DNA of 64,000 bases, taken from positions 11,495 to 75,494 of the forward strand of contig CAIWAD010000172.1 in the NCBI GenBank assembly GCA_903910645.1. The letters are read 5' to 3'. Below the pieces are notes generated by a model that did no database searches, had not been told where the DNA came from, and was given only the letters and a program-made list of their open reading frames with translations. The translations under genes and the position numbers were made by a program. Positions within the stretch are counted from its first letter, which is position 1; each line of letters opens with the position of its first letter. Source of the stretch: an uncultured bacterium. GTDB lineage: Bacteria > CAIWAD01. Positions 1 through 64,000 of the stretch are shown here, piece after piece.

Positions 1-761
1 AGGGCCACATGCTGCACGCCGGCGCCACCGTGGAACTCCACATACTCCTGGATCTGACTCTTCTTCAGCCCGGGGGCGGGTTCGTTGATGGGGAACTTGA
101 TGATGTTGTTGGGCGCCGCCATCACCACGGATCGCAGGGCCGTGTACTCCGTGGAGATGTCCTTGTCGTCGAAGGAAAGGAAGCGGCGGAAGCCCAGCAC
201 CTTTTCGTACCAGGCGGCCCACTCCTCCATCTGGCCTTCCTCCTGGTTGCCCACCACATGGTCCACCATGCGGAAGCCCACGCCCTCGCCGGGCAGGTCC
301 TGGGCCGTGAAACCGGGCAGGAAGGGGCCCGTGTAATCCAGATGCTGGATGAAGCTGTGCACCGTGTCGCCATAGATCTGCACCACTGCGCGCAGCACGG
401 CACCGTTGTGGTCGCGCTCCTCCACGGGCTCCTGCACGGCGGTGGCGCCATTGGCCACGGCCAGGTGGAAGGCCTCGGCGCAATCGTCCACCTCAAAGGC
501 CAGATCGCACACGCCGTCGCCATGGCGGGCCAGGAAGCGGCTGATGGCATTCTCCCGCGGACTAAGGGAAGCGGTGAGCACCAGGCGCACCTTGCCCTGG
601 GCCATCACGAAGGAACAATGCTCCTGGCAGCCCGTCTCCAGACCCTTGAATGCGGAGCGGGAAAAGCCGAAGGCCTTGCGGTAGTAGTACTCGGCCTGCA
701 GGGCATTGCCCACATAGAACTCCACATGGTGCAGGCGGCGCAGCTGGGGATGCTCTCCCAT
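1..761 (-). CDS. hppD: 4-hydroxyphenylpyruvate dioxygenase (partial; C-terminus runs off the window start)
   Basis: Not in the ORF track because it has no in-window stop. My translation from the ATG at 761 gives MGEHPQLRRLHHVEFYVGNALQAEYYYRKAFGF...DHVVGNQEEGQMEEWAAWYEKVLGFRRFLSFDDKDISTEYTALRSVVM...IKFPINEPAPGLKKSQIQEYVEFHGGAGVQHVA, which carries hallmark HPPD motifs. GGAG lies 8 nt upstream of the ATG. Confidence 0.9.
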   Translation of the reverse strand, partial: MGEHPQLRRLHHVEFYVGNALQAEYYYRKAFGFSRSAFKGLETGCQEHCSFVMAQGKVRLVLTASLSPRENAISRFLARHGDGVCDLAFEVDDCAEAFHLAVANGATAVQEPVEERDHNGAVLRAVVQIYGDTVHSFIQHLDYTGPFLPGFTAQDLPGEGVGFRMVDHVVGNQEEGQMEEWAAWYEKVLGFRRFLSFDDKDISTEYTALRSVVMAAPNNIIKFPINEPAPGLKKSQIQEYVEFHGGAGVQHVA

Positions 762-798
762 CACGATCTCCACTCTTGTTGGTTGTTGTGCGTTTTCA

Positions 799-1158
799 TC
801 AAAGGGCCAGAAGGCCCAGGGCCACCCAGGCCGCCAGCAGCGCCACTCCACCCAGGGGTGTGACCGCACCCAGCCAGCGCTGGCCGCTCAAGGCCATGGC
901 GTACAGGCTTCCACTGAACAGCAGGATGCCCAGGATGAACAGGATGCCGGCGATGCGGGCGGTGCGAGAGGGCTCGGGCAGAAGGCCCAGAGCCAGGAGC
1001 GGCACTGTGTGGATGGCCTGGTAAAGCACAGCGGTGCGCCACCAGTCCGTGGCCTGGACTGTTAGAGTCTCTTTCAGGGCATGGGCGCCAAAGGCCCCCA
1101 GCGCCACCGCCAGGAATCCATTCACCGCGGCGGCCAGCCAGAATGCGTTCAGTTGCAC
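799..1158 (-). CDS. DUF423 domain membrane protein
   Basis: 119 aa from the GTG at 1158 within ORF 799..1296. It shows the GAFGAHAL motif and four hydrophobic helices. The start overlaps the upstream gene stop by 10 nt. Confidence 0.75.
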   Translation of the reverse strand: MQLNAFWLAAAVNGFLAVALGAFGAHALKETLTVQATDWWRTAVLYQAIHTVPLLALGLLPEPSRTARIAGILFILGILLFSGSLYAMALSGQRWLGAVTPLGGVALLAAWVALGLLAL

Positions 1159-2945
1159 AGTGCCAATCCCCTTTCCACCAGTTGCGCCGCCTCTGGACCG
1201 GTGGCGGCGTAGTGATTCAACCAGGCCAACAGGGAATCCCGGCGGGCGGGCGGCAGGCATTCGCCGAACTCCACCAGCTCCAGGCGCAGCAGCCAATCCT
1301 GGGGATGCAGGCGCTCCAACTCGTCGGCCACGGCCTCCAGTCGGCAGCAGGCTTCGCTGGAACGGTCGCCGGATTCCCGCAGGGCACGCACCTCGCCGTA
1401 GAGCTCGGCCAAGCGGCGCTTCGCCTCATCCATGTTGCTCTTCATCTCCGGTCGCACGGCGGGAAGGTCCTGGGCGTCCACCAGACGGTCCGCCCAGCCG
1501 CCGCAAACCGACTCCACCGCAAGGGCGCAAGCCAGGTCGAAGTGGCCCCAGGCGGGGTCGAAGAGCAGTTCGTCGTCCCAGGTGAGGCGGCAATCGTCGA
1601 AGCGGACAAGACGGTTGCGGCCATCGGCCTCCATGATCTCTGTCAGGCGGCCTTCCAGCACGATGCCGGAGGCGAAGTGCATGCGACCCGTGCGGCCTTC
1701 GCCAAATCCCAAGGCGTGCAGTTCCTGGGCCGTCAAGGTGGCGGCGCCCTCCTGGCGGCCTTCAAGCGGACCCATGGGCATGCTGAAGCCATGGGCATGG
1801 CTGTCCCGGCCGTGGCCGCGCAGGGGCTCGTCGTCGGCGCTGAGCAGCACGGGCCCGCTCCAGCGCAGGAAGGCCGGCCGGCCGGCCTTGTCCAGACGCA
1901 GATCCTGCAACACGCCGCCCACCTGCAGGCCGCCATCCAGCCGTGTGGTGGTGGGAGCCTTGGCCTTCTGCGCCTTCTCCAGCGCCTCCAATCCGCCCCG
2001 GCGGTGGGCCATGCCCTGGGCATAGCGCTCAAGCACGGTCATGAGATGGGGGAAATCCGGTGTGACAAAAAGCTGGGGTTGCGGCTTGGTGATATCGTAG
2101 CCCTGGTGCACGCAGCTTTCGTCCAACAGAACGCGACGCACGCGGGGATCCAGGCAGCTCCAGCTTTCTCCGGCGGAGGAGAGAAGACCGGCGCCATAGA
2201 TGCGCGGATCCTCCAGGCTGCCCACCAGGCCGTACTCCACCGTCCACCAGTACATGCGGCTCAGCTCGGCGGCCTCGCTGATCCAGTCCACCTGGGCGGC
2301 GGTGTGGTCCAGCATGGCCTCAGCCTCCTCAACCTGCCGGGTTGTGGCGGCGGGATCCTCCTTCACCTCGCTCAGGTGGCGGATGGCGCGGTACATGGCC
2401 ATGTCCTGGCTGCTGTAGATGGCCAGGCGGCTGATTTCGCCATAAGCGCGCAGGTAATCGCTGTAATGCGGATCCGCGATGATGGGGGCGTGGCCCGCCG
2501 CCTCGTGCACCACATCCGGTGCCGGCGTGTAGAGGATGTGATCCATCTGGCGCATGTCGCAGGCAATGGGCAGAATGCCCAGGCTCTGGAACTCCATGAA
2601 GGTCTGGGGCGGGATGAAGCCGGACACCGCCACGGCGCGCCAGCCGATGGCCCGCATCTTCTCGTCCATTTCACCAATGAGCGGAATGCGCTCCACGTCA
2701 ATGCCCGTGCGGCGCAGGCCATCCATGTAGGCTTCGTGGGCGGCCTTGGCGAAGAAGGCGCCGTTCACGCGCAGGATGTAGCGCCAGGCGGCGTGATCCA
2801 TGGGCGTGTAAAGCTCCGGGCGCTGCTCCACGATCCAGGCCTGCAGATGGGACGGAATATCCACGATGGCCTCCCTCCGCTTGATGGCACGCGCTTCCCG
2901 TGCGGGCGCAGGGTCGGCCTGCAGGGAGCTTGTCCCCGAATCCAT
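1149..2945 (-). CDS. aromatic amino acid hydroxylase (phenylalanine-4-hydroxylase-like), long form with a C-terminal extension
   Basis: ORF of 598 aa. It carries the biopterin-dependent hydroxylase iron-site motif PDVVHEAAGHAPII and GC3-biased codons. It is co-directional with hppD. Confidence 0.8.
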   Translation of the reverse strand: MDSGTSSLQADPAPAREARAIKRREAIVDIPSHLQAWIVEQRPELYTPMDHAAWRYILRVNGAFFAKAAHEAYMDGLRRTGIDVERIPLIGEMDEKMRAIGWRAVAVSGFIPPQTFMEFQSLGILPIACDMRQMDHILYTPAPDVVHEAAGHAPIIADPHYSDYLRAYGEISRLAIYSSQDMAMYRAIRHLSEVKEDPAATTRQVEEAEAMLDHTAAQVDWISEAAELSRMYWWTVEYGLVGSLEDPRIYGAGLLSSAGESWSCLDPRVRRVLLDESCVHQGYDITKPQPQLFVTPDFPHLMTVLERYAQGMAHRRGGLEALEKAQKAKAPTTTRLDGGLQVGGVLQDLRLDKAGRPAFLRWSGPVLLSADDEPLRGHGRDSHAHGFSMPMGPLEGRQEGAATLTAQELHALGFGEGRTGRMHFASGIVLEGRLTEIMEADGRNRLVRFDDCRLTWDDELLFDPAWGHFDLACALAVESVCGGWADRLVDAQDLPAVRPEMKSNMDEAKRRLAELYGEVRALRESGDRSSEACCRLEAVADELERLHPQDWLLRLELVEFGECLPPARRDSLLAWLNHYAATGPEAAQLVERGLALCN

Positions 2946-3135
2946 ATGGGCTCCAGTGCGCTTGAAGTAGGATGGGCTTCAGCCCATCCGTGGGTGACGA
3001 TGAGGGCTCGCGCCGTGCGGAACATCCATGACCATCCCGCTGTGCGGCACCCCATTGAAAATAGGGAGAGGGCCGTGGGGCGGCAACGCACCATGCCGAG
3101 GGAATGGGTTAATTCATCAACACGCATAGCCGCCG

Positions 3136-3957
3136 TCAATTGACGCTTGGCGTCTCCGGCAACCCTGCTTCCCCGCGAAAGAGACCCTCCCTGTCCACCA
3201 GGCGCCAGTGCAGCAGACGCAGGGCCAGCCACGCGCTAAGGCTGACGGACGCAAGAATGGCCAGCATGATCATCATCTGGTAACCAATGGCCGTGGCCGG
3301 CGGGCTCCCGCCCAGGATCTGCCCGGTCATCATGCCGGGAATGGACACAAGACCGATGGTGGCAGTGGTGTTCAGCGTGGGCAGCAGGGCCAGTCGCAGG
3401 GCCCCGCTGGAAAAACGACGGCGTGCTTCGTCCACCGAAGCCCCCAGGCCCAGCAGGAGATCCCATTCCCGACGGCCTTCCGCCCCCAACAGTCGGGCGG
3501 ACTGCTTTTCCAGCGCCAGCGTTATGCCGTTCATGGAATTGCCCAGGATCATGCCGCCCAGGGGAATGGCATACCGTGCGTACAGGAGCGGATGAGGACG
3601 CACCACCACGGCCAGGCAATAGGCCAGCACCGTGCCGCCTCCGGCGCACAGGACTGCCAGCAGCATCAAGGGAAGGCCGGGAAGCTTCAAGCCCGTGCGG
3701 CTCAAAATGGTGTGGGCCGCCGCACCCTGCATCACCAGCAGCCAGCCCACGGTAAGCAGGGAGTGGTTTACGCGGAACAGGACCTCCAGCACCAGACCCA
3801 GGGCCGACAGCTGCAGCACCATGCGGGCCAGGGCGCCCAGCAGTTGCTTTCCCAAAGGCAGGCGCATGTCGTGGAAAACCCACAAAGGCGCCAGAGCCAG
3901 CAGAAAGGCCAGCCCCAAGCCCAGCATGCCCAGCTCGGCGACGCCTTCAGTTTTCAT
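3136..3957 (-). CDS. fetB: UPF0014/FetB-type ABC exporter permease
   Basis: 273-aa polytopic membrane ORF (…IPLGGMILGNSMNGITLALE…GLVSIPGMMTGQILGG…). It overlaps the upstream ATPase gene by 11 nt. Confidence 0.75.
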   Translation of the reverse strand: MKTEGVAELGMLGLGLAFLLALAPLWVFHDMRLPLGKQLLGALARMVLQLSALGLVLEVLFRVNHSLLTVGWLLVMQGAAAHTILSRTGLKLPGLPLMLLAVLCAGGGTVLAYCLAVVVRPHPLLYARYAIPLGGMILGNSMNGITLALEKQSARLLGAEGRREWDLLLGLGASVDEARRRFSSGALRLALLPTLNTTATIGLVSIPGMMTGQILGGSPPATAIGYQMMIMLAILASVSLSAWLALRLLHWRLVDREGLFRGEAGLPETPSVN

Positions 3958-4612
3958 GAAGCGCCCCCTGCCTCAACTCAAAGCGTTGGGCGCAGGCCTC
4001 CGCCCAACGCTCCTCGTGGCTGACCACCACCACCGGCGGCCGCCCCGCCGCCATTACGGCGGACATCACCAGGTTGGCCGCCGCTTCGTCCAGACCCGCC
4101 GTGGGTTCATCCAGGAGCAGCAGATCCAGGGGGAGCAGCAACCCACGCAGCAGGGCCGCACGCAGGGTTTCGCCACCACTCAGTCGGGAAGGATCCTGAT
4201 CCAGGGGAAGATCCAGGCCCAACTGGCGCAGGCCCTCCTGCAACTGGTCTTCCGATGGCAAGGCCAGTCCGCGCAGACTGAGTCCCAGGCAAAGACTCTC
4301 CCGCAGACTGGCTCCTTTCAGCAATGGCCGCTGATCCACCATGTGCGCAATCAGTCGATGCTCCGCCAGCCGCCCTTCCAGCGACAGGCCCTGCCAGGTA
4401 ATGCTCCCGCCTCGCGGACGGGCAAGTCCAGCCATGAGGCGCAGTAGGGAACTCTTGCCACTTCCCGAGGCACCGCGCAGCAGCAGGCCCTGCCGGGGAT
4501 CCAATCCCAGGCTGAGCGGCCCCGCCAGAATGCGGGGACCGGGGGCCAGTACAAGCTTGTGCAGTTGAAACACCTGACCGCTCCTAATGCAATCCAAACA
4601 TTGGAACTTCAC
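3947..4612 (-). CDS. fetA: ABC transporter ATP-binding protein (FetA/YbbL-like)
   Basis: Walker A GASGSGKS, ABC signature LSGGE and Walker B LLLLDEP are all present. It is paired with the UPF0014 permease. Confidence 0.8.
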   Translation of the reverse strand: MKFQCLDCIRSGQVFQLHKLVLAPGPRILAGPLSLGLDPRQGLLLRGASGSGKSSLLRLMAGLARPRGGSITWQGLSLEGRLAEHRLIAHMVDQRPLLKGASLRESLCLGLSLRGLALPSEDQLQEGLRQLGLDLPLDQDPSRLSGGETLRAALLRGLLLPLDLLLLDEPTAGLDEAAANLVMSAVMAAGRPPVVVVSHEERWAEACAQRFELRQGALHEN

Positions 4613-4667
4613 CCTCGGGCGCGGGGCATTGCAGCCCCAAATTCGTCAATCCAGTCGGGAGCGACAC

Positions 4668-5369
4668 ATGGACAAGCTGGACATCCTGGTGGTGGAGGAC
4701 GAGCCCGATATCCTGGAACTCCTTCGTCATGTGTTGGAGAAGGACGGCCACATGGTGCGCACGGCGGAAACGGGCGAAGAGGCCCTGCAGAAGCTGCGCA
4801 TGGCAACGCCACAACTGCTGTTGCTGGATTTGATGCTCCCCGGCATGGACGGTCTTGAGCTGTGCCGCCGCGTGCGCCAGAACCCGGACACGAGGGATCT
4901 GCCGGTGATCATGCTCACTGCCCGTGGCGAGGAGAATGATGTGGTGGCGGGCCTGAACCTGGGCGCCGATGACTACATCACCAAACCGTTCAGCCCCCGC
5001 GTGCTCATGGCCCGCCTGCAGGCGGTCATCCGCCGCCGCCATGAAGAAAAGACACCGGCAGTGGAGCTGGAAGTTATGCGTCGCGGTCCCCTCACCCTTC
5101 ATCGGGGCCGGCGTGAAGTGCTGGTGGATGGCCAGCTCCTTGGACTTACCTGGAGCGAGTTCCAAATCCTTGCCCTGCTGGCGGCGCGGCCAGGCTGGGT
5201 TTTCACCCGCTATCAGATTGTGGACGCCGTGCGTGGCGAGGACTATGATGTGACCGAGCGTGCGGTGGATGTGCACATGGTGGGCTTGCGCCGCAAACTG
5301 GGCATCCATGGTCAACTTCTGGAGACCGTGCGCGGTGTGGGTTACCGTTTCCAGGACACGGAATTCTAG
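4668..5369 (+). CDS. OmpR/PhoB-family response regulator (no kinase nearby)
   Basis: Internal ATG of ORF 4587..5369. Receiver motifs are ILVVEDEPDI, LLLLDLMLPGMDG and DDYITKPF. The winged-helix C-terminus ends RGVGYRF. Confidence 0.9.
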   Translation: MDKLDILVVEDEPDILELLRHVLEKDGHMVRTAETGEEALQKLRMATPQLLLLDLMLPGMDGLELCRRVRQNPDTRDLPVIMLTARGEENDVVAGLNLGADDYITKPFSPRVLMARLQAVIRRRHEEKTPAVELEVMRRGPLTLHRGRREVLVDGQLLGLTWSEFQILALLAARPGWVFTRYQIVDAVRGEDYDVTERAVDVHMVGLRRKLGIHGQLLETVRGVGYRFQDTEF

Positions 5370-5459
5370 ACTTGACCCAGGCCCGCCCGGGCCACGGCCT
5401 CATTGCTACCTTCCATCCAACAACGCGATGAATGGCGGCCAGTCCGCCGGGAAGGTTTC

Positions 5460-5936
5460 ATGACGCCCGATCCCATCTCCCTTGTCCTCAGCTCCAGCCA
5501 GGAGATGTACCTGAAGACCATCTTCCTTCTGTGTGAGGAGCAAAAGGTGGCCCGCGTGAAGGACATCGCGGCCAATTTGAATGTGACCATGTCCTCGGTG
5601 AACGGGGCCATCAAGGGTCTCACGGATCGAGGCTTCTGCCGCCACAGCCGCTACGGCTATGTGGATCTCACGGACGAAGGCCGGGATCTTGCCCTTGCCG
5701 TGCTGGACAAGTACCGCGTGCTGACGCGCTTCCTCCACGAGATCCTGGGAGTGGATTCCCGCACGGCGGACGCCGACGCCTGCGAAATGGAGCACATTGT
5801 CACGCCCCAGACCCTGGACCGCATCGGCACATTCCTGGATTTCATCGACGAGGGGGGAAAAGAATCCGCCCAGTGGGTGAGGCGCTACCGCGATTTCCTG
5901 GAGAGGCGCTTGAAGGACGAAAGCGCCGAGGGCTGA
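5460..5936 (+). CDS. DtxR/MntR-family metal-dependent transcriptional repressor
   Basis: Internal ATG of ORF 5403..5936. The sequence SQEMYLKTIFLL...ARVKDIAANLNVTMSSVNGAIKGL...LTDEGRDLALAVLDKYRVLTRFL...CEMEH matches the DtxR family HTH plus dimerisation/metal domain layout. Confidence 0.85.
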   Translation: MTPDPISLVLSSSQEMYLKTIFLLCEEQKVARVKDIAANLNVTMSSVNGAIKGLTDRGFCRHSRYGYVDLTDEGRDLALAVLDKYRVLTRFLHEILGVDSRTADADACEMEHIVTPQTLDRIGTFLDFIDEGGKESAQWVRRYRDFLERRLKDESAEG

Positions 5937-6039
5937 AGCCTCGGACAGAACGGGGTCTTCTTGGGATTTCGCCCCCTTGGATGCCGCAGTGCGGCCGTGA
6001 CCATGGGCAAGCAAAACCCGCCACCAGCCAACAACAAAA

Positions 6040-6061
6040 CAGGGGGCCATCCGGCCCCCTG
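6040..6061. terminator. GC-rich hairpin between convergent genes, likely a bidirectional terminator
   Basis: cagggggcc-atcc-ggccccctg gives a 9-bp stem. On the minus strand it is followed by ttttgttgt. Confidence 0.6.
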
Positions 6062-6159
6062 CTTGTTCCCCAAAGCCACCGCCCGCGCGGGGCGGCCCCT
6101 TCCACTTCATTTCCGCAACAATGCGCCCACCAGGAGCGTCCCCCGGCGGCAGGCGCCTG

Positions 6160-6399
6160 TCAAATTCCCAAGGTGTGCAGCGGCACCAGGCTGAAGAGCC
6201 CCGCCACCAACAGCAGGCCCACTCCCAGGCTGAGCAGCACGGCGCGATCCGGCGCGGCGCCGGGGGCCTTGTCTTCCTGCAGGTGCATTTCGCGCCAGGC
6301 CAAGAGCTGCACGCGGACACCCGACAGCGCGTGGCCCAAGGAATGGTCGTGGTGGTGGCCGAAGGCCTGCTGATGCGTGATGGTGAAATGCCGTGCCAT
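6160..6399 (-). CDS. small His-rich tail-anchored membrane protein (hypothetical)
   Basis: 79 aa: MARHFTITHQQAFGHHHDHSLGH...LLSLGVGLLLVAGLFSLVPL. A GGAGG lies 6 nt upstream of the ATG. GC3 bias is strong and a terminator follows downstream. Confidence 0.6.
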   Translation of the reverse strand: MARHFTITHQQAFGHHHDHSLGHALSGVRVQLLAWREMHLQEDKAPGAAPDRAVLLSLGVGLLLVAGLFSLVPLHTLGI

Positions 6400-6550
6400 G
6401 ATTTCCTCCCCTGTTACGGCAAGGAAGAATGCCAATGGCGTGCCAGAATTCATGCCCTGGAAACGCTTTATCCAACAACGACTTGGCTTGGAAGGAGCAT
6501 CCTGGCATTTTCAGCTTTTGGTGGAAATGCACCAGTCCAAGCTGAAAGAA

Positions 6551-6588
6551 AATGGGGCATTTCACCCAAGTGGTCATAATGCCCCATT
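6551..6588 (-). terminator. candidate rho-independent terminator downstream of the OsmC gene
   Basis: aatggggcat (6551-6560) pairs with atgccccatt (6579-6588), giving a 10-bp stem with an 18-nt loop. On the minus strand it is followed by ttctttc. Confidence 0.45.
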
Positions 6589-6604
6589 CAATTTCAATGA
6601 AGAA

Positions 6605-7006
6605 TCAGCCTTGAATCTCCGCCTTCACCGTGATTTGCGGCGGCTGATGCAGGTGCTGCTTCACCGCGCACAATTCGGCGCTGCGGACAACCGCCTCACG
6701 ATGCTTCTCCGGAAATCCCGCTGGCAGCTGCACGGTGATATGCAGAGCGCCAATGCGGTGGGCGGTGGGATCCGGCACGATCTCCATGGACAAGCCCAGG
6801 CCTTGGGTGTCCAGGCCGCGGGCGTCGCAAAAGCCCTTCACATAGATGCCGGCGCAGGTGGCCATGGATGCCAGAAAGAGGTCGAAGGGCTGGGGCGCGC
6901 TGCCCTCACCGCCACCACGGGGCGACTGGTCGGTGTGGATGGTGAAACCGTTGTAATGGGCGTCCACTTTCTTGCCGCCGGGGAAGCTCACCGTCATCTG
7001 GGCCAT
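6605..7006 (-). CDS. OsmC family protein
   Basis: Internal ATG of ORF 6605..7099. The sequence MAQMTVSFPGGKKVDAHYNGF...PQPFDLFLASMATCAGIYVKGFC...AELCAVKQ is typical of the OsmC/Ohr fold. Confidence 0.8.
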   Translation of the reverse strand: MAQMTVSFPGGKKVDAHYNGFTIHTDQSPRGGGEGSAPQPFDLFLASMATCAGIYVKGFCDARGLDTQGLGLSMEIVPDPTAHRIGALHITVQLPAGFPEKHREAVVRSAELCAVKQHLHQPPQITVKAEIQG

Positions 7007-7348
7007 GGTTCCATCCTTCCTGAAGGGTTCGACTTGCAACCTGCCCTCATTCTCCGTGGCAGGCGGGCACAAGTAAGGGCTTTTATTTCTATTCTGCAAC
7101 TATTTTTCTCTGAAATTGTTGTCCGTAAGAAAGAGCCATCCCCACCCGCATGCTATCATGGCCGCGCCCTGCAGCCAGCGCTGGGCAGAGGATCTGTCTC
7201 CACGGATTGACGGATGATGTAGGGTGATTGCCTTGGCGCCAGGCTGTCCTGCAAGGGCACTGGAGGAAGGCAGGCAACCCGCATCCGGCCTTCCACGGGA
7301 GTGGTCCACCAGGAGCCCCCACACCGTCCACCTACCAACAGGAAAACC

Positions 7349-8572
7349 ATGTCCGGCTCTTCTCCTCTCATCCCTGTGGCGGAGGCCTTCCGCTTGTTCC
7401 AGGCGTCCTGCCCGAAGTGGGGGGAAGAGTCCTTGCCGTTGCCAATGGCACGGGGCCGCGTGCTGGTGCAGGAATTGCGGGCCCAAGAGGATTGGCCGCC
7501 CTTTCCGCGGGTGATGATGGACGGCGTGGCCCTGGACTCCACATCACCAGCGTGGCGAGGGGCCTGGTTGCCGGTGCAAGGCGTGCAGGCGGCGGGGGAT
7601 CCACCTCTGGTGCTGGCCGCGTCCCACATGGCCATTGAAGTGATGACCGGCGCCTTCCTGCCCCAGGGCTGCGATTGTGTGGTACCAGTGGAGGATCTGG
7701 AATTGACCCGGGATGCCGTGCGCCTGCGTCCAGAGGCCCTTGCGCGCCCCGGCCTCCATGTGCACGCGCGGGGCAGCGATGCGCGGCATGGAGATCTGCT
7801 CCTGCCCCGTGGCACTCTCTTGCATGGCCCCGCCTTGGCGGTGGCCGCGGCGGCTGGAGCCAGCCAGGTCCTGGTGGGCCGGAAACCCAGGGTGGTGATT
7901 CTGGCCACTGGCAAGGAGCTGGTTCCCATGGAGGCCACGCCACTTCCCTGGCAGATCCGCGCCAGCAACGGCCCAGCCCTGGTGGCATCCATGGAGCATG
8001 CTGGCTTTCCCGTGCAAGGCCAGGCCCTGCTGGATGACAATCCCGACACGCTGCGCCAGGCCATTTCACAAGCCCTGGACGAGGCGGATGTGCTGGTCCT
8101 TTCCGGCGCGGTGTCCAAGGGGCGCTTCGACCATGTGCCCGCCCTGTTGAAGGATGCAGGCTGCCGCATCCTGTTCCACGGTGTGGCCCAGCGCCCGGGC
8201 AAGCCGCTGCTGGCGGCATTGCGCGAAGGTGGCCGGCCCACCCTGGTCATGGGTCTGCCAGGCAATCCGGTGAGCGCGCTGTGCACGCTCCATCGCTACC
8301 TGCTGCCAGTGCTGGAGCAGCAATTGGGTCTTCCCGCCCGGGAGGCGCCTGTCCGGGTGGCTTCGGATCATCCACGGCACCCGCGCTTCACTCTTTTCCT
8401 CCCCGCCAGGCTGGTGGTGGATGAAACAGGCTGCCGCCACGCCCAGCTGCTCCCCACCTCCAATAGCGGAGACTTCGCGCCCCTGGCGGGCACGCAGGGA
8501 TTTGTGGAGATTGAACCCGGACCGCCACCCCCACCGGAAGGGCGAGTGGCGTCCTTCCATCCCTGGAGTTGA
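7349..8572 (+). CDS. moeA: molybdopterin molybdotransferase
   Basis: Internal ATG of ORF 7301..8572. It begins LIPVAEAFRLF...LPLPMARGRVLVQEL...PPFPRVMMDGVAL and is MoeA-like across all four domains. Confidence 0.9.
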   Translation: MSGSSPLIPVAEAFRLFQASCPKWGEESLPLPMARGRVLVQELRAQEDWPPFPRVMMDGVALDSTSPAWRGAWLPVQGVQAAGDPPLVLAASHMAIEVMTGAFLPQGCDCVVPVEDLELTRDAVRLRPEALARPGLHVHARGSDARHGDLLLPRGTLLHGPALAVAAAAGASQVLVGRKPRVVILATGKELVPMEATPLPWQIRASNGPALVASMEHAGFPVQGQALLDDNPDTLRQAISQALDEADVLVLSGAVSKGRFDHVPALLKDAGCRILFHGVAQRPGKPLLAALREGGRPTLVMGLPGNPVSALCTLHRYLLPVLEQQLGLPAREAPVRVASDHPRHPRFTLFLPARLVVDETGCRHAQLLPTSNSGDFAPLAGTQGFVEIEPGPPPPPEGRVASFHPWS

Positions 8573-8574
8573 CC

Positions 8575-9519
8575 ATGCCTTTGCTTTTGGATCCAGCGGG
8601 CCGCCGCATGCGCAAACTGAGGCTCTCCTTGACGGACGCCTGCCAGTTGCGCTGCTTCTACTGTCTGCCCCACACGCCGCGTTTCCTGCCCCACCGGGAT
8701 CTGCTGACCCCGGCGGAGCTTCTGCCCATGGTGGGGCGACTGGTGGAGTTGGGACTGGACCAGGTGCGCATCACTGGTGGAGAGCCCACCGTGCGCCCGG
8801 AACTGCTGGACATTGTGCGCGGCCTTGGCCGCCTTCCCCTGGAACGCCTGGGCATGACCACCAATGCCCTGCGGCTGGAGGCCTTGCTGCCAGCCCTGTG
8901 GCGGGCGGGCCTGCGCAATGTGAACATCAGCCTGGACAGTCTGCGTGAAGAGGTCTACGCCCGCATCACTGGTGGCAGGCGTCCGGAAGATGTGTTGCGC
9001 GCCGCCCTGAAGGCCCGGGACATGGGCTTCGAGGTGAAGCTGAACACCGTGCTCTTCCGTGGCTTGAACCAGGACGAGGTGGTGGACTTCCTGCGCTTTT
9101 CCGAGCGCGAGGCCATTCCCGTGCGCTTCCTGGAACTGATGCGCATTGGTCCGGCGCACCGCGAGCAGCGCAGCCTCTTCATCGCTGCCAGCGAGGTGAT
9201 TGAAGCTCTGCGCCACGCAGGCGAGACGCTGCGACCATTGCCCGGTCCGCCCGACGCCACCGCCTTTGAGTACGCCACGGCGGCGGGAGCGCGCGTGGGT
9301 TTCATTGCCAGTGAATCCCAGCCTTTCTGCGCCGGGTGCTCTCGCCTGCGCCTGTCCGCCACCGGCTTCCTGCGCGCCTGCCTGATGCAGGAGGACGGCC
9401 TTGCCCTGGGCGGACTGCCGCTGGAGGACTATCCCGCCGCCCTGCGGTCGGTGATGGCGCGCAAGCCACTGGACCGCCTGCCCCACACGGAGCAGCTCAT
9501 GAACCGCATTGGAGGATGA
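8575..9519 (+). CDS. moaA: GTP 3',8-cyclase (radical SAM)
   Basis: RKLRLSLTDACQLRCFYC carries the CX3CX2C motif. The C-terminal cluster motif is CAGCSRLRLSATG. The start nearly abuts the moeA stop. Confidence 0.9.
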   Translation: MPLLLDPAGRRMRKLRLSLTDACQLRCFYCLPHTPRFLPHRDLLTPAELLPMVGRLVELGLDQVRITGGEPTVRPELLDIVRGLGRLPLERLGMTTNALRLEALLPALWRAGLRNVNISLDSLREEVYARITGGRRPEDVLRAALKARDMGFEVKLNTVLFRGLNQDEVVDFLRFSEREAIPVRFLELMRIGPAHREQRSLFIAASEVIEALRHAGETLRPLPGPPDATAFEYATAAGARVGFIASESQPFCAGCSRLRLSATGFLRACLMQEDGLALGGLPLEDYPAALRSVMARKPLDRLPHTEQLMNRIGG

Positions 9520-10028
9520 GCGTGGCCGATCTGTCCCACCTGGATGCCCAGGGCCGCCCCGCCATGGTGGATGTGGGGGCCAAGGACTCCACCGCCCGCC
9601 GTGCCCTGGCGGAGGCCCGGGTGTGGCTTCCGCCCGTGGTAAGTGCCCTGCTTGAGTCCGAGGGCCCGCGCAGCGCCAAGGGTCCCGTCTACACCACCGC
9701 CATCATTGCCGGAGTGCAGGCCGCCAAGCGCACGGGCGAACTCATTCCTCTGTGCCATCCCTTGCCCCTGGAGCATGTGGCCGTGCGCATCCACTCTGAA
9801 GTGGCTGATCAGGGCGAAGGCGCCTGGGCCGTGGTGCGCTGTGAGGCCTCCCTTCATGGCCGCACGGGTGTGGAAATGGAAGCCCTCACGGGAGCGGCGG
9901 TGGCGGCGCTGACCATTGTGGACATGTGCAAGGCCCTGAGCGTGGAGCTGCGCGTTGAAGGCCTGCGTCTGCTTGAGAAGGAAGGTGGCCGCCGACGCGT
10001 GGTGAATGGGCGGGAAGTGTCGGCATGA
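9516..10028 (+). CDS. moaC: cyclic pyranopterin monophosphate synthase
   Basis: The sequence LSHLDAQGRPAMVDVGAKDST.R.A...LIPLCHPLPL...VEMEALTGAAVAALTIVDMCKA is MoaC-like. An ATGA overlap links it to moaA. Confidence 0.92.
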   Translation: MSVADLSHLDAQGRPAMVDVGAKDSTARRALAEARVWLPPVVSALLESEGPRSAKGPVYTTAIIAGVQAAKRTGELIPLCHPLPLEHVAVRIHSEVADQGEGAWAVVRCEASLHGRTGVEMEALTGAAVAALTIVDMCKALSVELRVEGLRLLEKEGGRRRVVNGREVSA

Positions 10029-11074
10029 CGGACGCTTCCTGTGGACATGCCAATGGAGGCGCCGGACACTTCCATGCACGGGAGCTGCAACTGCAGGGCG
10101 TGGCACCAGCCCAGCTCAGTCGCGCCGCCACAAGCCTGATCCTGGCCCTATCCGCCCACGGCTCAGTGGGCGTGGTGCACACCCGGGCATCCGTTGAGGA
10201 ATGGCGGCTGCACAAAGGGCGCGAAACGCCACGCCAGTTAAGGCTCAATACTACGGACGATCCGGCGCGACGCGTGCTGTTGGCGCAGGCCTTCTTCCAG
10301 GATGCCTGGGTCCTGCTGCACCTGGGAGGAGCGCGGCGTCCACAAGCGTTGTCGCTGGAGGTGGGAGATGGGGCAAAGGGCTTGCACATATGCCTGGAAG
10401 GCGGTGAGCCTTGTGCATTGGAAGTTCTTCCCGCCATGGTGGAGCAGCTCGTGGCGCGGTGGAGCCAAACGGCCCTTCCGCTGATGGGCCTGGTCCTGTC
10501 CGGCGGGAAGAGTCTTCGCATGGGCCGGGACAAGGCGCTGTTGGAGTGGGAAGGGGAAGCCCTGGTCCTGCGCCAGGCCCGCTTGTTGAAGGAATGGTGC
10601 GATCAGGTTTTTCTTTCCGCCCGCTCCGGCCAGGGGCGCGACGCAATGGGGCCAACCGTGCTGGAAGACCGCCATTCATGTCCTGGGCCAATCGCTGGCA
10701 TTCTCACGGCATTGGAGGAGAATCCCCAGGCCGCGTGGCTTGTTCTGGCCTGCGATCTGCCCCTGGTGGACAACTCCGTCCTGCAAGCGCTGGTTGCCGG
10801 ACGCGACCCCATGGGGCATGGCACGGCCTTTCGTTCTCCCCATGACAAACGGCCTGAAGCCCTGTGCGCCATTTGGGAACCCGCCGCCCGCGCATTGATC
10901 CTGCGGGCGCTGGCGGCAGACATGCAGTGTCCACGCCGCATCCTGGGCATGGGAAACACGCGTCTGCTGGATCCCGGCTCGGCCCACTTCCTCTTCAATG
11001 TGAACCGCCCGGAGGATCTGGTGCAGGCCAGACAAGGCCGCCAACTTCCTCCCCACCACAAGGATGCACCATGA
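10025..11074 (+). CDS. mobA: molybdenum cofactor guanylyltransferase fused to an unrecognised N-terminal domain of about 150 aa
   Basis: The C-terminal half carries GLVLSGGKSLRMGRDKALL and LVLACDLPL, which are MobA motifs. The N-terminal 10025..10480 has no motif I recognise. ATGA overlaps occur at both ends. Confidence 0.8.
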   Translation: MTDASCGHANGGAGHFHARELQLQGVAPAQLSRAATSLILALSAHGSVGVVHTRASVEEWRLHKGRETPRQLRLNTTDDPARRVLLAQAFFQDAWVLLHLGGARRPQALSLEVGDGAKGLHICLEGGEPCALEVLPAMVEQLVARWSQTALPLMGLVLSGGKSLRMGRDKALLEWEGEALVLRQARLLKEWCDQVFLSARSGQGRDAMGPTVLEDRHSCPGPIAGILTALEENPQAAWLVLACDLPLVDNSVLQALVAGRDPMGHGTAFRSPHDKRPEALCAIWEPAARALILRALAADMQCPRRILGMGNTRLLDPGSAHFLFNVNRPEDLVQARQGRQLPPHHKDAP

Positions 11075-11310
11075 AGTTGAGCCTGCGCTGGGTGGCTTTG
11101 TTGCGCGACGAGCGCGGTCTGGCCCACGAGGAGTTGGACTGGCCGGGGGGTGACTTGGCCGCCCTCTACGCGGAACTGCGGAAGCGCCATGGGTTCAGCC
11201 TGCCGCCGGAGCGCGTGCTGGTGGCGCTCAATGAAGAGTTCGCCCAATGGACGGACGAGCCCCGTCCGGGCGATGAGGTGGTCTTCCTGCCGCCGGTGGC
11301 GGGCGGATGA
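11071..11310 (+). CDS. moaD: molybdopterin synthase sulfur carrier subunit
   Basis: 79 aa, ending ...VVFLPPVAGG with the C-terminal Gly-Gly. ATGA overlaps link it to both neighbours. Confidence 0.85.
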   Translation: MKLSLRWVALLRDERGLAHEELDWPGGDLAALYAELRKRHGFSLPPERVLVALNEEFAQWTDEPRPGDEVVFLPPVAGG

Positions 11311-11756
11311 GCAACTTCCAATTGCAGGATGGCGCCCTGGACGAGGGCCAGCTGGCCGCTGAGTTGGTCCATGCGGGAGCAGGGGCCCTGGTGGGTTTCG
11401 CCGGAAGGGTGCGCAACCACCACGAAGGCCGCCCGGTGCTGGCGCTGGATTATGAGGCGCTGGATGCCCTGTGCCGCAAGGAGGGGGCGCGGGTGCTGGA
11501 CGAAGCCCTCCAACGCTTTCCCGTGATGGCCGTCCGCTGTGTGCACGGCCTTGGCCACATGGAGCCCGGCGACTGCGCCGTGTGGGTGGGCGTGCTGGCG
11601 GTTCACCGCCGGGAGGCCTTCACCGCCGCGTCGTGGATCATTGATGAAGTGAAACGGCGCCTGCCCATCTGGAAATGCGAGCACTACGCCGATGGCACGC
11701 GCCAATGGGTGAATTGCCTGGCCTGCGCCCACGGCACGGAGGATTCCCATGTTTGA
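11307..11756 (+). CDS. moaE: molybdopterin synthase catalytic subunit
   Basis: GALVGFAGRVRNHHEGR.V..L.YEA and the conserved PIWK(C)EHY motif are present. Confidence 0.88.
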   Translation: MSNFQLQDGALDEGQLAAELVHAGAGALVGFAGRVRNHHEGRPVLALDYEALDALCRKEGARVLDEALQRFPVMAVRCVHGLGHMEPGDCAVWVGVLAVHRREAFTAASWIIDEVKRRLPIWKCEHYADGTRQWVNCLACAHGTEDSHV

Positions 11757-12819
11757 TTCACCCGGATTGACCCAGGCGGAGCGCGCCTGGTACCAGAGCC
11801 AGTTGGCACTGCCGGAGCTGGGCGAGGCGGGCCAGCAGCGCCTGAGGGCATCCCGTGTCCTGGTGGTGGGCGCGGGAGGCCTGGGTTGCCCCGTGCTGAT
11901 GGAACTGGCCATAGCGGGAGTGGGCTTCCTGCGCATTTGCGAGGCCGATACCGTGGAAGCGCACAACCTGCACCGTCAGCCGCTCTACACGGCCACCCAG
12001 GTGGGCCAGCCCAAGGGACGCCTGGCGCGCATTCGTCTGCAGGAAATGAATCCGGCCCTGCAGGCGGAGTGGGAGCCCCGCGCCTTTACCCAGGCGCACG
12101 CGGCGGAGATGCTGCATGGGATGGATCTGGCGCTGGACTGCGGCGACAACCTGGAGCTCTCCTTTGCCATGAACGACGCCTGCCTGCGCGCCGGTGTGCC
12201 TTTGGTGTGCGCCGCCGTGCACCGCTGGGAGGGCCAGGTGTGGAGCCTGAAGCCAGGCGGCCCGGGCGGTTGTTTGCGCTGCCTGTGGCCACAGCAGCCC
12301 CCGGAGGCATCGAGCTGCACGCGCAGCGGCGTGCTGGGCGCCATCACCGGCCTGGTGGGATCCTGGCAGGCGGTGGAAGCCCTGCGCCTCCTCCTCCATC
12401 TTCCCCACACCCTGGAAGAGGAGATGCTGCTGGTGGATGTCCGGGAGTCCTCCTTGCGTCGCGTGCGCCGTCAGCGCAGGCAGGGCTGTCCCGCCTGCTC
12501 GCCACACCCCGAGATTCCTGTCATGGCGCCGCATGTGGATGAGCAGGAGGTTGAGGGCCAGGATGCGCAGCTTAGCGCATGGCGGCATGCCACCGTGGTG
12601 GATTTGCGTGAAGTGGGCGAACCCGGCTGTCCCATTCCACCCGGCTTGCGCGTGATTCACCGGCCCTTGAGCGGCCTGCACTTCCCCGACCATGGACTGC
12701 CGGAGGACGATCTCCTGGTGGTGTGCGCCCACGGTGTGCGCAGCTTGTGGGTGGTGAACCGTCTGCGGGCCCTGGGCCATGAGCGTTGCTGGAGCTTGAA
12801 AGGCGGAATGGAAAGGTAG
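11749..12819 (+). CDS. moeB: molybdopterin-synthase adenylyltransferase with a C-terminal rhodanese domain (MoeB/MoeZ type)
   Basis: ThiF/E1 nucleotide loop VLVVGAGGLGCP, zinc CXXC pairs (CLRC, CPAC), and a C-terminal rhodanese loop VVCAHGVRS are present. Confidence 0.88.
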   Translation: MFDSPGLTQAERAWYQSQLALPELGEAGQQRLRASRVLVVGAGGLGCPVLMELAIAGVGFLRICEADTVEAHNLHRQPLYTATQVGQPKGRLARIRLQEMNPALQAEWEPRAFTQAHAAEMLHGMDLALDCGDNLELSFAMNDACLRAGVPLVCAAVHRWEGQVWSLKPGGPGGCLRCLWPQQPPEASSCTRSGVLGAITGLVGSWQAVEALRLLLHLPHTLEEEMLLVDVRESSLRRVRRQRRQGCPACSPHPEIPVMAPHVDEQEVEGQDAQLSAWRHATVVDLREVGEPGCPIPPGLRVIHRPLSGLHFPDHGLPEDDLLVVCAHGVRSLWVVNRLRALGHERCWSLKGGMER

Positions 12820-13065
12820 CGCGCGCCAAAACCCCACCGCAGCACTCATACTTGAGCCACGGATTCCTTCAAAGCGCAGCGTCTCTCCTGCCCTGCGCCT
12901 GGTCATCCCAGTAAAAGCTGGGATCTCTTGTCAGCATGGATTCCCGCTTTCGCATACATGACAGGTCCGTGTTCTGCTCTCGTCACAGTGCCAGCCTTGT
13001 CGCCACCAAAACAAGCGTCCCCATCTTTTTACTGACAATTCTTTCGCAAAAAGCCTGTCAATCTC

Positions 13066-13094
13066 TTGACTTTCACTTGTCGGCCTGCTAACAT
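13066..13094 (+). promoter_or_regulatory. candidate sigma70-type promoter of the ArsR/octahaem operon
   Basis: TTGACT (13066-13071), a 17-nt spacer, then TAACAT (13089-13094). It sits about 40 nt upstream of the arsR-family ATG, which has a GAGGA RBS at 13126-13130. Confidence 0.45.
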
Positions 13095-13096
13095 GT

Positions 13097-13114
13097 CGCA
13101 TATCCGGTTATGCG
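13097..13114 (+). promoter_or_regulatory. 18-bp near-perfect palindrome, candidate repressor operator
   Basis: CGCATATCC|GGTTATGCG has one mismatch. It lies immediately downstream of the -10 element. Confidence 0.45.
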
Positions 13115-13134
13115 GATTTATTCATGAGGACAAA

Positions 13135-13476
13135 ATGAAGCGAAGCAATCAGCAGATCCGACGCGCCAGCCTTGTGTTCAAGGCTCTGGCCCATCCTCAT
13201 CGGCTGCGCATCGCCTGCTTGCTCATAGACAACGGCCCCATGAGCCAGAAGCAGCTGGTGGAAGAGCTGGCCCTTCCCCAAAGCACGGTGGCGCGCTTGC
13301 TGGAGCCATTGCGCGCCACTGGCCTGGTGGTGGCCCTGCGACAGGGCACTGAAGTGAGCCTGAGTGTGCCGGGGGAAATGCTTAGCCAGATACTGGACTC
13401 CATGTGCGTGTGGTTTGAGGACAAGGCGGCCCGGGAGGCCAAGGAGGACGAGATGGCGACAGGTAGTGCCCAATGA
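13135..13476 (+). CDS. ArsR/SmtB-family transcriptional regulator
   Basis: Internal ATG of ORF 13066..13476. The sequence FKALAHPHRLRIACLL...MSQKQLVEELALPQSTVARLLEPLRATGLV is a winged HTH of the ArsR family. Confidence 0.85.
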   Translation: MKRSNQQIRRASLVFKALAHPHRLRIACLLIDNGPMSQKQLVEELALPQSTVARLLEPLRATGLVVALRQGTEVSLSVPGEMLSQILDSMCVWFEDKAAREAKEDEMATGSAQ

Positions 13477-14924
13477 GGGCGCCTTGGCTGGTGGCCCTGG
13501 TGGGCGTGGTGGCCGCGGGCAGCCTGGTGGCGGGCCTGTGGCTGGGTGGCGGAGCCAAGGACAAGGCCCCGGAACCCCGCTTCAGCACGGCCGTGAAGAC
13601 CACCCCGAAGAATCCGCTGGCGGGGCGCAGCAAGCCCCACCTGGACCACAGCGCCTTCTTCCCGGACAGCATCGCCACCCCCCAGGAGGTGACCCTGCGC
13701 TGCCTGGAGTGCCACAAGGACGCGGCGCACCAGGTGATGCAGACGGCCCACTGGACCTGGCTGTCCGGGGATGTGATGCGCAACGGCGAGCTGGTGCGCA
13801 TTGGCAAAAAGAACCTGCTCAACAATTTCTGCATCAGCATCAACGGGAACTGGGCCAGCTGCACCAAGTGCCACGCCGGCTACGGCTGGGGCAGCGCGGA
13901 CTTCGACTTCACCAAGCAGGAGAATGTGGACTGTCTGGTCTGCCACGACGGCAGCGCGGGCTACAGCAAGGGGAAGATGGGCCTGCCCGGCGAGAAGGTG
14001 GACCTGCGCGCCGCCGCGGGCAGTGTGCGCATGCCCCGGCGCGACAACTGCGGCGCCTGTCACTTCAACGGTGGCGGCGGCATGGGCGTGAAGCACGGCG
14101 ATCTGGACGACAGCCTCATCAACGGCAGCGGGGACAACGATGTGCACATGGGGCGCCTGGGCTTCGACTGCGTGGACTGCCACGCCACGGAGGAGCACCG
14201 CATCCCCGGCAAGATGAACGCCACCTACTCGGACAGCACCCGCGCCCTGCGCATGGAGTGCGACGACTGCCATGGCGCCACGCCCCACGCCGATGCCCAG
14301 CTGAACAAGCATGTGGCCCGCGTGGCCTGCCAGAGCTGCCACATTCCGGCTTTTGCCCGCAAGTACCCCACCAAGATGGACTGGGATTGGAGCCAGGCCG
14401 GCGACAGCACGCGCAAGGACGATCCCCACGCCTACCTGCGCATCAAGGGCGCTTTCATCTACAAGGACAATGTGGTCCCCGAGTATGCCTGGTTCAACGG
14501 CAAGATGGAGCGCTACATCCTGGGCGACACGCTGAGCGGTCCGGACCAGGCCATGAACAAGCCCATAGGAAGCCGGGCGGACAAGACGGCCAAGATCTGG
14601 CCCTTCAAGGTCCACCGTGCGAAGCAGATCTTTGATCCGGTGAACCGCGTGCTCATTCCACCGGTCACCAGCGGAGAGGGCGGCTTCTGGACGGAGTTCG
14701 ACTGGGCCAAGGCCGCCCGTCTGGGCATGGAACAGGCGGGACTTCCCTACAGCGGGAAATTCGCCTTCACCGACACGCACATGTACTGGCCCATCAATCA
14801 CATGACCGCCCCCAAGGAGAAGGCCCTGGCCTGCACCGAATGCCATTCCCCTAATGGACGGCTGGACTGGCAGGCCCTGGGCTACAAGGGAGACCCCGTG
14901 GGAGGAACACGCCATGCGCGCTAG
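13473..14924 (+). CDS. octahaem c-type cytochrome, tetrathionate reductase (Otr)-family-like
   Basis: 483 aa with an N-terminal signal/anchor. It has exactly 8 CXXCH motifs: CLECH, CTKCH, CLVCH, CGACH, CVDCH, CDDCH, CQSCH and CTECH. An ATGA overlap links it to the arsR-family gene. Confidence 0.8.
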   Translation: MRAPWLVALVGVVAAGSLVAGLWLGGGAKDKAPEPRFSTAVKTTPKNPLAGRSKPHLDHSAFFPDSIATPQEVTLRCLECHKDAAHQVMQTAHWTWLSGDVMRNGELVRIGKKNLLNNFCISINGNWASCTKCHAGYGWGSADFDFTKQENVDCLVCHDGSAGYSKGKMGLPGEKVDLRAAAGSVRMPRRDNCGACHFNGGGGMGVKHGDLDDSLINGSGDNDVHMGRLGFDCVDCHATEEHRIPGKMNATYSDSTRALRMECDDCHGATPHADAQLNKHVARVACQSCHIPAFARKYPTKMDWDWSQAGDSTRKDDPHAYLRIKGAFIYKDNVVPEYAWFNGKMERYILGDTLSGPDQAMNKPIGSRADKTAKIWPFKVHRAKQIFDPVNRVLIPPVTSGEGGFWTEFDWAKAARLGMEQAGLPYSGKFAFTDTHMYWPINHMTAPKEKALACTECHSPNGRLDWQALGYKGDPVGGTRHAR

Positions 14925-15426
14925 AGCATTCTTGAACCCTTATGTGGGAGGCGTCATCCTGGGCGTGGTGCTCTTCGCCTCTTTCGCCATCACCCACAGC
15001 GGGCTGGGCGCTTCCGGCGCCATCAGCCGCCTGCAGGCCGGCGTGATGGAAGTGGTGGCCCCCGGCCATGTGGACCGCACGGGCTATCTGGCGGCCATGG
15101 GCGGCGGCACGCGCATGGCCCTGAACCACAGCAGCATGTTCATGCTGGCGGGCACCTTCCTGGGTGGACTGGCTTCCGCCTTCCTGGCGGGCAGATTGAA
15201 ACCGGAAGTCTGCCGCGGTCCCCAGGTGGGCAAGGGCCGCCGCCTGCTGCTCGCCCTGCTGGGCGGCACCATCATGGGTTTTGGCGCCCGCCTGGCCCGG
15301 GGCTGCACCAGCGGCCAGGCCCTTAGTGGCGGTGCCGTGCTCAGTGCCGGCAGCTGGGTCTTCATGTTCGCCGTGTTCGCGGGCGCCTACGCACTGGCCT
15401 GGTTCGTGCGTCGGCTGTGGAATTAG
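14914..15426 (+). CDS. YeeE/YedE family sulfur-compound transporter, half-size subunit
   Basis: Internal ATG of ORF 14854..15426. It has four TM helices and the GFGARLARGCTSGQALSG loop. It overlaps the octahaem gene by 11 nt. Confidence 0.8.
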   Translation: MRARAFLNPYVGGVILGVVLFASFAITHSGLGASGAISRLQAGVMEVVAPGHVDRTGYLAAMGGGTRMALNHSSMFMLAGTFLGGLASAFLAGRLKPEVCRGPQVGKGRRLLLALLGGTIMGFGARLARGCTSGQALSGGAVLSAGSWVFMFAVFAGAYALAWFVRRLWN

Positions 15427-15435
15427 GAGGGCGCC

Positions 15436-16617
15436 ATGCTTCCCCTTGATCTGGCTTCCGCGGGAGCCCTGCTCAACAATCTGGTCTTCATGCTCATCGG
15501 ACTGGCCTTTGGCGCGGCGCTGGAGCAGTCGGGCTTCGGCGACAGCCGCAACCTGGCCGCACAGTTCTATCTGAAGGACATGCGCGTGCTGAAGACCATG
15601 TTCGGCGCCATCCTTACCGCCTGCCTGCTGCTCTTCCTGTCGGCGGCGTTGGGATGGCTGGACTTCTCCAAGATCTTCGTGAACCAAACCTACCTGTGGC
15701 CCGGCATCGTGGGTGGCCTGGTAATGGGCGTGGGCTTCGTCATTGGCGGCTACTGTCCGGGCACCTCCCTGGTCAGCGCAGCCAGTTTCAAGGGTGACGG
15801 CGCCATGTTCGTGGCGGGCACCGTGGTGGGCGCCGGCATTTTCGGTGAAATGGCCGACGAGATCGGCGCCTTCTGGAACGGCTCCTACACCGAACGACTG
15901 CTGCTCAGCGATGTCTTCGGCTGGAGCATTGGCGCCACGGTGGTGGCGGTGACCCTTCTGGCCCTGGTCTTCTTCTTCGCCGCGGAAAAGGTGGAGGAAT
16001 GGATGGCCGGAGACGGGCCACGCTGGAAACCCACCAACCGCCGCTACCTGGGCGCCGGGGCGCTGGCGTTGGTGGTGGCCCTGTTCATCTGGGGGAAGGG
16101 CATGCCCAGCCCCGAGGAGAAGTGGGAAATCGCCGGCGGCGAGCTGCAGCCCCTGCTGGACCAGCGCGAAGTCTTCATCCACCCGCTGGAGTATGTGAAG
16201 ACCTGGAATGATCCCGCCGTGCGCCTGGTGACCCTGGATCTGCGTGACAGCACGGCCTTCGCCGCCTTCCATCTGGACGCGGCGCGAAGCGTCACCTATC
16301 CCGGCCTGCTGGACAAAGAACTGGTGTTTGAACTGGATCAGCTGCCGCCCCAGGGCGTGGTGGTGCTGGTAAGCGAGGACGAGGCCATGGCCGTGTCCGC
16401 CTGGAAGCGCCTGAAAATGCAGGGCGTGAGCAACCTCTACATCCTGGATCAGGGGCTGAAGGGTTGGAGCGCGCTGTTCGCGCCACTGCAGGAGGCTCAC
16501 CACGGTTTCGACCTGTCCCGTCCGCCCTCCCGCGTGCTGGAGGCTTTCCCTGAAGGCACCTGGCAGGCCAAGATCAAGCTGAAGACCGCCCGGCGCGCCG
16601 GCGGCCTGTGCAGTTGA
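15436..16617 (+). CDS. YeeE/YedE family half-transporter fused to a C-terminal rhodanese-like domain lacking the catalytic Cys
   Basis: An AGGAGG RBS precedes the ATG. The VIGGYCPGTSLVSAA loop is present. The C-terminal region of about 110 aa (VRLVTLDLRD...GVVVLVSEDEAMAVSAWKRL...GVSNLYILDQGLKGW) has rhodanese topology, with Ser at 16372-16374 where the active-site Cys is expected. Confidence 0.75.
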   Translation: MLPLDLASAGALLNNLVFMLIGLAFGAALEQSGFGDSRNLAAQFYLKDMRVLKTMFGAILTACLLLFLSAALGWLDFSKIFVNQTYLWPGIVGGLVMGVGFVIGGYCPGTSLVSAASFKGDGAMFVAGTVVGAGIFGEMADEIGAFWNGSYTERLLLSDVFGWSIGATVVAVTLLALVFFFAAEKVEEWMAGDGPRWKPTNRRYLGAGALALVVALFIWGKGMPSPEEKWEIAGGELQPLLDQREVFIHPLEYVKTWNDPAVRLVTLDLRDSTAFAAFHLDAARSVTYPGLLDKELVFELDQLPPQGVVVLVSEDEAMAVSAWKRLKMQGVSNLYILDQGLKGWSALFAPLQEAHHGFDLSRPPSRVLEAFPEGTWQAKIKLKTARRAGGLCS

Positions 16618-16670
16618 ACGCGCAATTCCGGCGCGACCCCGTGCTCGCGCCCAGTTGGAGTGACGCTCTG

Positions 16671-18503
16671 ATGCCTTTCCTGTCCCCCTTCCGGCCGCGC
16701 GCCCTGCTGGTCAGCCTCTTGCTGCCCGTCCTGGCCGCCGCCGCCCCCCAGAATTGTGCAGGCTGCCACGAGGACAGCGTGCACGCCCAGGCCTTCGCCG
16801 CCTCCGTCCATCAGGATCTGGCCTGCACGGCCTGCCACGAGCCAAGCGCCCAGGCGGTGCCGGCGCCAGGCTGCGCCAGCGGCTTCACGCCCATGGACTG
16901 TGCGCGTTGCCACGAGCAACAGGCCGCCGAGCACACCAAGAGCGTGCACAATGGCAAGCGTCTGCCTGTGGCGTGCTGGCAGTGCCACCAGGACATCCAC
17001 ACGCTGGGCAGTGTGAAGGAGGACCGGCTGGCCACGGCCAAGGTCTGCGCCAGCTGCCACGAACATCAGGACGAGTACTTCCAGAGCGTCCACGGTGAGG
17101 CCCTGGCCAAGGGCAATGCCGACGCCCCGGGCTGCGTGGACTGCCACGGCACCCACAGTGTGCAGGCCGTGGACAACGACGGCCCCGGCCGCAGCCTTCA
17201 CACCAGCGCCTGCATTGGCTGCCACGCGGACAGCACGCGCATGGCGGCCAGCGATGTGGAAGTGGTGGCGGCGGAAACCTTCCTGCACAGCTTCCACGGC
17301 AAGAATGTGCGGCTGGGCCATGCGGAGACAGTGGCGGGCTGCGCGGACTGCCACGGCAGCCATGGCGTGTGGCCCAGGGACGATGCCCGCAGCACCGTGC
17401 ACGAAGCCAACAAGGTTGAAACCTGCCGCCAGTGCCACGCAGGCGCAAGCGCCTCCTTCGTGCGCTACCTGCCCCACGCCGACGACCGGGACAGCGCCTC
17501 AAGTCCGGCCCTTTACTGGACGCGCGTGGCCATGACGGCGCTGTTGGTGGGCACCTTCATCTTCTTCTGGGCACACAGCCTGTTGTGGGCCTTCCGCAGC
17601 TTCATCGAGCGCGAAAGCAAGGCCAAGGCCGCCCACGGCGCGGCCCATGCCGCCACCGTGCCGCCCAACCGCAGCTACCGACGCTTCCAGCGCAAGCACA
17701 TCCTGCTGCACGTGGTGGTGGTGGTCAGTTTCCTGACTCTTGCCCTTACCGGTTTGCCGCTGAAATTCGCCGGCACGGCCTGGGGCCACGCCATTGCCGA
17801 GTTCTTCGGCGGTCCGGACCGCGCGCGCTTCCTGCACCACAGCGCCGCGCTGGTCACTTTTGGCTGGTTCATGGTGGCGGTGGTGGGCAGCGTGCGCTTC
17901 CTGTGGACTGGCCGCGGCAAGCCCGGCGGCTGGATGGCGCGCCTGCTGGGGCCGGATTCCCTCTTCCCCACCATGCGGGATTGGCGGGACTTCAGCGCCA
18001 TGGTGAAGTGGTTCGCCTTCCGCGGCCCCAAGCCCAGTTTCGAGCGCTGGACCTACTGGGAGAAATTCGACTTCCTGGCCGTGTTCTGGGGCATGTTCGC
18101 CATCGGCGGCAGCGGTCTGATGCTATGGTTCCCGGAATTCTTCGCGCGGCTGCTGCCCGGCTGGGTCTTCAATGTGGCCACCATCATCCATAGCGACGAG
18201 GCCCTTTTGGCCACCGGCTTCATCTTCACCGTGCACTTCTTCAACACGCACTTCCGGCCGGAGAAATTCCCCATGGACACGGTGATCTTCAACGGTCGCG
18301 TGAGCCACGAAGAGATGCTGGAGGAGCGTGGCGACCAGTATCGGCGTTATGTGGATGAAGGCCGCCTGGAGGACTTCGTGGACGAGCGTCCCAAGCGCCT
18401 GCTGTGGGAGTTCAGCTACCGCATCTTTGGCCTGGTGGCCGTGGCCCTGGGCCTGGGATTGGCCCTTCTCATGGTCTTTACCCTGCTCGGCGGAGGGCAT
18501 TGA
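16671..18503 (+). CDS. multihaem cytochrome c (9 CXXCH) fused to a dihaem cytochrome b membrane domain (CbcL-like quinol oxidoreductase)
   Basis: Internal ATG of ORF 16608..18503, with a signal peptide MPFLSPFRPRALLVSLLLPVLAAAA. The nine motifs are CAGCH, CTACH, CARCH, CWQCH, CASCH, CVDCH, CIGCH, CADCH and CRQCH. These are followed by five hydrophobic helices bearing His (HILLH, FLHHS, IIHSDE...TVHFF). Confidence 0.8.
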   Translation: MPFLSPFRPRALLVSLLLPVLAAAAPQNCAGCHEDSVHAQAFAASVHQDLACTACHEPSAQAVPAPGCASGFTPMDCARCHEQQAAEHTKSVHNGKRLPVACWQCHQDIHTLGSVKEDRLATAKVCASCHEHQDEYFQSVHGEALAKGNADAPGCVDCHGTHSVQAVDNDGPGRSLHTSACIGCHADSTRMAASDVEVVAAETFLHSFHGKNVRLGHAETVAGCADCHGSHGVWPRDDARSTVHEANKVETCRQCHAGASASFVRYLPHADDRDSASSPALYWTRVAMTALLVGTFIFFWAHSLLWAFRSFIERESKAKAAHGAAHAATVPPNRSYRRFQRKHILLHVVVVVSFLTLALTGLPLKFAGTAWGHAIAEFFGGPDRARFLHHSAALVTFGWFMVAVVGSVRFLWTGRGKPGGWMARLLGPDSLFPTMRDWRDFSAMVKWFAFRGPKPSFERWTYWEKFDFLAVFWGMFAIGGSGLMLWFPEFFARLLPGWVFNVATIIHSDEALLATGFIFTVHFFNTHFRPEKFPMDTVIFNGRVSHEEMLEERGDQYRRYVDEGRLEDFVDERPKRLLWEFSYRIFGLVAVALGLGLALLMVFTLLGGGH

Positions 18504-18539
18504 TCCGCATCCGGCCAGGATTCCTGCCTGCCTATCACC

Positions 18540-18571
18540 ATGACGGCTCCTCCGGGAGCCGTCATTTTTTT
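18540..18571 (+). terminator. rho-independent terminator closing the multihaem operon
   Basis: atgacggctcc-tccg-ggagccgtcat gives an 11-bp stem followed by a T run (18565-18571). Confidence 0.85.
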
Positions 18572-18788
18572 AATAGGGCGGCCCTGTCATGCAGATTCAA
18601 ATTTCGGCTGGGATAGCCTTGGGGGAGCCAAATTTCATCAAGTGAAAACAAGAATTGAATAAACTCTGCATGGACTGAATTCAATAGAAATACAGGGCTC
18701 GGCATCAACTCTCCCAGCGCCCTCCCCGATAGGAAGTGAGCATTTATGACACATGTCCTAGCGATGCAGAATACAGCGGAGGGGCAGA

Positions 18789-19289
18789 TTGGATCCAAAG
18801 GACTACACGCGGTCGCGCTTTGTGGGCCTTCATTCCCAGGGTGTAAAGGAGATCGTCCTCATCGCCTTGCTGGCCGTGCTTGTCTGGATCCTGGCGGGGC
18901 GACTGGAATTGCTGGAGCAGATGGCGAATTTCACGCGCATGCACGAGCACTGGGAGCTGGACGAGCTGGTGGTGTCCACCACCTTCATGGGTCTGGCCCT
19001 GGGTGTCTTCGTGTTCCGCCGCTGGCGGGAGGCCTGCCATGTGGCCCAACGGCTGGAGTTGCAGCGCCAGGAGCTGGAGCAGGCCTTGAGTGAGGTGCGG
19101 CAGCTGCAGGGCATTATTCCCATCTGCGCGGCCTGCAAAAAGGTGCGCGACGAGGGCGGCTACTGGCATCAGGTGGAAGAATACCTGCGCTGCCACAGCA
19201 CGGCGGAATTCAGCCACAGCCTGTGCGCGGAATGCACCCATGTCTACTTCGCGGAACTGGCCGATGAACAGGGCCGCCTGCCCGTCTAG
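18789..19289 (+). CDS. small two-TM protein with a coiled coil and a C-terminal Cys4 (IPICxxCKKVRD...SHSLCxEC) motif
   Basis: TTG start with GGAGG 5 nt upstream, and GC3-biased codons. It has two TM helices, a coiled coil LELQRQELEQALSEVRQLQ, then GIIPICAACKKVRDEGGYWHQVEEYLRCHSTAEFSHSLCAEC. Confidence 0.65.
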   Translation: MDPKDYTRSRFVGLHSQGVKEIVLIALLAVLVWILAGRLELLEQMANFTRMHEHWELDELVVSTTFMGLALGVFVFRRWREACHVAQRLELQRQELEQALSEVRQLQGIIPICAACKKVRDEGGYWHQVEEYLRCHSTAEFSHSLCAECTHVYFAELADEQGRLPV

Positions 19290-19436
19290 GCATGTTCCCA
19301 TCCATCCCGCATCCTCGAGCTTCGAACTCCTCTTTGTTCTCCTTCTCCTTCTCGATTTCCACCCAACCACAAGCTCGAGACTCAAGTACGAGGCTCAAAC
19401 AAGAGGATGAATTCGAGGCTTGGATGGTGGGAGAAC

Positions 19437-21473
19437 TCAATTCTTCAAAACCCACCGCACACCCAGCCACTCCTCGTGGCCGTGCAGGGGACGATCCTCC
19501 ACCCGGGCGTTGTCCGCCAGCCCGAATGGATTGCGCAGGGCCCACATCAGGCTGAAGGCGCCCCGGGTGGCTTCGCCTTTCACCCACACCTCCGGCGCCG
19601 CCCACAGGGCATTGCCCCGGGAATCCACCCCGCCGTATTCGTGGTGCAGGCCCATAGTCACGCGCAGATTCAATTCCCGCCGGAAGAGCAGGCGTTCATG
19701 GGTCAGAACGGCATCGCTCATCCACTGGGGAAACTCGCGGCTGATCAATTCGCGATTGTCGTGGAACCAGGCCTGGGCGGCGTCCACGCGCCAGCGGGAA
19801 CTGAGCTGCCAGCCCAGGAAAGCCTGGGCACCGGCCTGCACATGATTCCAGCCCTTCCAGGTCCAGGTCAGGGAATCCGGCGTTTCCAGTGGATCGTCCC
19901 GCAGTTCCACGCGCCAGGCCCTCATGGCAAGGGACAGGCGGCCCGCCAGGGCGCGGGTGCCCAGGCGCAGTTCCTGCCGTTGCCAGCTTGAGGCACCCAG
20001 AGTGGAGTCTCCCACTAGATTCAAGTTGGCGTCCCGGCGCCAGGGGCTGATGACCGCGTCGGACAAGAGGGGCTTGCGGGTCAGGTGCAATTGCTCCGCC
20101 GTGGGTGCAAGGCGGCCACCATGAAGCAATAGGTCGGCCCAGGATTTCAGGCCACTGGCCCCCAGGCGCAAGCCGGCGCTGCCACCCCACAATTGGTCGT
20201 CTCCCGTGTGCCGCAGGGTGGCGGCGGGTTCCACCACCCAGCGTCGGCCCAGTCCCAACAAGGTCCAAGCGGCGGTGGCCTCCACCCGCTCTTCCAGGCG
20301 AGTGGACTTCCAGTCGTCGGAACTTAGCTGCTGGTGTTCTCCCGTGGCCTGCACGCGCCAACCGCCGCCGGCCCACACCTCGTCCAGGGAAAGGCTCAGC
20401 GCACGCAGCGTTTCCGCGTCACGCTGCTTCAGCACGCGATCAAAGGCCAGGCGATCCTCACGCTGCCAGGCATCCAGCTCCATGCTGCGGCTTGTGCCCA
20501 GGGTGCGCCCAAGGCGGGCGCGCAACAGGCTCTGATCCAGGCTGCGCCGTTGGCCATCGGCGTCCAGCACATCGCCGCGGTCGTGCAGCAGGCGCTGATC
20601 CAGGCGCAGCAACCAGTCACCGGCCACGGGGCGGTCCCAATTCCATTGGAACACATTGCCACGGAACTCCGCGCCCGGCACGCGCTCATGGGTGTAGATC
20701 TGTCGGCTGGCGGCCTGAAAGCGGCCTCCCAGCAAGGGGCGCTGGAAATCCCCATCCACCGAGATGAAGCCCATGAAGCCATCGGCCCAGGCCACGCGGG
20801 TGAGCACGCTGTCGTTCGTCGCGCGGCGGCTGCGGAAGGAAAGAAGCCCGCCGGGCCGCTCCCCCAGGCGGTTCCAGACATCAGCGCCGGCGGGAAGGCA
20901 TAGTCCCGGCGCCACCAGATTCACATCCGCCAGGCCGCTGATGCGGCTGGAAAGATCAATGCCGTCCAGCACCAGGGTGGACGCCCCAGGGCGCAAGCCA
21001 TCCAGTGCCAGCAACTGACGATGCCCCACCTGCCCTTGGTCGAAGAAGGGGCCGGGCACCAGTGGCAATAGCTGGTCGGCCAGATCTTCCGCCGGGCGGT
21101 CGCTGCTTTCGGAAAGGGTGGGAAGTGGGCGGTTCTGGGGACTAAGGTGACGCAGTATCTGGGGCCAGGTGCTGCCCTTGGCCCACAAGAGCTGCCACCA
21201 GGTGGGTGTTGCGGTGGAATCCGCCGCCAGACTGTCCGGCAGCTGGGAAAGCGCGTTGGCTCCGGGGAGTGCGCGTCCCGTGGTGCGGAAGGGAGAGGCC
21301 CCAGCAAGGCTGTCCGCCGGGCGGGCCAGGCTATCCGCGCCGCGCGTCATGGGAATCCACTGCACGGGGGCGTCCTGGGTGGCCAGAGCGGGAACCCAAG
21401 ACAGCGCCAAGGCAAAAAGAAGCACACGCCACCCCGCAAGGGCGCGGCGCGTGCTTCCCATGGTCGTCTTCAT
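19437..21473 (-). CDS. putative outer-membrane beta-barrel protein (TonB-dependent-receptor-like)
   Basis: Internal ATG of ORF 19437..21524, with a signal peptide MKTTMGSTRRALAGWRVLLFALALSWVPALA. The remainder of about 650 aa has alternating-hydrophobicity strands rich in W/R/G. The product assignment is weak. Confidence 0.55.
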   Translation of the reverse strand: MKTTMGSTRRALAGWRVLLFALALSWVPALATQDAPVQWIPMTRGADSLARPADSLAGASPFRTTGRALPGANALSQLPDSLAADSTATPTWWQLLWAKGSTWPQILRHLSPQNRPLPTLSESSDRPAEDLADQLLPLVPGPFFDQGQVGHRQLLALDGLRPGASTLVLDGIDLSSRISGLADVNLVAPGLCLPAGADVWNRLGERPGGLLSFRSRRATNDSVLTRVAWADGFMGFISVDGDFQRPLLGGRFQAASRQIYTHERVPGAEFRGNVFQWNWDRPVAGDWLLRLDQRLLHDRGDVLDADGQRRSLDQSLLRARLGRTLGTSRSMELDAWQREDRLAFDRVLKQRDAETLRALSLSLDEVWAGGGWRVQATGEHQQLSSDDWKSTRLEERVEATAAWTLLGLGRRWVVEPAATLRHTGDDQLWGGSAGLRLGASGLKSWADLLLHGGRLAPTAEQLHLTRKPLLSDAVISPWRRDANLNLVGDSTLGASSWQRQELRLGTRALAGRLSLAMRAWRVELRDDPLETPDSLTWTWKGWNHVQAGAQAFLGWQLSSRWRVDAAQAWFHDNRELISREFPQWMSDAVLTHERLLFRRELNLRVTMGLHHEYGGVDSRGNALWAAPEVWVKGEATRGAFSLMWALRNPFGLADNARVEDRPLHGHEEWLGVRWVLKN

Positions 21474-21524
21474 GCGTGCCAGCCGCGTCACGACAAGGCC
21501 GGACAAGTCCGGCCGCCGGGACAT

Positions 21525-21872
21525 TTAGTTGGTGCGCTCGCGCAGACGCGCGGCCTTGCCGCTGCGGGCGCGCAGGAAGTAGAGGCGGGCACGGCGCACG
21601 CGGCTGGAGCGCTTCACCACCAGCTTCTCGATCTTCGGGCTGTGGAGGGGGAAAATGCGCTCCACGCCAAAGCCCTTCAGAGCCTTGCGCACCGTGTAGG
21701 TGGCAGTGGCGCTGTTGCCACCGTGGCGGGCAATCACCACGCCGGTATAGATCTGGATGCGCTCCTTGTTGCCTTCAATGATGCGCACATGCACATCAAC
21801 GGAGTCGCCCACGGCGAAATCCGGCAGGTCCGTGCGCAGCTCGGACTGATATGCGCTCTTCAGCAGGCTCAT
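21525..21872 (-). CDS. rplS: 50S ribosomal protein L19
   Basis: The sequence DLPDFAVGDSVDVHVRIIEGNKERIQIYTGVVIARHG...YTVRKALKGFGVERIFPLHSPKIEKLVVKRSSRVRRARLYFLR is L19. Confidence 0.95.
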   Translation of the reverse strand: MSLLKSAYQSELRTDLPDFAVGDSVDVHVRIIEGNKERIQIYTGVVIARHGGNSATATYTVRKALKGFGVERIFPLHSPKIEKLVVKRSSRVRRARLYFLRARSGKAARLRERTN

Positions 21873-21883
21873 GATGGCCTCTC

Positions 21884-22603
21884 CTATCCTTCGTTCCTTG
21901 ATTTCATTTCCAGCAAATCGGGGCGCTTGCGCCGCGTCCGCTCCAGCCGCTGGGCCGCACGCCATGCCTCAATGCGGGCATGATGGCCGCTCAGCAACAC
22001 TTCCGGCACCGCCATGCCACGGAATTCCGCCGGCCGCGTGTACACCGGAGCCTCCAACAAACCGTCCTCCAGGGAGTCCGTGTCCGCGCTCTCGGCGTTT
22101 CCCAGAGCCCCCGGCAAGAGTCGAACCAGGGCGTCCACCAGCACCATGGCAGGCAGTTCGCCACCACTGAGCACATAGTCGCCTATGCTCAATTCACGGT
22201 CCACGCAGGCGTCAATGAAGCGCTCGTCCACGCCCTTGTAGTGGCCGCACACCACGATGAGGTGCTCCACTTCCGCCGCCATGCGGCGGGCTTGGGCCTG
22301 CTCCAGTTTCGCCCCCTGCGGGCTGGTGAGCACCACAAGGGGTTTGGAAGCCTGGGGGCTGTGGGCACGCGCCCGGGCCACCAGTTCGTCATGACAATGA
22401 AAGAGCGGCTCCGCCTTCATCACCAGACCCGCGCCGCCGCCGAACATTTCGTCGTCGGCCTTGCGATGCTTGTCCCGCGTCCATTCCCGCAGGTCGTGCA
22501 GGCGGATGTCCACCAGCCCCTGCTGGCGGGCCCGCTTGACGATGCTCTCATCCAGGGGCCCGTCGAACATCTCCGGAAAGAGCGTGACGATGTCGACGAT
22601 CAT
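21884..22603 (-). CDS. trmD: tRNA (guanine37-N1)-methyltransferase
   Basis: The sequence [17 protein letters not shown]...[25 protein letters not shown] is TrmD. Confidence 0.95.
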
Positions 22604-23124
22604 GGGTCCAGCATGCCTTCCGGGATCATGCCCTCAGGCACATCCAATTCGAGCCAGGCCGCCGCCATGTCCAGGCGCGGCACGAAGCGGCGATGGAAAG
22701 GCACCAGAGCCTCCAGGCCCCGGGCGCGGATTTCCAGCACCGGACCCGCCGGCAGCTCCATGACCCCTTCCACGCGGCCCACCACCCGGCCATCCGCCAG
22801 GCGCGCCTCAAGCCCCATCAAATCCGCCAGGAAGACCTCGTCTTCCGCCAGAGGGGGAAGGTCGCGCCGATGGATCTGCAAGGTGGCGCCGCACAGGCTT
22901 TCCGCCTGGGTGCGGTCCGCGATGCCCTCAAAGAGCAGGGAAAGCCGTCCGGCCGAGCAATGGCCGCCCAGCCTTCGCAACAGGCGCGTTTCCCGTGGCG
23001 AGTGCAGGCGAAAGTCCCGCAGCTCCAGCAGGCGCTCCGGCTGGTCGCTGTAAGCCGTTACCCACACTTCGCCGCGCAGGCCGCGGGGCCGGGAAACCCA
23101 GCCGATGTCCACGAATTCCTGCAC
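22600..23124 (-). CDS. rimM: 16S rRNA processing protein RimM
   Basis: [16 protein letters not shown] is the N-terminal motif, followed by a PRC barrel C-terminus. It sits in the conserved position between rpsP and trmD. Confidence 0.88.
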
Positions 23125-23136
23125 GGGGATGGGGCG

Positions 23137-23619
23137 TTACTCGCCCTCGGCCTCGGCGGCAGGCTCCGCGGCTGCGGCGGCTGCGGCGGCTGCGGCAGCG
23201 GCCTTCTCCTCGGCAGCCTTGCGGGCAGCCTCGGCCTGGGCCTTGCGCGCACTTTCCTCCGCACGACGCTTGGCTTCCACCGACTGGCGATCCTTGCCAG
23301 CCTTGTGGTCCTGATGCGCCGCCACCTTTTCCGCCACCTGCTCCGGCGTGGCGCCGCGCTTGGTGAGGTCGTGGGCCAGCATCACGCCCGCCTTGGAAAG
23401 CAGGCTGCGCACCGTGTCCGAAGCCTGGGCGCCGTTGCCCAGCCACTTCAACGCGGCGGCGTGGTCCACTTCAATGGTGGCCGGATTGGTGAGGGGATTG
23501 TAGGTGCCCACGGCCTCGATGTACTGGCCGTCCCGGCGAACGCGGGAGTCCACCGCCACGATGCGGTAGAAGGGACGCTTCTTGCGACCCATGCGGGTCA
23601 GACGCAGCTTGACTGCCAC
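23137..23619 (-). CDS. rpsP: 30S ribosomal protein S16 with a C-terminal Lys/Glu/Ala-rich extension of about 75 aa
   Basis: [42 protein letters not shown] is the S16 core. The tail ends ...[24 protein letters not shown]. Confidence 0.93.
23168..23203. repeat. tandem 9-bp repeat (gcggctgcg x3 plus one imperfect unit) encoding the poly-Ala run of S16
   Basis: Direct reading: 23168-23176, 23177-23185 and 23186-23194 are identical, and 23195-23203 is gcagcggcc. Confidence 0.9.
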
Positions 23620-23635
23620 AGCAGCCTCCTAAAGA

Positions 23636-25051
23636 CTATCGTTTCTTCTTGCCTGTCTTCTTCTGGGCGCGTTTGGCGGCAAAACCGGCGGAGGCCGCGT
23701 TCACCTGGGGCAAGGGATGGGCTTCCGCCTCCCCGCGCCGGGCTCCCATGCCCCCGAACATGCCCATGCCGCCCATCTGCTTCATCATGCCCTTCATCTG
23801 CTCGTACTGATGAAGCAGCAGGCCCACATCGTTCTCTTTCACTCCGGCGCCGCGCGCGATGCGCGACTTGCGGCTGCCGTTGATGATGGCCGGCTGCTGG
23901 CGTTCCCGAAGCGTCATGCTTTGGATGATCGCTTCCGTGCGCACCAGATGCCGGGAATCCAGATCCAGGTCCTTCAGCTTGGACCCCACACCCGGAATCA
24001 TTTTCAACAAGCCTTCCAATGGACCCAACCGCTTGATCATCTGCAGTTGGGACAGGAAGTCCTCCAGATCGAACTCCGCCCGCGCCATGCGCGAGGCCAT
24101 GCGCTCCGCGTCCTGGCGCTCGACCTGCTCCTGGACCTTCTCCACCAAACCCACCACATCGCCCATGCCCAGGATGCGTTGGGCCAGGCGTTCGGGGTGG
24201 AAGGGCTCAAGGGCGTCCAGCTTCTCGCCCGTGCCCGTGAATTTCACCGGCGCGCCCGTCACGGCGCGGATGCTCATGGCCGCGCCACCGCGCGTGTCGC
24301 CATCCAGCTTGGTGAGCACAACGCCTGTGAAGGCCAGCCGCTGGTGGAAATCCCGCGCCGCCCGCACGGCGTCCTGGCCGATCATGGAGTCGGCCACGAA
24401 GAGGATCTCGTGGGGATTCAGTTCCGCGCGGATCCGCTCCAGCTCCTGCATCATGCCTTCGTCGATGTGCAGGCGACCGGCGGTGTCCAGGATGACGGTG
24501 TCAAAGTGACCACTTTGCGCTTCGGCCAAGCCCAGGCGCGCGGTCTTCAGGGCGTCGTTGTCCACGGGCCGGAAGACGGGCACGCCCAGGTCCCGCCCCA
24601 GCACGGCCAGCTGCTCCACGGCGGCGGGCCGGTAAATGTCAGCGGCGACCAAAAAGGGCCGCCGGCCCATTTTTCCCTTCAAAAGCTTGGCCAGCTTGGC
24701 CGCGGAAGTGGTTTTTCCGCTGCCTTGCAGACCCACCATCATGATGACGGTGGGACCTCCGGTGGCCAGCACAAGCGGGGCATTTTGCCCGCCCAGCAGC
24801 TCCACCAGCTGGTCGTGGACAATCTTGACGAACTGCTGGCCCGGCAGGACGCCTTTCAGCACCTCGGCGCCACGGGCCTCTTCGGCCACGCGCGCGACGA
24901 AATCCCGGGCCACCTGGACGCTGACATCCGCCTCCAGCAAGGCGCGGCGGATTTCCCGCGTGGCGTCCTCGATATTGGAGCCGGAGATCTTCGCCTGCCC
25001 TTTCAGGCTGCGGAGAATCCCGTCAAAGCGCTCCTGCAGAGCGTCCAGCAT
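23636..25051 (-). CDS. ffh: signal recognition particle protein
   Basis: N domain, then G domain with GLQGSGKTTSAAKLA, DTAGRL and TKLDGD, then a Met-rich M domain (MKGMMKQMGGMGMFGGMG). Confidence 0.96.
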   Translation of the reverse strand: MLDALQERFDGILRSLKGQAKISGSNIEDATREIRRALLEADVSVQVARDFVARVAEEARGAEVLKGVLPGQQFVKIVHDQLVELLGGQNAPLVLATGGPTVIMMVGLQGSGKTTSAAKLAKLLKGKMGRRPFLVAADIYRPAAVEQLAVLGRDLGVPVFRPVDNDALKTARLGLAEAQSGHFDTVILDTAGRLHIDEGMMQELERIRAELNPHEILFVADSMIGQDAVRAARDFHQRLAFTGVVLTKLDGDTRGGAAMSIRAVTGAPVKFTGTGEKLDALEPFHPERLAQRILGMGDVVGLVEKVQEQVERQDAERMASRMARAEFDLEDFLSQLQMIKRLGPLEGLLKMIPGVGSKLKDLDLDSRHLVRTEAIIQSMTLRERQQPAIINGSRKSRIARGAGVKENDVGLLLHQYEQMKGMMKQMGGMGMFGGMGARRGEAEAHPLPQVNAASAGFAAKRAQKKTGKKKR

Positions 25052-25232
25052 GTCCTTTGCCTCCGAAGTCGGAAGCCGGAGAGTCTAACATAGGAGAGCT
25101 GGAGGTGCAAGGTGGCAAGGGCGAAAAGGAGCAGGGACAGGGACTTCCGCCCACTTTTGCACGCTTTTTTCCGATTTGAATGCCCGGCGCAGGCGACTTC
25201 GCAAAGAAAAGGTCGACCAGCGCCCAATGACC

Positions 25233-25967
25233 TCAGCGCGGCGGAGTCCAGCCTTCCACATGGCGATCCGTGCCCTGTTTGTAGCCTTTGAAGCCCCACG
25301 AAGCCAGCCGATCGATGAGTGGATCACTCCATCCATTCAAAAATGCGTAAGAAACATTGTCTTCGCGGTGGTGGCGCAAGTGGCGCGCCTTGTCCAGCAA
25401 AAGGCCCATGCGGCCCAGTTTGCGCAACAAGCGGCCATCGCGATTGTGGCACAGGAAGTGGGAGAGTTCCGCCACGCTGGAGAGAATGGCGCTGAGCGCC
25501 ACCACGCGCAGCAGGGGCGCTGGCAGGGTGAACCATTTGTCCATCAACAGGAAAATCAAGATCACGGGTGGCAGCCAAAGCTTGAATCCGCTTTCGTGCA
25601 CATAAACACGCCACAGCGGCTTCTCCTCGTAGCGCAGACGGGCGTGGTGCAGGTGGAAAGCCGCCACCAAGGGGCCGGTCCAGCCGCCGTAGCGGGAGTT
25701 GTGGTCCATCCACAGGTGCACCAGGCCGTTCACCAGATCCGCCAGGAAAAGGGCCAAAGGCACGCAGACAACGCCCATTGCCCATCCGGTGGGGCGCTGA
25801 AGACTTGCATGCAGCAGCATGGCCTGCCCCGCCAGCACCAGCATGGAAGTGGCCCGCCCCAGCCAGCGGTAGCCCGCCTCCTGGTGGTAACGGTCCAGCG
25901 CCCGGTGGCAGGCCTGTCGACCTTCGTCCTGCCGAAGTGGATGCTTGTTGAGCATGTCCATGTCCAT
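25233..25967 (-). CDS. membrane lipid desaturase of the CarF/FAD4/TMEM189 type
   Basis: Internal ATG of ORF 25233..26306. It is polytopic with histidine boxes HLWMDH, HLHHARL, HFLCHN and HLRHHRED. Confidence 0.65.
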
Positions 25968-26124
25968 GGATATGGCAAAGCTCCCGCCCTCATGCCAAGC
26001 GGGGCGCTGTGTCGCTGGAAAGGGCCGGAGGCAATTCGCTACTCTGGCCGCCGCATCAGCACCATCCCCAAGGAGACCACATGCCATCCCTCCCCTCCGT
26101 TTCCGGGCAGGAAGGCCGGGGCGC

Positions 26125-27030
26125 ATGAGCGCGGATCGACACCACTTGAAGCGCTTTGCCTGGTTGTCCATTGCGGCGGCCCTGGCCACCATTGCCATCA
26201 AGAGCCTTGCCTGGTGGCTGACAGGCTCGGTGGGTCTGCTTTCCGATGCGCTGGAGTCCCTGGTGAACCTGGCGGGGGCCGTGTTCGCGCTGATCATGCT
26301 GGGCATTGCCGCACTGCCGCCGGACGAGCATCACGACTACGGCCATAGCAAGGCCGAGTACTTCGCCAGTGGCATGGAGGGCCTGCTCATTGTGGGCGCC
26401 GCCCTGGCCATTGGCGTTACCGCGGTGCAGCGCCTGCTGGATCCCCATCCCCTGGAGCAGGTGGGTCTGGGATTGGTGGTGTCCGCCGGCGCCAGCCTGA
26501 TCAACCTGGTGGTGGCGCGCGTGCTGTTGCGCGCCGGGCGGGAGCACCGCAGCATTACCCTGGAGGCCGATGGCAAGCACCTCATGACCGATGTGTGGAC
26601 CAGCGCCGGCGTAATGGTGGGAGTGGGCGCCGTGGCCCTTACCGGCTGGCAGCTGCTGGATCCTGTGCTGGCCTTGCTGGTGGCGGCCAACATCCTGTGG
26701 ACAGGCTACAAGCTGCTGCACACCTCCGCGCTGGGCTTGATGGATGGCGTCATTCCGCTTGAAGAGCGCCAGCGGGTGCTGGATGTGCTGGCGCGCTACG
26801 AGGCCCAGGGCTTCCAGTTCCACGCCCTGCTCACCCGCCAGGCGGCCGGACGCCGTTTCATCAGCGTGCATGTGCTGGTGCCCGGCGACTGGACCGTCAC
26901 CCGCGGCCACCAGCTGGTGGAGGAAATTGAAGGGGAAATCCGCACCGTGTTGCTGGGCTCCACGGTCTTCACCCACCTGGAGGCGCTGGACGATCCCGCC
27001 TCCTTCAACGACCAGCAGCTGGATCGCTGA
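26125..27030 (+). CDS. cation diffusion facilitator family transporter
   Basis: Internal ATG of ORF 25945..27030. The sequence [36 protein letters not shown]...[11 protein letters not shown]...[14 protein letters not shown] is CDF-like, with a C-terminal cytoplasmic domain. Confidence 0.9.
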
Positions 27031-27046
27031 ACCAGGAGCCCGCCCC

Positions 27047-27775
27047 ATGACCCTTGTCCGCCGCCTTCTGCCCACGCTGCTGGCCTGCGGCCTGTTGGGC
27101 GCCCTTTCCTGCGACAAAGAGGAAGAGAATCCACCGCCGCCCGCCCTGCGCGGCCGCGTGCTCAATGCCGCCGGCCAACCCGTGGAAGGCCTGGCCGTGG
27201 TGGCGGAATTGGCCCTGCCCTATCCTTCCGCGGCGGGCGACACCCTCATCTCGGGCGCCATGGGCGGCACATCGGCGCTTATCAGCTTCACCCTGCCCGA
27301 AGCGGCGTGGATTGCCCTGACCGTGCACGATCTGCAAAGCGGTGGCGTGCTGGACACGCTGGCCAAGGGCGCCCGCCCCGCCGGCAATCACGCGGTGGAA
27401 TGGGACATGCGCGACCACGAGGGCCTGCTCCTGCCCACCGATCTATATCCCATCCGCCTGGCGGCCAATGGACAGGAACTGGGCTATCTGGCCCTGGTGA
27501 ATCCGGACCATGGCGCCGCGCCGCTGCCCTGGCATCGCCAGGCCACCACCGATGCCGATGGCTTCTTCCAGTTGGAGCGGGACCAGCTGCCCTTCCGCCA
27601 CGACTTTGTCTACACCCTGGTGGACGAGGAGGGCACCGGCCTTGGCTCCTACGAACTGGAGCCCACGGTGCGCGTGCAGGTGGCGGGATCCGCAGGCTGG
27701 CTGGCGACCAGCGCGGTGGTGGAGATTCCGGCGGATTCGGCGGCGGTGGTGGACATCACGCTGCCGGAGGATTGA
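27047..27775 (+). CDS. lipoprotein with Ig-like (FlgD-Ig/CarboxypepD_reg-like) segments, hypothetical
   Basis: Internal ATG of ORF 26744..27775. The lipobox-like signal is MTLVRRLLPTLLACGLLGALSC. LRGRVLNAAGQPVEGLAVV and AGNHAVEWDMRDHEGLLLPTDLYPIRL are present. Confidence 0.7.
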   Translation: MTLVRRLLPTLLACGLLGALSCDKEEENPPPPALRGRVLNAAGQPVEGLAVVAELALPYPSAAGDTLISGAMGGTSALISFTLPEAAWIALTVHDLQSGGVLDTLAKGARPAGNHAVEWDMRDHEGLLLPTDLYPIRLAANGQELGYLALVNPDHGAAPLPWHRQATTDADGFFQLERDQLPFRHDFVYTLVDEEGTGLGSYELEPTVRVQVAGSAGWLATSAVVEIPADSAAVVDITLPED

Positions 27776-27835
27776 GTCCAGGGAGTCCCTGGAGCCACTT
27801 CGCGCCTTACTTCATCAATGTGAAGCTGAAAAGGC

Positions 27836-28420
27836 TCAGCCTCCCGGCTGCCACAGGCGCTCCCCTGCGGGACCGGCGGCGGCGCGGGCCATGACGAAGA
27901 GCAGATCGGAGAGGCGGTTTAGGAAGATTCCCACCCGGGGATTGATGGCTTCCACGCCTTCCACATCCTGCAGACGCAAAAAAGCGCGTTCCACCCGGCG
28001 GCACACCGTGCGGGCATGGTGCAACTGGCAGGTGGCCGGCGAGCCCGCGGGCAGCACAAAACTTTCCAGCGGCGTGAGGCGCCCGTTCCACTGGGCCACC
28101 CATTCCTCCAGGCGCAGCACATAATCCTCGGGAATGCGCAGGCGTTCACCCGCCGCGCCGGGCACGCACAAATCCGCTCCCACATCGAAGAGCTGGTTCT
28201 GCAAATGGCCAAGCTGGGTCAGCAGGTCCTGACCAACGGAAGCCTCCAGCTGGCCATCGCGCTCCAGCTCCATGCGCGCCAGGCCCAGCACGGCGTTCAG
28301 CTCGTCCACTTCACCATAGGCCTCCACCCGGGCGTGCTGCTTGGGCACGCGACGGCCGTCTCCCAGGCTGGTAAGGCCGCCATCGCCGCCCTTGGTGGTG
28401 ATGCGTGTCAGCAGAACCAT
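27836..28420 (-). CDS. cob(I)yrinic acid a,c-diamide adenosyltransferase, PduO type
   Basis: Internal ATG of ORF 27836..28624. The sequence ITTKGGDGGLTSLGDGRRVPKQHARVEAYGEVDELNAVLG...FVLPAGSPA...LHHARTVCRRVER is PduO-type. Confidence 0.88.
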   Translation of the reverse strand: MVLLTRITTKGGDGGLTSLGDGRRVPKQHARVEAYGEVDELNAVLGLARMELERDGQLEASVGQDLLTQLGHLQNQLFDVGADLCVPGAAGERLRIPEDYVLRLEEWVAQWNGRLTPLESFVLPAGSPATCQLHHARTVCRRVERAFLRLQDVEGVEAINPRVGIFLNRLSDLLFVMARAAAGPAGERLWQPGG

Positions 28421-28451
28421 GGCAGTGCCTTCCTTTTGCCGCGTGCAGGGC

Positions 28452-31400
28452 TCACTTGAGCAACAGCGCCTTTTCCGTGATGCGCCCGGAGGCCTGCGCC
28501 GTGCGCCATTCCCCGTGCACGAAGTAGAGGCCGCTGGCCAGACCACCGCCGTCGATGCGCGCCTCCAGTACACCGTCCGGTCGGCGCTCCCATGCCTGTT
28601 CACGCAGGGTCTGTCCCAGCACATTCACCAGTTGCCAACGCAGCTCCGCCATGGGCGGGGCCTGCAGGCGCAAGCGCGTCACCGGGTTGAATGGATTGGG
28701 ATGCAGGCTGAGCAGTGCGGGGCTGGCAGGACCATCTTCCGGCTGCAGGGCGTTCTCCTCCGCCAGACAGGTGAAGAGCAGGGAACAGCCGTCCGTGATG
28801 GGCTGGGCCGCCGGCGCCCACTGGTTGTTGAAGGCGTAGGGCAGGCCGCCGCGCTCGTCCGGGCTTTCCAGTCCAATGGTGACTCCATTGTCCCCATTGC
28901 TGGTGGTGATGTCGTGCAAGTGCAGCAGGATGTCGCCGTTCCCCGTGGCCGTGGGCCACACGGCGGGGTCCCGCAGGATGAGCTGCACATCCACATTGTT
29001 GGCGGTGCCAATGGGGCGGAAGTGGTTCCACTCCACGACGAACAGGCCCACGGCGGGGCGGGATTCCATGTAGAGGTGCCCAAAGGCCTGGGAACCGCCG
29101 GAGGAGTTGATTAGGTCCGTCCAGTAGGCGGCGATCATGGCGTTGGGGCCCTGGGCGGCGGGAATGGGCGTGTTCAAGGCCGTGAAGACATCGGGCTGGG
29201 CGCCAAAGGCCAACCAGCCATTGCTGCACAAAGTGACCTGGGTGTAGTCCTGGCCGTAGTAGCGGAATGTGAAGGGCAGGTCCACCACGCGGGAGACGCC
29301 GTCCGGGTTGTCCCCCCAGCTGTCCAGCCAGTCCATCACCACCACTTCCTCACCAGAATCGGCAATGCTGTCCCATGTGTGGGCGGGGGCAAGGTCGTGC
29401 TCATCGGCGCTGTGGATGGCAATGTAGCCCGCGCTGTCGGGGCCAAGCGGATCCTCCAGGGCGGCGGCGCCCAGCGGCGCGCTGATATGGGACAGTCCTG
29501 TGAAGAGCGCATCCCCTGCAATGCCGCTGCCCAGCTCGAACACGGCCAGGCTGCCCGGCTGCACATGGGCGTCCACGGCCACGCGGAAACCCTCCACCCA
29601 CACGCTGCTGTCCGGGGGCACCGGCGCCCAGAGACCTTCGCCCTCCACCACCGACACGCCACTGTGCAGACTGCCCAGACGGAACCACAGACTGTCCGCC
29701 ACCGGCAGGCCACGCGCCTGCACCTGGAAGCGCAAGCTGCTCTCCGTGCCCGGCTGCAGGGCGCCATCCACGGCTTCCACCGCCAACAGGGCCAGATCCG
29801 CCATGTCCACCTTCACCAGGATGCGTCCCAGCACCTGGCCATCCACCAGCAGATCCAATGGAAGGTCTTCTCCATAGAGCTGCTGGTTGTCCAGGCGGAA
29901 GGCCAGTCCCTGGGCGGCCTCCACCACTTCTCCGGGCAGGGTGGCGGGAAGCTCCACCGTGCTCCCCGTGATGTCAAGTCCGCCCAGGGGCGCCGCCAGA
30001 CTCAACTGGCGCGTGCCGGCGAACCCTGCGGTGCCGTCTTCGCGCAAGTGCACATGAAGGTCAAAGGACTCACCGGGGCTGATCAGGCTGTCCGCCACTT
30101 CCTCCGACAAACTCCACTGGGCCAGGTTCAGCACGCTGGCCCGGGCGGTGGAGGGCAAAGTGGCCAGCACGGGCATCAGGTCCTGGCCCCACAGCGTCAG
30201 ATCCCAATCCCCGGCGGGAAGACCGTTCTCCATGGAGTCAAAGGTGAAACGCAGGCGTCCTTCACCTTCCTGATGGGCCAGGATGCTCAGATCCTGCCCT
30301 TGCAGATACAGGGAGCCCTTCAAGCCATCCAGTGCCAGGCCATCCTCCACCTGCACCACCAGGTCCAGTGTCATGCTTCCGGCCGCCAGCGTGTCGGGCA
30401 GCTGGCAGATGAGGCGTCGAGGCGGCGCCGTGCGCAAGTGCAGGCCCGGGTCTCCCTGAAGGTTGTAGGCATGGAAATAGAAGGGCACGGAGTAGCCGGT
30501 CTGCCCCCAGTTGCGGGCGTTGGGATAATCCAGCCACAGGCCCGTCTTCCCCGCCACCATCAGGCTGCCCAGGCTGCGCAGTCCGCCACGCACCAGGCCG
30601 TGGTAGATGTTCTCGTCAATGCAGTTGTTCCACTCCGTGTGGGTGTCCTCCTCCGATGGCCCCATGAAGGCAATGGCCCCGGTGGGCTCGGCGGGGTTGC
30701 TGCCCGCGCGCATCCAGGCCTCGCCGAAGGAGGGGTCGTCGTCAATGGAGGCGAAGTCGCCGCCGCCGCACACGATGCTGGTGACAAATGGCCAGCGTCC
30801 CACATTGGTGAGGGCGTTCACATGTTCCACGCCGAACATGGGTCCATACCACTGGGTGCGGAAGCCGTAGCCCCGGTAATTCACCAGACCCACACCGCTG
30901 TTCACCCGCTGGCGCACCACCTCCGGCGACACGGGATTGTCCCAGTAACGGTTGTGCACCGTGTCCACCCGCGTGTAGTTCAGCCCCTGCATGAGCAGGT
31001 CGCGGATGGCCAGCTTGGTCTCCCGGCGGCTGGGACCACCCATGGTCTCGTAAATCATCAGGCCGCTCTGGAACCACTGGGTGCCCAGTCCCGTGTAGGG
31101 CGCGGCATCGTAGTCCACATTCTTGCGCACAATTTTCGCCAGGTCGTTGGCCGTGTCCACGCTCCAGCGGCCCACCAGGAGATCGGGGAAGTAATCGTCC
31201 CCCTCCTGCAGACTGAAGGGATGGTCCGTCACAATGCAGTAGCTGCTGCCGCAGCGGCCACCCCAGCCACTCTCCGCGTACTGGCCACCCTGGGTGAAGT
31301 CACCCATGAGATTGTAGTCCAGCTCCGTGCCGGAGGGATAGCGATCCACATCGCCCACCAGCAGCAGGTATTGGAAGGGCGAGGCGGTGAACTCCGCCGC

Positions 31401-32291
31401 AATGGCGCTGCGCAGCTGGGCCGTGGTGGCGTCCTGCCCACCGGCCTGGCTTTCCAGCAGCACGCGCACCTCGTGTCCCAAACGACGTTTCCAGTGGATC
31501 CACTCGCCCATGGCGGGCAAGGCGGCATCGGGCACCACCACCAGATAGCTTCCCGCCGGTCCCTCCTCCACTGTGCGATCCTCCAGCGCCAGCCAGGGAC
31601 TCTGGCTGTTCAGTGCGCGGTGCTTCACCATGGCCAGGGCTTCCCCATCCAGCACGCGGGGAAGTGGGGCAGGGAGGGTTCCATGTTGCCAGGTCAGGCG
31701 CAAGGTGGCCCGACGCAAAAATTCCACGCGCTGCTCCAGCGGGTGCCAGCGCAGGGGCTGAAGGTCAAGGGATTGCACGCGGTGGCCCATCCACAGCACG
31801 CTGGCACATTCCCCCAGCCAGGCGCCGGGCCAATCTTCCGTGGTTGAGAATGCGTCAGAAGGCTGGGCGGCACGGTTGCCGGAGTCCGGACGGTCGGAGG
31901 CGGGCCAGGGGCGCGGCGCGAGTCCGGCCAAATGGAAGCTCTCCACCTCCGCATCCACCAGCTCAATGCGCGCCGCCGCATCGCCGGGGGCGGCCAGGAG
32001 ACGACTGATCAGGGGCAGGGAAGGATCGCCGGGACCGCCCGCCTGGCCTTCACCCGGCAAGGTCAGAAGCAATCCATCCGGCGTGGCCACTTGGTCCACA
32101 CCGTTCATTTCCCAGTGCAGCGTGAGGCCCGTGGCGTCCTCGTCAAGCACTTCCAGCCGGTTGGCGGGAGCCTGGGCATTCCTTTCACCCAGGCGCTCCA
32201 ATGCCATGGACATGCCAGGCAAGAGCAGCATCAGGGCCAGGCAGCTCAGCAGGTGGCCCAAGGGCCGGAAGCTGTGGGTTGAGGGGGACAT
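28452..32291 (-). CDS. gingipain-like (peptidase C25 fold) giant secreted protein with a Por/T9SS-type C-terminal tail; catalytic His position substituted
   Basis: Internal ATG of ORF 28452..32444, with a signal peptide. It aligns by eye to RgpB: YLLLVGDVDRYP, LLVGRWSV, VNYRGYG (Tyr at 30867-30869 where the catalytic His is expected) and TSIVCGGGDF (Cys at 30768-30770). The C-terminus is LHPNPFNPVTRLRL...SGLYFV...ALLLK. Confidence 0.85.
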   Translation of the reverse strand: MSPSTHSFRPLGHLLSCLALMLLLPGMSMALERLGERNAQAPANRLEVLDEDATGLTLHWEMNGVDQVATPDGLLLTLPGEGQAGGPGDPSLPLISRLLAAPGDAAARIELVDAEVESFHLAGLAPRPWPASDRPDSGNRAAQPSDAFSTTEDWPGAWLGECASVLWMGHRVQSLDLQPLRWHPLEQRVEFLRRATLRLTWQHGTLPAPLPRVLDGEALAMVKHRALNSQSPWLALEDRTVEEGPAGSYLVVVPDAALPAMGEWIHWKRRLGHEVRVLLESQAGGQDATTAQLRSAIAAEFTASPFQYLLLVGDVDRYPSGTELDYNLMGDFTQGGQYAESGWGGRCGSSYCIVTDHPFSLQEGDDYFPDLLVGRWSVDTANDLAKIVRKNVDYDAAPYTGLGTQWFQSGLMIYETMGGPSRRETKLAIRDLLMQGLNYTRVDTVHNRYWDNPVSPEVVRQRVNSGVGLVNYRGYGFRTQWYGPMFGVEHVNALTNVGRWPFVTSIVCGGGDFASIDDDPSFGEAWMRAGSNPAEPTGAIAFMGPSEEDTHTEWNNCIDENIYHGLVRGGLRSLGSLMVAGKTGLWLDYPNARNWGQTGYSVPFYFHAYNLQGDPGLHLRTAPPRRLICQLPDTLAAGSMTLDLVVQVEDGLALDGLKGSLYLQGQDLSILAHQEGEGRLRFTFDSMENGLPAGDWDLTLWGQDLMPVLATLPSTARASVLNLAQWSLSEEVADSLISPGESFDLHVHLREDGTAGFAGTRQLSLAAPLGGLDITGSTVELPATLPGEVVEAAQGLAFRLDNQQLYGEDLPLDLLVDGQVLGRILVKVDMADLALLAVEAVDGALQPGTESSLRFQVQARGLPVADSLWFRLGSLHSGVSVVEGEGLWAPVPPDSSVWVEGFRVAVDAHVQPGSLAVFELGSGIAGDALFTGLSHISAPLGAAALEDPLGPDSAGYIAIHSADEHDLAPAHTWDSIADSGEEVVVMDWLDSWGDNPDGVSRVVDLPFTFRYYGQDYTQVTLCSNGWLAFGAQPDVFTALNTPIPAAQGPNAMIAAYWTDLINSSGGSQAFGHLYMESRPAVGLFVVEWNHFRPIGTANNVDVQLILRDPAVWPTATGNGDILLHLHDITTSNGDNGVTIGLESPDERGGLPYAFNNQWAPAAQPITDGCSLLFTCLAEENALQPEDGPASPALLSLHPNPFNPVTRLRLQAPPMAELRWQLVNVLGQTLREQAWERRPDGVLEARIDGGGLASGLYFVHGEWRTAQASGRITEKALLLK

Positions 32292-32450
32292 GGGCGTCCT
32301 TCCACTTGATTCAAGGCATGGGCGGTTAAGCAGTGCGCACCCGCAAAGGAAGGGCCCAAAATAATGGGACTGAAGCAGTGCGGAAATAACAAGTGAAGGA
32401 AAGCGCTCAGTCCTTGGGACGGGCCATTTCAGACAGGCTGTCAAGGGCTC

Positions 32451-33290
32451 CTAACATGCCGGCAACTTGTCCACCAGCACAAGGGGCGTGGACAGGAATG
32501 TGTGTTCGTGGCCGTCTTCGCCCTCATCCGTATGTCCATGTGACAAAAAGCGCGTGAGGACGAAGATGAGCGCCAGCCCCACAAGGATGGCCGCCAACTG
32601 GGCCGCGGAATCCCGTGCGCCGGGATTCTTGCGCAGCTCGGGGATAAGGTCGCTGCCGGCGATGTAGATGAACCCGCCCGCCGTCAGGGGCAGGATCTGC
32701 TCCTCAAGTCCAGCCACCTGAGGGCCCATCGTCAGGACCAGGACGGCGCCAAGCAATGCGAAAAGTGCGCTGGCGAAGTTGAGCATCAAGGCTTTCCGCA
32801 CCGGCAAGCCCCCCCACACCAGGGTGCCGAAATCGCCAATCTCCTGGGGAATCTCATGCACCAGCACGGCCACGGAAGTGGTGATGCCCGTGGGAATGTC
32901 CACCAGGAACGCGGCCCCGATGAGCACGCCATCGATGAAATTGTGCAGGCCGTCGCCCACAAAATTCATGAAAACCACCGGGTGCGGGTGGTCGCTTGAA
33001 GCTGGCACATGGCAATGCCGCCAGTGGATGAACTTCTCCAGCACAAAGAAAAGCAGCAAACCACCGAGAATCCACAGAGGGACTTGAGGCCCAAACCCTT
33101 GTTTCTCAAAGGCTTCAGGGATAAGATGAAAGAAGGTGCTGCCAAACAGGGTGCCCACCGACAGGCTAACCAGGACCAGCAGCAATCGCTTCAAGCGCCC
33201 CATGCCCAGACTTAGGGTGACAACGCCCACCAGCGAGACCAGACTGACCACCAGAACACTGCCTATTGCATACAGCCAAGTTTCCAACAT
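32451..33290 (-). CDS. ZIP family metal cation transporter
   Basis: ATG at 33290 within ORF 32451..33311. The motifs are GDGLHNFIDGVLIG and HEIPQEIGDFG. It has a His/acidic C-terminal tail SHGHTDEGEDGHEH. Confidence 0.88.
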   Translation of the reverse strand: MLETWLYAIGSVLVVSLVSLVGVVTLSLGMGRLKRLLLVLVSLSVGTLFGSTFFHLIPEAFEKQGFGPQVPLWILGGLLLFFVLEKFIHWRHCHVPASSDHPHPVVFMNFVGDGLHNFIDGVLIGAAFLVDIPTGITTSVAVLVHEIPQEIGDFGTLVWGGLPVRKALMLNFASALFALLGAVLVLTMGPQVAGLEEQILPLTAGGFIYIAGSDLIPELRKNPGARDSAAQLAAILVGLALIFVLTRFLSHGHTDEGEDGHEHTFLSTPLVLVDKLPAC

Positions 33291-33458
33291 GGGATTCCTT
33301 GTGAAGATCAAAACAGCTCTAAGATCATGGTACGATTCTTGCTTTCCCTTGCCAACTTCGTCATGTCACACGCTCGGGTCCGCCCGGGAAGCACACCGTA
33401 CCGTTCACACGCATTTCCTTCCGTCATGTCTGGCGGAAGCCCAGCGCCGGAGAGGATA

Positions 33459-36400
33459 ATGACTTTTCGTGCCTGTCAACGCCATGCCCGCGCCTTGTGG
33501 GTATTGCTGCCGGCCATTCTGCTGGTGGTATTCACCCAAGAGGTTCGGGCCGGCTTGCGCATGGAGGCCGTGGAAAGCAGCAGCGAGTCGATGATCCTGG
33601 AGGTGGATTTCCCCGCCTTGGAGATCAGCCGGGAACGCATGAACGATCAGGCCTGGGACGTGTTGTCCATGGAAGGCAGTGCCTTCATGGCCCAACCCGG
33701 CGCGCCGGATCTTCCCGCTTTCCACCGACTGCTTCGCCTGCCGGACCGCAGCGACCTGCAGATCACCGTGCTGGATGCGGACTTTGAGCCGCTGCACGGC
33801 CTGATCCCCGCCCCCAATCAGGAGCGGCTGCACACCATGGCGGAGCTTCCCCTCCCCTGGCTGGAAGACAAATCCATCTACCTCAACAACGCGGAGTATC
33901 CGGGCATCCTGTTTGAAAAGGATGAACCCGTGCTGCTGCGCGACGCCCGTGCCATGAAGGTTTCCTTCTACCCGGTGCAGGTGAATCCCGTGACGGGCGA
34001 AGGGCGCGTGTTGCGCCATTTGCGCGTGCGCGTGGACTTTGCCGGTGAGAACCTGGTGAATGCGGGAAGCGGCCCCCTGGCGGATCCCACGCCGGTGCTG
34101 CAAGGCCAGTTCACCTCGTGCATGGTGCATGGTGAAGCTTCCGAAAGCGGTGCCATGGAGACCGTGGGCTTCAATCCCGGCCGCCTGCCCGGCCACTACC
34201 TCATTTTCGCCAACACCCAGGCCCTGGGTGCAAGCGCCCTGCAGAACTACATCGAGTGGAAGCGTCGCCGCGGCCATAAGGTCACGGTGGTGAGCAGCAC
34301 GGATATCAGCTTCACCACAACGAACATCCGCAACCGCATCATCACCGAATACAACAGCGCCGACCCGGTGGACTTTGTGCTCCTGGTGGGCGACACGGAG
34401 GGCACCTACGCCCTGCCCAGCGACGGCACCAGCTACGACCACTTCTATTCGAAGATCGTGGGCAACGACATTCTGGGCGATGTGGCCGTGGGCCGCATGA
34501 GCTGCGACAACGCCACCCAGCTCACCACGGTGTGCAACAAGATCATCTCCTACGAGAGCATGCCCTACATGGACAACGACAACTGGCTCACCCGCGCCGG
34601 TTTCACCGTGGGCAGCAGCGCGTGCGCCCTGTCCATGAAAATCCTTAGCCGCAATGTGGCCGCTGAACTGGTGTCGCGTCGAGGCTACGATGACATTGAC
34701 ACCAACTTTTGCGTGGGTGCGGGCCATGTGGTGCAGTGGTTCAACGAAGGCCTGAGCTTCTACAACTACCGGGGTTGGATCGGCATGGAAGGCCTGGACG
34801 CCAACCAGATCCGCAACCTCACCCAGGGCCCGCGCACGCCGGTGGCCACCATTTTCACCTGTTCCACAGGCGACTTCAATGGCGGCGACGACTATACGGA
34901 AGCCTTCTTCGAGGCGGGCAACGCCGCCACGCCGGGCGGCGCCGTGGCCTGCATGGGCTTCGCCACCGCCAGCACCCACACGCGCTACAACAATGTGGTG
35001 GTGGGTGGTTATTACGGCGGCCTGCTGGAGCAGGATCTGCCCGAAGTAGGCGCCTGTCTGCTGCAGGGCAAGTATGAACTCTACCAGACCCTGCCGCCCA
35101 GCGATCAGGGTCAGGCCTCAAACTTCGCCAACTGGGGCAACCTCATGGGCGATCCGGGCACCAGCCAGTGGGTGGGCCTGCCTGCTCCCATGACCCTCCA
35201 GGGCGCACCCACCAGCCTGGGCACGGGCGCCGACCATCTGGCTCTCACGGTCTTGTCCAATGGTCAACCCGTGGCTGAGGCGGCGGTGTGCGTGTATCAG
35301 AACCAGGGTGGCGGCGTGCTCATGCAGCACACCCTGCTCAGTGACGCCGACGGCCAGGTGCTGCTGCCTCTGGACGGCCTGGTGTCCGGCACCCTGAAAC
35401 TCACGGCCACCCAGCGCCGCCATGTTCCGGTGTTGCTGGACATTCCTGTGGCCCAGCAGGGAAGTGATCTGGCGGTGTCCAATGTCCAGGTGGACGGCGG
35501 CAGCATTCTGCCCGGCGCAAGCAACCAGGCCGTCACCCTGACCCTGGAAAACACCGGCAGCGCATCCATCAGTGGCGTGATTTCCTTCACCATGGACGCT
35601 TCCTACGGCAACCTGGTGGCTCCCGATCAGACCCTGCCGGAGCTGGCCCCCGGCGCCACCACGGTGCTGGCCCCAGTGGCCATTAGCGCCCTGGGCACCC
35701 TGTCCGATGGCGATGAGCTGCCCTTGATGATCAATCTCAGCGGCGGCGCAAGCGTGGAGCGCATGGCCTGGCTGACGGTGGCAGCGCCCCAGCCCTCGCC
35801 CACCGGAACATCCACGCCGGGCGGCCCCCTGGTTCCCGGCCAGAGCCGCACCCTGCGCGTGAACCTGCAGAACCTGGGTTCGCGCACGGCGCAGAATCTT
35901 ATTGTCAGCCTTGCCAGCAACAACGCCTATTACGGCCAGGTTGCCAGCCCACCGCAGAGCGTGGGCAGTCTGGCGGCTGGTGCCAGCACCACGGCGGATT
36001 TCAGCGTGCTTATCAACACGCTGACCATGGTGGGCTACCAGCTTCCCCTGACCCTGTCCTGGACCACCAGCGACGGTGTGGAAGGGTCCAGCGAGCTGCT
36101 GGCCGTGGTGGGCACGCCCAGTGTGGGCGATCCCACGGGCCCCGATGGCTACGGCTATTGGGCGTTCGAGAGCACGGACACGAACTACGACCTGGCGCCC
36201 ACTTACGGATGGATTCCCGTCGCGCCCGCCGAAGGTGGCCAGGGCGTGGAATTGAACATCCAGGACAACGGCAACGAGCAGGATGACGGCGTGTGGGTTA
36301 CCCTGCCCTTCACCTTCACCTACTACGGCCGCAACTACACGCGCGCCATGGTCTGCTCCAACGGCTTCCTGGCTTTCGACGACGCGGGCTTCGGCGAGTA

Positions 36401-38081
36401 CGATTTCCGCAATCATTACATGCCCAGCGGCATGGGCCCCGACGCCATGATCGCCCCCATGTGGGACGACCACCTCACCACCGGCACGACCGCCGGCGTG
36501 TGGGCCTGGTTCGATGCCACCGAGCACCGCTATGTGATCAGCTGGCGCGGCGTGACGGCCAATGACACGGGTGGCCCCAACACCTTCCAGCTGGTGCTCT
36601 ACGATCCGCTCTACCATCCCACCATGACGGGCGACGGTCCCTTCATGTTCCAGTACCAGGATTACAACGACACCCAAAGCGCGGGCACGGACTTCCCCTA
36701 CTGCACCATTGGCATCAAGGACGAGACCAGCACGCGTGGCATGACCCTGCGCAACGCACAGGTGAATGCCTCCACCATGCACAGCATCACCGACGGCACC
36801 GCCGTGTACTTCACCACCAGCGCGGCCAGCAGCCTGACGCCGCCGGCCCTGGTGCTGGGCTCCCCGGATGTGCAGCTTAGCCTGATCAGCGGGGACACGG
36901 GCGCCGACAGCCTGCTCATCCGCAATGATGGCGAGCTGCCCCTCATCTGGAGCGCCACCCTGCTGGATGGCGGCCTGGCCCGCGACAGCGGCGGCCCGGA
37001 CAACTTCGGCTACATCTGGAAGGACAGCGCGGAAGAGGACGGCCCGGTCTACAACTGGCTGGCCCCCGAAGGTCGCGTCAACCTGGCCTTCCCCGACCAC
37101 GACGGCATCACCAGCCCCCTGGATCTTGGCTACACCCAGTTCTTCTACGGCGAAGCCTTCACCCAGGTTCAGGTGAGCGCCAACGGGCACATCACCTTCA
37201 GCGGCCAGGACGGCGGCGCGCAGAACATCCAGTTGCCCAGCGCCAATGCGCCGGCCTACATGATCGCCCCCTGGTGGGAGGACCTGAAACCCGAGGCGGC
37301 CCATCCGGACCAGGTGTGGTGGTGGACGAACAATCAGGACTCGCTGGTGGTGTCCTGGGACAATGTGCCCCACTACAATCCCTTCATCTATGGCGGTCCC
37401 ATCCGCGCCCAGGTGGTGATGAAGGCCAATGGCGAAGTGACCATCCAGATTGGCAATGTGGGCGGCGCGAACTATCCGGTGAACACCGGCGGCACCTGCG
37501 GCCTGCAGGGCGAGGCCGGCGTGGAGGGCTTCACCTTCATCCACAACCAGGATGTGAGCGCCCAACTGCCCTGGGCCGTGCGCCTGACGCCTCCGGCCTG
37601 GGTTGAGACGGAAGGCCCAACCAGCGGATTGGTGGCGGGCGGAGACAGCACCTATGTGCAGGTGCGCTTCACCACCGTGCCGGGTTTCCCCCTGCCGGCT
37701 GGCACTTACGAGACGGCGCTGCTGCTCACCAGCAACGACCTGAACCACCTGCAGCAGACGGTGCCCGTCGCCCTGCATGTGAGCATCAACGGCACGGGCG
37801 AAGGTCCCACGCGGCCCATGGCCACGGAGCTGGCGGGTGCCTGGCCCAATCCCTTCAACCCTTCCACGCGCGTGTCCTTCACGCTGGCGCAGGCCGGCCA
37901 CACCACGGTGAGCATCCACAACCTGCTGGGTCAGGAAGTGGCGCGCCTGGTGGACGCCTCCATGGCCGCCGGTAGCCACCAGCTCATTTGGGACGGCACG
38001 GGTCAGGCCTCGGGCCTGTACCTGGTGGTGCTGGAATCCCAGGGCGTGCGGGATGAAATGAAGGTGATGCTGCTGAAGTAA
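33459..38081 (+). CDS. gingipain-like (peptidase C25 fold) giant secreted protein with two NIDO-like modules and a Por/T9SS-type C-terminal tail; catalytic His position substituted
   Basis: Internal ATG of ORF 33327..38081 with RBS GGAGAGG and a signal peptide. Motifs are FVLLVGDTEG, VAVGRMSC, YNYRGWIG (Trp at 34776-34778 at the His position) and IFTCSTGDF (Cys at 34860-34862). The C-terminus is AWPNPFNPSTRVSFTL...SGLYLVVL...VMLLK. Confidence 0.85.
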   Translation: MTFRACQRHARALWVLLPAILLVVFTQEVRAGLRMEAVESSSESMILEVDFPALEISRERMNDQAWDVLSMEGSAFMAQPGAPDLPAFHRLLRLPDRSDLQITVLDADFEPLHGLIPAPNQERLHTMAELPLPWLEDKSIYLNNAEYPGILFEKDEPVLLRDARAMKVSFYPVQVNPVTGEGRVLRHLRVRVDFAGENLVNAGSGPLADPTPVLQGQFTSCMVHGEASESGAMETVGFNPGRLPGHYLIFANTQALGASALQNYIEWKRRRGHKVTVVSSTDISFTTTNIRNRIITEYNSADPVDFVLLVGDTEGTYALPSDGTSYDHFYSKIVGNDILGDVAVGRMSCDNATQLTTVCNKIISYESMPYMDNDNWLTRAGFTVGSSACALSMKILSRNVAAELVSRRGYDDIDTNFCVGAGHVVQWFNEGLSFYNYRGWIGMEGLDANQIRNLTQGPRTPVATIFTCSTGDFNGGDDYTEAFFEAGNAATPGGAVACMGFATASTHTRYNNVVVGGYYGGLLEQDLPEVGACLLQGKYELYQTLPPSDQGQASNFANWGNLMGDPGTSQWVGLPAPMTLQGAPTSLGTGADHLALTVLSNGQPVAEAAVCVYQNQGGGVLMQHTLLSDADGQVLLPLDGLVSGTLKLTATQRRHVPVLLDIPVAQQGSDLAVSNVQVDGGSILPGASNQAVTLTLENTGSASISGVISFTMDASYGNLVAPDQTLPELAPGATTVLAPVAISALGTLSDGDELPLMINLSGGASVERMAWLTVAAPQPSPTGTSTPGGPLVPGQSRTLRVNLQNLGSRTAQNLIVSLASNNAYYGQVASPPQSVGSLAAGASTTADFSVLINTLTMVGYQLPLTLSWTTSDGVEGSSELLAVVGTPSVGDPTGPDGYGYWAFESTDTNYDLAPTYGWIPVAPAEGGQGVELNIQDNGNEQDDGVWVTLPFTFTYYGRNYTRAMVCSNGFLAFDDAGFGEYDFRNHYMPSGMGPDAMIAPMWDDHLTTGTTAGVWAWFDATEHRYVISWRGVTANDTGGPNTFQLVLYDPLYHPTMTGDGPFMFQYQDYNDTQSAGTDFPYCTIGIKDETSTRGMTLRNAQVNASTMHSITDGTAVYFTTSAASSLTPPALVLGSPDVQLSLISGDTGADSLLIRNDGELPLIWSATLLDGGLARDSGGPDNFGYIWKDSAEEDGPVYNWLAPEGRVNLAFPDHDGITSPLDLGYTQFFYGEAFTQVQVSANGHITFSGQDGGAQNIQLPSANAPAYMIAPWWEDLKPEAAHPDQVWWWTNNQDSLVVSWDNVPHYNPFIYGGPIRAQVVMKANGEVTIQIGNVGGANYPVNTGGTCGLQGEAGVEGFTFIHNQDVSAQLPWAVRLTPPAWVETEGPTSGLVAGGDSTYVQVRFTTVPGFPLPAGTYETALLLTSNDLNHLQQTVPVALHVSINGTGEGPTRPMATELAGAWPNPFNPSTRVSFTLAQAGHTTVSIHNLLGQEVARLVDASMAAGSHQLIWDGTGQASGLYLVVLESQGVRDEMKVMLLK

Positions 38082-38104
38082 GGTTCAGCAGCTGCCGATA
38101 GCAC

Positions 38105-38132
38105 AAGGGCCACCTTCGGGTGGCCCTTTTCT
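38105..38132 (+). terminator. rho-independent terminator after the second C25-like gene
   Basis: aagggccacc-ttcg-ggtggccctt gives a 10-bp stem followed by ttctc. Confidence 0.75.
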
Positions 38133-38199
38133 CAATCCGCCGGGTTTCTGGACTGGGCGGTACATTCAAGCACACAGCATCCAACAACAGGAGAGAGGC

Positions 38200-39000
38200 A
38201 TGATGAAAACGGAAACCGTGTGGCCCATGATTCGGCGCGGCATGGCCTTGCTTGTCCTGGGCATCCTGGCCGCTGGTTTTTCCGGCTGCGAGGCTGATGA
38301 CGACAGCGAGGACACTGGCGGTGGCGTAATCGGCATCTGGCGCCGCACGGATGTGGTCAATGGTTCCACCGTGCTGCAGGAGACGGTTGAGCTGGTGGCG
38401 GGCGGCACAATCAATCTGGTGAGCGCGGATTTCGTGAACCAGGAGTGCTTCAGCGTCGAGGGCACCTGGACCATGTCCGGTGACAGCATCACCACCGTCG
38501 TCATGGGCGAGCAGTACACCTCCACCGTCGTGATTAGCGGTGGCAACATGGTGGTCACCGAATCCAACGGCACGCCCGTAACATACAGCCGGGTGAGCGC
38601 CATGCCCACTTGCGACGACTACGGTTTCGGCGGAAATGACAATTGGGACGGCACCTTCCTTGCCACCGTGGGCGGCACGGTTATCGACTTCTCCTCCAAT
38701 CTCTATGTGGAGACGGATCAGAACATGATGGGCGTGGGCGGCTTCAACGGCACCAAGAACATGGCCTTCGTCATTGACGGAACCACCGCGGGCGCCTACA
38801 CGGAGGCTAACGCCGCGGGCACCTACATGCCCAACATCAGTGTCACCACGGACGCCTACATCAGCCAGACCCTGACCTTGAACCTGACCACGGTGGAAGC
38901 AAACCACATCGCGGGCACCTTCACCTTCGAGGCCATCAATCCATTCACCATGGCGAGTCTGTCCGTCACCAACGGCCAGATCAACATCAGCCATCCCTGA
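38200..39000 (+). CDS. lipoprotein, hypothetical (Thr/Gly/Asn-rich, probably beta-rich)
   Basis: The ATG has a GGAGAGAGG RBS. The lipobox is ...LGILAAGFSGC. GC3 bias is present and I recognise no motif. Confidence 0.75.
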   Translation: MMKTETVWPMIRRGMALLVLGILAAGFSGCEADDDSEDTGGGVIGIWRRTDVVNGSTVLQETVELVAGGTINLVSADFVNQECFSVEGTWTMSGDSITTVVMGEQYTSTVVISGGNMVVTESNGTPVTYSRVSAMPTCDDYGFGGNDNWDGTFLATVGGTVIDFSSNLYVETDQNMMGVGGFNGTKNMAFVIDGTTAGAYTEANAAGTYMPNISVTTDAYISQTLTLNLTTVEANHIAGTFTFEAINPFTMASLSVTNGQINISHP

Positions 39001-39030
39001 GCTGGTTTGGGGGCAGCATCCATCAATGAA

Positions 39031-39054
39031 AAGGGGCAGCCTCGGCTGCCCCTT
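39031..39054. terminator. hairpin between convergent genes, likely a bidirectional terminator
   Basis: aaggggcag ... ctgcccctt gives a 9-bp stem. The T/A runs tttc (plus strand) and ttttcatt (minus strand) flank it. Confidence 0.65.
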
Positions 39055-39061
39055 TCGCGTC

Positions 39062-39301
39062 TCAGGCCTCGCCTTCCGGCGGCGCGCCCTTGTGGCTGCC
39101 GTCGCACCACGGGAAGTTTCCGCTCTTGCGACAGCCGCAGACCACCGCGGCCCCGGCACGCTCACAGGCGTGGACGGCGGGTCGATGTTCGGTTCCCTTG
39201 TGGGCGCCATCGCAGAAGGGCATGCGCTGGCTCAGGCCACAGGTGCAGAAGGCGTAGCTCTTGGCCTCCAGCTCCATGCGAATGGGTCCTTTGTGGTTCA
39301 T
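39062..39301 (-). CDS. CDGSH iron-sulfur domain protein (two CDGSH motifs)
   Basis: 79 aa carrying CTCGLSQRMPFCDGAH and CGCRKSGNFPWCDGSH. Confidence 0.9.
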   Translation of the reverse strand: MNHKGPIRMELEAKSYAFCTCGLSQRMPFCDGAHKGTEHRPAVHACERAGAAVVCGCRKSGNFPWCDGSHKGAPPEGEA

Positions 39302-39478
39302 GGTGTTCCCCCCTGGTCAATTGATTGGTTTGCATGCTGGGATTGCAAGCAGCGGATCTCGCGCTCGCCTCACAAAAGCAGTCAACCGCAACAGCTCTCG
39401 TACTCGCTTCTCTTCCTCAAGCCTTGGATTCGTTCCGCGATCCAGGTTTTTCCTTCCCGATAGTGATTCCGGTTGCCA

Positions 39479-42400
39479 TCAATAGCTCTGTCGGTAGCGC
39501 AGCAGGATGCGTGGATCGCCTTTGATCAAGCCGACATCCCGCAGAGGATCGAAGACCAACTCGCCCGTCAGGTTCAGGTTGCGGCTGACTTGGTAGTCCA
39601 GGTTGCAGCGCTGGAAGAGGCCTACCACGGCCTGTCCCTCCACGGGATGGGTGGCCACCAGTTGTCCCGTCCAGCTGGCGAAGGTGCGCGGCCCAAGGCT
39701 CTTCCCAAGGATGACGCGTGTGCCCTGAAGGTAATCCAGGTAGCTCTGGCTGATTTGCTCCTGGGTGGTTTGGGTGGACAGCAGCTCCTCCACCGTGTTG
39801 CGCAGCACGGGCAGGAAAATGCGCACCTGGTCCAGGCCCAGCTGGCGGCGGATGCGGCTTTCAATGGGACGCAGGGGAATCTCCCAGAAGCCCGCCACCA
39901 CATCGGGCAGCATGGACTCAATGGCGCCGCCGGCGTCGTAGGGGTTCAGCCCCATGTCCACCAGCAGCTCCTCCTGGCCCTTTTCCAGCAAATCCTGGCT
40001 GCCGTTGAGTTCGTCCATCAGCTCCACGCGGATCTCGTCCCAGCGTCCGCGCAGCTGGCGGTTTCCCAACTCGTCCGTGGTGCACAACTGCAGCCAGATC
40101 TGACGGGCGTCCTGGCTGAACATGGATTGCAGACCAGGATCCTGCTCGGCGCTGAGCATGCTGTGCACGGCTCGTCCCCACACGGTGGGCATGAGGCTGG
40201 TGGGATCGAAAACCAGTCCCGCGTCCTCCACATCGAACTCCTTGTCCAGGAAGATCACGCTGCCCTTGCGGCAGGTGGCCTCGCCCTGGATGCGGAAGCT
40301 CTCATCCTCGATCTGCCCGCGCATCCACAGGGGCTGGGGCATGGGATCCACGAAAAGATCCACCGTGATGCGGTCCAGATAGCCCTTCAGGCGGTCCACG
40401 AAGCGGTTGTCATCGAAGCCCTGCACCTTCTTCCAGTAGTTCACATTGCGGCCGCCCTGCACGGCCATGTCCCAGTCGATGCGGTTAAGGAAATCGATGA
40501 CCGCGCGCAGGAGCGGCGTGGGGGCTTCCACGCCCTTGATGAAGGGATATGTGAACTGGGCATTGTCCACCACGGCCAGGCCGCGCACCATGGGCCGCTC
40601 CAAAGGACCGGCGAACCAGAAGCGCTCGCCCGGGGCGGCGCCCTTCAGGGTAAGTCGGCCGCTCCAGTCGGGCTCCATCAGGCCGGGAATGGTGACCTCC
40701 ACCGGCGCATCGCGGCCCAGTTCATCCACCGTGGCCAATTCAATCACGCCGCAATCCAGTTCCGGACGCTCGAATACCCAGGGTTCCAGGGCCTGACCGT
40801 CCGCCACCGCCTCCCATGTGTTGGAAATGCGCAGCCGGGTTCCACCCACCCTGGCCCAACCGCGCTCCAGTTGCAGGCGACCGTTCTCGATCTGCCCCAG
40901 CAATTGAAGATCCCGCACTTTCCGGAAAACGGAGGCCATGTCCAGTTGGGCGTCCTTCAGTTCAATGCGGCCTTCGCGGATCTGGGGCTCCAGCATGTTG
41001 CCCACCAGACGCAGTGAGATCTCTCCCATGCCGCTGGCCGCTTTGAAGAAGGAGGATTGCCGCCCGTCCATGGTCAAGGTGAGTGGCTCCAGCAGATCCC
41101 CGCGCAGGCCAATCTCCACATCCGATTTGTCCTGTCCGGTGGCCAACAGCCCCTTGGCGCGCAGGGCCAGTGGCGAGGGGCCTCCCCGCTCCAGCACCAG
41201 GCTGTCCAGGGCCAGAAGACCGGCAGCCGGGCCCTCGGAAATACCCGCATCCAGTCGCTCAAACTGCAGTGGGCCAAGACGGGGCATTTCCATGTGCACA
41301 TGCCCCGTCAGCCTGCGGCTGCCGCCGGCACGCAGATCCATTTCCAGATGGCCGTCCAGCGGACCCTTGATCCAGGTTCGGCCGCCAGGCTCTGCTGGCA
41401 GCAAGGCGGACACATCGCGCCCCAGCAAATCCAGCAGCATGCGGCGGGGCCCTTCCTTCATGGCCCAGTCCAATGAGAAGGTGGCCCAGTTTTCACCATC
41501 CAGGCCGATGTTGCCCCGCTCAAGGCCGGCATGGTTGGCGTCCACGGAAAGATCCGCACGCACCAGGGCCTGGCGCTCCAGCAGGCGATCCCGCCACTCC
41601 AGTCCACCCCGCAATCCCAACCTGTCCAGGGGACCTTCACCGCCAGCCAACAGACTAAGACGGCCCAGGCCGCGGGGTGCCTCCTGCTCGAAAAGCAGAT
41701 CCCAGAAGGGCTCCAGTGCCTGATCCTCCACGGACAAATCCACCAGGCAAAGCCGGGATTCCAGGTCCACCCAACCGCGACTTTCCACATTCTCCAGCTG
41801 AAGCCGGGTGAGTTCAAGACGGGAACCGTCCAGCACCGCCTCCACCTGCCCCTGAACCTGGCGTCCACGCCAGCCCTCCACCGTCAGCGCGGCTGTGATG
41901 GAACGCAAGGTGTCGGACCAGGCCAGCAGTCCGTCCAGCGTGGCGCGACGGCCACGCCAATCCAGCTGGGCCAGGGCTTCGGTGCGCCTGGCCATGCCCT
42001 GCAGATAAATCTCGCCCCCCAGGTCGGGCGGCAGAAGTCCGGGTTCCAGGTCGAAGAGAGCGCCCAAGGTCCGTGGGATTAGGGCCAGGGAGGCTTGCCA
42101 GCTCCCCGTGGCGCTGTCCAACCACTCCGCACTGCCCAGGGATCGGCCTTCCGGCGTGATGAGGAAGAGGCGGCAGGCCGGCAGGCTTTCACCCACCATC
42201 TGTCCGGCCAGCACTTCCCCCGTGGCGGACAAGAGCGGGCCGTCCCGCCCCTCCAGGCTTCCCTCCACTTCGCCTCGTTCAATGCGCCACTGCGGTCCGG
42301 CGCGACGCAGGAGCAAATCCACATCAACCAGGGCAAGACTTCCCCGGGCCACCTTGCCGCGCAGGGCCGCAAGCCCTTCCGTCTCGGCCTGCAGGTGCAA

Positions 42401-43675
42401 GACGGCACCCACCTGCTCCACACCCTTGCCCAGGGAAAGCTCAGCGCCACCTTCAATGGAAACGCCCGCCATGGGACTCCAGCGCAGCTCCTTCACTGTC
42501 GCGGATCCCGCTTGCCAGCTTGCGGCAAGGGAGGCATCGCCCAGATTGCGTTCCTTCAGGATGACCTGGCTCAGTTCCAGCTGGCCATCCAGGCGTGGCC
42601 CATTCCGCCAGTGGCCCTGCAGGGTGAAGGCCGCCAGCCCGCTCAACTCGGGAGGGGTCTGGCCCTGCATGCGGCCCAGGGCCTGTGCCACTGGGCGAAG
42701 ATCCCAGTCGTGTCCCCGTGCCCACAAACGCGCTCCTTCCAGCCGCCAGGGCATGGAAGCCTGGCACTCCAGCCCCTGGCCATCCCAGTCAAGCGCGCCA
42801 CGCTGCACCCACAGGCTGTCCGCATCGAGCCCCAGATCCAGTCGTCCACGCACCACGCCACCCTCGCGGACCAGGACCAGCTGGTTCACCACCACTGTTC
42901 CCGCGCCGGACAGACTGTCCAGGGCACCGGCGGCCAGGCGTCCCCCCACATGGAGATTCACGCCCACATCCGCCTCTTTCAGTTCGGGCAGACGCTCTGG
43001 TTCAAGGATGGACTGGCTCAGGCTGTCCAATTGCAGGCTGAAGCGTCCGTCAAGGGTCTGTGCGTCCAGGCGCATGTCGGCATGGAAGGCCTGATGTTCG
43101 TTGTCCAGCACCTGGCTGCGCAGCAGCACATCCACCATGCCACTGTGGCGGAAAACCTGGCCGTCCAGGCCGTCCACCAGCGAGAGAAACTCGCCGCCCG
43201 GACGCCGCCACTGGATGGCCCCCTGGGACAGTCGCACCTCGGGCATGTTTCCCAGGGTGGGTTTTAGCCCTTGCAGCCATTGCTGAAAGGTGGGGCGGGT
43301 CTGGCTTCTTTTGTGGAGCAGGCTGTCGTCCAGGACAAGAATGAAATTCTCCAGGTCCACGCGTTGCACGGCGGCGAGGGCGCGGGTGGGGGACTTCAAC
43401 CACACCAGCGGAGCCAGGCGCAACCGCACCATGCGCGATTCAAGGCGAAGGCCGCCGCCGGCGCGGGACAGGCCAAGATCCTGCAGATCCAGCCCCACCC
43501 AGGCGGGATGCACTGCCGCCAGTTCCACCCGCTCCAGGCCCCTGGCCTCAAGCAGGCGCACCAATTCGCCGCGCAGACGCTCCTCCAGGCCCAAGAGGCG
43601 CCAGGCCGCCAGAAATCCCAGGATCAACAGGGCGGGAACCAGCATCAGCGCCAGAATCCAGCGCCGGGGCTTCAT
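39479..43675 (-). CDS. tamB: translocation/assembly module protein TamB-like (AsmA-like, DUF490 C-terminus)
   Basis: 1398 aa with a single N-terminal TM anchor MKPRRWILALMLVPALLILGFLAAW. The body is a long, repetitive, beta-rich region. The conserved-looking C-terminus is ...NLTGELVFDPLRDVGLIKGDPRILLRYRQSY. Confidence 0.7.
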   Translation of the reverse strand: MKPRRWILALMLVPALLILGFLAAWRLLGLEERLRGELVRLLEARGLERVELAAVHPAWVGLDLQDLGLSRAGGGLRLESRMVRLRLAPLVWLKSPTRALAAVQRVDLENFILVLDDSLLHKRSQTRPTFQQWLQGLKPTLGNMPEVRLSQGAIQWRRPGGEFLSLVDGLDGQVFRHSGMVDVLLRSQVLDNEHQAFHADMRLDAQTLDGRFSLQLDSLSQSILEPERLPELKEADVGVNLHVGGRLAAGALDSLSGAGTVVVNQLVLVREGGVVRGRLDLGLDADSLWVQRGALDWDGQGLECQASMPWRLEGARLWARGHDWDLRPVAQALGRMQGQTPPELSGLAAFTLQGHWRNGPRLDGQLELSQVILKERNLGDASLAASWQAGSATVKELRWSPMAGVSIEGGAELSLGKGVEQVGAVLHLQAETEGLAALRGKVARGSLALVDVDLLLRRAGPQWRIERGEVEGSLEGRDGPLLSATGEVLAGQMVGESLPACRLFLITPEGRSLGSAEWLDSATGSWQASLALIPRTLGALFDLEPGLLPPDLGGEIYLQGMARRTEALAQLDWRGRRATLDGLLAWSDTLRSITAALTVEGWRGRQVQGQVEAVLDGSRLELTRLQLENVESRGWVDLESRLCLVDLSVEDQALEPFWDLLFEQEAPRGLGRLSLLAGGEGPLDRLGLRGGLEWRDRLLERQALVRADLSVDANHAGLERGNIGLDGENWATFSLDWAMKEGPRRMLLDLLGRDVSALLPAEPGGRTWIKGPLDGHLEMDLRAGGSRRLTGHVHMEMPRLGPLQFERLDAGISEGPAAGLLALDSLVLERGGPSPLALRAKGLLATGQDKSDVEIGLRGDLLEPLTLTMDGRQSSFFKAASGMGEISLRLVGNMLEPQIREGRIELKDAQLDMASVFRKVRDLQLLGQIENGRLQLERGWARVGGTRLRISNTWEAVADGQALEPWVFERPELDCGVIELATVDELGRDAPVEVTIPGLMEPDWSGRLTLKGAAPGERFWFAGPLERPMVRGLAVVDNAQFTYPFIKGVEAPTPLLRAVIDFLNRIDWDMAVQGGRNVNYWKKVQGFDDNRFVDRLKGYLDRITVDLFVDPMPQPLWMRGQIEDESFRIQGEATCRKGSVIFLDKEFDVEDAGLVFDPTSLMPTVWGRAVHSMLSAEQDPGLQSMFSQDARQIWLQLCTTDELGNRQLRGRWDEIRVELMDELNGSQDLLEKGQEELLVDMGLNPYDAGGAIESMLPDVVAGFWEIPLRPIESRIRRQLGLDQVRIFLPVLRNTVEELLSTQTTQEQISQSYLDYLQGTRVILGKSLGPRTFASWTGQLVATHPVEGQAVVGLFQRCNLDYQVSRNLNLTGELVFDPLRDVGLIKGDPRILLRYRQSY

Positions 43676-44406
43676 GGACGCACTTGTTCCGATGTGCGCC
43701 CAAAGCGGCGTTCACGGCAGGCAAAGGCGGCGAAGGCCTCCTCCAACTGGGGGCGGCGAAAATCCGGCCACAAGGCTTCGCTGATGAAGAACTCGGTGTA
43801 CGCAACCTGCCAGAGCATGAAGTTGGACAGGCGGTATTCGCCGCCCGTGCGGATGAGCAGGTCCGGATCGGGCAGGCCACTGGTGAAGAGCCGGCGGGAG
43901 AACTCCGCCTCGTCCACGGAGGGTTTTCCTTCCTTCAGCAGCTGATTCACCACATGGAGGATTTCCTGGCGGGATCCGTAGGAGAGGGCCAGGTTGAGCA
44001 CAAGACCGGTGTTGTCCCGGGTTTTCTCCATGGCCTTCAGCATGCCCTGACGGGCCCTGGCGGGCAATTCGTCAAGGAAGCCCATGGTGCGCACCTGCAC
44101 ACCGCTGGCGTGCAGACGATCCACTTCGGCCGTGATGGTGCGCAAAAGCAAGCCCATCAGGGCGCGTACCTCTGCCGGTGGGCGCTGCCAATTTTCCGAG
44201 CTGAAGGTGTAAAGGGTCAGGGCCTCCACCCCCAATTGGCCACAGACCTCCACGATTTCGCGCACGCTGTGGATGCCTTCCCGGTGGCCGGCCACGCGGG
44301 GAAGTCCACGGGAGCGTGCCCAGCGTCCGTTGCCATCCATGATGATGGCCACATGGCGGGGAAGCTCGCGCACAGGGCGGGAATCGTGGGTGGAACTCCT
44401 GGCCAA
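43672..44406 (-). CDS. uppS: isoprenyl transferase (undecaprenyl diphosphate synthase)
   Basis: HVAIIMDGNGRWA, TLYTFSSENWQRP and IRTGGEYRLSNFMLWQ are present. The stop overlaps the tamB-like start (ATGA). Confidence 0.95.
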   Translation of the reverse strand: MARSSTHDSRPVRELPRHVAIIMDGNGRWARSRGLPRVAGHREGIHSVREIVEVCGQLGVEALTLYTFSSENWQRPPAEVRALMGLLLRTITAEVDRLHASGVQVRTMGFLDELPARARQGMLKAMEKTRDNTGLVLNLALSYGSRQEILHVVNQLLKEGKPSVDEAEFSRRLFTSGLPDPDLLIRTGGEYRLSNFMLWQVAYTEFFISEALWPDFRRPQLEEAFAAFACRERRFGRTSEQVRP

Positions 44407-44532
44407 ATGGTCTCCTGTTACAGGAAGGCGCGGCGGAGGGCCCTCGCCCCGCGCCGCGCATCCTTCAGGCCTCCCGCGAGACCTTCAACATCCTGGACCA
44501 CTGCCCACAGAAACGCGGGCAGTGGCGGCGAG

Positions 44533-45726
44533 CTACTCGCCGCCTTTCTCCATCAGCGCCTTGCCCCGGCTCATGTTGTCCCGGATGCCGGTGCGGATCA
44601 AGGACACGCCCAGGTTGAACATCAGGCCCTTGTTCTCGGGCTGGAGATTCAAGCATTTCTCGAAGTACTGGGCCGCCTTCATGGCATCCTGCTCGGCCTC
44701 CGGCAGATCCTGGAAGTAGAGCACGGCCATGCTGTACCAGCTGTCGAAAAGCAGGTCGTTGCGGTCGGGCGCCAGGCCTTCCACTTTGGCAAAGGTGGCC
44801 AGGGCGCGCTTGGCGTCGCCCATGTCGCGATAAAGCAGGGCCTGGTTGTACACCAGCATGGCGTCATTGGGATTCTTGGCAATGGCCTTGTCCAGATAGA
44901 CCACGGCCTCGCCCATCAGGGCCTTGCCCTCGGGGCTGATCTCGTCCTTGTCGTTCTTCATGGCCAGGCCCAGCTGGATACGGCTCTTGGCCGCGAAGGT
45001 TAGCAGCTCGGCGTGCTCCGGGTGGCGCAACAGTGCGCGATCCACCGCGGCGCGGGTTGCCTGATAGTCCCGCACATTGTAGGTCAGCTGCGACAGGGTG
45101 ACCGCATAATCCACGCTGTCCGGATAGGCTGCCGCCAACTTGTCATAGACCTGGGCCGCCTTCTCCAGCAAGGGAAAGCCCGCCGCGTCCGCATAGAGGG
45201 CGTTGAATTCCGTGATGTACAAATCGCCCATGCGCTTGCTGAAATCCACCCGGTCGGGCAGGATCTCCAGAGCCGTCACGATGCGCGCGCGGGCCTGGTC
45301 GTAGTGGTCGCGCACCGCGGCGCTGTCGCCTTCCGCCAGTTTGGCGTCGGCCTGCCGCGTCTGCTCCAGCGAGCCGTTCCACAAACCCATCCACAGCTTG
45401 TCGATGATCTCGGAGGCTTCGCTCTTGTACTTCTTGCGATCCGACTCCTTGTCCGCGCACTGGTCCAGCTTGGCGAAGGCCGCGCTCATCTCTTTCCAGC
45501 GCTTCTGCTCGGCATAAAGCTCCACCAGCCTGGCGTAGACCTGGGCCTCCTTGGATTCCTTCTGGTCGGCTTTCTCGTACCACTCCAGGGCTTGCTTCAT
45601 ATCGCCCTGATTGAAATATGTGTTGGCGCTGCGCAGCTCCATGGACTTTCCAGCCAGAGCCGGTCCACACTGCATGACGAGCATTGCCGCGGCGGCGACA
45701 AGACCCAGGCGAATCTTCTGGTTCAT
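44533..45726 (-). CDS. TPR repeat-containing secreted protein
   Basis: Internal ATG of ORF 44533..45906 with RBS AGGAG and signal peptide MNQKIRLGLVAAAAMLVMQCGPALA. Repeated TPR-like A..Y...L helices occur throughout. Confidence 0.8.
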   Translation of the reverse strand: MNQKIRLGLVAAAAMLVMQCGPALAGKSMELRSANTYFNQGDMKQALEWYEKADQKESKEAQVYARLVELYAEQKRWKEMSAAFAKLDQCADKESDRKKYKSEASEIIDKLWMGLWNGSLEQTRQADAKLAEGDSAAVRDHYDQARARIVTALEILPDRVDFSKRMGDLYITEFNALYADAAGFPLLEKAAQVYDKLAAAYPDSVDYAVTLSQLTYNVRDYQATRAAVDRALLRHPEHAELLTFAAKSRIQLGLAMKNDKDEISPEGKALMGEAVVYLDKAIAKNPNDAMLVYNQALLYRDMGDAKRALATFAKVEGLAPDRNDLLFDSWYSMAVLYFQDLPEAEQDAMKAAQYFEKCLNLQPENKGLMFNLGVSLIRTGIRDNMSRGKALMEKGGE

Positions 45727-45731
45727 CCTCT

Positions 45732-46793
45732 TCACTCCTGTGTCCCCTCCTTGAGCAGGGGCTTGCTGGTTCCGGCCAGGACTGCGGCGATGCTGATGGT
45801 GAAAGGTGGCCGCAGCAGGCCCTCTTCGGTCACAATATCTTGAATCCAGTCTGCGGGCACCACATCGAAGGCCGGGTTCCATGCCGGAACCGTCTCCAGT
45901 GCCCAAGTCCGGCCAGCGTGGCCGCGCAGTTCATCCGCCGACCGCTCCTCAATGGGAATGGCGCCCCCGTCAGGGCAGGACGCGTCCACCGTGGAAAGGG
46001 GCGCCACCACATGGAAGGGCACGCCGTGATGCCGCGCAGCCAGGGCCAACCCGTAGCTGCCCACCTTGTTGGCCGTGTCCCCATTGGCGGCAATGCGGTC
46101 CGCGCCAATGAACACGCCATCCACACCCAGGCGTGCCATGGCGAAGGGTGCCATGGAGTCCGTGATGAGGCGCACGCGGATTCCCGCCTCCATCAACTCC
46201 AGCGTGGTCAGGCGCGCGCCCTGCAGCAGGGGACGCGTCTCATCCACCAGCACTTCGAAGTCCAGGCCCTGGCGATGGGCCTCCAGCAACACGCCCAGCG
46301 CGGTGCCCACGCCACTGGTGGCCAGCGGCCCGGCATTGCAGTGGGTCAAGTAGCGGCCGCCATGTTTCACCAAAGCCGCACCCAGGGTGGACATGCGGCG
46401 GCAGGCGGCGCGATCCTCCTGGTGCAGGGCTATGGCGCGTTCCAGGGCCAGACAAGACCACTGCGCCCCGGCATGGCCCCGCAAGGCCTCCAGCGCCTGA
46501 CCAACTCCCCATGACAGATTCACCGCCGTGGGACGGGCCTGGGCCACCCTGTGGGCCAGGCCTTCTACTCGCTGCATGTAATCGGGATGCCCTGGATCTC
46601 CCGCCTGGCGGCAGGCCAGCGCCACTCCATAGGCGCCACCAAGGCCCAGGGCCGGCGCGCCCCGTAGGCGCAGCGCGGAAATGGCCTCGCACAGGCCGTC
46701 CACCGAATCCAGCGTAAGCCTGTGGATCCGGTGGGGCAGCACAGTCTGGTCCACGATGACCAGCGCGTCATCCGCCCATTGAAGGGGTTCCAT
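45732..46793 (-). CDS. mtnA: S-methyl-5-thioribose-1-phosphate isomerase (eIF-2B alpha/beta/delta family)
   Basis: IVDQTVLP, RLRGAPALG, RPTAVNL, LTHCNAGPLATSGVGTALGV, VDETRPLLQGARLT and GADRIAANGDTANKVG are present. Confidence 0.88.
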   Translation of the reverse strand: MEPLQWADDALVIVDQTVLPHRIHRLTLDSVDGLCEAISALRLRGAPALGLGGAYGVALACRQAGDPGHPDYMQRVEGLAHRVAQARPTAVNLSWGVGQALEALRGHAGAQWSCLALERAIALHQEDRAACRRMSTLGAALVKHGGRYLTHCNAGPLATSGVGTALGVLLEAHRQGLDFEVLVDETRPLLQGARLTTLELMEAGIRVRLITDSMAPFAMARLGVDGVFIGADRIAANGDTANKVGSYGLALAARHHGVPFHVVAPLSTVDASCPDGGAIPIEERSADELRGHAGRTWALETVPAWNPAFDVVPADWIQDIVTEEGLLRPPFTISIAAVLAGTSKPLLKEGTQE

Positions 46794-47710
46794 CAGGCCA
46801 GCCGGAACTCCGCCAGGGCGGCGAACTGCCCCAGCCTTTCGTCAAGCTCGTGGGCAGTGACACTGAGCAGGCGATCCAGGCTGAAGGCCTCCACGCTGAA
46901 ACTGGCCAGTGCCGATCCGCGGATCACCGCGCGGCGCAGGGCGGCATCGTCCACCACGGCCTCGGCGGCAAGGGAGCCCACGAAGCCGCCAGCGAAAGTG
47001 TCCCCGGCCCCGGTGGGATCCACCACTTGCTCGAGGGGAAGGGCGGGGGCGGCAAACAGGCGCTCGCCATTGAGCATCAGGGCCCCGTGTTCGCCCTTTT
47101 TCACCACCACGGTCCGCGGTCCCATGCGGCGCAGGGCGCGGGCGGCTCCCAGCACCGTGCGTTGGCCGGTAAGTTGGCGGGCCTCCTCATCGTTCACGAT
47201 GAGGATGTGCGTGCGGGCGATGACCTGCTTCAGATCCTCCAGGGCGGTATCGATCCACAGATTCATGGTGTCCGTGACAATGAGTTCCGGATCCGCCATT
47301 TGATCCAGCACATCCAATTGCAGCCTGGGCTGGATGTTGGCCAGGAAAAGGACGGGCCGACGGCGGGCCTCCGCGGGGATGCGCGGTTGGAAGCTCTCGA
47401 AAACCCCCAACTCGGTGAAGAGTGTGTCCCGGCCCATCATGTCAGCATGGTAGCGCCCACCCCAACGGAAGGTGCGGCCGCCCGGCACGATCTCCAGGCC
47501 TTCCAGCGAGACCCCAAGCGCCTTCAGTGGCTCAAGCCGATGCAAGGGGTAATCCTCGCCCACCACGCCCACCACCAGCACGGGGGCGTAGCGCACGGCG
47601 GCCGCTGAAAAAAAGAAGGCGCTGCCGCCCGGCACATCGGTCACTCGGCCATGGGCGGTTTCCACGCTGTCCAGCGCGGTGGATCCCACAACCAGAATCT
47701 CTCGGGGCAT
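46793..47710 (-). CDS. PfkB-family carbohydrate/nucleoside kinase
   Basis: The ribokinase-like fold is indicated by GGSAFFFS at the N-terminus and the anion-hole motif DPTGAGDTFAGGF. There is a 1-nt overlap with the mtnA start. Confidence 0.85.
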   Translation of the reverse strand: MPREILVVGSTALDSVETAHGRVTDVPGGSAFFFSAAAVRYAPVLVVGVVGEDYPLHRLEPLKALGVSLEGLEIVPGGRTFRWGGRYHADMMGRDTLFTELGVFESFQPRIPAEARRRPVLFLANIQPRLQLDVLDQMADPELIVTDTMNLWIDTALEDLKQVIARTHILIVNDEEARQLTGQRTVLGAARALRRMGPRTVVVKKGEHGALMLNGERLFAAPALPLEQVVDPTGAGDTFAGGFVGSLAAEAVVDDAALRRAVIRGSALASFSVEAFSLDRLLSVTAHELDERLGQFAALAEFRLA

Positions 47711-47752
47711 GGAAGTTCTCCTTGTTGGGGGGAGAAATGCCGCAGCCAGCCC

Positions 47753-48190
47753 TCAGCTGGCGGAACGGGCCTTGCGCTTTTGCTCCGCCACCAGCCGGCG
47801 GCGCTCCAGATCCTCGCGGGCTGCTTTCAGTGTGCCCAGGGTGCCTGTGCGTTCATCCACATCCAGGCGCAGGGCATCCGCCCACAAGCGCTCCAGATTG
47901 TAATGGCGCCGCTTCTGGGGCTGGAAGCAGTGGAAGATGACATCCACGAAATCCACCACCATCCACTCGTCCGAGTCCTTTTCGGAGACATGGGCGCGAT
48001 CGCCCAGGGCGCGTGCCTCATCCATCACGAAGTCCGTGATGCTGCGCACATGCATGCCCACCTGTCCAGTGGCGATGACGAAAAAATCCGTGGTGTCGGT
48101 TAGGCCGCGCAAATCCAGCACGACAATGTCTTCGGCCTTTTTGGCCCAGGCCATTTTGGCGATGCGGCGGGCCAGATGGATTCCCTTCAA
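47753..48190 (-). CDS. rsfS: ribosome silencing factor
   Basis: The sequence KKAEDIVVLDLRGLTDTTDFFVIATGQVGMHVRSI...EWMVVDFVDVIFHCFQPQKRRHYNLERLW is RsfS. A TTG start is inferred. Confidence 0.88.
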   Translation of the reverse strand: MKGIHLARRIAKMAWAKKAEDIVVLDLRGLTDTTDFFVIATGQVGMHVRSITDFVMDEARALGDRAHVSEKDSDEWMVVDFVDVIFHCFQPQKRRHYNLERLWADALRLDVDERTGTLGTLKAAREDLERRRLVAEQKRKARSAS

Positions 48191-48852
48191 GGGGTGGTCC
48201 TCACTTGCTTCATGATGGGCAGTTGATCCTGGTCCGCTCCCAGGATGAGCGTGATGTCCACATCCACGAGGTTCGGATCCTCCTCGTAGGTGATGCGCGC
48301 CGACGAGAGCCCAAGGTCCTGGGCCAGGCGCATGGAAAAGGCCGGCGCCTTCATGCGGCTTACAATGCGCGTCTTCTCCAGGCTTTCGCCGGCATTGCCG
48401 GTCTCGCGCACATCGTAGCGCAAGCGGCGCAGACCGTCGGCCGCCTTGGCCGCCATGAGGCGCACGCCGGAGGCGTTAAGCACCTGCACGCGGATTTTGG
48501 GGCGCTCTCCTTCGCCAGCGGCCTGGCCACCGGCGGCGGTGCTTTCCTCCACGGGAGCCGGTCGCGACACGGGGCGAAGGGTGTCTGCATCCAACACCGC
48601 GCTGCCCGTGTCGGTGGCGGGGCGCTCCGGCTGGGCGTCCTGCCTGGCGTCCTCCACCACAACCGGATCGTCGCTGGTGGCGAAGCCCGCCAATTGGCGC
48701 AGATCGTCAACAGGAAGACGATTCCAGATGAACATGAGCAGGGCAAGATTGGCCAAGCTTACCACCAGCCCTGTCCATGCAGCGAACGAGGTCCAGAAGG
48801 AGCCTCCGCCAGAAGAGCCGGATGAGGTGGGAGCCGTGCGTTTGATGGACAT
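48187..48852 (-). CDS. LytR_C domain-containing membrane protein
   Basis: Internal ATG of ORF 48187..48948. It has one TM helix, a low-complexity linker, then KIRVQVLNASGVRLMAAKAADGLRRLRYDVRETGNAG... Confidence 0.75.
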   Translation of the reverse strand: MSIKRTAPTSSGSSGGGSFWTSFAAWTGLVVSLANLALLMFIWNRLPVDDLRQLAGFATSDDPVVVEDARQDAQPERPATDTGSAVLDADTLRPVSRPAPVEESTAAGGQAAGEGERPKIRVQVLNASGVRLMAAKAADGLRRLRYDVRETGNAGESLEKTRIVSRMKAPAFSMRLAQDLGLSSARITYEEDPNLVDVDITLILGADQDQLPIMKQVRTTP

Positions 48853-48874
48853 GCCGTGAAGAATCCGGAGTTGA

Positions 48875-49357
48875 TTAGGGTTGGAAGTTCCAGCCATCCA
48901 GCGGGCTGTGCCAGGCACCGGGCCAGCTTGAGCGGGGCGCCATGCCACGGGAGGCCGCCAGGTGCATCTGGAAGTTCTCCGATGGGCGCCAGCTTATTTC
49001 CGCGCCGCCCACCAGATTCTCGCCGGTGCCGCCGGGCATCATGCTGTTGTGGAAGACACTGCGCACGCCAAGCTGCAGGCGCATGTCCACCGTATTGCTC
49101 AAACGGTAATCCAGATTGCTCAGGTAAAGGCCCGCTCCCACGCCGCCCTGGCTGCCGCCGGCATAACCCATGGACATGCTGTGGCTGACATGAAGCCTGG
49201 ATGGATCCAGCAGGGGTCCACTGAAATTCAGTCCACCGCCGGGCTGGATGACCATTCCCTGCAGGGCCTGGATGTCCACACGATCCTTGAATTGGGCCAA
49301 CGCCCCCAGCGCCAGACAAGGCACCAAGGCGCAGCACAGGAGCCGGGATCTGATCAT
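48875..49357 (-). CDS. small secreted/outer-membrane protein, hypothetical
   Basis: Internal ATG of ORF 48875..49375 with signal peptide MIRSRLLCCALVPCLALGALAQ. The body is Gly/Ser-rich with alternating strands, and the C-terminus is aromatic (...LDGWNFQP). Confidence 0.65.
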   Translation of the reverse strand: MIRSRLLCCALVPCLALGALAQFKDRVDIQALQGMVIQPGGGLNFSGPLLDPSRLHVSHSMSMGYAGGSQGGVGAGLYLSNLDYRLSNTVDMRLQLGVRSVFHNSMMPGGTGENLVGGAEISWRPSENFQMHLAASRGMAPRSSWPGAWHSPLDGWNFQP

Positions 49358-49407
49358 GATTGGCGGCCTTCCCATTGATGGAGAAAAAGATAGCGCTTCA
49401 ACGGCTG

Positions 49408-50163
49408 CTAATCGACCCGGGTTCCCTGGCGCCGACGCAGTTCCTCCTCCACATGGGCCAGTTGCTCAATGGTGTTCACGCCCTGAATCTCCTCCGCGTC
49501 CTGGGTGGGCAGGGCGGACACGGGCAAGCCGTCGTCCACCAGGAAGCGAATCACATCTGTGAGGTACAGTTCCCCCTGGGCATTGTCCGGGGTCAGGCGG
49601 TGGATGCAGCGAAAGAGCTGCTCCGTGTGGAAGAGATAGATGCCGGAGTTGATTTCGCGCACGGCGCGCTCCTCCTCCGTGGCATCCTTGTGCTCAACAA
49701 TGCGATCCACTTGCCCGTCGGCTCTGCGGATTAAACGGCCATAGCCGGTGGGATCATCGAAGATGGCGGTGAGCACGGTGGCCGCGTAGCCTCCGGCGTC
49801 ATGATGGTGGGCCAGTGCCTTCAGTGTATCGCCCGAAAGCAGGGGAACATCACCGGACAGGACCAGCACCTGTCCCTGTCGGCCCTCCATGGCTTCGCGG
49901 CACATTTGCACCGCGTGGCCCGTGCCTTTCTGCTCCGACTGGATGGCGAAGTGCACGCCGCGCCCGCCCACGGCTTCCATCACCGCCTCGCGCTGGTGAC
50001 CCACCACCACCACCTGATGGCTGGCACCGGCGGCATCGGCCTGGTCCAGCACCCAGTCGATGAGCGGCCGCCCCAGGCAGGGGTGGAGCACCTTGGCCAA
50101 ATCGGATTTCATGCGCGTGCCCTTGCCGGCGGCCAGCACGATGACAGACAAATCCTGGGACAT
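49408..50163 (-). CDS. sugar-1-phosphate nucleotidyltransferase (GlmU N-terminal-domain-like, no LbH acetyltransferase domain)
   Basis: Internal ATG of ORF 49408..50322. VIVLAAGKGTRMKSDLAKVLHPCLGRPL and QKGTGHAV are present. The protein ends after about 251 aa. Confidence 0.8.
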   Translation of the reverse strand: MSQDLSVIVLAAGKGTRMKSDLAKVLHPCLGRPLIDWVLDQADAAGASHQVVVVGHQREAVMEAVGGRGVHFAIQSEQKGTGHAVQMCREAMEGRQGQVLVLSGDVPLLSGDTLKALAHHHDAGGYAATVLTAIFDDPTGYGRLIRRADGQVDRIVEHKDATEEERAVREINSGIYLFHTEQLFRCIHRLTPDNAQGELYLTDVIRFLVDDGLPVSALPTQDAEEIQGVNTIEQLAHVEEELRRRQGTRVD

Positions 50164-50176
50164 TCCCGTTCTCCCT

Positions 50177-51130
50177 TTATCCTTGGAGTGTCGAAGATGT
50201 TGCAGGATCCGGCGATTGGGCCAATGGCCCCCGCACCACCCGCATGTTGTCAATGAGCCGCGTGCGGCCCACCCGCGCCGCCACCAGCAGCGCCATTTCC
50301 CGACCCGCCTCGTCCATGTCACCGGCAGAACCGGCCCACGCGGGGTCTCCCCCCACTCCCACCAGACTGTCCAGGCTTTCCCAATCGGTGATGTGCAGAT
50401 ACTCCAGCTGAAGCTTGGGATGGACCGCCAAGTGCTTGGACATGGCGCACAGGGCCTCCTTCAAGGGCAGACCCGCCGCCACCGCCGCCTTCCCTACTTC
50501 AAGCGCCTGGTGCAGGGTTAGGGCTTCCCGGCGTTCCTCAACATCCAGGTACACATTGCGGCTGCTCATGGCCAGGCCATCGGCTTCACGCAGGGTGGGG
50601 CCCTCCATCAGCTCCACTTCCAAGTTGAAGTCCTTTACCATGCGGCGGATGAGCCAGAGCTGCTGGGCATCCTTTGCACCGAAAGCGGCGCAGCGGCAGC
50701 GCGTCCACATGAAAAGGCGCAGGACAATGCTGAGCACGCCACGGAAGTGACCGGGACGCATGGCGCCGCAGTAACGATCCGCCGCCGGTCCCGGCACCAC
50801 CCAGGTGGCGAAGTCCGCGGGGTAGACCTCGGATGCCCGGGGAACCAGCACGCCGTCCACCCCGGCTGCGCGGCACAGGTCAAGATCCCGCTCCAAATCC
50901 CGGGGATAGCGGGCAAGGTCTTCCGAAGGCCCGAACTGGGCGGGGTTGACGAAAATGCTCAGCCACAGCTGATGGCAATGAGGACGTAAAAGGTGCACCA
51001 GTGAAAGGTGCCCTTGGTGGAGATAGCCCATGGTGGGCACCAGGCCGATGCGCTTTCCATTGCGCTCCAGCTCCCGGGCCCGGGCCTGCATGGCCGCAAG
51101 GCCAGTCACCAGCTCCATGTCAGACTTCAT
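50177..51130 (-). CDS. panC: pantoate--beta-alanine ligase
   Basis: GLVPTMGYLHQGHLSLV, IFVNPAQF and FGAKDAQQ are present. The start is either the ATG at 51130 (overlapping the panB stop) or the ATG at 51118. Confidence 0.88.
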   Translation of the reverse strand: MKSDMELVTGLAAMQARARELERNGKRIGLVPTMGYLHQGHLSLVHLLRPHCHQLWLSIFVNPAQFGPSEDLARYPRDLERDLDLCRAAGVDGVLVPRASEVYPADFATWVVPGPAADRYCGAMRPGHFRGVLSIVLRLFMWTRCRCAAFGAKDAQQLWLIRRMVKDFNLEVELMEGPTLREADGLAMSSRNVYLDVEERREALTLHQALEVGKAAVAAGLPLKEALCAMSKHLAVHPKLQLEYLHITDWESLDSLVGVGGDPAWAGSAGDMDEAGREMALLVAARVGRTRLIDNMRVVRGPLAQSPDPATSSTLQG

Positions 51131-51932
51131 CCTGGCTGGGAAAACTGCCCTCGCGCACGGCCTGGGCATAGGCGGCGACGGCAGCCCGCACGGGATCGGC
51201 CAAATGGGCGAAACGGCGCACAAAGGAGGCGTCCATCTCCTCGTACAAGCCCAGCAGATCCACATTCACCAGCACCTGCCCGTCGCAATGGATGCCACTG
51301 CCAATGCCGATGGTGGGAATGGACAGTTCGCCGGTGATGCGCCGCGCCAGACCCGGCTCCACCTTCTCCAGCACAAGGGAGAAGCAGCCCGCCTTTTCCA
51401 GGCGCAGGGCTTCGTCCAGCAACCGGGCGGCCTCCTCCTCTGAGCGGCCACGCTGTCCCCAGCTGCCCAGACGATGAATGCTCTGGGGGATAAGGCCCAG
51501 ATGGCCCATCACGGGAATGCCGCAGTCCACCAAGCGGCGAATGGTGTCCTCCACGGCAGGGCAGCCCTCGATTTTCACGGCCTGTGCCCCGCCCTCCGAC
51601 AGCATGCGGCCACAATGGGCCAGGGCGGCATCAAAGGAGCCCTGCACGCTCAGGAAGGGCATGTCCGTCACCACCAGGGCCCGCGAGGCTCCCCTTCGCA
51701 CACAGGCTGTGTGGTAGGCCATTTGGTCAACCGTCACCGCCAGCGTGTCCGCCCGTCCTCCATAGACCATGCCCACGCTGTCCCCCACCAGGAGGATGTC
51801 CACACCGGCCTGTTCCTGCAGACGGGCGAACAGGGCATCATAGGCTGTAATGGCCACAATGCGCTCGCCTTTGGCCTTCATGCGGCGCAGGCTGGCCACC
51901 GTCAGGGCGCGCGCCTTTCCTTCCACCGACAT
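51120..51932 (-). CDS. panB: 3-methyl-2-oxobutanoate hydroxymethyltransferase
   Basis: Internal ATG of ORF 51120..52022. The sequence KAKGERIVAITAYDALFARL...LLVGDSVGMVYGG...VTDMPFLS...KIEG is PanB. Confidence 0.92.
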   Translation of the reverse strand: MSVEGKARALTVASLRRMKAKGERIVAITAYDALFARLQEQAGVDILLVGDSVGMVYGGRADTLAVTVDQMAYHTACVRRGASRALVVTDMPFLSVQGSFDAALAHCGRMLSEGGAQAVKIEGCPAVEDTIRRLVDCGIPVMGHLGLIPQSIHRLGSWGQRGRSEEEAARLLDEALRLEKAGCFSLVLEKVEPGLARRITGELSIPTIGIGSGIHCDGQVLVNVDLLGLYEEMDASFVRRFAHLADPVRAAVAAYAQAVREGSFPSQDEV

Positions 51933-51934
51933 GC

Positions 51935-53044
51935 TCAACTCCCTTCCACGGCGTGCCCGGGCACCGCTCGACGGATCCAGCCGCCGCCCAGCACCTGGTC
52001 GCCCAAGTAAAACACCACGCATTGTCCCGGCGTAATGGCCCGGCGCGCCTCATAAAAGCGCACATGGGCCACGCCATCCTTCACTTTCACCACACAAGGT
52101 GCGCCAGCATCCCGGTAACGGATGGCGCCCAGACACTCCAGCTCCCCATCAGGGAACTCCACCAGCCATTTGAGGCCGTCGGCCTCCAGCGCCGTGTGGT
52201 ACAAATCCTGCTCCGGCCCCACGCGCACATCCCCGGTGGAGGCGTCAATGCCGCTGACATAGAGGGGCTTGGGTGCCGCCAGGCCCAGGCCGCGACGCTG
52301 TCCCACGGTGAAGTGGGCAATGCCCTTGTGAGTCCCCACCACGCGGCCCTGGTCGTCCACCAGGTTGCCACCCTGCAGCTCATGGGCGCGTCTGGGATTG
52401 TGGTGGGCCAGGAAGCGGCCATAGTCGCCATCGGGCACGAAGCAGATGTCCTGGCTCTCCGCCTTCTCCGCCACCGCAAGGTCCAGCTGGCGCGCCAATT
52501 GCCGCACCTGGCTTTTGCTCAGGTCACCCAACGGGAACAGGGTGTGGGCCAGCCGATCCCGGGCCAGGCCCCACAGGGCGTAGCTCTGATCCTTCTCCCG
52601 AAACGCGGCGCGGGCAAGAAAGTGCCCATTGTCCGCCTGAACCACCCGCGCATAGTGGCCGGTGGCCACGGCATCCGCCTGGATGCGCTCCGCCCGCAGC
52701 CACAGGTGCTCCCACTTCAGGTGTGTGTTGCACAGCACGCAGGGGTTGGGCGTGCGGCCAGCGAAGTACTCACTGGCGAAGACATCCATCACATCGCGGC
52801 GAAACTCGTCGCTCAGGTCCACCACCTGATGGGGAATTTCCAACCTGTCGCACACGCGGCGGGCATCGTTGTAGGCGCGCAGGTCGCAGCAACTGCGCTC
52901 GGGCGAGGCCAGCCCCGTGTCCACATGACCATGCAGGCGCATGGTCATGCCCACCACCTCATGGCCTGCCTGCACCAGCAAGGCCGCCGCCACAGCGGAA
53001 TCCACGCCGCCGGACATGGCCACCACCACACGCAGGCGCTTCAC
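51935..53044 (-). CDS. mnmA: tRNA 2-thiouridine(34) synthase
   Basis: The PP-loop VVVAMSGGVDSAVAA is present, and the CCD and C..C..HLKW features are consistent with MnmA. The GTG start overlaps the upstream desulfurase stop. Confidence 0.92.
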   Translation of the reverse strand: MKRLRVVVAMSGGVDSAVAAALLVQAGHEVVGMTMRLHGHVDTGLASPERSCCDLRAYNDARRVCDRLEIPHQVVDLSDEFRRDVMDVFASEYFAGRTPNPCVLCNTHLKWEHLWLRAERIQADAVATGHYARVVQADNGHFLARAAFREKDQSYALWGLARDRLAHTLFPLGDLSKSQVRQLARQLDLAVAEKAESQDICFVPDGDYGRFLAHHNPRRAHELQGGNLVDDQGRVVGTHKGIAHFTVGQRRGLGLAAPKPLYVSGIDASTGDVRVGPEQDLYHTALEADGLKWLVEFPDGELECLGAIRYRDAGAPCVVKVKDGVAHVRFYEARRAITPGQCVVFYLGDQVLGGGWIRRAVPGHAVEGS

Positions 53045-54195
53045 TGGGCGCCCCGCAGTCGTTCCACATGCTCGCGCAGACGCTGGGCCGCGTAGCTGAG
53101 ATCCTCTTCAACCTGATGGCGGCCCAACACCAGCCGGATGCATCCCTTGGCCTGCCGCCTGCTAAGTCCCATGGCCAACAGGACATGGCTGGGCTCCACG
53201 CTTCCCGTGTGGCAGGCGCTCCCACTGCTCACGGCAATGCCATCCAAATCCAGTGAGAGCAGCAAGGCCTCTCCTTCCACATCCTCGAAGCAAAGGGAGA
53301 AGTGGCCGGGCAGCTGATCCGCCACGGCGCCATCCCCCAGCATCACCATGCCGGGCACCTTGCCCAGTGCGCTCTTGAAATGCGAGGCCAAGCGGCGCAG
53401 GTGATCCGCATGCGGTCCAAGATTGCCTGTGGCACGCTCAAGGGCCAAGCCCAGGCCCACAATGCCCGGCACATTCTCCGTGCCGCCCCTTCGCCCCTCC
53501 TGCTGCAGTCCCCCTGTGATTTGAGGTGCCAAGCGGGTGCCACGACGCACAAAAAGGAAACCCGCGCCCTTGGGTCCGTGGAATTTGTGGGCGCTGCCGC
53601 TGAGCAGGTCCACGGGAATGCGGTCCACGCGCACATCCAGCCGACCCAGGGCCTGCACGGCATCGCTGTGCACCAGCACGCCGCGCGCGTGGCAGATGCG
53701 GCAGATGGCCTCCATGTCGTGGATGGAGCCCACCTCATTGTTGGCCCATATCACGCTCACCAGGCCGACAGGCTGCTGGTCCAGCGCGGCTTCCAGGGCG
53801 CCCGGATCCACGCGGGCGCGGCCATCCACAGGCAGGCGCACCACGCGCCGTCCCATCGCCTCAAGGTCCGCCGCCGTGTCCAGTACCGCGGCGTGCTCAG
53901 CTGCGCCCACCACCAGGGCGTGCTCACCGGGAAATGCCGCCAGCGCACCGCGCAGGGCCAGATTGTCCGACTCGGTTCCGCCGCTGGTGAAGAGAATTTC
54001 TTCCGACCGTGACGCGCCAATGGCCCCCGCCACCTGTTGGGCGGCCTCGTCCACCAGTGCGCGTGCCCGGCGACCAAAGCCGTGGCCGCTGGACGGATTC
54101 CCGAAGTGCGTGCTCCCCAGGCGCAGCATGGCCTCCAGGACTTCCTGGTCCAGCGGTGTGGTGGCGGCATGATCCAAATACACCTTGCGCAACAT
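53041..54195 (-). CDS. cysteine desulfurase (IscS/NifS class V aminotransferase)
   Basis: Internal ATG of ORF 53041..54345. YLDHAATTPLD, FTSGGTESDNLA, SGSAHKFHGPKG (PLP Lys) and SSGSACHTG (active Cys loop) are present. Confidence 0.9.
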   Translation of the reverse strand: MLRKVYLDHAATTPLDQEVLEAMLRLGSTHFGNPSSGHGFGRRARALVDEAAQQVAGAIGASRSEEILFTSGGTESDNLALRGALAAFPGEHALVVGAAEHAAVLDTAADLEAMGRRVVRLPVDGRARVDPGALEAALDQQPVGLVSVIWANNEVGSIHDMEAICRICHARGVLVHSDAVQALGRLDVRVDRIPVDLLSGSAHKFHGPKGAGFLFVRRGTRLAPQITGGLQQEGRRGGTENVPGIVGLGLALERATGNLGPHADHLRRLASHFKSALGKVPGMVMLGDGAVADQLPGHFSLCFEDVEGEALLLSLDLDGIAVSSGSACHTGSVEPSHVLLAMGLSRRQAKGCIRLVLGRHQVEEDLSYAAQRLREHVERLRGAQ

Positions 54196-54375
54196 GCGCG
54201 TGCTCTCCCGCTGCTCCCATGGCCTTGCGAAGTCCGATGATCCCGGGTGCCCAACATAGAAAGGCAAAGGGAGCGCCGCCTCCGGTCGCTTGGTGACCTT
54301 CTTCTGGAAAACCGTGGGGTTTGGCCCTGCGACACGACAACCCATGTCAAGCCAGTTCCCGGCAATGGGACAGGC

Positions 54376-56229
54376 TCAGGGGCGCCAACTCCACTCCAGC
54401 CGCGCCCACAGGTTTCGTCTGGGCCTGGGGGAGGAACTCAAGCGCTCGCCCACCCACTCCCATTTCAAATCCAGGTGCAGGCTGCCAGTGGCGGTGGCAC
54501 GGTGGACCTGCAGCAGAGGCCCCTGTCGGCGCTGCCAACGCACCAGCGTGCTCCGCCGCTGGCCACTGGCGGCGGACCAGTCCCAATCCCGGCGATCCAG
54601 CCAATCCCAGCCTGGAGTCAGGGCCCAGCTTCCCCGGCGCGCCTCCAGCGAAACGCCGGTCTGCCACTCAAGCGCGGAGTCCGAGAGGCGCTCAAGGCCG
54701 TCGGCTTTCAGATAACTGCCACCGTCCTCTTCCATCCAGCGACCACGGGTTTCCAGGGTCCACCGCCACCGGCTCCTGGGCAGGGCGAGCTCCCGCCGGG
54801 CTTTCTCCTGCACCTGCAGACGGCGCTGGATCCAACTGCGGGGCTCATCCGCGCTGTCGAAATCGTAAAGCCGGTAATCCGCCACCACCTGCCCACTTCC
54901 AGCCAGCAGCCAGGCGCCCAGACGCATGCGATGCCCGGCGGCGGCCCTCCAGGTGCGACCCTGATGATTGGCCTGACTGCGGCTTGCCTGCACATGGCGC
55001 TCGGCGGACAGCTGCAAGCCGCACTCCAGCGACAGGCGGGCTCCCGTGCCCAGCACGTGACTCCAGCGCAACAGGCCTTCACGCCGGGCCTGGTCCATGT
55101 CGTCCGGATCCCGTGGAAGCAGTCCCATGAAGTCCGTGTCCCTGCGCCTCAGTTCCGTGGCGCTGAACAGGCCCAGGCTGTCGGATCCCGGCAACCACAG
55201 CAGTTGGGCATGCAAGCGCTGCCGCGCAATGGCACTGCGCGATCCGCCCGCTGCCGTCATGGTGCCCGCCTGGGTCTCCTGGGCCTGACGCAGGAACAAC
55301 AGGCCGCCCTTCAATCGCCAAGCCCCCGCCGACAGGAAAGGCTCCAGTTGAAGCTCCAACCCACGGTCAAAATAGGAGGCGCGGGTTGCGCTGCTGTCCT
55401 CCTCATCTTGGGGATCACGATCCTGCCGACGACTCCAGGCCTGGACCCTTGCGGACATCAGGGCCCCTTTGGCCAAACGCCCCTGGTAGAGGTTCTCCAC
55501 CTCCAGATCCAGACTACCGCGCCTTTCCAGCTTCTCCACCAGCGGATTGGGGAAGGCGTCCTCCCGTGACCGGCGCAAAGCCAGACGCGTGCTGTTCCGT
55601 GTCTCCTCCGGCCCCTTCCAGTGGGCGTTCACCACTGCGTCCTGACGCTGATTTCGCCTGTCGCCCGGCTCCTCCAGGACGGCGCTCCCCCGTCCATCCA
55701 GGCGCAGCGTGCCCGATGTTCCCGCCATCCCCAGGCTGGCCCCCACACGAAGGCCCTGATCCTGGCCCGACTGTCGCCGGTCCTGTATCCATCCCGCCAG
55801 GACTTCCGCCTCAACGAAACCGGCATGGCGGATGCCCGCCTCCAGTGACTGTCCCAAAGTCTCGCGCAGACTGCGCCGCTCGTTGAACAAGCTCTGCCTT
55901 GCCTTCCAGCGCAAGCGCCAGGGACCGTCCAATCGATGGGTACCGTCCAGCAGGGTTTGCTCGAACAGGCGACGACTGTCCCGGTTGTAGGCGCGGAAGC
56001 CCGCCCGCCATTCCGCCTTCACCTCAAGGCGCAGACTGTCCTTTCCCTGGGCCACGGAATGACTGGCCAGGAGGCGCGCACTATGGTCCTCCAGACCGCG
56101 CATGCCGTCCTGACGGAATTCCAGCGGCCAGGCGGGTGTGGAAAGCAGGAATGGCAGGAAGATCTGGAGCGCGGGCCCAAGGACCTTCAAGAAGGGCCGA
56201 ATGACGGGGCGGCGTGCCGTGCGCACCAT
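54376..56229 (-). CDS. hypothetical Arg/Trp-rich protein, putative outer-membrane beta-barrel
   Basis: Internal ATG of ORF 54376..56322, with a hydrophobic N-terminus LGPALQIFLPFLLSTPAWP. Alternating R/W/L strand-like segments run to the C-terminus (...NLWARLEWSWRP). I recognise no motif. Confidence 0.6.
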   Translation of the reverse strand: MVRTARRPVIRPFLKVLGPALQIFLPFLLSTPAWPLEFRQDGMRGLEDHSARLLASHSVAQGKDSLRLEVKAEWRAGFRAYNRDSRRLFEQTLLDGTHRLDGPWRLRWKARQSLFNERRSLRETLGQSLEAGIRHAGFVEAEVLAGWIQDRRQSGQDQGLRVGASLGMAGTSGTLRLDGRGSAVLEEPGDRRNQRQDAVVNAHWKGPEETRNSTRLALRRSREDAFPNPLVEKLERRGSLDLEVENLYQGRLAKGALMSARVQAWSRRQDRDPQDEEDSSATRASYFDRGLELQLEPFLSAGAWRLKGGLLFLRQAQETQAGTMTAAGGSRSAIARQRLHAQLLWLPGSDSLGLFSATELRRRDTDFMGLLPRDPDDMDQARREGLLRWSHVLGTGARLSLECGLQLSAERHVQASRSQANHQGRTWRAAAGHRMRLGAWLLAGSGQVVADYRLYDFDSADEPRSWIQRRLQVQEKARRELALPRSRWRWTLETRGRWMEEDGGSYLKADGLERLSDSALEWQTGVSLEARRGSWALTPGWDWLDRRDWDWSAASGQRRSTLVRWQRRQGPLLQVHRATATGSLHLDLKWEWVGERLSSSPRPRRNLWARLEWSWRP

Positions 56230-56242
56230 GCCTGTTCCCGCC

Positions 56243-56908
56243 TCAGATCTGGCCAGGGGATTGCTGCTCCGCCAGGCGCCGGGCGCGTTCCTCTTCGGAG
56301 ACCTGCTGCACCAGGGCACCACCGGACATGACCAGCTTCACCGCATCCTCCACCGGCATGTCAAGCTGGATCACTTCGTCCTCTGGCACATAGACCAACA
56401 TGCCGCTGGTGGGGTTTGGCGTGGTGGGAATGAAGATGGACAGGAGGCGGTTGTCCAGCGGTCCCCGCAGGCGTTCACGGATCTCGCCGCCGGCCCGCCG
56501 GGTAAGGAAGCCGATGGACCAGATGCCGGGACGGGGATACTCCACCAGCACGGCCTGGCGGAAGAGCTCGCTCTTGGAAGAGACGAAGGAATCCAGGATC
56601 TGCCGCACGGCGCGCGTGAGCTTGCTGAGAAAGGGGATGCGCTCCACCAGGCTCTTGCCCACGCGCAGCACCTGCAAACCCAGGTAGTGCTTGGTCAAGG
56701 CGCCCACCAGCAGGATGAGCAGGATCAGCAGGATGAAGCCCAGCCCGGGGATGTAGGGAAGGTGGGCGCGGTGCAGCATGGACTGGATGATGCTTCCCAG
56801 CACGCTGTCCAGCCACTTGAAGACTCCCACCAGAACCCAGATGGAAAGTCCCACCGGCGTCAGGGTTACGACGCCGGCCATGAAGGTGTTGCGCAGGCGT
56901 CGCCACAT
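56243..56908 (-). CDS. DUF502 domain-containing membrane protein
   Basis: The sequence MAGVVTLTPVGLSIWVL...IPGLGFILLILLILLVGAL...ERIPFLSKL...TTPNPTSGMLVYVPE is typical of the DUF502 layout. Confidence 0.8.
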   Translation of the reverse strand: MWRRLRNTFMAGVVTLTPVGLSIWVLVGVFKWLDSVLGSIIQSMLHRAHLPYIPGLGFILLILLILLVGALTKHYLGLQVLRVGKSLVERIPFLSKLTRAVRQILDSFVSSKSELFRQAVLVEYPRPGIWSIGFLTRRAGGEIRERLRGPLDNRLLSIFIPTTPNPTSGMLVYVPEDEVIQLDMPVEDAVKLVMSGGALVQQVSEEERARRLAEQQSPGQI

Positions 56909-56911
56909 GGA

Positions 56912-57307
56912 TCAGGGCCTCCCTTCCGTGGCCGCCTTGCCCTTTCCCGTGCTGTCCGGTGGCAAAGCAACGCGCAGAATCTCTTCACCGGGACGGGCCA
57001 TGCCCATCAGTCGGGCCTCTTCTTCCAGTGTGAAGGGATCCTTCACCTTCAACCGCATATTGCGGCTGCGGTACCAGTTGATGCGCGCCTGCAACTGGGT
57101 GGAGCGGTTGTCCAGGGAGTCCAGGGTCTCCCGCAGGCGGCGATGCACCAACAGGCCTTGATCTCCCAGTACGAACCACGCCAGGCCGGCCACCGCCGCC
57201 AGCACCAGGCTGAGTTTCATGCCCGGGCTGGCAAGAGGCGCCCGCCCCTCGCGCCAATCCCTGACGCGAGTTGCGAGCGCCCCCGCGATGTCCCGCAAAG
57301 GCCTCAT
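56912..57307 (-). CDS. ftsB: septum formation initiator family protein (FtsB/DivIC-like)
   Basis: It has a single TM helix LSLVLAAVAGLAWFVL and a coiled coil. The conserved tail is DPFTLEEEARLMGMARPGEEILRV. It sits in the canonical position just downstream of eno. An alternative start is the ATG at 57220. Confidence 0.7.
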   Translation of the reverse strand: MRPLRDIAGALATRVRDWREGRAPLASPGMKLSLVLAAVAGLAWFVLGDQGLLVHRRLRETLDSLDNRSTQLQARINWYRSRNMRLKVKDPFTLEEEARLMGMARPGEEILRVALPPDSTGKGKAATEGRP

Positions 57308-57312
57308 GCAGC

Positions 57313-58620
<1,308 letters not shown>

Positions 58621-58630
58621 TCAGGCCGCT

Positions 58631-58948
58631 TCAGGGGGCCGCGTCGGGGCCCTGGGCCAGCGCGCGCTTCAGGATCATCACCGTCGCCCCGCCACAGGGG
58701 CCCAGTCCACAGGCCACCCAGCCGTCGCGCTCCCGCTGACGCAGGATTTTGCGCAGAGTGGCGTCGTCACGCCCGGTAACCGCCACCACCTGATGGTCGT
58801 GGCGTGTGGCTTCCTTGCGGACGATGATGCGGGGGCCTGTCACATCGCCCATGGCGGCCACCGTAAGGCCCTCCGACTCGATGGTCTTGAGCAGGCTCTC
58901 CAGCTCACGACGATCTGTGAAGGTGGCGTCCATCACCTGGTGCGACAT
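58631..58948 (-). CDS. hypothetical small protein
   Basis: Internal ATG of ORF 58631..59086 with an AAGGGGA RBS and GC3 bias. I recognise no motif (MSHQVMDATFTDRRELESLLKTIESEGL...). Confidence 0.5.
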   Translation of the reverse strand: MSHQVMDATFTDRRELESLLKTIESEGLTVAAMGDVTGPRIIVRKEATRHDHQVVAVTGRDDATLRKILRQRERDGWVACGLGPCGGATVMILKRALAQGPDAAP

Positions 58949-59100
58949 GTGGGTTCCCCTTGTTGCGACAAGCCTGTGGCGTTTGGCGTCCCAAGGTGGA
59001 AAAGTCGCGGCCCATGGGCAACAAAAGCGCTCCAATAGTGGATCCACGGGCAGCACAACGGGTGTTTTGTAGGTTGCCGCCATCAAATGGGGAGAAGGAC

Positions 59101-60543
59101 ATGGCCCGCCCGCGCGATCGATACGAAAATCCCTTGCAGGGGCGCTATGCCAGCGCCGCCATGAGCCGCATCTTCAGCCCCGATTTCAAGTTCCGCACCT
59201 GGAGGCAATTGTGGATCGCCCTGGCGGAAGCCCAGCGACAGCTTGGCCTGCCAGTGACGGAGGAGCAGCTGGACGAGTTGCGCGCCACGGCCAATGACAT
59301 CAACTACGAAGTGGCCGAAGAGCGCGAGCGGATGACCCGCCACGATGTGATGAGCCATGTGCACGCCTGGGGCCTGCAGTGTCCCAGGGCGGCGGGCATT
59401 ATCCATCTGGGCGCCACCAGCGCCTATGTTGGGGACAACACGGATCTCATCCAGCTGCGCGAGGCCCTGCAGCTCCTGCGCCTGCGCCTGTTGCGCGTCA
59501 TCCGGCGCATGGCGGACTTCGCTGAGCGCTGGAAAGAGCTTCCCACCCTGGGCTTCACGCATTTTCAACCGGCCCAGCCTGTCACCGTGGGCAAGCGCGC
59601 CACCTTGTGGCTGCAGGACCTGATGATGGATCTGGAGGATCTGGACCATCGGCTGGCCACCCTGCGCTTCCTGGGATCCAAGGGGACCACGGGCACCCAG
59701 GCTTCATTCATGGCGCTCTTCGATGGCGATGAGGAAAAGGTGCGCATCCTGGATGCCCGGGTGCAGGAGGCCATGGGCTTCACCCGCGACTACGCCGTGG
59801 CGGGCCAGACCTATCCCCGCAAGGAGGATGCCCGGGTCATGGATTGGCTGGCAGGCCTGGGACGCAGCGTCCATCGCATTGGCTCGGACATCCGCATCCT
59901 GCAGCACCTGAAGGAGGTGGAGGAGCCCTTCGAAAAGGAGCAGATCGGCAGCAGCGCCATGGCCTACAAGCGCAATCCCATGCGCTGCGAACGGGCCTGC
60001 AGCCTGGCAAAACTGCTCATGGCCTTGCCCCAGGGCACAGGCATGACCGCCGCCACCCAGTGGTTCGAGCGCACCCTGGATGACAGCGCCCAGAAGCGGT
60101 TGGCCGTGCCCGAGGCCTTCCTGTGCGCGGACGCCGTCCTGCTCATCCTGGAGAATGTGTTCAGCGGCCTGGTGGTCTACCCGGAAGTGATCCGCCGCCA
60201 CCTGGACGCAGAGCTGCCTTTCATGGCCACGGAGACCATCATGATGGAGGGCGTGAAGCGCGGCGGCGACCGTCAGCAATTGCACGAGGCCATCCGCCAA
60301 CTCTCCATGCGCGCCGCGCGTCGGGTGAAGGAGGAAGGCCTGGACAACAACCTGCTGGAGCTGCTGGCGGAGGACACGCGCATTCCCTTTTCACGCACCG
60401 ATCTGGCCGTGCTGTGCAATCCCCGCCATTTCACCGGACGGGCCGCCGGTCAGGTGGAGGACTATCTGCGCAACGAGATCCGTCCCCTGCTGGCGACAAA
60501 CAGCACCGCCCTGGAGGGTGAGGCGGAAGATCTGCGCGTGTGA
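59101..60543 (+). CDS. purB: adenylosuccinate lyase
   Basis: Internal ATG of ORF 58960..60543. The sequence RYENPLQGRYAS..MSRIFSPDFKFRTWRQLW...HLGATSAYVGDNTDL...GSSAMAYKRNPMRCE carries the fumarate-lyase signature. Confidence 0.93.
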   Translation: MARPRDRYENPLQGRYASAAMSRIFSPDFKFRTWRQLWIALAEAQRQLGLPVTEEQLDELRATANDINYEVAEERERMTRHDVMSHVHAWGLQCPRAAGIIHLGATSAYVGDNTDLIQLREALQLLRLRLLRVIRRMADFAERWKELPTLGFTHFQPAQPVTVGKRATLWLQDLMMDLEDLDHRLATLRFLGSKGTTGTQASFMALFDGDEEKVRILDARVQEAMGFTRDYAVAGQTYPRKEDARVMDWLAGLGRSVHRIGSDIRILQHLKEVEEPFEKEQIGSSAMAYKRNPMRCERACSLAKLLMALPQGTGMTAATQWFERTLDDSAQKRLAVPEAFLCADAVLLILENVFSGLVVYPEVIRRHLDAELPFMATETIMMEGVKRGGDRQQLHEAIRQLSMRAARRVKEEGLDNNLLELLAEDTRIPFSRTDLAVLCNPRHFTGRAAGQVEDYLRNEIRPLLATNSTALEGEAEDLRV

Positions 60544-60563
60544 CCAGGTCAGAGTAAAGGCTT

Positions 60564-60684
60564 GTCTATCCCGCGAAAAGGGTATGAGCCTGCAGATAGC
60601 ATCGCTGGCGCCATGGAAACCCCTGGATCGCGGAGCCAATCCGAGGACGAGCACGGTCGCGCGGAGAGGGAGCTCGAGCTTCGG
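60564..60684 (+). repeat. direct repeat copy A (about 121 nt), just after the purB stop
   Basis: It shares a perfect 41-nt core, cctggatcgcggagccaatccgaggacgagcacggtcgcgc (60622-60662), with 62092-62132. The flanks are similar but degenerate and begin with gtctatc. Confidence 0.9.
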
Positions 60685-60860
60685 ACATGAGAGTCGCAGT
60701 GCGCAGCGATGGGATTTCCCGTCAGGACAGAGTCACTGGGAGAAGAGATCCCGGTTCTTGCGGAGATGAAAGCGCCAACGGGGCACGAATCCACGCCACA
60801 TAAGGAAATCGAACTCTTTTATCCTTGTATATCTGTCATCTCAATGCCTGATTTTCACAC

Positions 60861-62030
60861 ATGATTCAACGACACCTCGCAACCATCCTGAACCAATCCC
60901 TTGCTGAACAAGCTGCCGTGGTCCTGTTGGGTCCCAGGCAGGCGGGCAAGACCACGCTGGCCATGCAATTGGCGGAGGGCCGTCCTTCACTTTATCTGGA
61001 TCTGGAGTCCGAAGCCGACTCCGCCATGCTCACGGAGCCCGTCCTCTTCCTAAGACAGCACTTGGATCGCCTGGTCATCCTGGATGAGGTCCATCGCGCA
61101 CCGGGTTTGTTTCCCGCTCTTCGAGGGCTCATTGACCAGGCCCGCCGGGAAGGGCGCGGAAGCGGACGATTTCTCTTGTTGGGATCCGCTTCCCTGGACC
61201 TGTTGCGCCAATCCGGCGAATCCCTTGCCGGGCGGGTGGCCTATCATGAATTGACCCCTTTCATGGCGGTGGAGACAAGCTCGCCCATGGATGAGCATTG
61301 GTTGCGGGGCGGTTTTCCACCCAGCCTGTTGGCGGCGGACAATGCCCAGAGCCTGCGCTGGAGAAGGAATTTCATCCGCAGCTATCTGGAGCGCGACCTG
61401 CCGCAGTTTGGACCGCGCATTCCTGCGGAAAGCCTGCGCCGCCTGTGGACAATGCTGGCGCATCAGCAGGGTGGCCTGCTTAACACCGCGTCCCTGAGCC
61501 GCAGCCTGGGCCTGCATGTGCGCACAGTAGGCGCCTATCTGGATCTCTTGTGTGATTTGCTCTTGGTCAGGCGCCTGCCACCGTGGCATGCGAATGTTGG
61601 CAAGAGGCTGGTGAAGTCGCCCAAGTTCTTTGTGCGCGACAGCGGCTTGGTGCACGCCTTGCTGGGCCTGGAGAACCTGGAGGCCCTGCTCTCCCATCCC
61701 GTGGCCGGTCCAAGTTGGGAAGCCTTCGTGGTGGAACAGCTCCTGGCGCTGGTGGAGCCGGAGGCCCAGGCCTTCCACTACCGTACCAGCGGTGGTGCGG
61801 AAGTGGACCTTTACATCACCTGGCCCGACGGGGAATCCTGGCAGATTGAGATCAAGCGCAGCCTGTCGCCCCGGCCCTCGCGGGGTTTCCATTCCGCCCG
61901 TCAGGATCTTCAACCCACGCGGGCCCTGATCATTCATCCGGGCGATCAGAGCTTTCCACTGGGCAATGAGATCGAAGCCCTGTCGCTGGGCGCAGTCCTT
62001 GCGGACCTGAAGCAGCGATCGCATTCATAA
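60861..62030 (+). CDS. AAA-family ATPase with DUF4143-type C-terminal domain
   Basis: Walker A LLGPRQAGKTTL and Walker B LVILDEVH are present. The C-terminal domain is restriction-endonuclease-like/DUF4143-like. The upstream 80 nt are AT-rich. Confidence 0.85.
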   Translation: MIQRHLATILNQSLAEQAAVVLLGPRQAGKTTLAMQLAEGRPSLYLDLESEADSAMLTEPVLFLRQHLDRLVILDEVHRAPGLFPALRGLIDQARREGRGSGRFLLLGSASLDLLRQSGESLAGRVAYHELTPFMAVETSSPMDEHWLRGGFPPSLLAADNAQSLRWRRNFIRSYLERDLPQFGPRIPAESLRRLWTMLAHQQGGLLNTASLSRSLGLHVRTVGAYLDLLCDLLLVRRLPPWHANVGKRLVKSPKFFVRDSGLVHALLGLENLEALLSHPVAGPSWEAFVVEQLLALVEPEAQAFHYRTSGGAEVDLYITWPDGESWQIEIKRSLSPRPSRGFHSARQDLQPTRALIIHPGDQSFPLGNEIEALSLGAVLADLKQRSHS

Positions 62031-62036
62031 CAGCAG

Positions 62037-62154
62037 GTCTATCCTCCCCGCAAAAGCGGAGAACCGCTCAGGCCTCATCGCCAGCGAAGCTCCTGGATCG
62101 CGGAGCCAATCCGAGGACGAGCACGGTCGCGCTGAGAGGGAAATCGAGTTTCGT
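62037..62154 (+). repeat. direct repeat copy B (about 118 nt), just after the ATPase stop
   Basis: See copy A. The core 62092-62132 is identical and lies 1470 nt downstream of the copy A core. Confidence 0.9.
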
Positions 62155-62166
62155 GTTGGAAGAAGG

Positions 62167-62964
<798 letters not shown>

Positions 62965-63085
62965 GGTTGACTCCGGAAATTTGGCGCGCCCAAGGTAGCA
63001 GAGCGGATCAGGGCCGCCATCCCCTTCAGTGGGAAAGCTTGCCTTGTTCCATCCTTTTCAGGAATCGCCATCCTGCCGGGTGGAG

Positions 63086-63991
63086 CTAATCGTCGTCCTC
63101 GCCATGTCCTTCGCCCCGCTCCCTTCCTTCACCGTGCCCGCGGCCCTCGCCCGCCTCGTCCTCGTCACCGGAACGATGGCAGCGCACACAGTTCTGCCAA
63201 TTGGCAATGCCCTCCTCCCGATGCTCCGCCGCCATGCGAGCCGGACGATGGGCGTGGCAACCGGTGCACGAGTAGCTCTCATAGCCCTTGCCCGGTTCAT
63301 GACAATCGGCGCAGTGGGCGGGATGGTGACCATCAAAGCGGAAATAGCGCGCGTGGTCGTAGCGGGCGGGGCGCCAGGCCTGGGTGGCGTGGCAGGCGTC
63401 GCAGGCCCCATCAGCGGCCAGGTTGCGATGCAACTCATCAACGGGCCTGTCCTTGGCATGGCAGGATTGGCAGCTCTCTGTGCGCGAGAGCGTGCTGTGG
63501 TCGAAGGTGGCGGGAGTCCAGGCGTCCAGGCCATGGCAATGGGCGCAAGCGCTGCCCGCCTTGCGGTGCAGCTCGTCCGCCGGTTCCTGGCCTCCATGGC
63601 AAGCCGCGCAATCCTGGCGAATGTCCTCCGGCAGGCGCTGGTGGGTGAAGCGGGCGGCGGCCGCCTGACCCAGTCGACCGGCATGCTCCGCGTGGCATTC
63701 CATGCAGGCGTGGTCCTGGTTGCGCTGGTGAAGACCCTGCACGGCGGGACGGGCGTGCTCCAGCTCCCCACCCTTGCTGCCACGCAGACCAATTTCCGCC
63801 GGTGCGTGGCAGGCCGTGCAGCGCTCCACCGTGACACCCACCAGGGGCTCGTGGCAAGCCGTGCAACGGTTGGCCAGCTCCCGATGGCCGTCAAGCAGAC
63901 GGCCGGGCTGCACCATGGCGCCGGGCAGAAGCCACGCCGCAACGGTGGATGCCGCCACCAGAATCAGGAAGGTGAGCACGCTGCGGTTCAT
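63086..63991 (-). CDS. decahaem c-type cytochrome with an acidic Gly/Glu/His C-terminal tail
   Basis: 301 aa with a signal peptide and 10 CXXCH motifs: CTACH x2, CMECH, CAACH, CAHCH, CQSCH, CDACH, CADCH, CTGCH and CVRCH. The tail is SGDEDEAGEGRGHGEGRERGEGHGEDDD. Confidence 0.88.
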   Translation of the reverse strand: MNRSVLTFLILVAASTVAAWLLPGAMVQPGRLLDGHRELANRCTACHEPLVGVTVERCTACHAPAEIGLRGSKGGELEHARPAVQGLHQRNQDHACMECHAEHAGRLGQAAAARFTHQRLPEDIRQDCAACHGGQEPADELHRKAGSACAHCHGLDAWTPATFDHSTLSRTESCQSCHAKDRPVDELHRNLAADGACDACHATQAWRPARYDHARYFRFDGHHPAHCADCHEPGKGYESYSCTGCHAHRPARMAAEHREEGIANWQNCVRCHRSGDEDEAGEGRGHGEGRERGEGHGEDDD

Positions 63992-64000
63992 GGCTTCACC

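Follow-up and report, generated by a model that had tools for sequence, protein, structure and literature searches.

The natural role of Otr-type enzymes has stayed unclear for twenty years. Otr of Shewanella oneidensis reduces nitrite and hydroxylamine in vitro (Atkinson et al. 2007, as cited in later papers). Tetrathionate is also reduced in vitro, and the activity on nitrite and hydroxylamine counts against the sulfur reading proposed below. In lucinid symbionts, otr adjoins divergent soxY/soxZ (PMC11237559). Proteins of the TIGR04315 family and YeeE (GUxSG) both have selenocysteine forms (PMC13188914), which in our reading point to redox-active Cys chemistry. CbcL, a quinol oxidase supplying periplasmic acceptors, has a periplasmic domain with nine haems at residues 30–279 (PMC9129911). 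The operon described here combines an Otr-type enzyme with a probable membrane electron supplier of its own and with a putative sulfur channel made of two parts. A preliminary description of this DNA was not aware of any characterisation of the gene combination, and our literature search found no publication describing the cluster.

The window, which is the whole stretch of 64,000 nucleotides that was analysed, belongs to an uncultured bacterium (contig CAIWAD010000172.1). The operon and its parts are as follows.

13066–13094, + strand: sigma-70-type promoter-like site TTGACT-17-TAACAT with a TG-extended -10, a consensus match only
13097–13114, no strand assigned: imperfect palindrome of 18 bp, CGCATATCC/GGTTATGCG, directly 3' of the -10 box
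13135–13476, + strand: gene 1, ArsR/SmtB-family regulator, 113 aa
13473–14924, + strand: gene 2, Otr-family octahaem c-type cytochrome, 483 aa
14914–15426, + strand: gene 3, YeeE/YedE half-transporter, PmpA-like, 170 aa
15436–16617, + strand: gene 4, PmpB-like YeeE half with rhodanese-like domain, 393 aa
15436–16104, + strand: membrane part of gene 4, comprising the YeeE N-terminal half, an H7-like helix and one extra TM helix
16168–16506, + strand: rhodanese-like domain of gene 4
16588–16614, + strand: disordered C-terminal arm of gene 4, ...ARRAGGLCS-COOH, with penultimate Cys392 (16609–16611)
16671–18503, + strand: gene 5, CbcL-type fusion of nine-haem c domain and cytochrome b, 610 aa
16671–17510, + strand: signal peptide and periplasmic nine-haem c domain of gene 5, residues 1–280
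17511–18503 including the stop codon, + strand: six-helix FdnI/HydC-type (dihaem) cytochrome b domain of gene 5, residues 281–610
18540–18572, + strand: intrinsic terminator from a terminator scan, with an 11-bp G+C-rich stem (18540–18565), a 4-nt loop and T7

The stop codon of gene 1 overlaps the otr start in an ATGA (13473–13476), genes 2 and 3 overlap by 11 nt (14914–14924), and the remaining gaps measure 9 nt and then 53 nt. Gene calls made independently on this organism's public contigs yield the same five products (113, 483, 170, 393 and 610 aa). The promoter-like site is the sole match in 12700–18900, with 0.6 expected by chance. The palindrome has 9-nt arms with 16/18 bases complementary (89%) and no second copy of its pattern in the window (0.06 matches expected by chance); its position makes it a candidate operator of the ArsR-family repressor. 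The terminator folds with -32.1 kcal/mol (z = -6.16), and 0/200 shuffles fold as well. Overlapping or close genes, one promoter-like site and one strong terminator argue for a single operon. The tight packing on one strand with its overlaps and gaps, the promoter-like site, the palindrome and the stem with its T run had all been listed in the preliminary description and were all recovered. Position 13066 was rejected as the start of the gene 1 ORF: it belongs to the -35 box, and the gene in fact starts with the ATG at 13135, which GAGGA precedes. Antisense ORFs of 572, 550 and 326 aa were rejected as high-GC shadows of the real genes.

Gene 2 encodes exactly eight CXXCH motifs behind an N-terminal signal/anchor helix (residues 6–24), the count given for it earlier. 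It scores 556.7 bits against the Otr model TIGR04315 (cut-off 375) and 435 bits (E 5e-129) against S. oneidensis Otr (1sp3), with GKKN..NNFC conserved. Models for HAO, ONR and MccA, the families that might have outscored Otr, gave no match to it at E < 0.01. These scores place gene 2 securely among the Otr-family octahaems, as had been proposed. Its Lys112 (13806–13808) is the counterpart of the Otr haem-2 ligand Lys56, and the non-haem Cys120 (13830–13832) is that of the active-site Cys64 of Otr; both residues are invariant in 23 relatives.

Gene 5 carries exactly nine CXXCH motifs and is matched by multihaem Pfam and NCBIfam models. Compared with the published description, its c domain matches that of CbcL in size and haem count. 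The b domain (AF2: pLDDT 79, pTM 0.75) has six invariant His and six predicted TM helices; the nine motifs of the earlier account therefore stand, but its five His-bearing TM helices have to be corrected to six. The sole significant Foldseek match of this domain is FdnI (1kqf_C, E 8e-5, prob 1.0, TMt 0.66), accompanied by a weak match to TIGR01583. PF01292 was below significance for gene 5 of the window, and close relatives of the gene do carry it. Proteins of 616–620 aa from Geobacter, Geobacteraceae, Desulfuromonas and Geoalkalibacter are ~50% identical to gene 5 over the full length. Sequence and structural model together assign gene 5 as a CbcL-type fusion of a nine-haem domain with an FdnI-fold cytochrome b.

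Among the Otr loci whose flanks reach 6 kb or more, 54/54 carry both YeeE halves and a rhodanese domain, which takes the arrangement beyond chance. These loci span about ten phyla (Myxococcota, Bacteroidota, Ignavibacteria, Verrucomicrobiota, Chloroflexota, Spirochaetota, Planctomycetota, Bdellovibrionota, Desulfobacterota and Eisenbacteria), and look-ups that start from two gene 4 homologues lead to the same cluster. The families thus co-occur in related genomes, a test that the preliminary description had set. It is highly improbable, in view of this linkage, that the enzyme is a nitrite or hydroxylamine reductase for ammonification or detoxification and that the YeeE-rhodanese genes are unrelated passengers. 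The in vitro activities of the S. oneidensis enzyme cited above speak for such a role, as does the frequent assignment of otr to nitrite reduction in genome papers. However, passenger status is incompatible with a YeeE pair in all 54 loci over about ten phyla, no nitrogen-cycle gene is conserved near the Otr loci, and the invariant non-haem Cys and the selenocysteine variants point to sulfur/selenium chemistry.

The putative quinol link takes three forms: (i) in 16 loci, a CbcL-like gene that closes the operon; (ii) in 44/48 other loci, a PF01292 cytochrome b encoded between otr and the YeeE pair, which is fused to seven CXXCH motifs in at least 28 of these loci and whose b domain has PhsC as best NCBIfam match; (iii) in Fulvitalea, Paracoccus and Photobacterium, a stand-alone cytochrome b that follows a membrane-anchored Otr, the anchor being a C-terminal TM helix. 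Judged by family and gene order, these non-orthologous forms fill the same place and are interchangeable. The electron path proposed earlier, from quinol over the CbcL-like protein to Otr, is strengthened by the finding that other lineages swap in a seven-haem/cytochrome b fusion or a bare cytochrome b directly after otr. In Paracoccus and Photobacterium, YeeE is missing beside otr and cytochrome b, which means that not every Otr requires the channel. Fulvitalea axinellae is a cultured organism.

Gene 3 scores 74.9 bits against PF04143 and aligns to StYeeE residues 234–327, spanning Cys293, as the equivalent of the YeeE C-terminal half. Its Cys131, in GARxARGCTSGQ, is present in 72/72 orthologues, and the positive charge of both termini predicts an N-in/C-in topology. 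Gene 4 scores 49 bits against the same family (profile positions 7–183) and has Cys107 in GGYCPGTS in 63/63 orthologues. Its membrane part contains six TM helices (AF2, hydropathy) and two short re-entrant helices; the moderate AF2 confidence of this part (pLDDT 50–85) reflects modelling of gene 4 without its partner gene 3. The extra TM helix (residues 205–223, 16048–16104) is found in 63/63 orthologues, with a net charge of +2.1 before and about 0 after it. The invariant Cys residues of genes 3 and 4 match StYeeE Cys293 and Cys91, as in PmpA/PmpB. The GCTSG and GYCPGTS loops reported earlier were both found, PF04143 matches both genes, and the two are assigned on these motifs and profiles as a split PmpAB-type YeeE pair. 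Thiosulfate had been suggested as their cargo, which family membership does not support: TsuA models stay far below cut-off for genes 3 and 4 (31 and 17 bits vs 400), the halves are PmpAB-like, and no TsuB/TusA partner is conserved in the neighbourhoods of related loci.

The search with PF00581 that had been recommended gave a match in the C-terminal part of gene 4 (35.7 bits, cut-off 22.2). The domain is modelled with pLDDT about 90, and Foldseek retrieves rhodanese folds, among them the Cys-less Alr3790 and Wolinella Sud; the catalytic Cys is absent in all 63 orthologues. StYeeE is N-out/C-in (PMC7449682), so that the N-terminal half, H7 and the extra TM helix of gene 4, with the positive-inside charges, predict a periplasmic location for the rhodanese-like domain. 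The C-terminal arm (pLDDT 30–49) has its Cys in 62/63 orthologues, as GGLC[SG] or GGCG-COOH, with GGCT-COOH in Fulvitalea. It resembles the arms of SoxY and DsrC and by analogy may be a sulfur carrier. A Cys-less, predicted periplasmic rhodanese domain with a conserved Cys arm suggests that sulfur is handled covalently on the periplasmic side. Such handling was not foreseen in the preliminary description.

These parts would also suit selenium or tellurium, with Otr reducing selenite or tellurite, the rhodanese arm binding Se and the YedE-like pair moving Se species. The best NCBIfam matches are the YedE/FdhT selenium model for gene 3 and seleno_YedE for gene 4, and the gene 5 N-terminus resembles ExtN/ExtO of the Geobacter selenite/tellurite operon; however, all three matches are weak and far under cut-off (53, 27 and 27 bits vs 350, 200 and 200). 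The rhodanese-like lipoprotein ExtH is linked to selenite handling in published work, and a multihaem enzyme supports methyl-viologen oxidation that depends on selenite. Against this, selD, selA and SECIS-related genes show no conservation across the 80 loci and Otr-family biochemistry covers S and N compounds only, which leaves a selenium or tellurium target very unlikely.

Gene 1 scores 57.8 bits against NF033788 (cut-off 55) and is also matched by PF01022. Of its Cys pair, Cys28 and Cys91, the former aligns with the helix-2 Cys of Rhodobacter capsulatus SqrR (6o8l), in an alignment that stops short of Cys91. The label 'ArsR-gated' fits this locus but is not general: ArsR is absent from most of the closest loci, and the regulator may be ArsR, Fnr-like, a sigma-54 activator, Rrf2 or none adjacent. 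The Fnr-like regulator adjoining the cluster in Bacteroidota loci fits an anaerobic role. The regulator in the window is translationally coupled to otr, and the YeeE-like SoxT1B of Hyphomicrobium acts in signal transduction to the ArsR-type SoxR/sHdrR (PMC11582611). Both would agree with a pair that imports only trace sulfur for a cytoplasmic regulator and handles neither bulk substrate nor product. We regard this as quite unlikely, because the pair and the Cys arm are kept with Fnr-like, sigma-54 or Rrf2 regulators or none adjacent, and a sensor input would hardly call for anything as elaborate as a carrier domain in the periplasm with an invariant arm.

The five genes probably form one autoregulated operon for a self-contained respiratory or detoxifying module acting on a periplasmic inorganic sulfur compound. 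From family identities, conserved linkage, motifs and predicted topology, we infer the direction of electron flow, substrate, channel cargo, arm role and regulator signal as follows. Menaquinol electrons would enter the CbcL-family protein at the FdnI-type dihaem b domain and leave over nine c haems to the periplasm. The Otr-family protein would accept them and reduce its substrate at the Lys-ligated haem beside the invariant Cys. This substrate would most likely be tetrathionate, a polythionate related to it or a related species of sulfane sulfur. Genes 3 and 4 would form an antiparallel PmpAB-type YeeE channel. On the periplasmic Cys-less rhodanese-like domain, the Cys arm would bind sulfur substrate or product covalently (as persulfide or thiosulfonate) and either hand sulfur to Otr or deliver it into the channel. 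Imported sulfur would be assimilated in the cytoplasm and sensed by the two-Cys ArsR-family repressor on the palindrome. It counts against this reading that an importer is of no evident use to a respiratory tetrathionate reductase; Salmonella Ttr is not known to have one.

Electrons may instead flow towards quinone, since FdnI/HydC-type cytochromes b run both ways. Otr would then oxidise a reduced sulfur species in the periplasm, either thiosulfate or sulfane sulfur that the YeeE pair exports and the Cys arm carries, and pass electrons via cytochrome b to the quinone pool in the manner of formate dehydrogenase-N or hydrogenase; the role would be sulfide/persulfide detoxification under a persulfide-sensing ArsR. 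This direction is unlikely, and several features agree with it: the only structural match of the b domain, FdnI, is a quinone reducer; gene 1 has a Cys at the SqrR Cys41 position and a second C-terminal Cys, and persulfide sensors of this ArsR type control sulfide-detoxification operons; SoxY-type arms are known in oxidative pathways, and sulfur oxidisers show otr-soxYZ synteny. However, the tetrathionate/thiosulfate couple, at about +200 mV, is too positive for menaquinone or ubiquinone reduction. The characterised role of CbcL is that of a quinol oxidase; PhsC, the best match in the alternative form of the link, is a quinol oxidase too. The Fnr-like regulators that adjoin the cluster speak for anaerobic respiration, and the Otr activities known so far are reductive.

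The operon occupies positions 13066-18572 of the window and comprises five genes on one strand, called as follows:

13135-13476 (+), gene 1, ArsR-family regulator, 113 aa
13473-14924 (+), gene 2, octahaem cytochrome c, 483 aa
14914-15426 (+), gene 3, YeeE half, 170 aa
15436-16617 (+), gene 4, YeeE half with a rhodanese-like domain, 393 aa
16671-18503 (+), gene 5, nine-haem c/cytochrome b fusion, 610 aa

Public contigs of this organism, when processed with an independent gene caller, gave the same five products. The spacing noted in the preliminary description (an ATGA overlap, an 11-nt overlap and gaps of 9 nt and 53 nt) was recovered, as were the promoter-like site, the 18-bp palindrome and the terminator. 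TG-extended TTGACT-17-TAACAT (13066-13094) was the sole promoter-like site found by consensus matching in the 6.2 kb scanned. The palindrome CGCATATCC/GGTTATGCG, in which 16 out of 18 bases are complementary, lies immediately 3' of it and is found once in the window. At the other end, the terminator hairpin (18540-18572) consists of an 11-bp stem followed by T7 (-32 kcal/mol, z = -6.2). Inside the operon, no further promoter or terminator was convincing: weak terminator-like matches inside genes numbered 8 vs 4.6 expected by chance. No Rfam family matched 12700-19500 at E <= 0.1. A mechanical ORF start of gene 1 at 13066 was rejected, this position being that of the -35 hexamer; the true start is the ATG at 13135, after GAGGA. 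Antisense ORFs of 572, 550 and 326 aa were also rejected as high-GC shadows, whose apparent families in the ORF clustering mirror the real genes.

The assignment of gene 2 to the octahaem tetrathionate reductase (Otr) family was borne out by NCBIfam profile searches, in which it scored 556.7 bits to TIGR04315 (cut-off 375) and matched none of the HAO, ONR and MccA families at E < 0.01. It carries exactly eight CXXCH motifs, as had been described, at residues 77, 130, 154, 193, 233, 263, 286 and 454. Residues 65-477 align with Shewanella oneidensis Otr (PDB 1sp3; 435 bits), which shares with gene 2 not only the eight CXXCH motifs but also the GKKN lysine (Lys112 of gene 2) and the non-haem NNFC cysteine (Cys120), both invariant across 23 relatives. 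The GKKN lysine corresponds to Otr Lys56, reportedly the unusual ligand of haem 2 (the catalytic haem) in the published structure of 1sp3. The Shewanella protein was reportedly crystallised in 2004 and studied as an isolated protein; unlike it, the window otr comes with a dedicated quinol dehydrogenase and with a YeeE pair bearing a rhodanese arm. Genome papers variously assign tetrathionate, nitrite or iron reduction to otr, and nitrite reduction is a rival to a sulfur role for the enzyme encoded here. Selenocysteine variants have been catalogued for both TIGR04315 proteins and YeeE (GUxSG) (PMC13188914); selenium or tellurium as the target of the module is another rival reading.

Gene 5 starts with a signal peptide, and its nine CXXCH motifs, the number previously claimed, fall at residues 29-256 (a c domain of ~255 residues in a protein of 610 aa). 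The membrane part had been described as five His-bearing helices; six helices are predicted instead of five, and six His are invariant in the cytochrome b domain. An AlphaFold model of residues 285-610 (pLDDT 79) gave a single significant Foldseek match, to FdnI of formate dehydrogenase-N (1kqf_C; E 8e-5, prob 1.0). A Pfam search returned no significant PF01292 match for the window protein itself, and PF01292 is present in its close relatives. This architecture resembles that published for Geobacter sulfurreducens CbcL (GSU0274), in which a signal peptide and a nine-haem c domain (residues 30-279) precede six FdnI/HydC-type helices with two b haems (PMC9129911). The likeness to GSU0274 is one of published architecture, and the sequence identity of 50-51% (over 98-99% of the length) is to other proteins of 616-620 aa from Geobacter sp., Geobacteraceae, Desulfuromonas versatilis and Geoalkalibacter. 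Geobacter CbcL has been proposed to feed PpcA in extracellular electron transfer (PMC9129911), and the homologue in D. versatilis stands alone. In contrast to both, gene 5 closes an otr operon, and Otr is therefore the likely acceptor of its electrons.

Otr relatives were sought in a scan that took one genome for each species, and 80 loci, spread over about ten phyla, were retrieved. All 54 loci with at least 6 kb of downstream sequence have the rhodanese domain and both halves of YeeE, and look-ups starting from two gene 4 homologues led back to the same otr cluster, so that the expected co-occurrence of these families holds among relatives. When all ORFs around otr were clustered, the sole other conserved neighbour was an ArsR-like gene, in 35 loci. 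Three arrangements of otr clusters, differing in the cytochrome b component, were seen.

Forms of the otr cluster
Form i: otr, YeeE-A, YeeE-B/rhodanese, CbcL-like gene; as in the window; 16 loci with full flank
Form ii: otr, cytochrome b (PhsC-like, PF01292; in most cases fused to 7 CXXCH), YeeE-A, YeeE-B/rhodanese
Form iii: otr encoding a C-terminal TM helix, followed by a cytochrome b that stands alone

Form i occurs in Myxococcota, Opitutaceae, Oligoflexia, Bacteroidota and Ignavibacteria; form ii in Chloroflexota, Spirochaetota, Planctomycetota, Eisenbacteria and others, with the cytochrome b present in 44 out of 48 such loci. Form iii includes the YeeE pair in Fulvitalea axinellae DSM 100852, a cultured organism (plasmid pFA1, locus tags AABK39_RS20025 to RS20040), and lacks it in Paracoccus and Photobacterium. 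That three non-orthologous cytochromes b occupy the same place is strong comparative evidence for a dedicated cytochrome b through which Otr and the quinone pool exchange electrons. The quinol link and gene composition proposed earlier are largely right. Exchange with the quinone pool would also accommodate a rival reading, in which the module operates in the oxidative direction; the reductive direction, from quinol to Otr, is preferred here.

Several loci showed further variation. The Otr proteins of Fulvitalea (L084, 6884-8458) and Paracoccus (L083, 6863-8524; coordinates of the respective loci, as are those of the other numbered loci), both partnered by a bare cytochrome b, have a His in the C-terminal TM helix (GLVGHAGLRIL and VAGVAGHGLLRLL), recalling the FdnH anchor that packs on FdnI. 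The cytochrome b that follows otr on Paracoccus ferrooxidans plasmid pFER4 (L083, 8343-9178) is split over two reading frames and absent from the plasmid gene table, and represents either a frameshifted pseudogene or a sequencing error. An Eisenbacteria locus of the seven-haem form carries a distant CbcL-like gene (~30% identity) in the opposite orientation, shortly after the YeeE genes (L029, 15721-17298, -). In loci of the Ignavibacteria type, otr is immediately preceded on its own strand by a gene for a FadL/TodX-family outer-membrane channel (L013 8123-9673, L020 8231-9856, L087 2376-3875), which may be an outer-membrane entry route for the substrate.

Genes 3 and 4 both exceed the PF04143 gathering score (74.9 and 49 bits, cut-off 27) and retain the loop cysteines, in agreement with their earlier description as YeeE/YedE half-transporters. 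The Cys293 loop of the reference StYeeE is matched in gene 3 by Cys131, which is kept in 72/72 orthologues, and Cys107 of gene 4, at the Cys91 position, is kept in 63/63. The pair thus has the split arrangement described for PmpA/PmpB (PMC11582611), with two half-size genes that correspond to the C-terminal half (Cys293 position) and the N-terminal half (Cys91 position); the Cys22 position is missing, likewise as in PmpAB. Unlike PmpAB, YeeE and SoxT, however, gene 4 adds an H7-like helix, a further TM helix, a rhodanese domain lacking Cys and a C-terminal Cys arm. Membership in the thiosulfate transporter family TsuA/YeeE was not upheld: the two genes score 30.9 and 17.2 bits to the TsuA equivalog (cut-off 400), and no conserved family among the 80 loci corresponds to its TusA-like partner TsuB. 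Thiosulfate import is no more than a proposal for the cargo and is probably incomplete as a description. The YeeE assignment of gene 4 draws on Pfam and motif evidence, since structure searches returned rhodanese matches only: comparison of its sequence with solved structures gave no YeeE match for the membrane part and weak rhodanese matches, and Foldseek with the whole model retrieved rhodanese domains.

The rhodanese fold, for which the preliminary description had only suggested a PF00581 search, was revealed by PF00581 (35.7 bits, cut-off 22.2) and by Foldseek matches to rhodanese domains (prob 1.0). The active-site loop Cys is lacking; the window protein has VVLVSEDEAM, and the column is Cys-free in 63/63 orthologues. 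The best PDB sequence match of the domain is Alr3790, which also lacks this Cys. In 62 of the 63 orthologues, the C-terminus is instead a Gly-rich tail whose penultimate residue is Cys; it reads RRAGGLCS-COOH in the window form, KGGCG-COOH in form ii and QGGCT-COOH in Fulvitalea. In the gene 4 model this tail is disordered (pLDDT 30-49) and the rhodanese domain well defined (pLDDT ~90). StYeeE has an N-out/C-in topology, with two four-helix halves joined by H7 (PMC7449682). The membrane part of gene 4 comprises the N-terminal half, the H7-like helix and the further TM helix, which is found in 63/63 orthologues with a net charge of +2.1 before it and about 0 after it. Together, the StYeeE topology, these two helices and the charge bias predict a periplasmic location, next to Otr, for the rhodanese domain and the arm. 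The arm resembles the GGCGG-COOH swinging arm of SoxY and the arm of DsrC in its flexible Gly-rich C-terminus and conserved near-terminal Cys. Gene 4 does not belong to the SoxY-type carriers, the resemblance being confined to the arm, because the carrier fold is rhodanese instead of Ig-like and no SoxZ occurs among the conserved neighbours. A precedent for a rhodanese fold beside a respiratory reductase, as predicted for gene 4, is Wolinella Sud, the periplasmic rhodanese-like polysulfide carrier for Psr; Sud keeps the canonical loop Cys, whereas the gene 4 domain does not. Moreover, unlike these carriers, the gene 4 domain is tethered to a channel and not soluble.

Gene 1 passes the ArsR/SmtB model NF033788 (57.8 bits, cut-off 55), consistent with the regulator type proposed earlier for the operon. 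The gating itself is a local feature outside the conserved core: the regulators beside the cluster vary among loci and include two kinds of ArsR, an Fnr-like Crp, a sigma-54 activator and Rrf2. Gene 1 recalls SqrR and BigR, persulfide-sensing repressors of the ArsR/SmtB family with sensing Cys at Cys41/Cys107 and Cys42/Cys108, respectively; its Cys28 aligns with the SqrR helix-2 Cys, and its Cys91 lies in the C-terminal helix, beyond the aligned stretch. Its gene also adjoins that of a YeeE-type transporter, a neighbourhood shared with the BigR, PigS and SoxR systems. However, it scores far below the cut-off of the BigR equivalog (31 vs 155 bits), and the NCBIfam regulator model TsoR gave a weak match. 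The candidate ArsR target sequence is CGCATATCCGGTTATGCG. ArsR-like ORFs lie upstream of otr, at a distance of 100-500 nt, in 33 loci (e.g., L037 9558-9905). The ArsR beside the seven-haem/cytochrome b form has a single conserved Cys in helix 1 (H.NICQALGDPKR), a position different from those of the window ArsR, both of whose Cys it lacks; the ArsR of L006 (Oligoflexia) resembles the two-Cys type of the window.

With family identities, linkage, motifs and predicted topology established, we infer a direction of flow, a substrate, a role for the arm and a signal for the regulator as follows. Menaquinol would be oxidised at the b domain of the CbcL-like gene 5 product, and electrons would pass through its nine c haems to Otr, which would reduce a periplasmic sulfur compound, our best guess being tetrathionate or a related polythionate or sulfane species. 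The Cys arm may bind substrate or product covalently and so link Otr to the YeeE heterodimer, which would carry sulfur inward, and the ArsR protein at the palindrome would sense the imported sulfur. As a rival to this transport role, the YeeE channel may serve signalling only. A bolder reading, to which we give rather less than even credence, is that Otr-family enzymes work mainly on sulfur bound to a carrier Cys (as Cys-S-thiosulfonate or persulfide) and not on free tetrathionate. If so, the carrier would be the swinging arm, borne by a rhodanese domain that lacks Cys and is anchored on the periplasmic side to the heterodimeric YeeE channel, and the module would represent a reductive, 'reverse-Sox-like' machine on the quinone pool in which the arm hands sulfur to the Cys relay of the channel. 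In lucinid symbionts otr adjoins divergent soxY/soxZ (PMC11237559), a synteny that would then be an independent version of the same principle.

Every part of the operon comes from a known family, and no counterpart of the assembly was found in the searchable literature, which yielded no description of Otr combined with YeeE/YedE, rhodanese, cytochrome b or CbcL; papers on Dethiobacter, Deferribacter and multihaem selenoenzymes mention Otr in passing only. As read from sequence, the assembly joins Otr to a dedicated quinol dehydrogenase of the cytochrome b type and to a split YeeE that bears a tethered Cys-arm domain, predicted to be periplasmic; we rate the assembly as a respiratory multihaem reductase module. 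The long-standing question of the physiological substrate, donor and role of Otr is thereby made testable. Across about ten phyla, the cluster names both the electron input of Otr, a quinol dehydrogenase of the cytochrome b type that comes in three interchangeable forms, and its sulfur-handling partner, the split YeeE channel with the predicted periplasmic arm; F. axinellae offers a cultured carrier of one cluster form. If confirmed, these assignments would provide the correct annotation for many otr genes in MAGs from anoxic sediment, groundwater and wastewater, place CbcL-type cytochromes beyond extracellular electron transfer, and add a tethered-carrier architecture to the YeeE-family channels.

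The remainder of the window contains other genes near the operon. A molybdopterin biosynthesis operon (9336-12819, +), whose 3' end lies ~250 nt upstream of the promoter, encodes moaC, a mobA-like gene, moaD, moaE and moeB/ThiF, the latter with a weak C-terminal rhodanese match; the MobA-like protein carries an extra ~150 aa at its N-terminus. These moa/moeB genes were considered as part of the system and rejected because they are not conserved beside otr in other loci. Large ORFs at 1143-3143, 39479-43675, 54376-56322 and 57271-58779 had no Pfam match. Neither did a 695-aa ORF (19437-21524, -) with an N-terminal signal-like sequence, which lies between the operon and rplS-trmD-rimM-ffh and may encode an outer-membrane protein, nor a 166-aa ORF (18789-19289, +) just past the terminator. 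The latter contains two TM-like segments and, C-terminally, a ICAACKKVRDEGGYWHQVEEYLRCHSTAEFSHSLCAECTHVYF motif (CxxC...CxxC); gene calling on the public contigs of this organism also predicts it. Farther along, 28452-32444 (-) and 33327-38081 (+) encode proteins of 1330 and 1584 aa with peptidase C25 (gingipain-like) and propeptide domains.
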